Origin: Eubacteriales bacterium
GTDB taxonomy: Bacteria; Bacillota; Clostridia; Oscillospirales; QAKW01
Assembly: GCA_045576575.1 (NCBI GenBank)
Contig: JAZNGR010000062.1
Span: 1 to 38,977 of the forward strand
DNA length: 38,977 nt
Direction: 5' to 3'
Positions 1 through 38,977 of this stretch are shown here, one piece after another. The notes under the pieces are model-generated. The model made no database searches and had not been told where the DNA came from. It saw only the letters and a list, made by a program, of their open reading frames with translations. The translations under genes and the position numbers were made by a program. The stretch's first letter is position 1. Every line of letters begins with the position of its first letter.

Positions 1-19
1 ACCGCTTGGCCTCCGACTT
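1..19. other. Sequencing adapter remnant (reverse complement of the start of the MGI/BGISEQ adapter), not biological sequence
   Basis: ACCGCTTGGCCTCCGACTT is the exact reverse complement of AAGTCGGAGGCCAAGCGGT, the first 19 nt of the MGI/BGISEQ adapter AAGTCGGAGGCCAAGCGGTCTTAGGAAGACAA. The forward copy sits at 38959-38977. Confidence 0.85.
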
Positions 20-62
20 GTTATTTTTTTCTCGGAAAATTCGGCCGGAGGGGTAGGGGGGG
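20..62. promoter_or_regulatory. Left genome terminus with cos-proximal elements (TTCGGCCGG at 40-48; GGGGTAGGGGGGG at 50-62)
   Basis: It directly abuts the adapter. The 9-mer TTCGGCCGG recurs at 38904-38912 near the right terminus. The G4/G7 tracts mirror the C10 tract at 38788-38797. Confidence 0.4.
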
Positions 63-67
63 TTAGT

Positions 68-454
68 TTAGCCCTCCCCATTTTCCCTGGCTTTAGCTAG
101 ATCTTTCAAATAGTCCTTGTCTATTCGTCCAGCGTCAGCCAATTTATGACATCTTCTGCATAAACATATTAGATTATAGTTGTCAAGTAGCTTCGTTGGT
201 TCGTTCTTTAGCTTCTCTATGTGATGGACTTCCAGCTGGTTGTAGTTGTAGATTCCCTTTTCAAGACAAGTAGCACATAAGTATTTACTATCTCGCTTGA
301 TCTGTTCGGCCTTCGTGTGCCATGCGTGAGTATTGCGAAGCTGGGCCTCTTGTCCTCCATACTTCGGCTTCCACACTCGACCGACGTTGCACTTATAATT
401 TGCTGGATGAATCTTGCCACACCTGCTGCACGCTCTGTACATAGTACACCCCAC
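68..454 (-). CDS. HNH endonuclease (terminase-associated type)
   Basis: It has Cys pairs CSRCGK and CATC plus the HNH core EVHHIEKL...NYNLICLCRRCH. It lies at the genome end, as in HK97-like cos phages. Codon 454 is GTG; the ATG at 442 preceded by GGTGGGG is a likely alternative start. Confidence 0.85.
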   Translation of the reverse strand: MGCTMYRACSRCGKIHPANYKCNVGRVWKPKYGGQEAQLRNTHAWHTKAEQIKRDSKYLCATCLEKGIYNYNQLEVHHIEKLKNEPTKLLDNYNLICLCRRCHKLADAGRIDKDYLKDLAKARENGEG

Positions 455-466
455 CGGTCATCCCGG

Positions 467-1114
467 TTATTTGACCCGGATTCGCTGGCCTGGATAAATC
501 AGATTTGGATTCTTAATCCCATTCCATTGTACAATCTGGTTCACCGTGGTGCCGTACCTCTTGGCGATGGTAGAGAGGTTATCACCACGCCGCACGGCAT
601 ACCACACGGCTTGAGATGATCCGCCTCCGACCTTTTGATTCACGATCGCCTGGATCGCGCTTGGGTCATAGCCAGCAGCAGCAAGCCGCTTCTTCCGGTC
701 ATCGCCGTTACCCCACTTGCCTGCTATCACTTCGTCTGCGATCTCTTCGTTACTCTTCTTGGCGTCGGCCACATGCTCTACGATCCGGACGCCGTTCAGG
801 GTCTCACCCCAGCCGTAGAACTTAATGCCGGCGGTAGATGTCAGGCGCTTGCCGTCGGAGTAGTAGGTGCCGTGGTCACATACGATCACATGCTCATAAG
901 GGCTGGATGTGTCAGTAAAGACTGGCACGGCGCAGTTAGTCGGCACACTTGAGATGTCATGCAGCGTCCCGGCGTTCCGGTTAGCTTCCATCGCTTCCTT
1001 CGCGCTTGCGTACTTTGAGCCGATCCCAAAAGCCAGCCGTACGTTCTGCAAACAATAGCCAGCCCTGGTTCCCATCCTGCTCAAGTTGAAAGGTTTAATC
1101 TGTTTCCACGCCAT
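467..1114 (-). CDS. Endolysin: N-terminal Cys/His peptidoglycan hydrolase domain, CW_7 (Cpl-7-like) motif and C-terminal LysM
   Basis: It follows the holin. The motif [28 protein letters not shown] matches the CW_7 repeat, and [43 protein letters not shown] is LysM. AGYCLQNV and HVIVCDHG suggest a papain-fold (CHAP/NlpC-like) amidase; that assignment is inference. Confidence 0.85.
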
Positions 1115-1228
1115 CTATTCGTCCTCCTTTTTTTCTAAATCTTCATCCTGGATCTCACCGTTATGCTCTGCGATGTCAGCAAGTAACTGTTCCGGTGTGA
1201 TTTCTTCGACTTGTTTTTCTTCTGCCAT
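1115..1228 (-). CDS. Small acidic protein (37 aa) between holin and endolysin
   Basis: Hand translation gives MAEEKQVEEITPEQLLADIAEHNGEIQDEDLEKKEDE. A strong RBS precedes it (AAGGAGGATTAAACA-ATG). Its TAG stop abuts the endolysin ATG. It is below the ORF-track size cutoff. Confidence 0.55.
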   Translation of the reverse strand: MAEEKQVEEITPEQLLADIAEHNGEIQDEDLEKKEDE

Positions 1229-1242
1229 TGTTTAATCCTCCT

Positions 1243-1509
1243 TTACTTTTCCAATACATTTTTCACGCCACTGAATAGGCCGCAGGCGCTCAAGCCCAGG
1301 GCCACTCCAATCACGATTCCCTCGATCGGGTGGCACCCCTGATAGGCGACGTACACTAGGAGACCGGCCAAGAGGCCCAGCCCTAGATCTACCAGCGGGA
1401 TATATTTACTATCTAGGCCCAGTCTTTTGACCACTTCGGCAAGCGCTACTATAAGCGCCACCTGGGCGACTGGAGTGACCAGATAGGTAATTAAATTCAC
1501 CGTGTCCAT
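1243..1509 (-). CDS. Holin (A118/SPP1-type small multi-TM protein)
   Basis: It is 88 aa with hydrophobic helices (VAQVALIVALAEVV, LGLGLLAGLLVYVAY, IVIGVALGLSACGLF). The RBS is AAGGAGG. It lies immediately upstream of the endolysin. Confidence 0.8.
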   Translation of the reverse strand: MDTVNLITYLVTPVAQVALIVALAEVVKRLGLDSKYIPLVDLGLGLLAGLLVYVAYQGCHPIEGIVIGVALGLSACGLFSGVKNVLEK

Positions 1510-1529
1510 GCTTTTTCCTCCTTAGTTAA

Positions 1530-1538
1530 ATTATACCA
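1530..1538 (-). promoter_or_regulatory. Extended -10 promoter (TGGTATAAT) for the lysis cassette
   Basis: The minus strand reads TGGTATAAT about 20 nt upstream of the holin RBS and just downstream of a terminator hairpin. Confidence 0.55.
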
Positions 1539-1544
1539 TAATAA

Positions 1545-1568
1545 CAAAAAGCCCCATCATACCGGGCT
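1545..1568 (-). terminator. Rho-independent terminator-like hairpin
   Basis: The minus strand reads AGCCC-GGTATGATG-GGGCT followed by TTTTT. Confidence 0.5.
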
Positions 1569-1591
1569 TTGTGCTTAGTCTATGCTATTTG

Positions 1592-1600
1592 TGATATAAT
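1592..1600 (+). promoter_or_regulatory. Extended -10 promoter-like element (TGATATAAT) on plus strand, opposing the main transcription direction
   Basis: It is an exact TGnTATAAT. The downstream sequence AAAAGCAGG resembles the start of candidate sRNA D (GAAAGCAGC). Confidence 0.4.
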
Positions 1601-1687
1601 AAAAGCAGGTTTGGACAAAACCTTTTACCTTTTCGTTTTGGAGCCGCCGCAGTTAATAACTTTCCCGCAGCGGTTCCATCTTTTGTG

Positions 1688-1696
1688 TGGTATAAT
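1688..1696 (+). promoter_or_regulatory. Extended -10 promoter-like element (TGGTATAAT) on plus strand
   Basis: It is an exact TGGTATAAT, followed about 28 nt later by the hairpin at 1724-1745. Confidence 0.4.
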
Positions 1697-1713
1697 AGAC
1701 TTGTCAATAACTC

Positions 1714-1750
1714 CAAACAAAAAGCCACCCCATCATTGAGGTGGCTTTTC
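1714..1750 (-). terminator. Terminator (bidirectional hairpin) after gene 1758..2072
   Basis: The stem is GCCACC (1724-1729) / GGTGGC (1740-1745). The minus strand reads GCCACC-TCAATGATGG-GGTGGC followed by TTTTTGTTT. Confidence 0.65.
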
Positions 1751-1757
1751 TGGCGCG

Positions 1758-2072
1758 CTATTCTTCGGAATCTGCGGCTTCTTGTTCCGCCTTGCGTAAT
1801 TCCCAGGCCTTGTCCTTCACCGCCTGCTCCAGGATGGTGCAGGCGCGCACGACCTCTTCGTCTCCATCCTTCTCGGCGTAAACTAGCTTGTAGTGGCCGA
1901 TGGCGAGTTCCAGATCTCGGAGCCTGTCTCTATCTGTCCGGTACCTGGCGCCAAACTTCGAGCGGTACCGTTTAGAGCAATAATTCATATACTCGATCGC
2001 CAGTTCCTTGTTGGCGAAGCGGGCCAGCGGTCTATAATTTCCCTTTGCCCAGCTTGTTACTTCAAAATCCAT
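1758..2072 (-). CDS. Hypothetical protein (104 aa)
   Basis: It is an ORF with the RBS AACGAAAGGTAAAAAC-ATG, plausible protein composition and its own terminator. Confidence 0.7.
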   Translation of the reverse strand: MDFEVTSWAKGNYRPLARFANKELAIEYMNYCSKRYRSKFGARYRTDRDRLRDLELAIGHYKLVYAEKDGDEEVVRACTILEQAVKDKAWELRKAEQEAADSEE

Positions 2073-2173
2073 GTTTTTACCTTTCGTTTAATTCTTTTAT
2101 ATGTATGACCCCCTCATTCATTTCATGGCATAGTCTGGCCCTCCATAGTTAATCCATCAAGTCTGTTAATTCG

Positions 2174-2377
2174 CTATTCGAGGGGAATCTCCTCCGCTAA
2201 GGCTTCGGCCCGTTTTAAATGTGTATTCATTTCATCTAAGTATTCTCGATAATCTTTTATCTGGATTGACTTTGACAGCCAATTGCCATTGAACTTTTCT
2301 GCAATACTCTTCACTATGGCCACATGTTCGAGGGCTATTAATGTCAATTCATCATTACTTACTAGGTGTTCTTTCAT
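2174..2377 (-). CDS. Hypothetical protein (67 aa)
   Basis: It is an ORF with the RBS AACGAAAGGTAAGAA-ATG, directly downstream of the consensus promoter at 2407-2435. Confidence 0.65.
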   Translation of the reverse strand: MKEHLVSNDELTLIALEHVAIVKSIAEKFNGNWLSKSIQIKDYREYLDEMNTHLKRAEALAEEIPLE

Positions 2378-2406
2378 TTCTTACCTTTCGTTTATCTTAT
2401 AATTCC

Positions 2407-2435
2407 ATTATATTCCAAAAGGTATTAAATGTCAA
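2407..2435 (-). promoter_or_regulatory. Consensus SigA-type promoter TTGACA-N17-TATAAT
   Basis: The minus strand has TTGACA (plus-strand tgtcaa 2430-2435), a 17-nt spacer and TATAAT (plus-strand attata 2407-2412). It is about 30 nt upstream of the start at 2377. Confidence 0.7.
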
Positions 2436-2460
2436 TACTTTTATAGGACTTTTTTACCAT

Positions 2461-2560
2461 TTTTTCGCGAGTTTTCCACAGAATCACATTTTTCGCAGAT
2501 TTTTCGCACGACTTTTCCACACTTTTTGCAGATTTTTCCCGCGAAAATCCTGAAAAATAC
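2461..2560. promoter_or_regulatory. DnaA-box-like / phased T-tract array upstream of the promoter
   Basis: Exact TTTTCCACA occurs at 2472-2480 and 2513-2521, fitting the relaxed DnaA box TTWTNCACA. T5 tracts start at 2461, 2489, 2500, 2523 and 2533, mostly 10-13 bp apart. Confidence 0.5.
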
Positions 2561-2607
2561 CTATTTTTTGGGAATAGAATCCCGAAAAGTTGCTCTTTTT
2601 TGGGATT

Positions 2608-2847
2608 TTAGGCTTTATCACCGGTGTTGTTTTCGTCAGTTTTGGCCTGCTTGGCCAGCTCGTCCATGAGTAGTGACCGGCTTTCTTTGATTTCGGCCAT
2701 GAGATCCTCTTTAGTGGTGCGGAGATCTGTTTTCATATCTGTCACAGTGCTTTTCTGGCTGTTCCCTGATATTGTCGAGACTACGATGTAGTTAATCGCG
2801 GCCTGGGCGATCTCGGCCCAGATTTGCCCCTGGTTAATAGTTACCAC
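2608..2847 (-). CDS. Hypothetical protein (79 aa)
   Basis: It is the ORF immediately after the DnaC-like gene (9-nt gap), with a hydrophobic N-terminal segment and a charged C-terminus. Confidence 0.65.
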   Translation of the reverse strand: MVTINQGQIWAEIAQAAINYIVVSTISGNSQKSTVTDMKTDLRTTKEDLMAEIKESRSLLMDELAKQAKTDENNTGDKA

Positions 2848-2855
2848 CTCTTCTT

Positions 2856-3692
2856 CTAGTTTAGGCCCAGCATGGCCTTCATGTCGGCATATTCGTCATT
2901 TATATTTTTTCGGCGGTGCGATTTGCCCTTTACCTCGATCGGAAAGCACTTTTCCAGCAACCGGTCATAGATCCGGTTATCTGACATGTTTGGCGGGTTT
3001 TTGATCGCCCCCAGGGTCAAGTTTGTGGTGATAATCATAGGGAGGCCGGAGCGGTACCTGGCGTCCACCACGTTAAACACGATCTCCTGCATGTACTCGG
3101 TCTTGCGCTCCGCTGCCAGATCGTCGATCACCAGCAGGTCAAACTTGTTCAAGTTGTCGAGGTATTCCTGCCGGCCCTCGAAGGTCTCTTGCATTTTATT
3201 CGCGATCCGGGCGAAGTTAGTCATCATCACCGGGATGGCCTGATCGACCAGCGCGTTGGCGATCGCCGCCGCCACATACGTTTTACCGGTTCCCACATTC
3301 CCATATAGGAGAAGGCCTTTGCCGCCCTCTTTGAAGGTCTTGAAGTTATCTACATAATTCCTGGCCGCTTGCATTACCTTTGGATGGCTGCCATCGTCAT
3401 TGTAAAACGTCCAGGTGGTGAGCTGGCTATCTGGGAATCCAGTGCGCCTCATCCGCTCGATTTTGCGCAAGCGTTCGTCATTTTTGCGGGCCGCCTCTTC
3501 GGCTTCCAGAGCTTGCTTTTGACATTCGCATATACACCGCACTTTGCGCTCTTTGTCCATGAAGGTGACTATCGTTTCGCGCTTTCCATCGCACTTTTTA
3601 CACCGGAGGAGGCCATCGTCGCCCTTGTAGGTTTCTTCGGTTGGCTCCGGTACGTTCGTACTGATTTTAGTAATCATTTCGTCAAAATCCAT
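2856..3692 (-). CDS. DnaC/IstB-like AAA+ helicase loader with N-terminal zinc-ribbon
   Basis: Walker A is LLLYGNVGTGKTY and Walker B is DLLVIDDL. The N-terminal motif is CKKCDGK...CICEC. It sits next to the replication initiator. Confidence 0.85.
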   Translation of the reverse strand: MDFDEMITKISTNVPEPTEETYKGDDGLLRCKKCDGKRETIVTFMDKERKVRCICECQKQALEAEEAARKNDERLRKIERMRRTGFPDSQLTTWTFYNDDGSHPKVMQAARNYVDNFKTFKEGGKGLLLYGNVGTGKTYVAAAIANALVDQAIPVMMTNFARIANKMQETFEGRQEYLDNLNKFDLLVIDDLAAERKTEYMQEIVFNVVDARYRSGLPMIITTNLTLGAIKNPPNMSDNRIYDRLLEKCFPIEVKGKSHRRKNINDEYADMKAMLGLN

Positions 3693-3706
3693 GGCTTCCT
3701 CCTCTG

Positions 3707-4378
3707 TTAAAATGGTAGATCGCCCGCGGTGCTTAATTTTATGTACTCTTCCTCATCCGGCGCCATTTTGGGCTTTCTTTTCGCCGCGTCTCGCCTCGCC
3801 CAGTTTCGGATCGTGGCCAGATAGTTTTTGTACTTCTTGCCGGTGCTTTCACAATAGGCCGACACTTCCTCTATTCTGGCCGCCCAGTCATTGGGGAACT
3901 CATCCTTTAGCTTGGCAAGCTGGTCATCGGCGAGTAGTACATTTTTATATTCGCCATACCTAGCGCGCGTTCCTTTTTTATTTTCTTTATTATCTTCTTC
4001 TTTATATATATCTTTATTATTAGGTAAACTTTGTTTACCACCCCCCATTAAACTTTGTTTACCACCCTGGTCAACTTTGTTTACCACCCCATTAAACTTT
4101 GTTGCATAGTATTCACAAAACTTCACCCCGTTTACCACCTTGTCGCGCTTTTCGATGAGACCCTTTTCCATCAAGCCCTTTAGGTTTTTGATCACGCCCT
4201 GCTTGGTCGAGTTCGTCCACTCGGCCAGGTACCGGAGGCTTCCGTCGTAAACTTGGCCCTCCACTTGACTGAATCCGTAGATCACGGCATAAACCAGCAG
4301 CTCATTCCCTTTTAGGCCCAGCTCGGTCAACATCCAGCCCTGGATTATAGTGTAGTTCGTGTCTTTTAATAAGCTCAT
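3707..4378 (-). CDS. Replication initiator / replisome organizer (winged-helix N-terminus, DnaD-like C-terminus)
   Basis: The N-terminus LLVYAVIYGFSQ...GSLRYLAEWTNSTKQGVIKNLKGLMEKGLI is HTH-like. The C-terminus KYKNYLATIRNWARRD resembles the DnaD/DnaB_2 motif. The gene contains DNA iterons. Confidence 0.8.
   Translation of the reverse strand: MSLLKDTNYTIIQGWMLTELGLKGNELLVYAVIYGFSQVEGQVYDGSLRYLAEWTNSTKQGVIKNLKGLMEKGLIEKRDKVVNGVKFCEYYATKFNGVVNKVDQGGKQSLMGGGKQSLPNNKDIYKEEDNKENKKGTRARYGEYKNVLLADDQLAKLKDEFPNDWAARIEEVSAYCESTGKKYKNYLATIRNWARRDAAKRKPKMAPDEEEYIKLSTAGDLPF
4026..4139. repeat. Iteron array (putative phage origin of replication) inside the initiator gene
   Basis: AAACTTTGTTTACCACCC(C) occurs at 4026-4044, 4050-4067 and 4073-4090. 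Partial copies lie at 4094-4103 and 4130-4139. The period is 22-24 bp. An AT-rich stretch at 3966-4025 adjoins the array. Confidence 0.7.
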
Positions 4379-4411
4379 TCTTGGTGTATTCCTTTTCGTT
4401 AGTCGTTATTA

Positions 4412-4789
4412 TTAAAATGGGAAGGCGTCGTCGCCAGGCGCTTCGGCAGCGTCGGCGTCGGTGATGTCGCGATCATCGCGCGGCACGAAGTCCACCGTGG
4501 CCGCATGTACTTCATAGACCTTCTTGGCCTTGCCGTCGCTCTCGATGAGCGTGTGGGTCTGCAAGCTGCCAGTTAGTGAGATCGGCGCGCCTTTCTTAAA
4601 CCACTTGTTTACAAACTCGGCCGTTTTACTCCATGCGATGATGTCGATGAAAAACACCTCTTTATCACGACTGGCCGGGTTTATCTTCTCATTTGCGATC
4701 GTAAACCGGCACACGCTGGTTCCGGAGGGCGTGGCGCGAAGGTCTGGATCTCGCACCAGCCGCCCTATCAGTGATATGCTATTTAGCAT
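4412..4789 (-). CDS. ssb: Single-stranded DNA-binding protein
   Basis: It has an OB-fold N-terminus (MLNSISLIGRLVRDPDLR) and the acidic tail DDAFPF. The start at 4789 has the RBS AAAGGAGAAAACA-ATG; the longer track ORF (to 4873) overlaps the ERF gene. Confidence 0.9.
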   Translation of the reverse strand: MLNSISLIGRLVRDPDLRATPSGTSVCRFTIANEKINPASRDKEVFFIDIIAWSKTAEFVNKWFKKGAPISLTGSLQTHTLIESDGKAKKVYEVHAATVDFVPRDDRDITDADAAEAPGDDAFPF

Positions 4790-5327
4790 TGTTTTCTCCT
4801 TTCTTCTCTTTAGTTTTAACACCGCACTCATAGCAGAGCGCTTTTCCGTATGTTTTCCTGGTGCCATAGACAATCTGGCTGCCGGTCATGCCACCATGAC
4901 CTTCTATAACGCTTTTACAGGCCTCGCAGCGCTCGACGTTGGTTACATCGGCGTCTTTGGTGTCGTCAATCGCCAGGAGGCCGTTTAACGCGTATTTCCG
5001 GGCATAGCTGGAGGCGGAGCCGGTGACTTGACTCGCGTCCATTCCTTTTTTCGCGTCATCCTCTCTAGCGAAGGCCGAGACCGAATAGGCGGAGCTGGGA
5101 GCCTCGGCGTCCACAAAACTGGCCGTGGCCACGATGTAGTAGCGCTCGCCCACCTGCCGCACGTCATCGGTCAAATGTATAAATCCTTTATGTTTCGCCA
5201 GCAGGGGCTTCACCGCGCCCAGGATGTCCTCGCAAGATCTGAATTTGTAACCGCCGAACTTATTTAACTGACCCTTTGGCACATCTAACTCGGTTTGAAT
5301 TGACTGTAATTTTCCGGCCGTGTTCAA
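4779..5327 (-). CDS. ERF-family single-strand annealing recombinase with C-terminal zinc ribbon
   Basis: ERF-like motifs include NKFGGYKFRSCEDILGAVKPLL and GSASSYARKYALNGLL. The C-terminal zinc ribbon is CEACK...CYECG. The start codon is TTG. Confidence 0.8.
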   Translation of the reverse strand: MNTAGKLQSIQTELDVPKGQLNKFGGYKFRSCEDILGAVKPLLAKHKGFIHLTDDVRQVGERYYIVATASFVDAEAPSSAYSVSAFAREDDAKKGMDASQVTGSASSYARKYALNGLLAIDDTKDADVTNVERCEACKSVIEGHGGMTGSQIVYGTRKTYGKALCYECGVKTKEKKGENNAK

Positions 5328-5329
5328 TT

Positions 5330-5497
5330 TTATGATTCTCCTTTGAGTTTTGTGATTTCTTCTTCTGCGTTTTCCAGCTTCTTTGTCAAGCGTTCTACGT
5401 CGTACCGCGCCATAGATAGGTCGCTTTTGCGTTGAGCAAGGGTAGCTCCCAGGGCGGCCAGCACCTCCATATATTCCTCATGAGTTCCTTCTTTCAT
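5330..5497 (-). CDS. Small coiled-coil protein (55 aa)
   Basis: Hand translation gives MKEGTHEEYMEVLAALGATLAQRKSDLSMARYDVERLTKKLENAEEEITKLKGES. The RBS is AAGGGGGAAAAACT-ATG. Its stop lies 2 nt before the ERF start. It is below the ORF-track cutoff. Confidence 0.6.
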   Translation of the reverse strand: MKEGTHEEYMEVLAALGATLAQRKSDLSMARYDVERLTKKLENAEEEITKLKGES

Positions 5498-5577
5498 AGT
5501 TTTTCCCCCTTACGATTCGGTTTACTATCTCGCCCCATACGCTAGAAAGGTCAACATCGCCCTCTCTTAAAAAGGTC

Positions 5578-5805
5578 TTATACTCTCGCTGGTTCTTCGA
5601 GTTCGTCATTTATCAGATCCCACATTTCCTCGCTTGATATGTTAAACGTCCGCTGCACTTTACTCCAAAAGGTGATGTTGCCGTCTCCCTGGCCGTTCTC
5701 GATCTTTGCATAAGCCTGGCGGCTCATGGTGAGCTTGCGCGCCATTTCTTCCTGTGTTAGGCCGTACCTCACACGGATGATTTTTAGTGATTTGTTTTCT
5801 TTCAT
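5578..5805 (-). CDS. Cro-like XRE-family HTH regulator
   Basis: The HTH is LTQEEMARKLTMSRQAYAKIENG. It belongs to the leftward early operon, divergent from the CI-like gene. Confidence 0.8.
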   Translation of the reverse strand: MKENKSLKIIRVRYGLTQEEMARKLTMSRQAYAKIENGQGDGNITFWSKVQRTFNISSEEMWDLINDELEEPARV

Positions 5806-5813
5806 TCCCCTGT

Positions 5814-6005
5814 TTATCTCCTTTCCGGGCGGTAGCCCTTTCTTACTAGCCGCGCGTATTCCCTGGCGGCTGCTTGCATTTCTTGAGGTGTTCCTTCAAA
5901 CACCATGATCTTGTAAAGCTTCCTTTTGCTATCGGGTAAAGCCCGGATGTAGTCTAGTTGTTGTCTTGATGTTATTCGGCGCACCCCTTTCGTGTGTTGC
6001 GTCAT
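5814..6005 (-). CDS. Hypothetical early protein (63 aa)
   Basis: It is the first ORF after the leftward early promoter. The RBS is weak, so confidence is moderate. Confidence 0.55.
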   Translation of the reverse strand: MTQHTKGVRRITSRQQLDYIRALPDSKRKLYKIMVFEGTPQEMQAAAREYARLVRKGYRPERR

Positions 6006-6162
6006 CTTGTCACAACTTCATTATACAAAAAATGTAAATAAAAGCAAGCATTTTGTTATTTTAATTTTGCAAATACTTTTCCACATGTTGCACTTTGTCG
6101 CGAATATGTGCTAATATAATTTTCGACCGCAAGGCATACCGAGCGGCTGAGGAGGTGCTTTA
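6006..6162. promoter_or_regulatory. Lysogeny/lysis switch region with divergent promoters
   Basis: The minus strand has TTGCTT-N16-TATAAT (plus coordinates 6020-6047). The plus strand has TTGCAC-N18-TAATAT (6088-6117). One TTTTCCACA lies at 6077-6085, next to ATGTTGCAC at 6085-6093. Confidence 0.6.
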
Positions 6163-6486
6163 ATGAGTGACTCGATAGGAAGCAAGTTAAAATCTCTGCG
6201 TAAGGCGCAGGGATATTCCCAGCAGTTTGTCGCCGACCGCGTCGGCATGAAAAGATCCACAATCAGTAACTATGAGATAGATCGTCGCCTTCCCTCCCTG
6301 ACTGACCTCAAACGGATTGCCGACTTCTATGACGTAGGGCTTGATTATTTTGATCTATCTTCGGTGGATAACATCGGTGACTTGCTGGCTCGCGCCAGGG
6401 ATATTTTTACCAGCGCCGAAGTGGCGCAAAAAACAAAAGACGACCTCTACAAAGAGATCGCAAGGTTGTATTTCAAATTAAAGTAA
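6163..6486 (+). CDS. CI-like XRE-family repressor (HTH only, no S24 peptidase domain)
   Basis: The HTH is YSQQFVADRVGMKRSTISNYEIDRR. The RBS is GAGGAGG. It is divergent from the cro-like operon and lies upstream of the integrase. Confidence 0.8.
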   Translation: MSDSIGSKLKSLRKAQGYSQQFVADRVGMKRSTISNYEIDRRLPSLTDLKRIADFYDVGLDYFDLSSVDNIGDLLARARDIFTSAEVAQKTKDDLYKEIARLYFKLK

Positions 6487-6604
6487 TTGTTTTACTGTGC
6501 TTTCGGCTAATACAAAATGTAGCTTTTGTTATATCTTTTGAAGCAACCATAAAGCAACCGACCCCTGTAAATTGGGGCTAAAATGTTATATCTTGAAGTA
6601 AAGG

Positions 6605-8191
6605 ATGTTGTATGTGAGAAAAAGAAAAATCAGAGTGGTTATTTATATTCGCTATTCTTCGCACAACCAGGATGGGTCATTTTCGACCGAGTATCAGTTG
6701 GCGGAGTGCAAGCGCTACCTAGAGGACAGTGGGTATGAGCTTGTCGAGGTTTATATCGACGAAGCAAAAACCGGTAAGAAGGTCGCAGGGCGTGACGCTT
6801 TCGATCGTATGATGTATGAGGCTTCACTAGATAAGTTCGAGAAGATTATCGTTTTTTCCTTCTCGCGTTCGTTCAGAAATACCAGAGACGCGCTAAACTA
6901 TAATCACGAACTACGCGAAAAGTACGGCATTGTCATTGAATCCGTTATCGAGCGCATTGACATGTCAGATCCACATGGCAAGTTTTCGGGTACGAACCTC
7001 TTTGCCATGCACGAGCTTCAATCCGACATCACGGCCGCGCACGTTAAGTCCGGCATGTATATTGCAGCTCAACAGGGGTACTACCTGGGCGGCTTTATCC
7101 CGCTCGGCTATGAGGTATATGGCACCGGTGAGTTCAGCCGAGGCCGGGAGCGTAAAAGGTACCGGATCAACGAAGAGGCGGCCAAGATCGTGAGGGAGAT
7201 ATACCGACTGTTCGCCGACGGCTTCTCTATCGGGCTTATTCAAAAAATGATGAGAGATAAGGGCGTGCGTGGATATTATGGAGACGCCATCACCAGAAAA
7301 AACATAGCTCGGACGCTTCGCTCGGAGTTTTATATTGGCACGCGAAAATACAATGTTAAAGGGTACGATCCGCTAGAGATCAAAAACTGTGTACCCGCCA
7401 TTATAGATATGGAGACCTGGAACAAAGTGCAGGCGCGCCATGCCGAGCATAAAGTCGCCAAGGGAAGGGTTACAAAGCGGGTCTATGGCCTCACCGGCAA
7501 GATGGTCTGCGCAAAGTGTGGAGCGCATATGTTTGGCACCTGCAAGCATAAAAGCAAGACCGCGGACGGTATGGATAGAGCTTACTATGTTTGTTCAAAT
7601 AAGAAAATAAGATCCACCTGTAACGCGTTAAGTGTTCGCAAACAGCATGTGGAAAAGTATTGCCTACAACAGATCCGGGAGAATATCTTAAACGAAGAGG
7701 CCATGCGCGCCATATCGCAGCAGATAGCAAGCGAAGCTGGTAACACTTCGGATGATATGGCAGCCGAGAAGAAGAAGGCCGAGCGGAGAAAAGAAAAGGT
7801 CGCCGGTATTTTGAAAAATATCAAAAAAGACCAGTACGAAGGCGAGATCACCAAAGAACTAGCCGAGGAGATGTCGGCGGAATATGAGCGGGAGCTGGTC
7901 GAGTTAGAAATTGCCGTACAAGGCCTCCAGCAGGCTCTAGAAAGCGCGATAACACCCGAAGGCGTGTATTTATACCTCCAGGAGCTTTTAAGCTACCACA
8001 ACTCAAATGAGGACGAACTAATAAAAGTTTTGTTCGATAAGCTAGTCGATAAAATCATTGTCCATGACGATCGAATTGAGCTACACTTGATCGTCTTTCC
8101 TTTTGCCCATATGGGGTATAATAACCCTTCCGCTCCGCCTTGCGTCCGCTTAAGTACCCAAGCTACAAAAAAAGAAATTGGCTGTAGATAA
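6605..8191 (+). CDS. int: Large serine recombinase (integrase)
   Basis: The N-terminal resolvase motif VVIYIRYSSHNQ carries the catalytic Ser. A recombinase domain, the zinc ribbon CAKCGAHM...YYVCSNK and a coiled coil follow. The ATG at 6612 is a possible alternative start. Confidence 0.9.
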   Translation: MLYVRKRKIRVVIYIRYSSHNQDGSFSTEYQLAECKRYLEDSGYELVEVYIDEAKTGKKVAGRDAFDRMMYEASLDKFEKIIVFSFSRSFRNTRDALNYNHELREKYGIVIESVIERIDMSDPHGKFSGTNLFAMHELQSDITAAHVKSGMYIAAQQGYYLGGFIPLGYEVYGTGEFSRGRERKRYRINEEAAKIVREIYRLFADGFSIGLIQKMMRDKGVRGYYGDAITRKNIARTLRSEFYIGTRKYNVKGYDPLEIKNCVPAIIDMETWNKVQARHAEHKVAKGRVTKRVYGLTGKMVCAKCGAHMFGTCKHKSKTADGMDRAYYVCSNKKIRSTCNALSVRKQHVEKYCLQQIRENILNEEAMRAISQQIASEAGNTSDDMAAEKKKAERRKEKVAGILKNIKKDQYEGEITKELAEEMSAEYERELVELEIAVQGLQQALESAITPEGVYLYLQELLSYHNSNEDELIKVLFDKLVDKIIVHDDRIELHLIVFPFAHMGYNNPSAPPCVRLSTQATKKEIGCR

Positions 8192-8234
8192 CAGAGGCCT
8201 AGCTTGTGGAAAACTTTACTTATATAGAGAAAAA

Positions 8235-8267
8235 GCCGCCAGCTCCACCCCAACTGACGGCCTTTTT
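8235..8267 (+). terminator. Terminator after integrase
   Basis: The hairpin is GCCGCCAG-N11-CTGACGGC followed by CTTTTT. Confidence 0.6.
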
Positions 8268-8330
8268 GAAAGAAATGCTAAAGGAGATTACTTTATGTAT
8301 ATGCACGGTTTCGTAAATGTTGCACATAGA

Positions 8331-8359
8331 CACAAAAAACCGCCAGATTTCTCTGGCGG
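8331..8359 (-). terminator. Terminator after the LysM-CAP gene
   Basis: The stem CCGCCAGA / TCTGGCGG is a perfect 8 bp. The minus strand continues with TTTTTTGTG. Confidence 0.65.
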
Positions 8360-8467
8360 CTTCCCGGAAGTGTAATTTAGATAGGAGTGTACTAAGTCGA
8401 GTTATAGGAGGTATAACTTACTCTTTATTATATGCACGTTCCCAAAAATGTTGCGTGTTGGCGCAAA

Positions 8468-9184
8468 TTATTTTATAAATAGTTGCACCCAGTAAGTACC
8501 CCATTTTCCACCGGTAACATACCCGATCCCGATTTGCTCATAATCGGCTTTGAGGATGTTGGCCCGGTGGCCGCTAGAGTTCATCCAGGAGTTCATGACC
8601 TCCTGGGCGTCTTTTTGGCCGGCTGCGATATTTTCGCCAGCGCTTGAGTACTGCACTCCGAATCGCTTTAACATGTCAAATGGCGATCCGTACGTTGGGG
8701 AGGTGTGATCGAAGTAACCTTTGTTGGCCATGTCTTGGGCTTTGACGGTGGCCACGTTGGTCAGTTTAGTGGAAAGGGTCAGAGCTTTTAGACCGCGCGC
8801 GGTTCGCTCTTTGTTTACCAGGTTTAGAACTTCCTTCGCCTGTTTCGTCACATCGGCGGCTTCGGCGGTTTCGGTTCCTTCCTGGTTGTTGGCTTCATCC
8901 GAGCTTTGGCCATGTTCACCTTCGGGAAGTTGTATGTCATCCTGCGGGTGGATCAGGTTTTGGTTCGGGTAGTGCCGGTTTATCTCCAAGATCCTGAAAA
9001 ATGGGATCTTGTAGCGTTTTGCTATTCTCCACATGCTGTCACCCTTTTGAGCGTCACAATGTTGGGCGTGCGCGGGAGATCCAGTGGCTAGAGCAAAAAA
9101 CATCATGGCAGTTAAAACTAGGAGTGTCTGTTTCATGATTTTATAATATGCTTGGCCGTGGTCGTCTATTCCCCAAAATCGCAT
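8468..9184 (-). CDS. Secreted LysM + CAP/SCP (YkwD-like) domain protein; probable moron
   Basis: The signal peptide is MKQTLLVLTAMMFFALATGSPAHA (likely true start 9136). LysM is GDSMWRIAKRYKIPFFRILEINRH. CAP motifs are GYFDHTSP and SSGHRANIL. It has flanking terminators of its own. Confidence 0.8.
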   Translation of the reverse strand: MRFWGIDDHGQAYYKIMKQTLLVLTAMMFFALATGSPAHAQHCDAQKGDSMWRIAKRYKIPFFRILEINRHYPNQNLIHPQDDIQLPEGEHGQSSDEANNQEGTETAEAADVTKQAKEVLNLVNKERTARGLKALTLSTKLTNVATVKAQDMANKGYFDHTSPTYGSPFDMLKRFGVQYSSAGENIAAGQKDAQEVMNSWMNSSGHRANILKADYEQIGIGYVTGGKWGTYWVQLFIK

Positions 9185-9269
9185 ATTTTTTGTTTTTGGG
9201 AAGTATATTTATTTTTTGGCTTGACTATACTGTTAAAGTCCATCAGAGACCTGTCAATGAGTGATAGAA

Positions 9270-9302
9270 AAAAGGCCCCTTTCTTTTAAGGGGTCTTTTT
9301 TG
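9270..9302 (-). terminator. Bidirectional terminator after RusA
   Basis: The stem is CCCCTT (9276-9281) / AAGGGG (9288-9293), flanked by an A-run and a T-run. Confidence 0.65.
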
Positions 9303-9305
9303 TGT

Positions 9306-9737
9306 TCAAGCGCGCACTTCGGTGATTTCGATGGTGGCGTGCGGATCTTCTTTGTTCACGCCTTGGTATGTTACGTTTAAGTGCCGCACATGCTGGGAAT
9401 CATCATCGGGAATCACCCCACCGGCCACCAGAGCGTCCAGGATCGCGGTGGCTTGGTTGTCGAGATCCCGGCGCCGGCGGTCTTTTTCCACGATGTTAAT
9501 TTTGATCGTGAATATGCTATCGGGGCTTGGCCGCCATCCATGATAGCGGGCCTGGCACCCCAGCTCCCACGCCATGTCCTCTTCTTGACTTTTGGCGTTT
9601 TGGTTTGATATAATTTGTGGTTTGCCAGTTCGGCGGTTGGTGATGATCCGCTTGCTATTCTTCTTGGAGTATATCTGGCCGTTGTAGCATAGCTTCACGC
9701 TATCTACCGGCTTCCAGTCCTCACCCAGCATCGTCAT
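9306..9737 (-). CDS. rusA: RusA-family Holliday junction resolvase
   Basis: It contains DRRRRDLDN followed by ILDALVAGGVIPDD; this nonamer is identical to the E. coli RusA catalytic motif. ATGA start/stop overlap links it to the upstream fibre gene. Confidence 0.85.
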   Translation of the reverse strand: MTMLGEDWKPVDSVKLCYNGQIYSKKNSKRIITNRRTGKPQIISNQNAKSQEEDMAWELGCQARYHGWRPSPDSIFTIKINIVEKDRRRRDLDNQATAILDALVAGGVIPDDDSQHVRHLNVTYQGVNKEDPHATIEITEVRA

Positions 9738-10591
9738 GACGGCAACTCGCTCAATCCTTTAATCTGGCTTGCGTAGGTAGACCAATAGTTTGCGGCTTGG
9801 TAACTAGAGACTAGATTGTCCGGAACGTAGACATAACCGGTGCCAGCGGCGATACTGGAGGCACTAAATGGGTCGGCGGAAAGATTAAACACTGATGGGG
9901 AGTCTATAATTAACTCCTCTAGGCGACTGCAGTAGCGAAACATACGCCCGGTCTGTACCGTATTCGGATTAGTCCATCCAGAGATATTTACCCGCTTTAG
10001 ATATGAGCGACGGTCAAACACACTATAAAAAGTAGACACCGTAGATGTATCCCAGCCACTCAAATCTACGTTTTGCAACGCGCTGGCAAGCGCGTTGCCA
10101 AGTGCCAAAAACGAGGCAAGATTAGTGACTTTTATATTATGATTTACTAGTAGCGTCGTTAAGGCGTATGTATCTTTAGCGAAGGAACCAAAATCGACCC
10201 CCGAGCCAGATACTGCTAGCTCACTTATATCTATTGTTTCGACTGAAGTGCCGGAGAGAACGCCTTGCGCAGCGGTGACAGCGCCACCACCGGTGAGTTT
10301 TACCGTGCCTTCTAGGGCTACAAAACCACTGAATAAATTCGTGAGGTTGGCGTTAGACGTAGCGATGTTTAGCGAGGGGACGCGCTTTAGTATTGTCGTT
10401 GCCGTATCGCCGCTATTTATTTCGGTCAAGACCTCTGCATTATTGCCTCCACCACTCGGTACAGAGGTAATCGCAGTCGTCAAGTTATCTGTGTTCTTAT
10501 TAGCCGGCACTGTTCCACCCTTAGCCTGAATGGCGTCATAGGCCGCAGAGATATTATCAGATAGATTACTTAATTCTGTTGCTATACTCAT
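9734..10591 (-). CDS. Tail fibre tip / receptor-binding protein with BspA-type leucine-rich repeats
   Basis: It is 285 aa. The N-terminus is LSNLSDNISAAYDAIQAKGGTVP. Degenerate ~22-aa LRR-like units follow (..F..C..L..V.L......I....F). It is the last gene of a fibre cassette. Confidence 0.65.
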   Translation of the reverse strand: MSIATELSNLSDNISAAYDAIQAKGGTVPANKNTDNLTTAITSVPSGGGNNAEVLTEINSGDTATTILKRVPSLNIATSNANLTNLFSGFVALEGTVKLTGGGAVTAAQGVLSGTSVETIDISELAVSGSGVDFGSFAKDTYALTTLLVNHNIKVTNLASFLALGNALASALQNVDLSGWDTSTVSTFYSVFDRRSYLKRVNISGWTNPNTVQTGRMFRYCSRLEELIIDSPSVFNLSADPFSASSIAAGTGYVYVPDNLVSSYQAANYWSTYASQIKGLSELPS

Positions 10592-11073
10592 TACACTCCA
10601 CTCCCGCTATTTAGGGTTTGTAAAACTGTTTCCACATTTCCCACATCTGTTACAATTTCGTTAATAGCCACCACCACGCTTGACTGGTCGGTGGTGTCAA
10701 GGGTAGTCAAGTCGCCGATTTTATCGTTCAAGGTCTTCGCCACATCCGCAAGATCCGCGGTGTTAGCTTTGCCGGCCATGGCGGTGTTTAAGTCGTCAAT
10801 CCGGCCATCGAGAGCCTGGTCAGCACCCGCGCGCAAGCGGGCCTCATCCGCCAGGTCATCGGTTAATTGTTCGGCCGCGTCGCTCACCTTTTCATCTACC
10901 TGGTCGCCGGTCTGGTAGCCAGAATCATTTTCTAGATCACTGGTCTTTAGCACTACATCGCCGGTGTAACCGTTGACCGAATCCACGGCTCCGCCAGCGC
11001 CACCCCCCACTTTGATCGCCTCGCGCTGCACGTCGATTTCTTGCTCAATTATTTCACGTTCGAGATCCGCCAT
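10591..11073 (-). CDS. Tail fibre shaft protein (coiled-coil)
   Basis: The motif SVNGYTGDVVLKTSDL is typical of phage fibre proteins. Acidic coiled-coil repeats are present. It is translationally coupled to both neighbours. Confidence 0.65.
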   Translation of the reverse strand: MADLEREIIEQEIDVQREAIKVGGGAGGAVDSVNGYTGDVVLKTSDLENDSGYQTGDQVDEKVSDAAEQLTDDLADEARLRAGADQALDGRIDDLNTAMAGKANTADLADVAKTLNDKIGDLTTLDTTDQSSVVVAINEIVTDVGNVETVLQTLNSGSGV

Positions 11074-11075
11074 AT

Positions 11076-11429
11076 CTACTCCCCCTCATTTCCGGCGTGG
11101 GTTGCCTCTCGCAAAAGCGTAAAGGCGCCCTTGGCCACGGTTGTTTTGACTTGGCCTTCTTCATCCGCGATCACCTCAAGATCGTAAACATAGCGGCCGA
11201 ACTTTAGCTGGTCGGTCTCTTCCGGAGTGATGGTGAAGTGGTAGTATTTTTCGCTATCAAAACTCATGTCAGCGATCGTTTTTTGCAGCAGGTGGCTGGA
11301 ATCTTTCCAGTCTTTCTTCACGGTAAAGAATATCTTGGGCGCTTTGGTGGTGATCACGTTGCCATCAGCGTCTTTGCGCTGGAATTTGAAGGCGGCGGTG
11401 TCACCCCTAGTGAGTGTGATGTCGCTCAT
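11076..11429 (-). CDS. BppU-N-like small baseplate/fibre adaptor (paralog of 23032..23352)
   Basis: MSDITLTRGDTAAFKF... parallels MENFIMTRGDTLAFGL... of the other cassette. The RBS is GAAGGAG. Confidence 0.65.
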   Translation of the reverse strand: MSDITLTRGDTAAFKFQRKDADGNVITTKAPKIFFTVKKDWKDSSHLLQKTIADMSFDSEKYYHFTITPEETDQLKFGRYVYDLEVIADEEGQVKTTVAKGAFTLLREATHAGNEGE

Positions 11430-11483
11430 CTTAAATCTCCTTCTGATTATTAAATGTCTTTACCTCTATTTTACACCACTTTC

Positions 11484-11771
11484 CTATTGTTTTTGCGCTT
11501 CGGCGTGCTTTCTCACTTTCTTTAATTCCTGCATGACCTTAAACCGGAACTCTGACCAGTCCTCCTCCGGCAAGGTTTCCATATACATCGCGATCACATC
11601 GCCTATTTGGGCCGGGGTGGAATCCTTATTTTTGGGCGAGATCACAAACTCGGCATAGTCAAGAGAGCCGCGGTGAAGGTCAGCCGGGGTGGCCGATGGT
11701 TTAACCAGCATGGCGGTTTTGGCCTTCGGATCTGCCAGCCATTTTTTGAATCTAGTCCAGTCTTTACTCAT
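11484..11771 (-). CDS. Hypothetical protein (95 aa)
   Basis: It is an ORF in an operon, with a 4-nt overlap with the upstream gene. Confidence 0.65.
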   Translation of the reverse strand: MSKDWTRFKKWLADPKAKTAMLVKPSATPADLHRGSLDYAEFVISPKNKDSTPAQIGDVIAMYMETLPEEDWSEFRFKVMQELKKVRKHAEAQKQ

Positions 11772-12028
11772 TTACTTGTTTTCTCCTCCAGGAAGTCGCC
11801 CAGGTCATCCTCACCGACGGCCTCGGCCTCTTTTTCCTCATTAGTCTGCACGGTGCGGATCTTATCATAGCCTTGCCATACAAACTTGAGAGCTTCCATC
11901 AGTTTGTTAAATTCTTTTTTGTCAAGATCCCACACCAGGTTTACTAGCTTTTGGAATCGCTCCTCGGTCGGATCTACAAAAGACCAGTTTTTGTCCTCTT
12001 TTTTTCTGAATAGGCCTTTAATTCGCAT
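11768..12028 (-). CDS. Hypothetical protein (86 aa; MRIKGLFRKK...)
   Basis: The internal ATG at 12028 is preceded by GAGGAGGTAC. The longer track ORF (to 12172) overlaps the neighbouring gene and looks non-protein-like. Confidence 0.6.
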   Translation of the reverse strand: MRIKGLFRKKEDKNWSFVDPTEERFQKLVNLVWDLDKKEFNKLMEALKFVWQGYDKIRTVQTNEEKEAEAVGEDDLGDFLEEKTSK

Positions 12029-12215
12029 GTACCTCCTCACCGTGCAGGTAGCACTTGTCGCTTCCGTACACGCCATATATGCTGGTGCAGTAGGCTTCTT
12101 TATTCTTTTGATCGTCTGGGCGCGCCGCGCAGGCCCCCATAATCCCGCCAAGCATGAATATAGTAAGTGCAACCAGGATTATAAAAATTGCCGTTATAAA
12201 ATCCTCTCTATCCAT
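12018..12215 (-). CDS. Small membrane protein (65 aa, one TM helix)
   Basis: The TM segment is ITAIFIILVALTIFMLGGIMGA. The C-terminal part is Cys-containing. Confidence 0.6.
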   Translation of the reverse strand: MDREDFITAIFIILVALTIFMLGGIMGACAARPDDQKNKEAYCTSIYGVYGSDKCYLHGEEVHAN

Positions 12216-12221
12216 GACTTG

Positions 12222-12344
12222 CTACATCCTCCTGCTCACATCCTCAAGCGCCGAGGCGATCTTCTCCAGGTATTCCGTGATTTGCGGAATATCTCTTTCC
12301 AACATTTCGTATAATTCGTCAAGTTTAGCTGCTACATCATCCAT
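12222..12344 (-). CDS. Small acidic helical protein (40 aa; MDDVAAKLDELYEML...)
   Basis: The ATG at 12344 is preceded by GAAAGGACAACAA. The upstream part of the 86-aa track ORF overlaps gene 12362..12535. Confidence 0.5.
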   Translation of the reverse strand: MDDVAAKLDELYEMLERDIPQITEYLEKIASALEDVSRRM

Positions 12345-12361
12345 TTGTTGTCCTTTCGTTA

Positions 12362-12535
12362 TTAAACCAGTGATAAAAAGTCTATTACAGTGCAGGTCAA
12401 AACCGCCAGCACGATCATAAAACCGATCGTGAATACCGCGACCGGGGGGCGGATCTTCTCTTCCCTTGCGAAGATCGCCCACACCGCGCCAACCCCCATC
12501 ATGATCAAGCCCGCGAGAAATATTGTAAAGGTCAT
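12362..12535 (-). CDS. Small membrane protein (57 aa, two TM helices)
   Basis: It has an ATGA overlap with the upstream stop. GGAGGA lies 6 nt before the ATG at 12535. The TM segments are FTIFLAGLIMMGVGAVWAIF and VFTIGFMIVLAVLTCTVI. Confidence 0.65.
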   Translation of the reverse strand: MTFTIFLAGLIMMGVGAVWAIFAREEKIRPPVAVFTIGFMIVLAVLTCTVIDFLSLV

Positions 12536-13089
12536 GCCGCGTCCTCCCATTCTAGCTCCTCTTCCCGGTCTGTACAGAGCTTCCGCAGGACTTCTTCTTG
12601 CTTTGGTGAGGGGTGGGTCCGGCTCACCAGGTTATTGTATTCATATTTTAACTGGTCTGAGGTGTGGATCTTTTGAAACTCCTTTTTGATTCGGTCGAAG
12701 TCATAACCCCGGCCATCTTTGACGCACGCTATGAGGTTCGGTTCACCCTCCGGCTCCTCTTCTTTCGGCGGTGCTTCTGGCGCTGGATTAGCGGTGTCGA
12801 GGCACAACCAGCCCATCGCCATGAGCAAGCTCTCCATGCGCGCGCGGTTTAATGCCTTGCCGGGCTGGGATGGCGTCGGCAAGCCCTGGTAGACAACTAC
12901 ATCCAGCTCGCCTTCCTCGCCCTCCTCAACCTCCTCGATCTCATCTTTCTTTAGCTCGGTGTAGATGTAGTCACGATGAGCCGCGCTGTTTACTTGGATG
13001 TACTGTCTAAAGGAGATCCCCTCAGCCTTTACCGCCTCGATAATGGCCTTCTCATCATAGGTGGTGAAGATGGGCGGTTTATTTTCCAT
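12532..13089 (-). CDS. Hypothetical acidic protein (185 aa; MENKPPIF...)
   Basis: The ATG at 13089 is preceded by GGAAGGTGG. The track start at 13125 lies inside the upstream gene. Confidence 0.65.
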   Translation of the reverse strand: MENKPPIFTTYDEKAIIEAVKAEGISFRQYIQVNSAAHRDYIYTELKKDEIEEVEEGEEGELDVVVYQGLPTPSQPGKALNRARMESLLMAMGWLCLDTANPAPEAPPKEEEPEGEPNLIACVKDGRGYDFDRIKKEFQKIHTSDQLKYEYNNLVSRTHPSPKQEEVLRKLCTDREEELEWEDAA

Positions 13090-13426
13090 CCTGGCCACCT
13101 TCCGCGCGGGCGACCTGTTTGGCACTCACCGCCAGTGCCACATCCACGCACCGGTCGAGCGCCTTGGTCACCTCGCCTAGCGTTTTCTCCACTGGCGTGC
13201 CTCCGATCTCCGCTTTATAGGCCTTTTCTGCGGATTCCAGTAGCGACGCCGCGGCGCTCAAATAGCCTGCGAAAAATCCCAGATTGGTGAGTATCACCGG
13301 CAGCGGCACCCCCTGATCCGCTATGTTTTGATTTATCTTTGAGACCGTCGCGTTCCCTTTCCGGCGCGCGTCCGCTGTTGTCGCTTTTTGGTGTGCTTGG
13401 TTGTCGGTTACTGGAATCTTTGTCAT
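13079..13426 (-). CDS. Hypothetical protein (115 aa) with central hydrophobic helix
   Basis: The RBS is GAAAGGTAATAACA-ATG. The composition is protein-like. It overlaps 212 nt of the 3' end of ORF 13215..13709 out of frame. Confidence 0.55.
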   Translation of the reverse strand: MTKIPVTDNQAHQKATTADARRKGNATVSKINQNIADQGVPLPVILTNLGFFAGYLSAAASLLESAEKAYKAEIGGTPVEKTLGEVTKALDRCVDVALAVSAKQVARAEGGQDGK

Positions 13427-13709
13427 TGTTATTACCTTTCTTGCTTTTATTTAATGTTTTCTTCGCTGGCCCCCGCTTGCTTATCTTCCCGCCGATGGCG
13501 CCGGCCCGGCGCGCCAGCTCTTTGTTCTGGTAGAAGCCGCCGGTGTGACCATTCCGGCCACCGTCGGCTCCGATTCTTTTATAGAAGTCTTCGCCGTATT
13601 TCTTTCTATTTGTCGCGGCAGCTTTTAGGCCGCCCGCTCTTGTTCCTGCCATTTTTAACTCCTCTTTTTGTTCACTCCCTATTTTTTCACTTTTTGAATT
13701 TCGTCTCAT
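13215..13709 (-). CDS. KGG-repeat general-stress-like protein (C-terminal extent uncertain)
   Basis: GGLKAAATNRKKYGEDFYKRIGADGGRNGHTGGFYQNKELARRAGAIGGKISKRG resembles KGG stress-protein repeats. An alternative start at 13652 has the RBS AGAGGAG. The low-complexity tail overlaps the next gene. Confidence 0.55.
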   Translation of the reverse strand: MRRNSKSEKIGSEQKEELKMAGTRAGGLKAAATNRKKYGEDFYKRIGADGGRNGHTGGFYQNKELARRAGAIGGKISKRGPAKKTLNKSKKGNNNDKDSSNRQPSTPKSDNSGRAPERERDGLKDKSKHSGSGGAAAGDTHQSGIFRRLFERRGVATGIRRKGL

Positions 13710-13903
13710 TCTTTCTTAAAGATCTGCCACACCCGGTCAGTATTAAAGTATTCGCTAAACCTCATCATCACGGTATAAGAGGGGTTTTGCGCGCCTCGCT
13801 CGATCGACTTATAATGGCTGGTGCTTATACCTAGCTTTTCGGCCATTTCGGGCTGGGTGAGCTGGCGGGCTTTTCTGAATACCTTTAGTTTATTCCTCTT
13901 CAT
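13706..13903 (-). CDS. XRE-family HTH regulator (65 aa)
   Basis: The HTH is LTQPEMAEKLGISTSHYKSIERGAQNPS. Confidence 0.8.
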   Translation of the reverse strand: MKRNKLKVFRKARQLTQPEMAEKLGISTSHYKSIERGAQNPSYTVMMRFSEYFNTDRVWQIFKKE

Positions 13904-13905
13904 TT

Positions 13906-14133
13906 TTACCCTCCATTATTCGCCGCCCATTGTGCGACTATTTGGCTGGCCAGCTTGTCTAGCACCAGCCGCTTTAGTTCATCTTCTTTAATCATAATAT
14001 CTCCGAGAGCCTCGCGGCCATGTTCCCTGATCCATGCTTCCGCAAGCTTGTCGATGATTTCTCTTTTAGTTCCGGCCTTGACCGCTATTGTGGCAAGTTC
14101 GTCAAGCTCTATTTTTACTCCATCTGGTGTCAT
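13906..14133 (-). CDS. Hypothetical helical protein (75 aa)
   Basis: It is an ORF tightly packed between neighbours (2-nt gap downstream). Confidence 0.65.
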   Translation of the reverse strand: MTPDGVKIELDELATIAVKAGTKREIIDKLAEAWIREHGREALGDIMIKEDELKRLVLDKLASQIVAQWAANNGG

Positions 14134-14151
14134 TTTTTACCTTTCTCCGCC

Positions 14152-14505
14152 TTACCAGCAGGGTGTATTAGCTGGCCTTAAAGTTTCTATTCCGTCATAG
14201 TCATCCACATAATAATCCATGCCTCCCGGAATCTCGACCACTTCCAGTTCAGAAAAGTTAGTGTTCGCCTTTTCGCCAAGCTCCTCGACAACTTCGATCA
14301 GCGTGGGATCTTCCCTATACTCTTCATAAAGGAGAAGGCAGTCACGGTCACTCTTCGGGCGCACGCCATCCTTGAGGCCGTCCGTGTAACAACTCCCACG
14401 GTAAAACCTGCAAGGTAGCCCTTTCTTTTGGCAATATAACCGGTAGCCTTCTTCGGACACATCGAATCCGCCATAACATTTGTTGAGTATTACTTTCTTG
14501 CTCAT
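14152..14505 (-). CDS. Hypothetical protein (117 aa; MSKKVILNKCYGGF... family common in Firmicutes phages)
   Basis: It is the first ORF after the promoter at 14534-14562. The RBS is AACGAAAGGTAATAA-ATG. Confidence 0.7.
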   Translation of the reverse strand: MSKKVILNKCYGGFDVSEEGYRLYCQKKGLPCRFYRGSCYTDGLKDGVRPKSDRDCLLLYEEYREDPTLIEVVEELGEKANTNFSELEVVEIPGGMDYYVDDYDGIETLRPANTPCW

Positions 14506-14533
14506 TTATTACCTTTCGTTTATTTATATTTCC

Positions 14534-14562
14534 ATTTTATGTCAAAAAGCATTATATGTAAA
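14534..14562 (-). promoter_or_regulatory. SigA-type promoter TTTACA-N17-TAAAAT (paralog of the promoter at 2407-2435)
   Basis: The minus strand has TTTACA (plus 14557-14562), a 17-nt spacer and TAAAAT (plus 14534-14539). The surrounding ~75 bp is about 70 percent identical to 2380-2455. Confidence 0.6.
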
Positions 14563-14580
14563 TACTTTTATTTTCAATTT

Positions 14581-14640
14581 TCGCTCTTTTTCGACAAGGT
14601 TTTCCACATTTCCACAGAGTTTTCCACAGGCGATATTATG
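14581..14640. promoter_or_regulatory. Triple DnaA-box-like array upstream of the promoter
   Basis: TTTTCCACA lies at 14600-14608, TTTCCACA at 14609-16 and TTTTCCACA at 14620-14628. TTTTCGC/TTTTTCGA tracts precede them. Confidence 0.5.
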
Positions 14641-14655
14641 AAATAAAATATCATT

Positions 14656-14684
14656 TTAACCAAGTGGTTAAATTGGTGTATAAT
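14656..14684 (+). promoter_or_regulatory. Promoter-like element with palindromic operator
   Basis: The -10 TATAAT is at 14679-14684, preceded by GTG. The -35 TTAACC is at 14656-14661. The -35 is embedded in the palindrome TTAACCA-AG-TGGTTAA (14656-14671). Confidence 0.45.
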
Positions 14685-14690
14685 AAAAAA

Positions 14691-14905
14691 GCCCCCTCTT
14701 CGGCACTTCGGGCGCTGGGATCGAGGGGCTGCACCGTAATTGTCGCCTGAAAAAACGAAGCACTGATAGGGCGGCCGGTGTTTAAGTCGGGAACAAGGGC
14801 AGTGCCTTGGGGTCGGAGATCTTCGGACTGGCCGACCTCCCGCACCACTGACCTGCCATGTGTAGGATCAGTTATAAGGGCGGCGGTGGGGCCGTTCCTT
14901 TTTTT
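14691..14905 (+). ncRNA. Candidate structured small RNA A (~215 nt), family unknown
   Basis: It runs from the promoter at 14656-14684 to a hairpin plus T7 at 14881-14905. It is GC-rich with helices such as GCCCCTC/GAGGGGC and GGTCGG...CCGACC (14811-14837, UUCG-capped). No credible ORF is present. Confidence 0.4.
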
Positions 14906-14906
14906 G

Positions 14907-14915
14907 TGGTATAAT
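14907..14915 (+). promoter_or_regulatory. Extended -10 promoter-like element TGGTATAAT
   Basis: It is an exact TGGTATAAT immediately after the RNA A terminator. Confidence 0.4.
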
Positions 14916-14921
14916 TAAAAA

Positions 14922-14975
14922 TGAGTCCAATTGTTTTACAACAGAAAAAGGCCGGATTCCATCGCGGCCTTTTTT
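14922..14975 (+). ncRNA. Candidate short RNA B (~55 nt)
   Basis: It runs from the promoter at 14907-14915 to the bidirectional terminator GGCCG(14950-54)/CGGCC(14965-69) plus T6. Confidence 0.3.
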
Positions 14976-15144
14976 GTGTGTGTAGAGACAGTCTTTTGGC
15001 GAGGCTGTCAAGTATAGTAGTGTGCGGATGTGGAGGTTATGCCCCCCGCACGCGAGCTTTCCCATTCGGGTCATCCTTCCGGACTAGGCACGGTCTCCGT
15101 AGAGTTACACCAGAACCGTTATTTATTAGAAGCGGCCGCCCGCT
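14945..15144 (-). ncRNA. Candidate structured small RNA D (~200 nt), family unknown
   Basis: It runs from the minus-strand TGGTATAAT (15151-15159) to the shared terminator at 14945-14969. Hairpins include AGCGG-GCGG-CCGCT, ACGGTTCTG...CGGAGACCGT, GTGCGG...CCGCAC and GACAG...CTGTC. No credible ORF is present. Confidence 0.4.
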
Positions 15145-15150
15145 GCTTTC

Positions 15151-15159
15151 ATTATACCA
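15151..15159 (-). promoter_or_regulatory. Extended -10 promoter-like element TGGTATAAT (minus)
   Basis: Plus-strand attatacca at 15151-15159 reads TGGTATAAT on the minus strand. Confidence 0.45.
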
Positions 15160-15160
15160 T

Positions 15161-15225
15161 AAACAAGAGCCGCCGGAATATTCCGACGGTTCCAGGCGCT
15201 CCTCCTACGCTCGGCAGGTGAGACT
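15161..15225 (-). ncRNA. Candidate short RNA C (~65 nt)
   Basis: It runs from the minus-strand TGGTATAAT (15232-15240) to the hairpin CCGTCGGAATATTCCGGCGG (15170-15189) plus CTCTTGTTT. It contains AGGAGGAG. Confidence 0.3.
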
Positions 15226-15231
15226 GTTTTT

Positions 15232-15240
15232 ATTATACCA
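15232..15240 (-). promoter_or_regulatory. Extended -10 promoter-like element TGGTATAAT (minus)
   Basis: Plus-strand attatacca at 15232-15240. It follows the hairpin GGGGCTGG/CCGGCCCC downstream of gene 15295..15537. Confidence 0.45.
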
Positions 15241-15294
15241 CGGAAGGCGAGAGGGGCCGGCAAAACCAGCCCCTTCGAGATATTGGATCACCTC

Positions 15295-15537
15295 CTAGGT
15301 CGTTTGAACCCCGCTGACTTCCAGGCAGCGTCTATACACGGCATTATTTCGCGCCTGGTATTCCTGCTTGACGGCAAGTGGGAGCTGGCGCAGTAAACAG
15401 TCCGGCACATAGCCATTGAAGCTACAGTACACGTCCGGGCCGAGCTGCGTCACCTCGAAGCTGCCATGCTCCATGATTTCCATGAAGCGCTGCCGCTCTT
15501 CCGGGATCTCGAAAGTCGCTTTTATTTGGATTCGCAT
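15295..15537 (-). CDS. Hypothetical protein (80 aa)
   Basis: It is an ORF with the RBS GAAAGGAGATCACCT-ATG and a TATAAT about 35 nt upstream. Confidence 0.65.
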   Translation of the reverse strand: MRIQIKATFEIPEERQRFMEIMEHGSFEVTQLGPDVYCSFNGYVPDCLLRQLPLAVKQEYQARNNAVYRRCLEVSGVQTT

Positions 15538-15586
15538 AGGTGATCTCCTTTCTCGTTAAAGAGCCAGCGACTACATTTTTATTATA

Positions 15587-15805
15587 CTATTTATTTTGAA
15601 GTTCGTTTATTTTTGCTTTAAGATTCCGGTTTTCTCGCTCCAGCTCTCGAATACGCGCTGCTTGGGCGGCGAAGCCGGCTTTGTAAAGTTCGTAATTTTC
15701 CTTTAGATTCTTCATGATTAGATTATAGCACCTTTTAATTACGTCGATTTCGCCGTAATTAGACCGATTTCGTGCCATTTGGAGCTTTGCCATATTTTGC
15801 GACAT
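15587..15805 (-). CDS. Hypothetical coiled-coil protein (72 aa)
   Basis: It is an ORF with a C-terminal heptad-like segment (IRELERENRNLKAKINELQNK). The RBS is weak. Confidence 0.55.
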   Translation of the reverse strand: MSQNMAKLQMARNRSNYGEIDVIKRCYNLIMKNLKENYELYKAGFAAQAARIRELERENRNLKAKINELQNK

Positions 15806-15982
15806 TAGGGGTTTTGTTTACATCGACCTCTGATATGTTAAGTTTTTCGCATTTCTGTTGACAAGTGCCAGGTATTTGTAAAGTTTTTCGGGTTATACCC
15901 CGAAAGCCCGGCAGATTTGGACTAGCACTCCATTTTTGCCGGATTCGCTACTATAAAGCCCTTTTATACATCTCGGCCGACA

Positions 15983-16017
15983 TATAAAGAAAAGTGGCTT
16001 TTCTTTTCAAGTCACTT
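15983..16017 (-). terminator. Terminator-like hairpin at end of tail operon
   Basis: The minus strand reads AAGTGACTT-GAAAAGAA-AAGCCACTT followed by TTTCTTTAT. Confidence 0.45.
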
Positions 16018-16233
16018 GCCCTTTCTTTTGTCTTTGTAGCGATCCGGTCGCGCGCGGCGGCCGCGTATAAACTTCATTGGCGCGTAACCATCCGCCCACG
16101 GCGCGTATTTGCTGGCTCTAGTGCGTTTATATACGCGGCTGTTTACCTCCATCTCATCCTCGGTGTAGTTTTGGTGCTTGGGCCTTGCCTCTGGCCACTG
16201 GCTGCGCCCTTCGCGGGTGGGAATTCTCCGCAC
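16012..16233 (-). CDS. Hypothetical highly basic protein (73 aa)
   Basis: Its GTG start overlaps the upstream TAG by 1 nt. The sequence is very Arg/Lys-rich. A plus-strand ORF mirrors it, so coding status is uncertain. Confidence 0.4.
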   Translation of the reverse strand: MRRIPTREGRSQWPEARPKHQNYTEDEMEVNSRVYKRTRASKYAPWADGYAPMKFIRGRRARPDRYKDKRKGK

Positions 16234-16619
16234 TAGATCTTCCCTTCGTTTTTTAACTTCTCCACTTCGGTTTTGACATAAGAGTTCCCGCCGATCTCCG
16301 GCGAGGTGTAGTGTCCGTAGGTTTCGTGGAATCGCTCCAGCTCCACATCCGTGAGTTTGTTGCCGTTCTTAATGTCTGCGATCAAGCGCACCAGGATGGT
16401 CTTATCGGCCTCATATTCGCTCCTGACCACCTTTCTATCCACGGCGTCGATCTTTATGTTTAACTGGTCAATTTTCGCGTTGGTGGGCGCCATGCTGCTC
16501 TGTAGCCATTTTGTGGCCGCGGCGCTGGCTTTTTCCCATAAATACTCCAGTCCTTTAATAAGAGCCACCAGCCCGGCGATTCCACCCGCTGCTATTGCGA
16601 CAAATTGACCCAGCTCCAT
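16233..16619 (-). CDS. Membrane-anchored coiled-coil protein (128 aa)
   Basis: The N-terminal TM helix is FVAIAAGGIAGLVALIKGL, followed by a coiled coil. Its start overlaps the stop of the 695-aa fibre gene. Confidence 0.65.
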   Translation of the reverse strand: MELGQFVAIAAGGIAGLVALIKGLEYLWEKASAAATKWLQSSMAPTNAKIDQLNIKIDAVDRKVVRSEYEADKTILVRLIADIKNGNKLTDVELERFHETYGHYTSPEIGGNSYVKTEVEKLKNEGKI

Positions 16620-18706
16620 TACCCCACTACCTCCACGGTTAGAGCAGTCCTACAACCGAAGTCATTACCGTTGATCGCGTCGTTTGTGTCTGACGTGTAA
16701 TACATAAGATAGAGGACATCACCCTCGCTCACATCCCCCAAGGTTGGCGTGATTGAAATTACATCTTGACTGGTGGCCTCAATCGGCTCAAAAGCCCAGG
16801 CAAGAGTGTTGGCGTTTGAATATGTATTTTTCACGATCCGCAAGTGCCTATTCCCCGCAGTGGAAGATGTGCCTATTAGCATACGCCCGGAGACTAGCAC
16901 CTTACTCACGCCCTTGCCGATTTTAATGCCGCCATTTGAGGTCGCAGTTAGTTTTCCGCCGGTGGAGTTTTGGAGATCAAGCGGAACTATAGTATACGTG
17001 TTCACCGCCAGGCTTGTCTCATTCGCGCTCAAGCTGCGGGTCATCACGCTGGGTTTAAGATTAAGCCCGTCCACCTCCAGGCTTTCTTCGTCTTGTGGAA
17101 AACAGTTAATCGCCATGGACCGGAGCAGTCGGTCGAAGAATACCTGGGGCATTCCTCTTGGAATCGAGGCGTTATAGGTGGTGGTGCCGAAGAGATCCTT
17201 TAGCTGCACTTGCACATCCCAGGCATAGTCTTTGTCGAGGTTTAACACCGAGGTGACGCCATCCTGGAGGGTGACATAGCTGCCATACTCGCTATCAGTG
17301 GCCTTTTTGTAGCGCGCTTTAATTGTGATGGTGTTTTTACCGTCCAGGTAGGAATAGTCCGCGTTGACGTTGATGTCGGTTTCTGAATAGTAGTTGTTGT
17401 GGCGCTGCAAGAAGATCTCGGCCGTGGGAAGTACCCAGTCCAGCATAGTTACAGTGATCTCTTTCGAGGCCGTCAAGCCGCGGCTATCTGTCACAGTGAC
17501 GGTGGCCGTCACGTCGCTGGCACTGTTTATCGTGACGTTGCTCACCGTGGCGGTTGTTCCGCTGATCGTCATGTTATGAGTGACGCCGTTGACCTGGAGC
17601 GTCGCCGTCCTTAGCGTGGCCGAATTATTGGCGGTGAGAGAGGCCGTAAATTGTACCGTGCTTTGGCTGCGGATGATCTGCTGGTCATTTTCGGTGATGG
17701 CCGTAGTGCTGCTATTGGTGTCTCTATATGAGACGCTTGAGACCGCCGGTTTACACACGTTCTGGTTGACCGAATAGGTGCCGCCGGTCTTGGTGCTGAC
17801 TTGCGTGCCATAAGTCACTTTGACCCTATATGTGCCGCTCTTTGCGTTCGGAATACTGGCATATAGTCGATTTACTACCACCGTGCCATTGTAGCCGCTG
17901 ATCGAGGAGCCGGTGGTGGTGTCATCGGAGATCTGGCTGCCATCGGCGCCCAGGATGTTTACCCGAATACTCCGGCCGAGTGGATTATAAAAGCCGAGGG
18001 TGAGTTTGCTGCCGATCGTAAAGCTCGGCATAGAGCTGGCATAGGGGTAGTTATAGGTGGTGACGCTCAAGGCTGCGCTATCAGTAGTCTTTTGACTGTC
18101 TTTCCGGCGCACCCTTGTTTTAATGTTATAGGTGGTGTTTGCAGAAAGGCCGGTGATGGTATAGGTGCCGCTGGTGCCATCCGCCACGTTTATGCCAGTC
18201 CAGCTGGAGCCGTTGTTTGTTGAATACCAGATATAGTCCACGGTGGCCGAGGCTGCATACTTCATCACCGCCGTGGTTTCCGTGCGGCTTGACAAGGTTT
18301 GTGTTACAGAAGCATATTGAGGTATATTTGTCAAGTCCATGGTGCCGCTGCCGCTGATAGTGCCGAGCGAGACGCCGCCCCAGGAGATGTCAAGAGTGAT
18401 CGAAGCCGCCAGCGAGATCGTTTTAGAGCCATCGCTGTTGTGCGTCACGGTTTGGGTCTTGGAGATGAGGGTTTTGTCGCCGCTGCCGCCGATCGTACCG
18501 CTCCAGGTGTATTTCGTGCCGTTGATCGTACATGAGGCCGATTTGGTGGCACTAGAGGAGATCGCGGAGGGCCGCTTTAATACCAGTTTAATAGATAGCG
18601 TCGAAGTGTTGGCCGTGGTGCTGGTGGCCGTTTCCGTGACGGTTAGTACACCGTATGGCCTCTGGTTGGCCGTACTTCCGAAAGTAATTGTCTTTGTTGC
18701 TGCCAT
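16619..18706 (-). CDS. Tail fibre/baseplate structural protein with FN3 domain
   Basis: It is 695 aa and Ser/Thr-rich with beta-rich composition. The FN3-like signature is TGLSANTTYNIKTRVRRKD. It lies directly after Tal. Confidence 0.8.
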   Translation of the reverse strand: MAATKTITFGSTANQRPYGVLTVTETATSTTANTSTLSIKLVLKRPSAISSSATKSASCTINGTKYTWSGTIGGSGDKTLISKTQTVTHNSDGSKTISLAASITLDISWGGVSLGTISGSGTMDLTNIPQYASVTQTLSSRTETTAVMKYAASATVDYIWYSTNNGSSWTGINVADGTSGTYTITGLSANTTYNIKTRVRRKDSQKTTDSAALSVTTYNYPYASSMPSFTIGSKLTLGFYNPLGRSIRVNILGADGSQISDDTTTGSSISGYNGTVVVNRLYASIPNAKSGTYRVKVTYGTQVSTKTGGTYSVNQNVCKPAVSSVSYRDTNSSTTAITENDQQIIRSQSTVQFTASLTANNSATLRTATLQVNGVTHNMTISGTTATVSNVTINSASDVTATVTVTDSRGLTASKEITVTMLDWVLPTAEIFLQRHNNYYSETDINVNADYSYLDGKNTITIKARYKKATDSEYGSYVTLQDGVTSVLNLDKDYAWDVQVQLKDLFGTTTYNASIPRGMPQVFFDRLLRSMAINCFPQDEESLEVDGLNLKPSVMTRSLSANETSLAVNTYTIVPLDLQNSTGGKLTATSNGGIKIGKGVSKVLVSGRMLIGTSSTAGNRHLRIVKNTYSNANTLAWAFEPIEATSQDVISITPTLGDVSEGDVLYLMYYTSDTNDAINGNDFGCRTALTVEVVG

Positions 18707-20404
18707 CTATTGTCCTCCTACCTTTGTTATGGAAGCTCCGGCCACGCTCACCAGCCCGATCCCGTCGTTTACAGTGACACCGTTCTCGGTTAGGGTGATC
18801 GGAATAAAGCGGAGCTTGTTACAGAGCGTGATTTCCTCCTCGATGGTTGACTTCTTCATGTGGAAGCCATCCTGCGCTGCGTAAAACATCTTATTTCCAA
18901 GGCGGTCATAGCCGGCGAAGCCCACCTGGTTATTTAACATCACATAGGAGCCATCGAGGCCGTACATCTTGAGGCCGTCTTTGGTCATCTGGCAGATGAG
19001 GTTGTTCGCCTCATCATAGATCTCAAGCTGGCCGTTCTGGTTTAAGTTCGAGCCGAGCTTGAGTACACCGCCTTTGATGAGATCCGCGGTGAAGTTGATC
19101 ACGCTGGCGGCCTGGGCGTTAAATTTGCCGTCTATTGTCCAGGCGGTGACAAAATTGCCGTTGACCCCGGTTTGTGAAAAGGCGATCCCGCCATTATTTA
19201 TCATGATCACATTCTGCGCGCTCTCTTTTGGCAGGTTGTCCACCACCAGGATTTTATCACCCTCATAGACCACATAGCTATCACCGAGCGCGGCCCAGAT
19301 TTCGTCCTGGGCTTTTTGCAGATCGTTTGTGATCGACATTTGGATGTTGGCGGTGTTTTCATCCACGATGGTTTGGGTTTGTGAAGTGATGTTACTCACC
19401 AGGTTAGAAAGTGAGTTTTTGAAGGTGCCGAACTCAATTTGTGTGTACCTGCCGAGAATACAGTCATAGTCATAGGCGATCACATTTGTGAGGATGTTGA
19501 CCCCCAGGCGTTCGTCTATCACCTCCACCGTGTCGCCCACATCGGTGACCTTTTCGAGGTTGGCTTTTAGGGTGTAGTTGACCTTCGGCACATAGTGTTC
19601 GTTGATGTAGTCTTGCGCTTGCGCCAGGAGATCTTCCTGGAGCGCGGCGTGCAGAGCCTGTTCGTTAATATTGCCGGCCGAATCCTTATACTCGTCCTCG
19701 TCAATTTCCTGGTTAAATGAGATCGTTTTAGTGTATGGGATGGCATAAGAGATCGGAGCGTAAACATAAAGGTCATCATCCAGGGTCATGCCATCTCTTC
19801 CCACCGGCAGAAGCTGGGTGACTACATTATCCCAGTTATACTCCACGGTAATGTCTTTGAGGTTCTTGCCATAGCGCACGGTGACGCCGTTGTCCTGGCC
19901 GATTTGTTGGCGAACTTGGATCTCGAAGTTATCACGCACCAAGTGGCCGCCCCAGCGTTCTATTACCACCTGGATCGCCTCAAAGAGCGACTTTCGCACG
20001 CACCGGTATGAATCCACCACCCCGATGTCTGAAAGCGTTGTAAAGGGGCTTTGTGGCTCCGTGGCACTGTTTAAGTGATCGAGCGCGGCGTTACAGTTCT
20101 TGTCCACGACATAGCTGTCCACGATCAAGAGGTTTTTACTGTCATAAAATACATGTTGACAAGTGGTGGTGACTTTGTGCTTGGTTTGGGTGACGTTGCT
20201 CACCCGGAAGGCTTGATCACCCTGGGGCGTTGGCGCTACGATGATCCGGCCCTCGGTGAGATCGTCAACATACGAAAGCGAAGCCTCAAGATCCAGGTAA
20301 TAAGCGCCGTTGTCCTCTTTATGTACTTTGGCCTTGATTGGGGTAATTACTTTGTCGCCGTTCGAGGTAAATATCTTATCAGTAACACCGAAAAGCTTAA
20401 TCAT
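18707..20404 (-). CDS. Tail-associated lysin-like protein (Tal; phage minor structural protein N-terminal region / prophage tail endopeptidase family)
   Basis: The N-terminus MIKLFGVTDKIFTSNGDKVI...AFRVSNVTQ...VRYGKNLKDITVEYNWDNVVTQLLPVG is typical of siphovirus Tal proteins. Confidence 0.8.
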   Translation of the reverse strand: MIKLFGVTDKIFTSNGDKVITPIKAKVHKEDNGAYYLDLEASLSYVDDLTEGRIIVAPTPQGDQAFRVSNVTQTKHKVTTTCQHVFYDSKNLLIVDSYVVDKNCNAALDHLNSATEPQSPFTTLSDIGVVDSYRCVRKSLFEAIQVVIERWGGHLVRDNFEIQVRQQIGQDNGVTVRYGKNLKDITVEYNWDNVVTQLLPVGRDGMTLDDDLYVYAPISYAIPYTKTISFNQEIDEDEYKDSAGNINEQALHAALQEDLLAQAQDYINEHYVPKVNYTLKANLEKVTDVGDTVEVIDERLGVNILTNVIAYDYDCILGRYTQIEFGTFKNSLSNLVSNITSQTQTIVDENTANIQMSITNDLQKAQDEIWAALGDSYVVYEGDKILVVDNLPKESAQNVIMINNGGIAFSQTGVNGNFVTAWTIDGKFNAQAASVINFTADLIKGGVLKLGSNLNQNGQLEIYDEANNLICQMTKDGLKMYGLDGSYVMLNNQVGFAGYDRLGNKMFYAAQDGFHMKKSTIEEEITLCNKLRFIPITLTENGVTVNDGIGLVSVAGASITKVGGQ

Positions 20405-20417
20405 TCACCCACCCCCT

Positions 20418-22580
20418 TTAATTCACTAATTCCACAAAGGTGGCCACCTGCCCACAACATAGCCAGGTCAACCCATCGCTAGTGGTCTCGTTCGCGCCTA
20501 GAGTGGTGGATGTCGGAGCCGCGGTTGAAGTGCCGGCCGTCGTACACTGATATACATAGCCGTTAGATAGCACGAGAGCATTCGAGGTGTATGCCGCACC
20601 ACTACTCCAATTCGTTGTTGTATAATATCCGCCTCTTGTACACGCCCATCCCAGTGATGTTGAGCTTGGCGAGTATTTATAAATAACCTCGCCCTGGGCG
20701 ACATAGCGACCCATATACGCACTTAAAGAGGCTAGGCTACTATTAGGATTATTTTTGAAGGCGAACAAGCCTTTGTTATTACGTATAGAATTAACCCCAG
20801 ATATGCTGCCGGCAGACTGATAAATGACATACGCTATGGGGTTCTCTAGCCTGTTATCCTCGATAGTTAGATTGACTAGATGGTAAGTGCAGAGAATCAT
20901 CTGGAGTAAAGGAGCGTTGCCTTTAATGCTATTATTTTTGATAGTGGTGTACTCCATCCGCTCGGCCTTGTTGACTGGTTCCGTCCTAGTGGCGTTTACT
21001 CTGAACGTGTTGTTTTCAAAACATAGGTGGTACTCTGACTTGAGGTTAGCAAACATAGCGGTGTCATTGTTGGTTAAATCGACCAGGTTGTCTTTTATTG
21101 AGAGATTGTGCGAGACGTAGTCTTGCAAGAAATAATCGACCGTGGTGTCGTTGTTAGTTAAAAAGGTGTTGCCTTGGATGAGGGTGCCTCTGCAGGTGTC
21201 TTTAAGTTGAATTTTGTTATCTATAGAGTTATTTACGACTACACTATTTGTACACTTTTCAAGCGTCAGGAACCCGGTTGTCGTATTTTTGCAGCTATTC
21301 TCTGAAATAATACACCCGGTCGTGTGATATAGATCTATGTTATTATTGTCAAACTGGTTAGCGCTAATAACTAGATCGTGTAGCTCTGTTTCAATGTTGC
21401 GCACGGCTCGTTGATTAGTATTGACGTTTCTGAACGTGTTTCCCAGCAGCGTGACATAGCTTCTCCCAATAGTTACTCCTTCACTATCGCCCTCAAACAC
21501 GTTGTTTGTGATCATAACATTAGTGTAAGAGGTGTAACTACTTACTGCTATGCCTGTGTAATATCTATTATAACCGCTTTGGTAAGCCGCTCCTACGTTA
21601 TCAGAGTTAAAGTAGTTGCCGGAAAAACTGGCCCTGCCTGCGGTTGTATTCATTAGCCCAATATTACAGTGAATAATCGCATTATCGGTGATAGAACATC
21701 CTATGCCCGCTTCTAAATGTATTCCCTTGGTATAGCCGTAAACATAGTTGTTTTGCATAACCAAACCATGTCCGTTTGTAAAGCTAAAGAGGTCATTGTC
21801 TGGGGTGTCTATGTTGTCTGTATCTAAACCATATTCAAACTCAAGTCCGCTCCGGCCGCAAATATACCCTGCACACGCCGAAGTTAAATATACCCGCTTG
21901 TTAATCAGGGTGTTATTTGTGAATTTTATATCAAAGCTAAAGAACGCCACGATCCCATCGCCAAAGTTATCCCACCCAGTAGGCCCCCCTTGAATTATGT
22001 TACCGCCGCCGACTGATTCTAAATAGCAGTTATTGACTATGCCGGTATGACATCTTTGGACTCGAATACCATCTCCGTATAGATCTTTAATAGTGACCCT
22101 ATCTATTGTGAAGTTTTTTACAAAGTTAAAGAAGATCCCTCTCAACCCTACATAGGCCGGGCTGCCGGAAGTTTGCGCCGGGGTCTCCATACTTTCCCCA
22201 CCTTTATACACTTGCTCGGTGCAGTCTATCTTGATGTTTTTTATGTGAATATTCGAGATGGGGGAGCCTTCCACACCTTCTGCCTTGATAAGGCTGCCAG
22301 TTATTCCGTCCCCCACATATTTAATGACCGTTCCAGTTGAACCAACAAGCTCAAAGTTTGAAAAATCTATATCTAGCGTGTCACTGATTACATAAACACC
22401 ATCGGGGAAGATGAGAGTTGTTACTCCGTTAGTCTTGCAGTAAGCGATTGCGTTATTAAGAGCGGTGGTATCATCTGTCGTACCATCACCTTTAACTCCA
22501 AACTGTTTGACATTAACCTTGCCCTGGCGCGCTACTACGTCCTTGACATCGTACCCATTTAATTTTGAAAATTCACTCAT
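20418..22580 (-). CDS. Tailspike/depolymerase with pectate-lyase-type right-handed beta-helix and CBM5/12-like C-terminus
   Basis: The N-terminus VNVKQFGVKGDGTTDDTTALNNAIAYCK is a Pectate_lyase_3 signature. Many N-rich parallel beta-helix repeats follow. The C-terminus is NWSSGAAYTSNALVLSNGYVYQCTTAGTS. Confidence 0.8.
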   Translation of the reverse strand: MSEFSKLNGYDVKDVVARQGKVNVKQFGVKGDGTTDDTTALNNAIAYCKTNGVTTLIFPDGVYVISDTLDIDFSNFELVGSTGTVIKYVGDGITGSLIKAEGVEGSPISNIHIKNIKIDCTEQVYKGGESMETPAQTSGSPAYVGLRGIFFNFVKNFTIDRVTIKDLYGDGIRVQRCHTGIVNNCYLESVGGGNIIQGGPTGWDNFGDGIVAFFSFDIKFTNNTLINKRVYLTSACAGYICGRSGLEFEYGLDTDNIDTPDNDLFSFTNGHGLVMQNNYVYGYTKGIHLEAGIGCSITDNAIIHCNIGLMNTTAGRASFSGNYFNSDNVGAAYQSGYNRYYTGIAVSSYTSYTNVMITNNVFEGDSEGVTIGRSYVTLLGNTFRNVNTNQRAVRNIETELHDLVISANQFDNNNIDLYHTTGCIISENSCKNTTTGFLTLEKCTNSVVVNNSIDNKIQLKDTCRGTLIQGNTFLTNNDTTVDYFLQDYVSHNLSIKDNLVDLTNNDTAMFANLKSEYHLCFENNTFRVNATRTEPVNKAERMEYTTIKNNSIKGNAPLLQMILCTYHLVNLTIEDNRLENPIAYVIYQSAGSISGVNSIRNNKGLFAFKNNPNSSLASLSAYMGRYVAQGEVIYKYSPSSTSLGWACTRGGYYTTTNWSSGAAYTSNALVLSNGYVYQCTTAGTSTAAPTSTTLGANETTSDGLTWLCCGQVATFVELVN

Positions 22581-22601
22581 TTTATATCCTTCCTTGTTAT
22601 A

Positions 22602-23030
22602 TTATTCAATTACGCCAATATCTAAAGTAAGCTCCTCTGTCTGGGCGTTGTAAGCAGTGGTTAGTTCGTTAAAATTGACTATGCCAGCGTCGACCGTGGA
22701 GCCATCGGTCATCGTGATGATTAAGTGATTATTCGCGTTAATGGCCGCGGATCGCACGCTCAAGCCATTAGATAGATTGGCCGAAGTGGTGCCATCCCCA
22801 TCAGTAATCGTAACCGTGGCGCCATCGGCGGTTTGAGTAACTTTTGCTTTTGGTTTAATAATTTCGGCCGTGGTGGTCTCTGGGTGGCCGTCATTAGGGT
22901 TAGTCGCGGTGATAGTCACATCATCCGCCGTCTCCTCGATCTCCACGGTCGGACTGTCGCCTTTTTGCCCTTTGAGCATTACGACTTTTGCTCGATAGGG
23001 ATGGCTGTAAACTGGAAAAGATGTTGACAC
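22602..23030 (-). CDS. Tail fibre/adaptor protein (142 aa)
   Basis: It has a GTG start with a GGAGG RBS. The motif LKGQKGDSP is typical of fibre N-termini. The rest is Thr-rich beta repeats. Confidence 0.65.
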   Translation of the reverse strand: MSTSFPVYSHPYRAKVVMLKGQKGDSPTVEIEETADDVTITATNPNDGHPETTTAEIIKPKAKVTQTADGATVTITDGDGTTSANLSNGLSVRSAAINANNHLIITMTDGSTVDAGIVNFNELTTAYNAQTEELTLDIGVIE

Positions 23031-23031
23031 G

Positions 23032-23352
23032 TTAGTCCTCCTTTATTCCTTTTTTAATCGTTAGCTTGCCCCCCAAGATGGTGTAGATGTCATCATTTAG
23101 CCCAATTTGGAGGTCGTAGTAATAGATATTTGGCTCTAGCTCCGCCGTAAATTCTGGCCGCACCCTCACGCCGTAGTGAGTTTCGTCTATCTTGTAAAGT
23201 CCATCTCCTAGTGAGCGCTGGAATATATACTCTTCGTCGTTGGGGTGCGCCTTTACGCTAAAGTATGCTTCCTCTAGGTCTTGGCCTTCTAGCCCCTGGA
23301 TCTCCAATCCAAAGGCCAAGGTGTCACCGCGTGTCATTATGAAGTTTTCCAT
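23032..23352 (-). CDS. BppU-N-like small baseplate/fibre adaptor (paralog of 11076..11429)
   Basis: MENFIMTRGDTLAFGLEI... shares the TRGDT.AF start and overall pattern with the 117-aa protein at 11076..11429. Confidence 0.65.
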   Translation of the reverse strand: MENFIMTRGDTLAFGLEIQGLEGQDLEEAYFSVKAHPNDEEYIFQRSLGDGLYKIDETHYGVRVRPEFTAELEPNIYYYDLQIGLNDDIYTILGGKLTIKKGIKED

Positions 23353-23364
23353 GATTCCTCCTTC

Positions 23365-24471
23365 CTATAACCACCTTGAGTAGTTATTTATCTTAATTTG
23401 GGTGAGTTCCCCAGTCCACGTTATCGTATTAGCTCCGGGGTCTAGCTTGAGGTTGTCGTAGTTACCGTCCACGTATCTATTCATCAGCGTGTCGGGGGTG
23501 TCCTGATATGCTTCCATTATAGTCGCGTCAATAGTGAGATGGGTTAGCTCCTCCCCTAACTCTATGTTAAAAAGCTGCTGGCCGTTTAAGTTTAAGTTAA
23601 TGGTGCCGGTGCCATACACGGTGATAGTGGGGCGCGAATAATAGTTGCCATTGTTTCGGATAGTGATCGGCAGGGTTACATCACTTTGCACATCGCCCGT
23701 CATTGTAAAGTCAAGAGCGGTGCCAGCGTTCACATAAAACCAGAGGTAATTATACTGTTTTGCCACCGTGAGGGTGTCCTGGAGCGTGACGGTTCCATCG
23801 GCCAGGGTGATGTATTTGCCGCCGAAGGAATCCGCGTCAGAGGGTGCCGATCCGATCAGTCGGATAGAAGTAGCACTGGCCCCGGTGCCGCTTGTAGTCG
23901 CGGTGAGAGTATAATCGCCGGGCGCGAGGGTGCGGCCGGCAAGAGGAAGGTAGAACTCGGTCGCCTTTGTGCCGGTTCCTTTGACTGATATGTTGCCATC
24001 TTTGGCGGTGAGAGTAATCCCATTAGAGGTGGCGGTATAATCCGGTATAGAGAGTAAGTTTTCCACAGTGTCAAACGACTTTTCCAGTTCGATTGTGGAA
24101 AACTTAAATGGCTGGACGTGGAAGGCCACAGTCGCAGTCCTAAAGCGTATCAAGCGGTCAAAGTCTATCTGATTGACGATTTCATAGTGGTAATATTTAT
24201 CGGGTTCGTTGGAAAAGGTGACTACCCCTTCGCTATTGAAAAACTCAATAATGTCATCTATTTCAAAATCGCCATAAAGCCCTATTAAAACCTGCTTGTC
24301 ATACGCGGAGTAGCCAAGTTTGGTCACGATGTCACCATCCCGGCCGTCAATTTCCTCGACTTGGGTTCGTATTGCAGGCTTTGTAATAGGTGGCAGGCTT
24401 TGAATTAGCAAGCCCTTTATTTCAGTGCTGCTCTTTCCGTTTAGCTCAATTGTATTCCTATATGTGATCAT
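23365..24471 (-). CDS. Distal tail protein (Dit), extended form with inserted domain
   Basis: It lies directly after the tape measure. The N-terminus is Sipho_tail-like (ITYRNTIELNGKSS...EEIDGRDGD...YDKQVLI). An extra ~120-aa insertion suggests an 'evolved Dit'. Confidence 0.8.
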   Translation of the reverse strand: MITYRNTIELNGKSSTEIKGLLIQSLPPITKPAIRTQVEEIDGRDGDIVTKLGYSAYDKQVLIGLYGDFEIDDIIEFFNSEGVVTFSNEPDKYYHYEIVNQIDFDRLIRFRTATVAFHVQPFKFSTIELEKSFDTVENLLSIPDYTATSNGITLTAKDGNISVKGTGTKATEFYLPLAGRTLAPGDYTLTATTSGTGASATSIRLIGSAPSDADSFGGKYITLADGTVTLQDTLTVAKQYNYLWFYVNAGTALDFTMTGDVQSDVTLPITIRNNGNYYSRPTITVYGTGTINLNLNGQQLFNIELGEELTHLTIDATIMEAYQDTPDTLMNRYVDGNYDNLKLDPGANTITWTGELTQIKINNYSRWL

Positions 24472-24480
24472 CTTACACCT

Positions 24481-27400
24481 CTAATTATACACTAATTTAG
24501 TGACGGTTTTATCCACAAAGGCCCCCATCTCATCGCCGTTCATTTCAATTTTCATTTGTGATAAGGCGTCTTTGAAAGCCTCCACCATGTTCGCGTCAGA
24601 GGCCTCCTGGGCGACTTTAGACATCCGGGAGGTATTAACACTCATGTCGGCGTTTAATTCGTCAGGAAGGGCGTTTTGGAGGCCCTGGAGGGCATTTACC
24701 GACACGCCTTGTCCTAGCTCATTGTCAAGCGTGCCAAGCATGTTGCGGCCGAGATCCCGGATTTGGTCGATCACTTCGACCCCTTCTTTTTTGATTCCGA
24801 CCCCTAGACCTTCCAAGAAGTATTTACCGATTTGCTCCGTTGCTTTGGATGGCGAGTGTTCTTGTAGCGCGGCCCGCAAGCCAGATAACAGGCTGCTACC
24901 GAAGCTGGCGATCGAGCTAAAGATACTGTTTCGCTTGTTGCGGTTATCCACACCGTTTTTCACACCATCGAGGAAGTAACCACCGATCTTTGCCGCTTCC
25001 CTGGACGGTGAGTGGGCGTCGATTGAGCTTTTGAGGCTTGATTTCATGCTATCACCGAGGCCAGAGACCGAGCCGGTGATGGCGCCGCGTTTTTGGCTAT
25101 TATTCAAGCCACTAGAGACGCCATCGTCGAAGGCCTCGCCGCCGGTCACGCCAGACTGCCTCATCTTTTGCGCCTGGTTCTTCATCAGCCTGTTTAGCTC
25201 TTTGATCGCGTCCTCTGGGCTTGTCTTGCCGCTTAAAATCTTGCTGGCCAGTTCTTTCGGTATTTCCGCGCCAGCTTGTTCGGTCTTATTGAGTGCGTCC
25301 TGGAATTTGATCCAGTTGTTCATCTGCTCATTGGCCTGTTGTACCGTTACCTGGCCGGTGATGATATTGCTGGCAAGTTCGGATGGCACCGAGATTCCAG
25401 CCTTCGCCGCTTCGTTATTCGCCTTCTTAAACTCGATCCAGTTGTTCATAGCGTTGTTGGCTTCGGTAACGGTCATTTGCCCGCTTAAAATGCCATCACG
25501 GAGCGCGTTTGGCACGGCTTTACCCGCCAGCCCAGCGTCGTTAAATGATTTCTGGTAATTTAAGAGCGCTTGCACCCTTTGGAGGGCTTCATTTGGCGCC
25601 AGCTCACCGGCGGTGATTTGTTCGGCCATACTTGATGGGATCTCAAAACCGGCCTCGGTTGCTTTTTGTACAGCCGCCTGGAAGTCCAGCGAGGCCTGGA
25701 GCTGGTTGTTTGCCTCCTGCACGGTGATGGTTCCGTTCTTGACCTGTTCGGCCAGGTTGTTCGGGATGGCCGCGCCGGCGTCAGTGGCTTTTTGCTTGAG
25801 TTCGTCAAAAGTGATGGCTGCCTGCATAATTGCATTGGCTTCATCGACCGAGACTTTGCCAGTTCGGATTCCTTCGGCCAGATTTGTCGGGATGGCCCTA
25901 CCCTGGGTGATCATCTCTTGGGCCTTGGCAGAGACGTCAATAACAGTCTTGACCTGGTTCATCGCTTCTTCGATGGATAGTTTACCAGTCATGACCCCCT
26001 CGCTTATACTCTTGGGGATGTCTTGCCCGGCCAGTCCGGCTTTCTCGATGGCACTGTTAAAGTTGATTAGTTTATCCATTTGTTCGATGGATTCCGGCAC
26101 GGCATAGCGCCCGTTGTTGATTCCATCGGCCAGGGCTTGAGGAAGTTGGCGCCCGGCGGCTTTTAGCTTGTCATTTAACTTGGCCAGTGCTTGCGAGATG
26201 TCGGCCTTTTCGATGTATTCATTTGCTTTGTTGGCAGATTCCTGATATTGCTGGTCGAGATCCGAGAGGGTGTCTTTGTAGTCCTGGACTGTTTTACTCG
26301 TCTCATCCATCGCTTTTTTGGTGTCTTTTTCGTTTTTGAGGAGCTGCTTGTATTTCTGGTCGAGAGTGGAGAGATTGCTTCCTCTCTCTTTCTCATAATC
26401 CTCACGCTCTTTCACGGCCTTGTTATATTCATCCGTGGCCTTCTTGTGGTTTTCCGTCGCTTTCCCGGCTTCCCTTTCGGCGTTGGCGATTTTGGTGATT
26501 ATCTCCTCGGAGTAGGCTTGCTCGGCCTTGGCCAGCGCGAGATCCTTTTGCGCTTGGATGTTTTCGCGGAGGGCGTCAGTGGACATGTTGAGGGCGTCTT
26601 TTTCCTCATCGTATTTCAAGTTAAGATCCGGCAGCACCTTGTTTAACTGATCCACGATGTTTTTCATTTCGCGCTTTTGGGCGTTGGTCTTGTTTTCCAC
26701 GCCCTCCAGGGCTTCGAGCCGCCTCATGAGGAAGTCGGCGGAGTTCGCTTGCTCTTCTACCGCCCCCAGACTGTTTTCATAAGATTTGCGGGCCTCATCC
26801 ACACCGCTCTTGATGTCGTCAAGTGATTTCTTGAGTTCCTTGTTTTTCGTGACGACTTCGCTTTCTTTCGCCCTGGCGCTTTCCATCACCCCGGCGAGCA
26901 GGTTAAAGGCCCCCACCGCTAGGGTGATTCCGGTGACGACCATGCCGATCGGGTTAGCTCTAAAGGCCATGCTCAAGAGGTTCATAGCCGTAGTGGAGCC
27001 TTTGATCGCCGTGGTAGCGCCGCCCATGGCCGTGCCGAGCGCTGCTTGGCCGGTGGCGGCCGCCTTGGCTTCCGTCACCATGTTTAGCATGTGTTTTCCG
27101 GCGTTGCTCAAGCTGGTAGTGAAGTCATTGACCTTTTTAATAGCCATGGCCGCCAGGATGGCGCCCAGCGCCGCGACTATCGCCTGGCGGTGTTCCAGAA
27201 TCCAGTTAAAGCCGTTCGCCAACTTCTCAAGCGCTCTGCCGGCCCTCTCGCCAAAAGCGTTCCAGTCGATCTTGTCGATGGTTTTCGAGATGGAATCTAT
27301 CGCCTTGCGAATACTTGGCTCCAGCTTCTTGTAAATAGTGAGGTACACGCCCTCGATCTTGCTTTTGAGCAAGGTCATCTGGCCGCCGACATTATCGTTC

Positions 27401-28896
27401 ATGGTGTCGGCCATCCTCTGCGCGGCGCCGTTCGAGGATTCCACGGCCTTCGTCAGTTTTGCGTAGTCAGCTGGCGCGGCGTTTACAATAGCCAAAAGAC
27501 CGCTCATGGCTTCTGCACCAGCGATGGATTTTGCATATTGCGTTTGTTGCGTTTCGCTCAAGCCCGCGAATTTCTTGCGGAGATCGTCCATCACACTGCT
27601 AAAGGGTTTCATCTTCCCTTCATTGTCCGTGAGAGAGATCCCCAGCTTTTCCATCGCCTTTGCACACTCGGCCGGTGGAGCTGCCAGCCTGGTCAGTACG
27701 CTTCGAAGCGCGGTGCCGGCCTTCTCGCCTTTAATACCGGCATTGGCCATTAAACCGATCGCGACGGCGGCGTCCTCCATGTTGTAGCCCATAGCCCCGA
27801 TGATCGGCGCGGCATATTGGAAGGTTTGGCCCATCATCGCCACGTTAGTGTTGGCATTGGAGCTGGCGGCAGCCATAACATCCGCGAGCTTGCCCGCGTC
27901 GCCGGCGCTATACCCCATCGCGGTGAGGGCGTCGGTCACGATGTCGGAGGTGGTGGCAAGATCTTCACCAGAGGCCGCGGCAAGGTTCATGATCCCTTCT
28001 ATACCATTCAGCATGTCCTCGGTTTTCCAGCCGGCCATCGCCATATAGTTAAAGGCTTCGGCGCTTTCGGTGGCCGAGAATTTGGTTTTCTCGCCCATCT
28101 CTTTCGCTTTATCAGTGAGGGCGGTCAGTTCGTCACCGGTGGCGCCACTCACCGCTGCCACTTTACTCATGGCGCTATCGAAGTCCATGCCGGCCTGCAC
28201 CATGTTTGTCGCCAGGTTTTTGAGGCCGTCAGCGGCGCGGCGGATCACATCCGCGGCCAGGTTGGCCAGCACGCCTTTCATGACCGTGAAGCCATCCTGG
28301 GCGGCTGCTTTTGCCGCTTCGCCGGATTTCTTGGTAGCGTCGGCCAGGCCATCCTCGGCCTTCCTGTTTTCTTCGAGCTGCCCCTCTACCCTGTCAAGCT
28401 GGACTTGGTATTTGTTGCTCTCTGCGACCGCCTTGTTTAACTCGATGTTTTTCTCGGAGAGTGATTTTTTGTTATAGTCCTCGGCTTCGGCGCTATCTTT
28501 TAGCTCTTTTTCGAGTTTATCGACTACTTTGGCCTGCTCTTGGTACTCTTTGGAGGTAGTGCCGAGCGTCCGGCCAATTTCCTCCAGCTTGGCCTTTTGT
28601 TCGTCGTATTCTTTTTGGAGTTTATTGTGGGCGGTGGTTTGTTCCTGGGTACGCCTTGCAAAATCGTTGTACTGATCCGTGAGGGTCTTTACTTTGCTTT
28701 TGGCAACATCGAGGGTTTTGTTGAGGGATTCCTGTTTTTTCTGGAGCGCAGCGGTAGAGGTGTCGTTTCGATCAAAAGCAGAGGTCTGGGCCTTCATCTC
28801 GGTGGTGACTTCTTTAAGTCGTTGCCCGATCTGTTTAAGGTCGTTTTTATACTCGGTTGCGCCGACTAATTTTACGCTTCCGCCGAAACCAGCCAT
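24481..28896 (-). CDS. Tail tape measure protein (TP901-family core)
   Basis: It is 1471 aa with an N-terminal coiled coil. The core region is FDSAMSKVAAVSGATGDEL...GQTFQYAAPIIGAMGY...GEKAGTALRSVLTRL. TM-like helices and tandem repeats are present. Confidence 0.95.
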   Translation of the reverse strand: MAGFGGSVKLVGATEYKNDLKQIGQRLKEVTTEMKAQTSAFDRNDTSTAALQKKQESLNKTLDVAKSKVKTLTDQYNDFARRTQEQTTAHNKLQKEYDEQKAKLEEIGRTLGTTSKEYQEQAKVVDKLEKELKDSAEAEDYNKKSLSEKNIELNKAVAESNKYQVQLDRVEGQLEENRKAEDGLADATKKSGEAAKAAAQDGFTVMKGVLANLAADVIRRAADGLKNLATNMVQAGMDFDSAMSKVAAVSGATGDELTALTDKAKEMGEKTKFSATESAEAFNYMAMAGWKTEDMLNGIEGIMNLAAASGEDLATTSDIVTDALTAMGYSAGDAGKLADVMAAASSNANTNVAMMGQTFQYAAPIIGAMGYNMEDAAVAIGLMANAGIKGEKAGTALRSVLTRLAAPPAECAKAMEKLGISLTDNEGKMKPFSSVMDDLRKKFAGLSETQQTQYAKSIAGAEAMSGLLAIVNAAPADYAKLTKAVESSNGAAQRMADTMNDNVGGQMTLLKSKIEGVYLTIYKKLEPSIRKAIDSISKTIDKIDWNAFGERAGRALEKLANGFNWILEHRQAIVAALGAILAAMAIKKVNDFTTSLSNAGKHMLNMVTEAKAAATGQAALGTAMGGATTAIKGSTTAMNLLSMAFRANPIGMVVTGITLAVGAFNLLAGVMESARAKESEVVTKNKELKKSLDDIKSGVDEARKSYENSLGAVEEQANSADFLMRRLEALEGVENKTNAQKREMKNIVDQLNKVLPDLNLKYDEEKDALNMSTDALRENIQAQKDLALAKAEQAYSEEIITKIANAEREAGKATENHKKATDEYNKAVKEREDYEKERGSNLSTLDQKYKQLLKNEKDTKKAMDETSKTVQDYKDTLSDLDQQYQESANKANEYIEKADISQALAKLNDKLKAAGRQLPQALADGINNGRYAVPESIEQMDKLINFNSAIEKAGLAGQDIPKSISEGVMTGKLSIEEAMNQVKTVIDVSAKAQEMITQGRAIPTNLAEGIRTGKVSVDEANAIMQAAITFDELKQKATDAGAAIPNNLAEQVKNGTITVQEANNQLQASLDFQAAVQKATEAGFEIPSSMAEQITAGELAPNEALQRVQALLNYQKSFNDAGLAGKAVPNALRDGILSGQMTVTEANNAMNNWIEFKKANNEAAKAGISVPSELASNIITGQVTVQQANEQMNNWIKFQDALNKTEQAGAEIPKELASKILSGKTSPEDAIKELNRLMKNQAQKMRQSGVTGGEAFDDGVSSGLNNSQKRGAITGSVSGLGDSMKSSLKSSIDAHSPSREAAKIGGYFLDGVKNGVDNRNKRNSIFSSIASFGSSLLSGLRAALQEHSPSKATEQIGKYFLEGLGVGIKKEGVEVIDQIRDLGRNMLGTLDNELGQGVSVNALQGLQNALPDELNADMSVNTSRMSKVAQEASDANMVEAFKDALSQMKIEMNGDEMGAFVDKTVTKLVYN
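25190..26075 (-). repeat. About 8 tandem ~37-aa repeats inside the tape measure
   Basis: The unit pattern is AG..IP..LA..I..G...V.EAN..M...I.F. Examples are GRAIPTNLAEGIRTGKVSVDEANAIMQAAITF, GAAIPNNLAEQVKNGTITVQEANNQLQASLDF and GISVPSELASNIITGQVTVQQANEQMNNWIKF. Confidence 0.75.
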
Positions 28897-28915
28897 CTAT
28901 TCCATCTCCTCTCTA

Positions 28916-29170
28916 TTAAAACCACTCGCCGTCATCTTTTTGCGCCTGTTCGTGGGCCTTTTTGTAGGTGGTGCCGGTCTTATACAACATCATCTCAAAA
29001 TCAAAAAGATTCTTATAGCGATCGTATAGTTTGTTAAATAATGTCAGTGTAGTTCTGCCGACTTGTTTGTATGTCATCCCCAGTCTAGTGACGCCGACGA
29101 CATAAAACCAGGAGAAGTCTATCGGCTTTGCTTCTTCTTGTTCGTCTTCGTCGGGGATGAGGCGTTTTTT
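28916..29170 (-). CDS. T-segment of tail assembly chaperone GT fusion (reached by -1 frameshift from 29119..29526)
   Basis: The -1 frame is open from the slippery site to the TAA at 28916. It encodes ...KKRLIPDEDEQEEAKPIDFSWFYVVGVTRLGMTYKQVGRTTLTLFNKLYDRYKNLFDFEMMLYKTG... Confidence 0.7.
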   Translation of the reverse strand, partial: KKRLIPDEDEQEEAKPIDFSWFYVVGVTRLGMTYKQVGRTTLTLFNKLYDRYKNLFDFEMMLYKTGTTYKKAHEQAQKDDGEWF

Positions 29171-29526
29171 GATTCTTCACCAGGTTGGGTACTGTCGCCC
29201 ATCACGGCGTTTAGCGTGTCGATGGCACGATCCATACCGAAGGCGGTCACCATCCGGCTCACCTGTTTGGTAGTGAGAGGCTGCTGCACTGGCTCGGCCG
29301 GTTCTTCGTCATTTTCGATGTCAATTCCTTCATTAATCATCTCGGTGTAAGCGAAGATTAAAGCCTTCACATGCGGCTCGCCATCGGCGTTATCTTTGCC
29401 TTCGATTAAATCACACCATTTGCTAAAGGTGCCGTATTCGTCTTGGATCGCCTGTAACACGACCAGATCGAACACCAGTTTATAATCTTTGCCTTTATAA
29501 TTGAGCGTTCCACTAATATCTTTCAT
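29119..29526 (-). CDS. Tail assembly chaperone (G-like)
   Basis: It is a 135-aa ORF between the major tail protein and the tape measure. The C-terminus is acidic or low-complexity. Confidence 0.85.
   Translation of the reverse strand: MKDISGTLNYKGKDYKLVFDLVVLQAIQDEYGTFSKWCDLIEGKDNADGEPHVKALIFAYTEMINEGIDIENDEEPAEPVQQPLTTKQVSRMVTAFGMDRAIDTLNAVMGDSTQPGEESKNASSPTKTNKKKQSR
29164..29170 (-). promoter_or_regulatory. Programmed -1 ribosomal frameshift slippery heptamer A_AAA_AAC
   Basis: The minus strand reads TCA AAA AAC in the G frame. This is the canonical X_XXY_YYZ pattern, in the conserved position near the 3' end of the chaperone gene. Confidence 0.7.
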
Positions 29527-29589
29527 CTCATCTAGCTCCTATGTATTAAGTTGAATAAGGTTAAGCAGGCGGGTTACCCCGCCATGCTT

Positions 29590-30144
29590 TTACGCTGCTG
29601 CCAGCAAGCCTTCAAGATAGGTGATCGCCTCTGCTTTGGTAGTGAAGGTCTTGGTCTTTGACCAGTCACCACTTGCAAGAGCCGCGACCGCGCCCTCGAT
29701 CTCGTAGGTGCCGAACTCCACGGAATCACCTTTGGTGTTGTTTTCCTGGGATGGTTCGCTAAATTTGACTTTGTGCAAAAATTCGACCTTGTACTTGATC
29801 ACGTTGTCGACCATCTTGGTCACGACGCGGCCGAGGCCAACATAAGGCGCGACATCGTTTGCGTTACGCACCATCTCGCCCTGCTCATCGACGGTGTGGC
29901 CGAGAAGATCCGCCATCGTGGTGTCGTCATCGCGGTCAATCCCCATCGTGACGGTGCCGCCTGCGAAGCTGGTGTCGCTTTCGGCAAGGGCGTCATCCGC
30001 AAAAAGGGAAGCGTCGTTGTTCTCGACTTCCACGTTACAGCTCACCGCTTTACCTGGGGTTTTTGCGCCGCCGTAGGTAGGGGTGCCATCCACGCCTTCG
30101 GTCAAGATACCGTAGCGAAAATTATTCAAACCGATTTTAGCCAT
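29590..30144 (-). CDS. Major tail protein (phi13-like family)
   Basis: It is 184 aa, with MAKIGLNNFRYGILTEG...TYGGAKTPGKAVS typical of this family. It lies upstream of the chaperone. Confidence 0.9.
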   Translation of the reverse strand: MAKIGLNNFRYGILTEGVDGTPTYGGAKTPGKAVSCNVEVENNDASLFADDALAESDTSFAGGTVTMGIDRDDDTTMADLLGHTVDEQGEMVRNANDVAPYVGLGRVVTKMVDNVIKYKVEFLHKVKFSEPSQENNTKGDSVEFGTYEIEGAVAALASGDWSKTKTFTTKAEAITYLEGLLAAA

Positions 30145-30496
30145 TGTTTGTACTCCTTTCTATGCTAAAACATAAGGTTTTGTGATAGTAGCCGGTGTCA
30201 TCCTCGAAGAGATCCCCGGAGGATCTGGGCGGCTGCCATCTGAAACCGTTGGTTGTTAATATCTCTTTTATTTTTTCCAAAATTTGTGTGTAGTTCCCTT
30301 TTGAGTATATATCAAAATCGTAAAATTCGACATAGTTCGCAAGGTTGTCGTCAGTGCTAAAAGTGTCGTCAGCGTCAGTCTGCTGGTATGTAACATAGGT
30401 GGTTTTTTTGCCATCATATCGCAGAAAAGCGACCGGCACTTTCACACCGTCGACCGTAAAATCTGTAAAGATTTCCTCGATCAAACTGTTAATCAT
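30137..30496 (-). CDS. Tail-completion / tail terminator-like protein
   Basis: It is 119 aa, between the gp10-like protein and the major tail protein, with overlapping start and stop codons. Confidence 0.7.
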   Translation of the reverse strand: MINSLIEEIFTDFTVDGVKVPVAFLRYDGKKTTYVTYQQTDADDTFSTDDNLANYVEFYDFDIYSKGNYTQILEKIKEILTTNGFRWQPPRSSGDLFEDDTGYYHKTLCFSIERSTNNG

Positions 30497-30923
30497 CTAG
30501 CAGTCCTCCGCTTAATCTTTTTTGCTCCGCCAACATCACCTTTTGCACGGCCGATTTACTGAACGACTTTCTCAAAAAGGGTTGCTTGCGCACTTTGCTG
30601 GAGCCGAACTCGAATACGTTGGCCACCAGCGGCGCCGGCGTCATCTTTCCTAGGTGGTTCCGAAAGTAGCCATAAAAGGCCACCTTCGTGTTTATGCCAT
30701 CATCCGTGGGGGTTTTATAGACCTTCGTGACGCGCAAACAGTTCATAATCGCGCTCCCACGGAAGCTGGCCGGCACGCTGGATCGAATCCGGCTCTCCAC
30801 CTCTCGCGCGCCAGCCTGGGTCATGCCGCCGAGAATATCATCGGCGTTACCTTCGATTTTCTCGATCTCGGCCATGACGTCGGTTGGCAGTTCGATGGTG
30901 AGAGTTTTACTGGCTCTTCCCAT
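30489..30923 (-). CDS. HK97 gp10-family head-tail joining protein
   Basis: It is 144 aa in the syntenic position. The pattern is ...MTQAGAREVESRIRSSVP...FEFGSSKVRKQPFLRKSF. Confidence 0.75.
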   Translation of the reverse strand: MGRASKTLTIELPTDVMAEIEKIEGNADDILGGMTQAGAREVESRIRSSVPASFRGSAIMNCLRVTKVYKTPTDDGINTKVAFYGYFRNHLGKMTPAPLVANVFEFGSSKVRKQPFLRKSFSKSAVQKVMLAEQKRLSGGLLDD

Positions 30924-31279
30924 TATTTCAGCACCTCCTTGGCTTGCATTTCCAGCTCCACGCTGTTTTCGTCAATATTATTCAAATACTCGACGGTGTA
31001 GCTTTTGCCGGCGAAGTCGATCCGGAGATCCCGGTTTGAATCATCGGCGTTGTAATAGGCCTCCACCACCGTTTTTGAATATCGGATCGTGAAGTTGGTG
31101 TAAGCCTTCTCGAAGTCACTGTTATTCGCGATGAGAGTAAAGCCCTTGGTGGTCTTGACCGCGGCATAGGCTTTCAAGATCTCTTGCTTGGTCTCTTTTT
31201 GAAAGCCTTGCTCGTCGCGGGTCTGCACAAGCTGGTATATGGTGATCCGCTTGTTATACTTGCCAGCGTTAAGCACCAT
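30923..31279 (-). CDS. Head closure / head-tail adaptor protein
   Basis: It is 118 aa. NAGKYNKRITIYQ...DEQG...W is typical of the Phage_H_T_join family. Confidence 0.8.
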   Translation of the reverse strand: MVLNAGKYNKRITIYQLVQTRDEQGFQKETKQEILKAYAAVKTTKGFTLIANNSDFEKAYTNFTIRYSKTVVEAYYNADDSNRDLRIDFAGKSYTVEYLNNIDENSVELEMQAKEVLK

Positions 31280-31281
31280 TT

Positions 31282-31599
31282 TTAATCCTCCGCCTCTGGC
31301 AAGAGGTTTACAGAGTGCATACCCAGGATGGTCTCCACCACCTTGTTAAGGTTCGTTTTGTCGACATATAGGGCGCGATTATCCCACATGTCTTGACAGA
31401 GGATGAACACCACGATCACGAAGTCGGCATAGTCGTCCAGCTCTTCTTCGGTGCGTCCGGTGTAGTTCATGATAAATGACTTGGCCACCTTGAGCAGAGT
31501 TTCGAGCGTGTTTGTATCACCATCCTCGACTTCATCCAGCCGGATGTAGGCGGCCACGTCATCGGTGGTGATGTCGCTAACTTTGTTAATGGCATTCAT
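31282..31599 (-). CDS. gp6-like head-tail connector protein
   Basis: It is 105 aa. ITTDDVAAYIRLDEVEDGDTNTLETLLKVAKSFIMNYTGR is typical of the Phage_connect_1 family. Confidence 0.8.
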   Translation of the reverse strand: MNAINKVSDITTDDVAAYIRLDEVEDGDTNTLETLLKVAKSFIMNYTGRTEEELDDYADFVIVVFILCQDMWDNRALYVDKTNLNKVVETILGMHSVNLLPEAED

Positions 31600-31615
31600 C
31601 TTCTATCTCCCCTTT

Positions 31616-31867
31616 TTACTTGCTTTTCTTTGTGGACTTTTCCACAGGCTCTTCCTCTTTGGCCTCGGACTTTTCCACAGTGTTTTCCACCGCTTCCTCC
31701 GCTGCCTTTGCGGCTTCCACCTCTTTTTTGGCTTTCTCGGCCTTAACCTCGACGACGTGGCCGGCCTTGATCAAGTCTTTGGCGATTTCCTTGTCCACAA
31801 TCTCGCGGACTTCACCAACCCCCATCGAGATCACGCCTGCGAAGCTAGTAAGTGCTTTAACTAACAT
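31616..31867 (-). CDS. Small head-module protein with Lys/Glu-rich tail (83 aa)
   Basis: It is an ORF directly after the capsid gene. The C-terminus is EEAVENTVEKSEAKEEEPVEKSTKKSK. Confidence 0.65.
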   Translation of the reverse strand: MLVKALTSFAGVISMGVGEVREIVDKEIAKDLIKAGHVVEVKAEKAKKEVEAAKAAEEAVENTVEKSEAKEEEPVEKSTKKSK

Positions 31868-31879
31868 TTACATCACCTC

Positions 31880-33049
31880 CTAGGACGCGGCCATAGTGAG
31901 CTTAGCGATCTTCTGGGTGTCAGCGACCTTCGCGTCCATCTCAAGCCATGCGACCAGGCCGATGGCGTGCTGGGTGGCATATTTTTCATAAAGAAGCTGC
32001 ATGTTGGCGGCTTCGGAGATCTTGACGGCAAGGCCAGAGAAGTCACCGTAAAAGACCACATCTTTACCGGCTGCCATGTCATCCATTTGCGCGGAGACAT
32101 AAACATCACGGCCGAGCAAGGTGTAACCCCATTTCGCCGCAAAATCACGGTTCAAGAGGTAGTTACCGTCTTTGTCTTTGAGCTGGCGGATCTTATTGCG
32201 GGTGGCGCGGCTCATGATCCAGTATGAGTTGCTCTGGTAGTTATCGACAACCTTGTCCTGGAGATCCATGAGTTCGTCAGCAGTCACGGCGGTGGTGGCT
32301 TCGGCGGTGACAGTCATAGCGGAAGTAATACCGGAAAGGCCCTCGATTTTATCTTCGGTGCCATGGAGAAGCTCTTTCTCGATGAATTTGGCGATCTTCT
32401 CGGCCATTTTAGCCTCTACATACCCGACAATATCAAAGTTGGTGTTGTTGATGAGGGAGCGGGAGATTTTAGCAAGCGCACCGGCGAGGAAGCCTTTAAG
32501 CTCAATCGAGGTAATTTTGACGTTACCAGCCGTGAGTTCCTCGAACTCGTCAGCATAGGCCACCTCAAGATTGCCGCCGTCATCTTTGGGGATGACGAAG
32601 GTGCCTTTAATGTTGAATTTATCGGCCCACTGGTAGATCGGGCAGATTTCTTCGACCTTGCTAATAATGCGATCCCAGATAGTAGTAGGAATCATCACCT
32701 TGCCGTCATCGACGGTGATGTTGGTGTCCTCGTTGCGAACGCCGCGAAGATAATTTGCGAATTGCTTGCGCTCTTTAGCTTCAATCTGTTTGCGCTCGGC
32801 TTCGTCAGTCACGGCGCCGGCGGCTGGGGTAGTTTCAGGAACTTTCTTAAGGTTCATGTTTTCGACCTCTTCTGCCATAGAAAGCGTGGCGTCGATGTTT
32901 TCGACTTCTTTCTTCAAGTCGTTAAATTTCTTTTTTTCCTCGTCAGAGACGGGGCGGTTTTCGGTCTTAGCCGTATTTACGATGGTCTCCATTTCGGTGA
33001 CCTTCGTGTTGCGGTTTTCGACCAGTTGTTTCTCGTTGAAACCTGGCAT
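31880..33049 (-). CDS. Major capsid protein, HK97 family
   Basis: It is 389 aa with an N-terminal coiled-coil delta-like region followed by a capsid fold. It lies after the ClpP-like protease. The RBS is AAGGAGG. Confidence 0.93.
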   Translation of the reverse strand: MPGFNEKQLVENRNTKVTEMETIVNTAKTENRPVSDEEKKKFNDLKKEVENIDATLSMAEEVENMNLKKVPETTPAAGAVTDEAERKQIEAKERKQFANYLRGVRNEDTNITVDDGKVMIPTTIWDRIISKVEEICPIYQWADKFNIKGTFVIPKDDGGNLEVAYADEFEELTAGNVKITSIELKGFLAGALAKISRSLINNTNFDIVGYVEAKMAEKIAKFIEKELLHGTEDKIEGLSGITSAMTVTAEATTAVTADELMDLQDKVVDNYQSNSYWIMSRATRNKIRQLKDKDGNYLLNRDFAAKWGYTLLGRDVYVSAQMDDMAAGKDVVFYGDFSGLAVKISEAANMQLLYEKYATQHAIGLVAWLEMDAKVADTQKIAKLTMAAS

Positions 33050-33067
33050 AGTATGTCCTCCTTGGAG

Positions 33068-33886
33068 TTAATGTTTTATACTTTTGATTATACCATCAAA
33101 TTCGGAATAATCTAAATTTTCCTCTTTGTGATTTTCCACAGGCTTTTCTTGGGTTTCTTTGGTCTTTTCCACCGGCTTTTCCACAGGCTTTTCTTCTTTT
33201 TCCGGCTCCAGGTTCTTTAACTCGGCCGGCACATGCTGGTATTTATTAAACAGTCTTTTCGAGGCGCAGGCCGCCACGGTTTTTGTCTGGTCGAGGTAGT
33301 TTACCTCGAAAAAGTTGCCGATGAATAGCTCATCATCTTTGTTGCCATTAAACCAGGTTTCCGCGGCGATGAGATCTTTGATTTCGGCCTCGTCCACCTT
33401 GGCTTTGTCCATATAAAGCGGAATCATGGTGTTATCTTCTAGGGATTCGAGCAGGTCGGCCTCTTTCTGCATGTCCTCGGAATCACCGATCGCAAAAGAC
33501 CACGGCTTGTGAATCATCATGATTGAGTTTTTATAGATATTCACGTCGTCAGCGACTAGGGCCAGGAATGAGGCCGCCGAAGCCGCCACGCCGTCAATAA
33601 ATGAGTGGATCTTCGCGCCGGAGTTCATCTTGAATCTGTTAAACAGTGAGATGATGGTTGAGGCTGCGAACACCGAGCCGCCCGGTGAGTTGATGTAAAT
33701 ATTCAGATCCCGGACGCCTTGCTTTTGTAGCTCTTCCAGTTCAGTTTTGACATCGTTAGTGTCCACGGCGGTGGTGCTAACTTCGCCAGTCCAAAAGTCC
33801 GGCTCTTTTTCGTCCACAATCTCACCGTAGACGTAAAAATCAGCGCTTGTCGCCGTCACATTTTTGAAGTATTTAAGCCTCTTCAT
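33068..33886 (-). CDS. ClpP-like (S14) prohead serine protease with C-terminal EKPVEK repeats
   Basis: Motifs are INSPGGSVFAAS, IDGVAASAASFLAL and MMIHKPW. The start at 33886 has the RBS AAAGGAGCTGAAA-ATG; the track ORF start at 34006 lies inside the portal gene. Confidence 0.9.
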   Translation of the reverse strand: MKRLKYFKNVTATSADFYVYGEIVDEKEPDFWTGEVSTTAVDTNDVKTELEELQKQGVRDLNIYINSPGGSVFAASTIISLFNRFKMNSGAKIHSFIDGVAASAASFLALVADDVNIYKNSIMMIHKPWSFAIGDSEDMQKEADLLESLEDNTMIPLYMDKAKVDEAEIKDLIAAETWFNGNKDDELFIGNFFEVNYLDQTKTVAACASKRLFNKYQHVPAELKNLEPEKEEKPVEKPVEKTKETQEKPVENHKEENLDYSEFDGIIKSIKH

Positions 33887-35168
33887 TTTCAGCTCCTTTC
33901 TTATTATTTTCATCCGTTGTATTATTTTGGCTTCCACTTTCTGGGTTCTTGGTGTCGGTCTGGGTGTCGGTGTTCGGGGTGTAATAGGTGTGAGTATTAG
34001 TATCATAAAGCACCGCAGAGAGGCCCACGTTGATCACATCTAGGCCTTCGATGTGGTTCATGTTTTCGGCCTGGCGGATCTCGTTTAAGGTCATGAAGCC
34101 GGTCTCTTTGGCCGTCTTGTATGCGTCGAAGCGATCCTTGATATTCGCCCGCAAAATCTCCTTCGTGTCAAACTCGAAGAAGTAATTTAACTTTTCGCTC
34201 TCAAGCAGCAGAGTATTGTTCAGAGCGGCCTCGAAGGCTTTAATCACCGGGTAGATGGCCTCTTTGAAGGTTCGGTCAAAATCTTTTTCGTTAATGTGAA
34301 AGATCTTCTCGATCTCGGCCGCCAGGGTCTTTTTGTTCTGGTCAAGCTGCATTTCCACGGCGGTGCTGGAGGCCTCTTGGAACTCCACGCCCTTGTTTAG
34401 CACCATGCTGCCATCGCTATCATCAGAGTATAGGCGGCGCCAAGAGTTTTTTAGCGCGTTGATTTCCTGCTGGCCGAGTTTGTGATCGGATTTGAGGAAG
34501 CCGCGTTTGTTTCCGCCTCTCATCACCTGCTTTAACTGGTAGAGTAGCGTGGTATAGGCCGTTTCAAGCGCCTTCGCCACTTCATCAGTGAGACCGCGCC
34601 CGGTCATGCCGTTTTTAGTATCGCGCAAGATCCTCAAGACTTCATACTCTTTGTAGTATTTGTCACCAATCATAAATCGGCCGGTTTTGTAGATGGGGTC
34701 TATATTGGTGAAGGCCGAGATTTCCACATCCTTGACATAGTATAGGCCATCTACTTGGTTCCGGTAGTTTCGCCGCACATACGCGTAGCCTCCCTTTCCG
34801 AGCAGGTAGTCCTCGACCATCGCCTTGCGCATTTCGTATGCGTTCAAGATGTCGCCGGTGCTGCCATTTAATAGGCGCACCCGACTATCAAGCCTCACCT
34901 CCTCCACACGCCTTTTCTTATCAGTGGGGTCATCCGGGTTGGTTTGTACTTTGTAGTGGTACAATTTAATCGGCATACTCGCCACCGTGCCGGCGATTAG
35001 ATCCACCGCGCTGCTCACCGCTGGTAGCATTAAAGCCTTATCTCTGGTGATGGTTTCGCCCGCCATCAGCGCCTGGAGAAGGGTGTCGTCGACCTGCGGC
35101 TCTGTTTTTGTCAGCTGGCCTTGATCTTGGTTTGAGATCCTTTTTTTTATAAAATCAAATATAGCCAT
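33873..35168 (-). CDS. Portal protein (HK97 family)
   Basis: It is 431 aa, between terL and the protease. The size and sequence pattern are typical of this family. Confidence 0.9.
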   Translation of the reverse strand: MAIFDFIKKRISNQDQGQLTKTEPQVDDTLLQALMAGETITRDKALMLPAVSSAVDLIAGTVASMPIKLYHYKVQTNPDDPTDKKRRVEEVRLDSRVRLLNGSTGDILNAYEMRKAMVEDYLLGKGGYAYVRRNYRNQVDGLYYVKDVEISAFTNIDPIYKTGRFMIGDKYYKEYEVLRILRDTKNGMTGRGLTDEVAKALETAYTTLLYQLKQVMRGGNKRGFLKSDHKLGQQEINALKNSWRRLYSDDSDGSMVLNKGVEFQEASSTAVEMQLDQNKKTLAAEIEKIFHINEKDFDRTFKEAIYPVIKAFEAALNNTLLLESEKLNYFFEFDTKEILRANIKDRFDAYKTAKETGFMTLNEIRQAENMNHIEGLDVINVGLSAVLYDTNTHTYYTPNTDTQTDTKNPESGSQNNTTDENNKKGAENEEA

Positions 35169-35231
35169 TTTTTAGTCCTCTTTGCCTTTTATTATACTAC
35201 AAAAATAAACCAACCCTAAAACATTGTCGAT

Positions 35232-35284
35232 GTGTACATATAGGCTTTGGCGGGTGTACATATCGCCCGGATATGTGTACATAT
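35232..35284. repeat. Three phased copies of GTGTACATAT in the terL-portal gap
   Basis: Copies lie at 35232-35241, 35254-35263 and 35275-35284 (spacing 22 and 21 bp). The third sits in the inverted repeat ATATGT-GT-ACATAT. Confidence 0.6.
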
Positions 35285-35314
35285 TCCCCGGTATGACACG
35301 TTTTGCAAAAAAAG

Positions 35315-35342
35315 TTGATTCGGGGCGGTTTTATGTTATAAT
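35315..35342 (+). promoter_or_regulatory. Near-consensus extended -10 promoter on plus strand (antisense to terL)
   Basis: TTGATT lies at 35315-35320, followed by a 16-nt spacer and TGT-TATAAT (TG 35334-35, TATAAT 35337-35342). Confidence 0.45.
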
Positions 35343-35410
35343 ATCTCGCCATCTCTGTTGCTATAACATATTTCCAGCATTTTCGTAAAGTCATGCAAAT
35401 GGTAAATGCG

Positions 35411-37114
35411 TTAAAACTCTTGCACCACGAAGTCGCCTTGCCCCAGGAAGATGTCCTGTTGCAGTAAATACACCGCGTTGATCAAGCTCACCACCATGTC
35501 GACCTTGCCGGTGGATTTCTTTTTGTGGACGTAGGCGTTTTTGTTTGTGTCGTAGCTACACCGGGCGTTTTGAAAGTTGATCTCTAGCAGCTTGTTTTCT
35601 TCGTACTGGAACTCTTTGCTCAAGATCTTTTCTTTGAGCAGCTTGGTGGGCGGATGTAGTACGCTGGAGTGCTGGCGGATTTCCACCATGTTGTAGCCTT
35701 CATTTTCGAGCTTTTGGGCCGTAGATAGAGCGTTCCAGCGGTCATAGCCGATGGCCTGAATCTGCACGCCGTACTTCTCCTCCAGGTGAGTGATAAAGTT
35801 TTCCACATATACATAGTCAATCACTTTGTCACCGCAGGCATGCACCCAGCCGCCGGCGTTTAATAGCTCTTGGTAGTCGACCTTTTCCGAGACGGTTTTT
35901 TCAGTGATTCGGCCCTCCGGTATAAAGGCGAAGCTGGCCGCCAGGATCTCATTGTTATCATCCACGGCCGCCATCGACACGCTAGTGTTGTCGTTACTCT
36001 CTGATAAGTCCACGCCCAGGTACACCACCCGGCCTTCCCAGTCAATATGATTCACTTTGCACTCGCGCACATCCTTCACGTCGATGTAGGTTTCAGTTCC
36101 TACACCCTGGTAGATGATGTTACAGTGCTTGGTGACGAAGTTTTCCCTGGCGCTTTCCACGGCGATCGCATACGCGCGTTTTTTAACAAGATCCTCCCAG
36201 ATTTCCGGGATTTCCAGCGCCACCGGGTTTGACTGTTGCAAAATAAGATCGTTAGTTTCCCACCCCTTTGTCTTGTCCGGCTCATAAAGCAGCGCGAAGC
36301 GCGTTTGATCGTCTTCGATTCCATCCAGCACCTTTTTAGAATAGCCCACCTCATCCTCGAAGGGGTTGTCGATCGTGGGGTACTTGGTCGAGATAATAAA
36401 GCCCAGCTTGTTTAAGGTGTTCAGCTGGCCCGACCTCATGGCGTTAATGGCATAACTGTTCGGCAGCGCGCCGACCTCATCAGCGATGAAAGCGTTAGGC
36501 ATGCGCCCATCCATGCGACTGGTGCTATATGATAGCGGGGTGAGCTTTGTTTGTTTTGGTTTAAATAAAATGTAGTCGCGCAGGATCTTAAAGCGCTTCT
36601 TTTTTTTGTTCTCATACAAAAGCGGGCTGGACTTGATCGTTTCTTCGAGGGCCGTCTTTACCTCTTTCGACAAGGCGCCATCCGGCGCCACCGAAAAAAA
36701 TTGCGAGAAGTCCGGCTCGATGAGGAATAAGAGGATGAAAATAGTCGCCACGGTGTACGTCTTGAAGTTCTTGCGACAGATTTCCAGCACGCCGGTTTCA
36801 TAGCGCCGGCGCTCCGGGTTGTCACGGTACACTACGCAGAGGATAGCGGTGTAAAAAAGCCATTGGTAGCCCATCGTGCAGTCGTAAAGCGTCTGGCCGG
36901 CCTTGAGGCCTTTCGGCATAATCAGAATTTTAAGAATGTTCTCCAATTGCTTTAGCTTGGTGCCGCTTACTTTATATTTCTTATCTTTGCCCTCGCAGAT
37001 CCTCATGAAGTCTCTCATCTGGAGCTTGACATATTTCGGGGTTGTTTTTTGTTTTATTGACTTTTTGCAAAAAATATATGCTTGGCAGTTAGTCAGTTTC
37101 CTCATAATCATCAC
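35411..37114 (-). CDS. terL: Terminase large subunit (Terminase_1-like)
   Basis: It is 567 aa, between terS and the portal. It has N-terminal ATPase and C-terminal nuclease regions (VYLGVDLSESNDNTS..., GYDRWN...). The exact start is ambiguous (37114, 37111 or 37105). Confidence 0.92.
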   Translation of the reverse strand: MMIMRKLTNCQAYIFCKKSIKQKTTPKYVKLQMRDFMRICEGKDKKYKVSGTKLKQLENILKILIMPKGLKAGQTLYDCTMGYQWLFYTAILCVVYRDNPERRRYETGVLEICRKNFKTYTVATIFILLFLIEPDFSQFFSVAPDGALSKEVKTALEETIKSSPLLYENKKKKRFKILRDYILFKPKQTKLTPLSYSTSRMDGRMPNAFIADEVGALPNSYAINAMRSGQLNTLNKLGFIISTKYPTIDNPFEDEVGYSKKVLDGIEDDQTRFALLYEPDKTKGWETNDLILQQSNPVALEIPEIWEDLVKKRAYAIAVESARENFVTKHCNIIYQGVGTETYIDVKDVRECKVNHIDWEGRVVYLGVDLSESNDNTSVSMAAVDDNNEILAASFAFIPEGRITEKTVSEKVDYQELLNAGGWVHACGDKVIDYVYVENFITHLEEKYGVQIQAIGYDRWNALSTAQKLENEGYNMVEIRQHSSVLHPPTKLLKEKILSKEFQYEENKLLEINFQNARCSYDTNKNAYVHKKKSTGKVDMVVSLINAVYLLQQDIFLGQGDFVVQEF

Positions 37115-37460
37115 CGCCGTTTATCGCCGCCATTAGACTGTCTTTTTCTTCGTCGGCCTCATCGCCAACGTTAAAGCTCTTGATGATCCTCATTAAAGTT
37201 GAGACGGTTTTATTGGCACTGTCGGTGGTTCGGTTATAGTCCGCCACCGCCGGATTAGAATAGAGGTTTTTTCGCCCTTTGACATATTCCTTCGTGACGG
37301 TCGATCCCTCGGATTTGATGGACTTTTCCAGGCCAGCCAAAATATTGAGCTGGACTTGGTACCGCTTGAAAGTGGTTAGAAAAAAGAAGTTAGATTGAAC
37401 GCCGGACGCTTCGGCAATTTTAATAATTTCTTGGGCTTGTTCATTGAGACTTTTTGTCAT
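37089..37460 (-). CDS. terS: Terminase small subunit (P27-like)
   Basis: It is 123 aa, immediately upstream of terL and overlapping it. The pattern TTFKRYQVQLNILAGLEKSI...LYSNPAVADYNRT is P27-like. Confidence 0.8.
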   Translation of the reverse strand: MTKSLNEQAQEIIKIAEASGVQSNFFFLTTFKRYQVQLNILAGLEKSIKSEGSTVTKEYVKGRKNLYSNPAVADYNRTTDSANKTVSTLMRIIKSFNVGDEADEEKDSLMAAINGGDDYEETD

Positions 37461-37495
37461 GGTGTTTTTGCTCCTTATGGTTCTATTTTACCACA

Positions 37496-38758
37496 TCATA
37501 TTTTCACCGCCTTTTTACCTGTCATTTTTTCCCACCTGGCAATTATCACGTCGACGTAGTGCGGGTCATACTCCATCATCCGGCACTTGCGCCCAAGTTG
37601 CTCGCACGCCATTAAAGTGCTGCCGCTCCCGCCGAAAAGATCAAGCACTATTTCGCCTGGGCGGCTGCTGTTTTTGATTTGGTGGCCAATGAGGTCGAGT
37701 GGTTTCATGGTGGGGTGCAGGTCATTTCGTTGCGGGTTTTTATAGTCCAGCACTGTTGTTTCAACAGTATATATTTTTTTAAGAATTTTAATGGCTTCGT
37801 TGCGGTCTAGTTTATCAAAATCAAGTGGCTTCTCGTCTATCACCGTTGAATAGGTGCGGTTTGTAGTAAAAAAGTGTGCGGCCCCTGCTTTCCAGCCGTA
37901 CAAACATGGCTCATGCTTCCATTGATAGTCTTGCCTCCCAAAAACAAAACGGTTCTTATTCCAAATAAGTTGCTGGCGCACTTCAAGTCCGTTGTCTTGA
38001 AGTGATGTTATAAATGGTACAGTGCCGTTCGCGCCATGCCAAACATAAAATACTCCGCCATCTTTTAAGTGCCGGTGCATATTTGCAAATGCAGCATTTA
38101 GGAAGGTTAAAAACTCTATTTCGTCCATGTCGTCGTTCTCAATAGTCAACCCTATTCGGTCTGGGTCAGCGCGACTTCCGCTCCGGACGGCCACATTATA
38201 TGGCGGATCGGTCACTACAAGATCGGCCTCTTCTTCCCCAATCAAGTGCCAGACATCCTCTTCGCTTGTGGAATCGCCGCACAAAAGCCGGTGGTCGCCT
38301 AGCTGGTAGAGTTCGCCTGTTTTAGCAACCGCTTCCACCTTCTCTTCGGATTCGTCGAAGTCGTCCTCGACCAGTTCGATGTTTTCTTCTTCGATGTCAT
38401 CGAAGCCAAAATCGGCCATGTCAAGTGAGATAGCCGCCAGTTCTTCGCGCAGCAGCTCCTCATCCCAGCCAGCCATATCAGATAGCTTGTTATCTGCTAG
38501 AATGTACGCGCGCTTTTGATCTTCGTTTAAGTTCGTCACGCGCCGGTATGGCACTTCGGTCACTCCGGCGTCTTTGGCCGCCTCTACACGACCGTGGCCG
38601 GCCAGAATCATGTTATTTTCGTCGATTATGACCGGGGAGACAAAACCAAATTCTTTAATTGAGTTTTTAATCTTTTCAATCTGTTCGTCGCTATGAGTGC
38701 GGGCGTTCCGCTCGTATGCCGAAAGCTCTGCTATCGGGATCTTTGGATATTCGGGCAG
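37496..38758 (-). CDS. ParB-like nuclease domain fused to beta-class N4/N6 DNA methyltransferase
   Basis: DPPY (VVTDPPYNV) precedes FGGSGST. The ParB-N motif ...ELSAYERNARTHSDEQIEKIKNSIKEFGFVSPVIIDENNMILAGHGR begins upstream of the first ATG (38611). The proposed start is CTG at 38758, 8 nt after AAAGGAGG. Confidence 0.8.
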   Translation of the reverse strand: MPEYPKIPIAELSAYERNARTHSDEQIEKIKNSIKEFGFVSPVIIDENNMILAGHGRVEAAKDAGVTEVPYRRVTNLNEDQKRAYILADNKLSDMAGWDEELLREELAAISLDMADFGFDDIEEENIELVEDDFDESEEKVEAVAKTGELYQLGDHRLLCGDSTSEEDVWHLIGEEEADLVVTDPPYNVAVRSGSRADPDRIGLTIENDDMDEIEFLTFLNAAFANMHRHLKDGGVFYVWHGANGTVPFITSLQDNGLEVRQQLIWNKNRFVFGRQDYQWKHEPCLYGWKAGAAHFFTTNRTYSTVIDEKPLDFDKLDRNEAIKILKKIYTVETTVLDYKNPQRNDLHPTMKPLDLIGHQIKNSSRPGEIVLDLFGGSGSTLMACEQLGRKCRMMEYDPHYVDVIIARWEKMTGKKAVKI

Positions 38759-38866
38759 CTTGGCCGCCTCCTTTTCTTTTAAGTTTGCCCCCCCCCCGTG
38801 GGTTTGTTAAATAATTCGTCCATTATGGCTCCATTTCTGCACCCTCTTATAATTTTATTTCTTTTT

Positions 38867-38901
38867 GGCGCGAATTTAAGCGTTTTAATCGCTTTTGCGC
38901 C
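38867..38901. other. Two-tier inverted repeat near right terminus (possible terminase/cos accessory site)
   Basis: The sequence reads GGCGC-gaattt-AAGCG-ttttaat-CGCTT-tt-GCGCC. It lies 57 bp from the right physical end. Confidence 0.35.
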
Positions 38902-38958
38902 ATTTCGGCCGGTCTTTCCAAAAAACTCATGAAAAATCATAATTTTTGTGAACGAGGG

Positions 38959-38977
38959 AAGTCGGAGGCCAAGCGGT
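38959..38977. other. Sequencing adapter remnant (MGI/BGISEQ adapter start AAGTCGGAGGCCAAGCGGT)
   Basis: It matches the first 19 nt of the MGI/BGISEQ adapter exactly. Its reverse complement sits at 1-19. Confidence 0.85.

Follow-up and report, generated by a model that had tools for sequence, protein, structure and literature searches.

Candidate small RNA cassettes without open reading frames in a variable, putative moron slot of a temperate Firmicute phage

Introduction

Morons, in the sense of Juhala and Hendrix, are autonomous promoter–gene–terminator insertions, the classical ones carrying a protein gene, and the idea has so far been applied mainly to protein genes and to the Hfq-dependent sRNAs of E. 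coli prophages. Another group of compact loci, the type I toxin–antitoxin systems par/Fst, txpA/RatA and bsrG/SR4, is typically prophage-borne and found on Firmicute mobile elements. To our knowledge, prophage riboregulation in the uncultured Firmicute phages of gut and rumen is almost unexplored. In lambdoid prophages, convergent sRNA pairs have been documented at moron insertion sites (PMC4104026). These E. coli prophage sRNAs are 51–60 nt long, occur in convergent pairs, each with its own promoter and terminator, and occupy a variable slot between conserved phage genes; they depend on Hfq, lie downstream of PR′, group into sequence families that keep their 3′ regions, and act on targets that have been demonstrated (PMC4104026).

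Here, we analyze a gap in a 39-kb temperate Firmicute phage contig for which an original prediction, made by reading the sequence alone, had proposed four small RNAs delimited by promoters and terminators. In what follows, the window is the whole stretch of DNA analyzed (38,977 nucleotides), the island is the part of the gap singled out by the original prediction (14641–15294), and the four predicted units are called A to D. Our analysis partly confirms the original observation and partly supports its interpretation. The reading that we favor, at a probability of roughly 0.45, is that the gap holds the non-coding part of a variable moron slot, whose four ORF-less cassettes are candidate prophage small RNAs.

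Results

The gap and its coding potential

With 789 bp, positions 14506–15294 exceed every other ORF-free gap in the contig (the runners-up being 366 and 357 bp) at a coding density of 89%, which bears out the earlier remark that an ORF-free island lies here in a genome with little intergenic space. Its description as GC-rich holds to a modest degree (51.5% for the island versus 49.2% for the contig), with only unit A getting to 60%. The ORFs of the gap score as non-coding: codon log-odds of those in the island range from -0.55 to +0.06, and 16 genuine small genes score between +0.05 and +0.63. A good SD is absent from every island ORF, protein-family and tblastn searches returned zero matches to them, and the 125-aa ORF of the gap has none among 1.84 billion protein representatives. 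Neither blastx nor tblastx found pseudogene remnants in the island. As in the original reading, the island shows no coding potential.

Hidden protein genes, small or leaderless, would be a further way to account for the gap. The ATG at 14921 coincides with the predicted start of B, 6 nt past the -10 element, so that a leaderless start is conceivable, and within D an SD-like GGAAGGA stands 8 nt before the ATG at 15065. However, the ORF from 14921 and the 68-codon ORF of D (14868–15074) both cross strong terminators, their codon scores are -0.41 and -0.17, and matches are lacking in the 1.84 billion protein representatives, Pfam, PHROGs and phage tblastn searches; we consider such genes very improbable. 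The hairpin at the right-hand edge of the gap (15246–15297) belongs to the adjoining 80-aa gene, with whose 5′ UTR (15538–15555) it shares a 14/18 inverted repeat, and is no part of any sRNA.

Promoters and terminators

All four units are sequence predictions from promoter and terminator signals (Table 1), and four promoter/terminator-delimited non-coding units, as originally proposed, are the best reading of those signals. The perfect extended -10 element TGGTATAAT is present in three copies, at 14907–14915 on the plus strand and at 15151–15159 and 15232–15240 on the minus strand; three copies within 654 bp have a Poisson P of ~5e-7, and TGNTATAAT is found 10 times in the whole 39-kb window versus 0.89 expected. 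The full TRTGn -16 motif accompanies two of the three TGGTATAAT promoters (those of B and D). The original prediction had counted four extended -10 elements, of which these three stand, whereas the first, that of A, is not extended, its TG directly abutting TATAAT. We do find, as described earlier, that the TATAAT at 14679–14684 has its -35 inside a perfect palindrome (TTAACCAAGTGGTTAA; TTAACCA-AG-TGGTTAA, 14656–14671), which is unique within the window and possibly an operator.

Table 1. Positions of the predicted units, their signals and neighboring elements in the window
Feature	Positions	Strand	Description	Basis
Unit A	14691-14905	+	Predicted ncRNA, ~215 nt, 60% GC	Promoter and terminator bounds
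Unit B	14922-14975	+	Predicted RNA, ~55 nt: 23-nt 5′ tail and terminator hairpin	
Unit C	15162-15225	-	Predicted RNA, ~64 nt	
Unit D	14945-15144	-	Predicted ncRNA, ~200 nt	
Box array	14588-14628	+	Four TTTTCCACA-type (DnaA-box-like) boxes; slot boundary, back-to-back with the promoter of A	
Promoter of A	14656-14684	+	-35 TTAACC (14656-14661), 17-bp spacer, -10 TATAAT (14679-14684); 10/12 match	
5′ hairpin of A	14685-14731	-	On the minus strand, GC-rich hairpin then U6	Read from sequence
Intrinsic terminator of A	14878-14905	+	7-bp stem then T7	
Promoter of B	14905-14915	+	TGTGG-TATAAT, perfect TRTGn extended -10, abutting the U-run of A's terminator	
Bidirectional intrinsic terminator of B and D	14945-14975	both	A5, GGCCG...CGGCC, T6	
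Promoter of D	15151-15161	-	TATGG-TATAAT, perfect TRTGn extended -10	
Terminator-like hairpin of C	15160-15189	-	8-bp stem, GAAUAUUC center, weak U-run (CUCUUGUUUA)	
Promoter of C	15232-15240	-	TGGTATAAT	
3′ hairpin of the 80-aa gene	15246-15297	-	GGGGCUGG...CCGGCCCC, without U-run; SD-like AGGAGGUGAUCC right past the stop codon	

A hairpin with a U-run had been assigned to each of the promoters. This holds for A (T7) and for 14945–14975 (T6), and the strong intrinsic terminators are the two at 14878–14905 and 14945–14975, whereas the U-run of C is poor (CUCUUGUUUA). Likewise, the proposal that a plus pair and a minus pair converge on one terminator applies to B and D, whereas A and C use their own. 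On the minus strand, the hairpin at the 5′ end of A is likely a terminator that shields the box and promoter region. Boxes of the TTTTCCACA type number 35 in the window versus 10.8 expected, and the array next to A is part of the promoter region of the operon running from 14505.

The same slot in related loci

The flanks of the gap are conserved with three related loci, L020, L092 and L096, and the interior is unrelated. In L020, window positions 15863–15812 correspond to 6420–6471 and 14540–14512 to 7507–7537, and the 1.0–1.3 kb between these flanks differs. The conserved anchors are the motif AATGTCGCAMAAT and the leader of the operon, CCTTTCGTTTAT...TTTCCATTTTAT, and the box array stands next to the same leader in all three relatives. 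Their slots hold different arrays of 46–100-nt promoter/terminator units: that of L020 has 4–5 extended -10 promoters, each with a terminator 46–70 nt downstream, and that of L092 has three short units, one of which both ARAGORN and Rfam (tRNA model, 57.1 bits) identify as a true tRNA-Met and another of which is kept in L096. The 20 nt before B (14900–14919) are 100% identical to the junction before the L092 tRNA-Met, and words past the B junction (AAAAATGAGTCC) are similar to AAAAATTGAGTCC, which lies on the downstream side of that tRNA. These comparisons show the gap to be cargo space of variable content, with the late (tail) operon's terminator on one side and the conserved region of boxes and promoter on the other. 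Short units of a like kind in the relatives' slots, among them a true tRNA gene behind an identical junction, strengthen the reading of four units.

Junctions of a T-run and GTGRTATAATTAAA are not specific to this group of phages; they occur at 64 IMG/VR loci, mostly before protein genes.

The original prediction had also looked to BLASTN and nhmmer for homologues, and in none of the collections searched did any of the four units have one. Exact 21–22-mers from A, C and D are absent from IMG/VR, the JGI metagenomes and the GTDB genomes, and the island had no blastn match among the phages of GenBank or the plasmids of PLSDB. Against the loci collected for comparison, nhmmer of the island found nothing and blastn found just promoter/terminator words and short chance matches. 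Relatives of both flanking genes were traced, and their contexts are without the island. Elsewhere in the window, the only long repeat of island sequence is a promoter/leader copy.

These comparisons bear on a second reading, in which the units would be cassette scars, that is, empty or decayed morons whose promoters and terminators were left after loss or exchange of the cargo, be it protein genes or RNA genes like the L092 tRNA, and whose transcripts, if any, would have no function. The content of the slot is wholly different in each relative; in B, very little separates the promoter from the terminator, behind the very junction that precedes the L092 tRNA-Met; D contains the SD-like GGAAGGA and an AUG ORF with poor codons that crosses the terminator; and A and D have neither excess structure nor homologues. 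On the other hand, three perfect promoter 9-mers with intact terminators are unexpected in drifting DNA, 650 bp of junk would be unusual at 89% coding density, blastx and tblastx show no trace of a former gene, and at least one short unit of the slot is conserved between two relatives (L092, L096). Weighing these points, we regard scars as unlikely, though to be taken seriously.

The same layout in L020 and L092 could also speak for a transcriptional insulator, in which terminators and facing promoters would keep the late operon and the box-regulated one apart through termination and transcriptional interference, and the RNAs would be by-products. Between the late operon and the operon at 14505, the minus strand has 4–5 hairpins or terminators in succession (15275–15246, 15189–15170, 14975–14945 and 14731–14685), and the plus-strand units fire toward the late operon and are halted before entry. 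However, a single good bidirectional terminator would suffice for this, and the 200-nt payloads, as well as the tRNA gene and the conserved short RNA of the relatives, would be left unexplained; we consider insulation improbable.

Folding and similarity among the units

The original prediction had stressed the GC helices of A and D; neither is more stable than its dinucleotide shuffles (z of -0.42 and -1.14, respectively). For A, the sense strand has the more stable fold by 14 kcal/mol (-84.8 for sense vs -70.7 for antisense), a point for the small RNA reading; for D the better-folding, G/U-rich strand is the opposite of the promoter-predicted one, by a slight difference (-71.7 vs -64.5 kcal/mol), a point against it. 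B has a z of -4.0, which it owes to its terminator. A hairpin of D (GUCC-GGAA-GGAU) resembles SRP RNA domain IV by eye, a likeness we take for chance or unspecific, with no match to the SRP model.

There is no paralogy among the four units except for the terminator of B and D, whose alignment score is 36 versus a shuffle maximum of 24; this common terminator makes the 3′ ends of B and D complementary over ~30 nt. A and C are alike over 20 nt (14848–14867 and 15222–15203), a likeness that is not significant.

Searches for RNA families and targets

Scanning the whole window with cmscan against 4227 Rfam models gave zero matches that reached the gathering score. A permissive scan of 14450–15400 (E up to 10) found no ROOL, GOLLD, raiA, c4, 6S, SRP or tRNA, scans of A alone and of C/D alone (E up to 5) found nothing related, and HEARO had no covariance-model match at gathering score or permissive E. 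No tRNA or tmRNA gene was found in the window by ARAGORN (zero genes) or Rfam; as a positive control, both detect the tRNA-Met in L092. A retron or DGR ncRNA was discarded, there being no RT among the scanned window proteins and no long repeat beyond the promoter/leader copy.

One of the original suggestions was that the island consists of pieces of a single large structured RNA (ROOL/GOLLD-like) or contains an immunity antisense RNA of the c4 type, as in P1/P7. What points that way is confined to the gap's size, the prophage context and the z of -2.1 for the whole plus strand of 14690–15150, and this z comes mostly from terminator hairpins. No member of these families, raiA included, matched at gathering score, nor was anything related seen even at E 5–10. 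We reject a single large RNA: the region is split by four promoters, distributed over the two strands, and by three to four terminators, strong ones among them. The chance that either kind of RNA is present seems vanishingly small. The related suggestion of RNA-based immunity or an anti-defense role found no support either; PADLOC finds no defense-related neighbors.

A type I toxin–antitoxin-like pair, with D as the toxin mRNA and B as a convergent antisense RNA, would fit the sizes of the predicted transcripts (~200 nt and ~55 nt), which converge on a common bidirectional terminator. Against this, a small hydrophobic ORF (~25–60 aa) led by an SD is missing from D. The one ORF there that an SD precedes is hydrophilic, continues past the terminator without a stop and is non-coding by its codon score, and Rfam gave no match to a toxin or antitoxin RNA. 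It seems to us highly unlikely that the pair is of this type.

As for targets, the CCUCC stretches of A and D had been thought able to pair with Shine-Dalgarno sequences, and target prediction had been proposed for them. Each RNA has a single copy, without enrichment, and complementarity to 50 phage translation-initiation regions is no greater than that of shuffled controls; the longest perfect complementarity of the units to phage targets is likewise not above shuffles. A match of A to codons 6–12 of ssb (19/20, above shuffles) was set aside: it is same-sense, which makes pairing with that mRNA impossible.

Discussion

We favor the reading of a moron slot with candidate small RNAs, in which the slot is filled with self-contained cassettes, each having its own host sigma-A-type promoter and intrinsic terminator; two of them would encode small proteins (15587–15805 and 15295–15537), and the four without an ORF would be A, B, C and D. 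Most likely the cassettes would be read by the host RNA polymerase, apart from the lytic program of the phage, and the signals suggest that the units are transcribed and terminated as drawn in Table 1 and may be expressed in the lysogen. Their products would then be discrete small ncRNAs that act through base pairing, possibly as riboregulators, and the convergence of B and D could lead to a 3′ duplex or to mutual transcription interference. Note here that the payload of B is just 23 nt, that the terminator of C is weak, that A and D are no more structured than their shuffles, and that the searches gave neither homologues of the units nor a phage target above shuffled controls, all of which we weighed against the small RNA reading.

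Could A and D be the founders of new ~200-nt phage ncRNA classes? Under this bolder and doubtful proposal, the slot would be a hot spot for swapping RNA cassettes (an "RNA moron array"), with tRNA, short sRNA and long ncRNA cassettes traded among rumen and gut Firmicute phages. Exchange would take place via conserved terminator–promoter junctions (a T-run plus GTGRTATAAT), and A would be regulated from the box/operator region of the neighboring early-type operon.

If the units of the favored reading are expressed, the largest gene-free stretch of this phage would be given to four ncRNAs, in a slot that serves other RNA genes in its relatives, and the moron idea would widen to RNA-only cassettes in uncultured gut and rumen Firmicute phages. 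At present, this is an orphan prediction, and its worth is that of a lead rather than a finding.

The arrangement itself is already known in kind. B and C have the size of the E. coli prophage sRNAs, and B and D converge. The prophage anti-sRNA family of AgvB and AsxR is marked by homology in a conserved 3′ region, Hfq binding and sponge activity on a core sRNA; it is only the convergent-pair architecture that the locus has in common with it, there being no Rfam match of any kind here. The locus also differs from the E. coli prophage sRNAs in its Firmicute host, in a slot downstream of tail genes and in having two units of ~200 nt. With par/Fst (RNA I–RNA II), bsrG/SR4 and txpA/RatA it shares a predicted convergent pair (~200 nt and ~55–65 nt) overlapping at a bidirectional terminator, and it differs from them in having no toxin ORF and no family match. 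Like phage tRNA genes, lambda oop and P22 sar, the units would run from a strong constitutive promoter to an intrinsic terminator and give a short stable RNA. In contrast to oop and sar, no unit is antisense to a recognizable gene, and in contrast to phage tRNA genes, the window is without any tRNA, tmRNA or tRNA-like element, although a real tRNA-Met does lie in the homologous slot of L092. Finally, four of the six cassettes here are without an ORF, unlike those of classical morons; as in morons, each unit has a predicted promoter and terminator of its own, and the array lies between sequences conserved in the relatives, with a content that varies from one to the next (L020, L092, L096).

Coding potential and transcription signals of the island

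The contig as a whole is a siphovirus-like temperate phage whose host is a Firmicute; its coding density is 89%, and its genes have relatives in metagenomes of rumen and gut and in MAGs of Clostridia and Bacilli. Its biggest ORF-free gap (14506-15294, 789 bp; the runners-up have 366 and 357 bp) contains the island at 14641-15294, in which four small RNAs, units A to D, had been predicted. The original prediction of an island lacking any credible ORF is borne out by codon scores, Shine-Dalgarno (SD) sequences, and family and homology searches, all of which argue against coding. The seven gap ORFs of at least 30 aa have codon log-odds of -0.55 to +0.06, compared with +0.05 to +0.63 for 16 genuine small genes from this phage; none has a convincing SD, and none gave a match in Pfam, PHROG or phage tblastn searches. 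The 125-aa ORF has zero relatives among 1.84 billion protein representatives, blastx and tblastx found no remnant of a decayed gene in the island, and a reading in which the region hides small proteins is poorly supported. The island had also been described as GC-rich; at 51.5% it is barely above the contig (49.2%), and 60% is reached by A only.

Direct reading of the region located every predicted promoter and terminator element. The window contains 10 copies of TGNTATAAT where shuffles predict 0.89, and three perfect copies of TGGTATAAT fall inside the 654-bp island (Poisson P ~5e-7), two of the three with the Gram-positive TRTG "-16" motif. These signals are real and non-random. Some details need amendment: the first -10, claimed to be extended, is not of that type; the terminator of C has its hairpin and a poor U-run; and the terminator thought to be shared by the plus and minus pairs serves B and D, not A and C.

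RNA families, structure and homologues

Reading the island as four small transcription units is reasonable; the RNA families and immunity role proposed for it lack support from Rfam. A cmscan search of the whole window against Rfam 15 gave zero matches at gathering score, so that the proposed comparison with ROOL, GOLLD, raiA and phage antisense models yielded no family. Permissive searches of the island, of A alone and of C/D alone returned chance-level matches only (12-23 bits against thresholds of 37-103), with nothing related to ROOL, GOLLD, raiA, HEARO, c4, 6S, SRP, tRNA or tmRNA in the island, and ARAGORN found no gene in the window. One large structured RNA, as suggested by analogy with ROOL and GOLLD, is also hard to reconcile with the promoters found on both strands and the strong terminators inside the region; this reading and that of a c4-like immunity RNA are poorly supported.

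The helices noted in A and D proved no stabler than dinucleotide shuffles (z = -0.42 and -1.14), and the significant z-scores of B and of the C region are due to terminator-type hairpins. For D, the better-folding strand is the opposite of the one its promoter predicts. Neither GenBank phages nor PLSDB plasmids match the island, the suggested BLASTN comparison with related phages gave no homologue, and exact 21-22-mers of A, C and D are absent from IMG/VR, JGI metagenomes and GTDB genomes, where the contig itself is also absent. Of the two neighbouring genes, the one of 80 aa has four relatives (69-75% identity), from whose contigs the island is missing, and the one of 117 aa (phrog_16527) has hundreds (<=54% identity), situated inside early operons with no gap upstream. 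As no homologue was found in the collections and relatives searched, the payloads of A to D are orphans.

A variable cargo slot

The informative comparison was anchored on the last late-operon gene (128 aa, 16233-16619), which has relatives in the syntenic phages (L020-L024, L025-L027 and L092-L095). L020 and the window have a common gene order: tail fibre, 128-aa homologue, gap, box array plus promoter, phrog_16527 homologue, XRE, RusA, LysM protein and serine integrase. Between two conserved anchors, the 1.0-1.3 kb of sequence is unrelated; in L020 the interval comprises a single 97-aa gene and a set of four or five extended -10 promoters. Each of these promoters directly adjoins the U-run of the terminator before it and has a terminator of its own 46-70 nt further on. 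The L092 slot contains three promoter/terminator units, the middle one encoding a bona fide tRNA-Met(CAT) (ARAGORN; Rfam tRNA 57.1 bits). The 20-nt junction before it, TTTTTTGTGGTATAATTAAA, is 100% identical to window 14900-14919, which comprises the U-run of A's terminator and the promoter of B. Junctions of this type occur at 64 IMG/VR loci, mostly before protein genes, and the motif is a generic strong Firmicute-phage promoter. The third L092 unit is kept in L096 and is a candidate conserved phage sRNA; no counterpart of it was found in the window. Given the unrelated interior between conserved anchors in L020 and the short units in L092, the island belongs, judging from synteny, to a cargo slot of variable content, which this phage group fills with short RNA-type cassettes. 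The main rival holds that cargo exchange left only promoters and terminators as scars, B perhaps being the emptied counterpart of the L092 tRNA cassette; we regard this as rather unlikely.

Features of the window and of related phages
Feature	Position	Strand	Remark
Serine integrase	6605-8191	+	
CI-like repressor	6163-6486	+	
Cro-like gene	5578-5805	-	
Erf, SSB, DnaD-like, DnaC-like genes	2856-5327	-	
Holin and endolysin	467-1509	-	
Structural operon	38611 to 16233	-	long
Slot	about 15806 to 14641		
Minus-strand array		-	72-aa coiled-coil gene, 80-aa gene, C, D
Plus-strand array		+	A, B
80-aa gene promoter TAGTATAAT	15587-15579	-	the gene has a 3' hairpin
TGTGG-TATAAT	14905-14915	+	extended -10 plus TRTG "-16" motif
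TATGG-TATAAT	15161-15151	-	extended -10 plus TRTG "-16" motif
TTTTCCACA boxes	2472-2480, 2513-2521, 6077-6085, 14588-14628		
TGATATAAT	1592	+	then terminator near 1684, ~77 nt
TGGTATAAT	1688	+	then bidirectional terminator near 1749, ~46 nt
Holin promoter TGGTATAAT	1538-1530	-	
Anchor	15863-15812		L020 6420-6471
Anchor	14540-14512		L020 7507-7537
L092 tRNA-Met(CAT)	L092 5716-5791	-	leader ~85 nt, GC-rich; promoter junction 5885-5904
~75-nt conserved promoter/terminator unit	L092 about 5640-5570, L096 about 2375-2302	-	late-operon end of slot
AATGTCGCA(A/C)AAT motif	15793-15807	-	L020 about 6403-6416; L025 about 6500-6515; L095, L096, L092 slots

In the slot, two cassette arrays run towards each other and meet at the bidirectional terminator (14945-14975). 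A and the 14505 operon have back-to-back promoters ~95 bp apart, with a TTTTCCACA box array between them, and a unique 16-bp palindrome spans the -35 of A. On the opposite strand, A's 5' hairpin reads as a hairpin then U6, which would halt minus-strand transcription before the box region. That the island is purely an insulator is possible but seems improbable.

In the window and in every relative examined, the AATGTCGCA(A/C)AAT motif follows closely on the late operon. The CI promoter region has a similar motif, TTGTCGCGAATATG (6095-6108). The recurring motif may act as an operator or regulatory element. The 15806-16232 stretch is also weakly coding: the codon score of a 73-aa basic ORF (16012-16233) is low (0.119), this ORF matches no family, and the ~200 bp after it, free of ORFs, have conserved non-coding words in common with L020. 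From tail genes to integrase (8468-16232), an operon encodes an XRE regulator, a KGG-repeat protein, RusA and a cell-wall-hydrolase/sporulation-type protein; because homologues in some relatives (L017-L019) sit in early operons beside RecT, the phage appears mosaic here. The 80-aa gene is flanked by an 18-nt inverted repeat (14/18; 15276-15293 and 15538-15555), through which an SD-like AGGAGGUGAUCC just past the stop codon can base-pair with the 5' UTR directly before the AUG; such 5'-3' pairing of the mRNA could serve stability or translational control.

Related signals elsewhere in the window

Two operons on the minus strand, beginning at 14505 and 2377, have ~85% identical promoter/leader sequences (14506-14571 and 2378-2444), each preceded by an array of DnaA-box-like TTTTCCACA boxes, and one further box adjoins the CI promoter at its -35. 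With <=1 mismatch allowed, the window has 35 boxes where 10.8 are expected, an enrichment. This suggests that several early-type promoters may be under a common regulator, which could be the DnaA of the host or a protein of the phage. The arrays are kept in L020, L092 and L096. Between the holin gene and a 104-aa gene (1510-1757) there is a second intergenic cluster, made up of cassettes like those of the slot.

Positions 14761-14780 of A repeat ssb codons 6-12 (SLIGRLV; 4754-4773) in the same sense at 19/20 nt, 15 of them contiguous; none of 30 shuffles gave a match as long. Being same-sense, A cannot pair with ssb mRNA; this would need a transcript antisense to A, for which no promoter is evident. 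The match may be coincidental or the small remnant of a recombination.

Interpretation and comparison with known systems

Our leading reading, at a probability of about 0.45, is that A to D are predicted RNA-only morons (autonomous promoter-gene-terminator insertions), most likely base-pairing regulators. Host RNA polymerase would transcribe them autonomously into two RNAs of ~55-64 nt and two of ~200 nt, which would most likely act by base pairing, and B and D could pair with each other over ~30 nt at their 3' ends. No phage target of A to D scored above shuffled controls. We keep to this tentative level because nothing shows selection on the payloads: no homologue was found, A and D have no excess structure, no phage target stands above the shuffles, and D folds better on the wrong strand. 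The architecture would also fit a type I toxin-antitoxin pair, a reading poorly supported in that a toxin ORF is missing.

The slot is of interest as a site where related phages keep RNA genes. As for the predicted units themselves, A to D are best filed as unconserved orphans, candidate members of an already-known kind, the prophage-encoded sRNA or moron cassettes. The nearest documented arrangement is that of lambdoid prophages, which carry convergent sRNA pairs at a moron site (PMC4104026).
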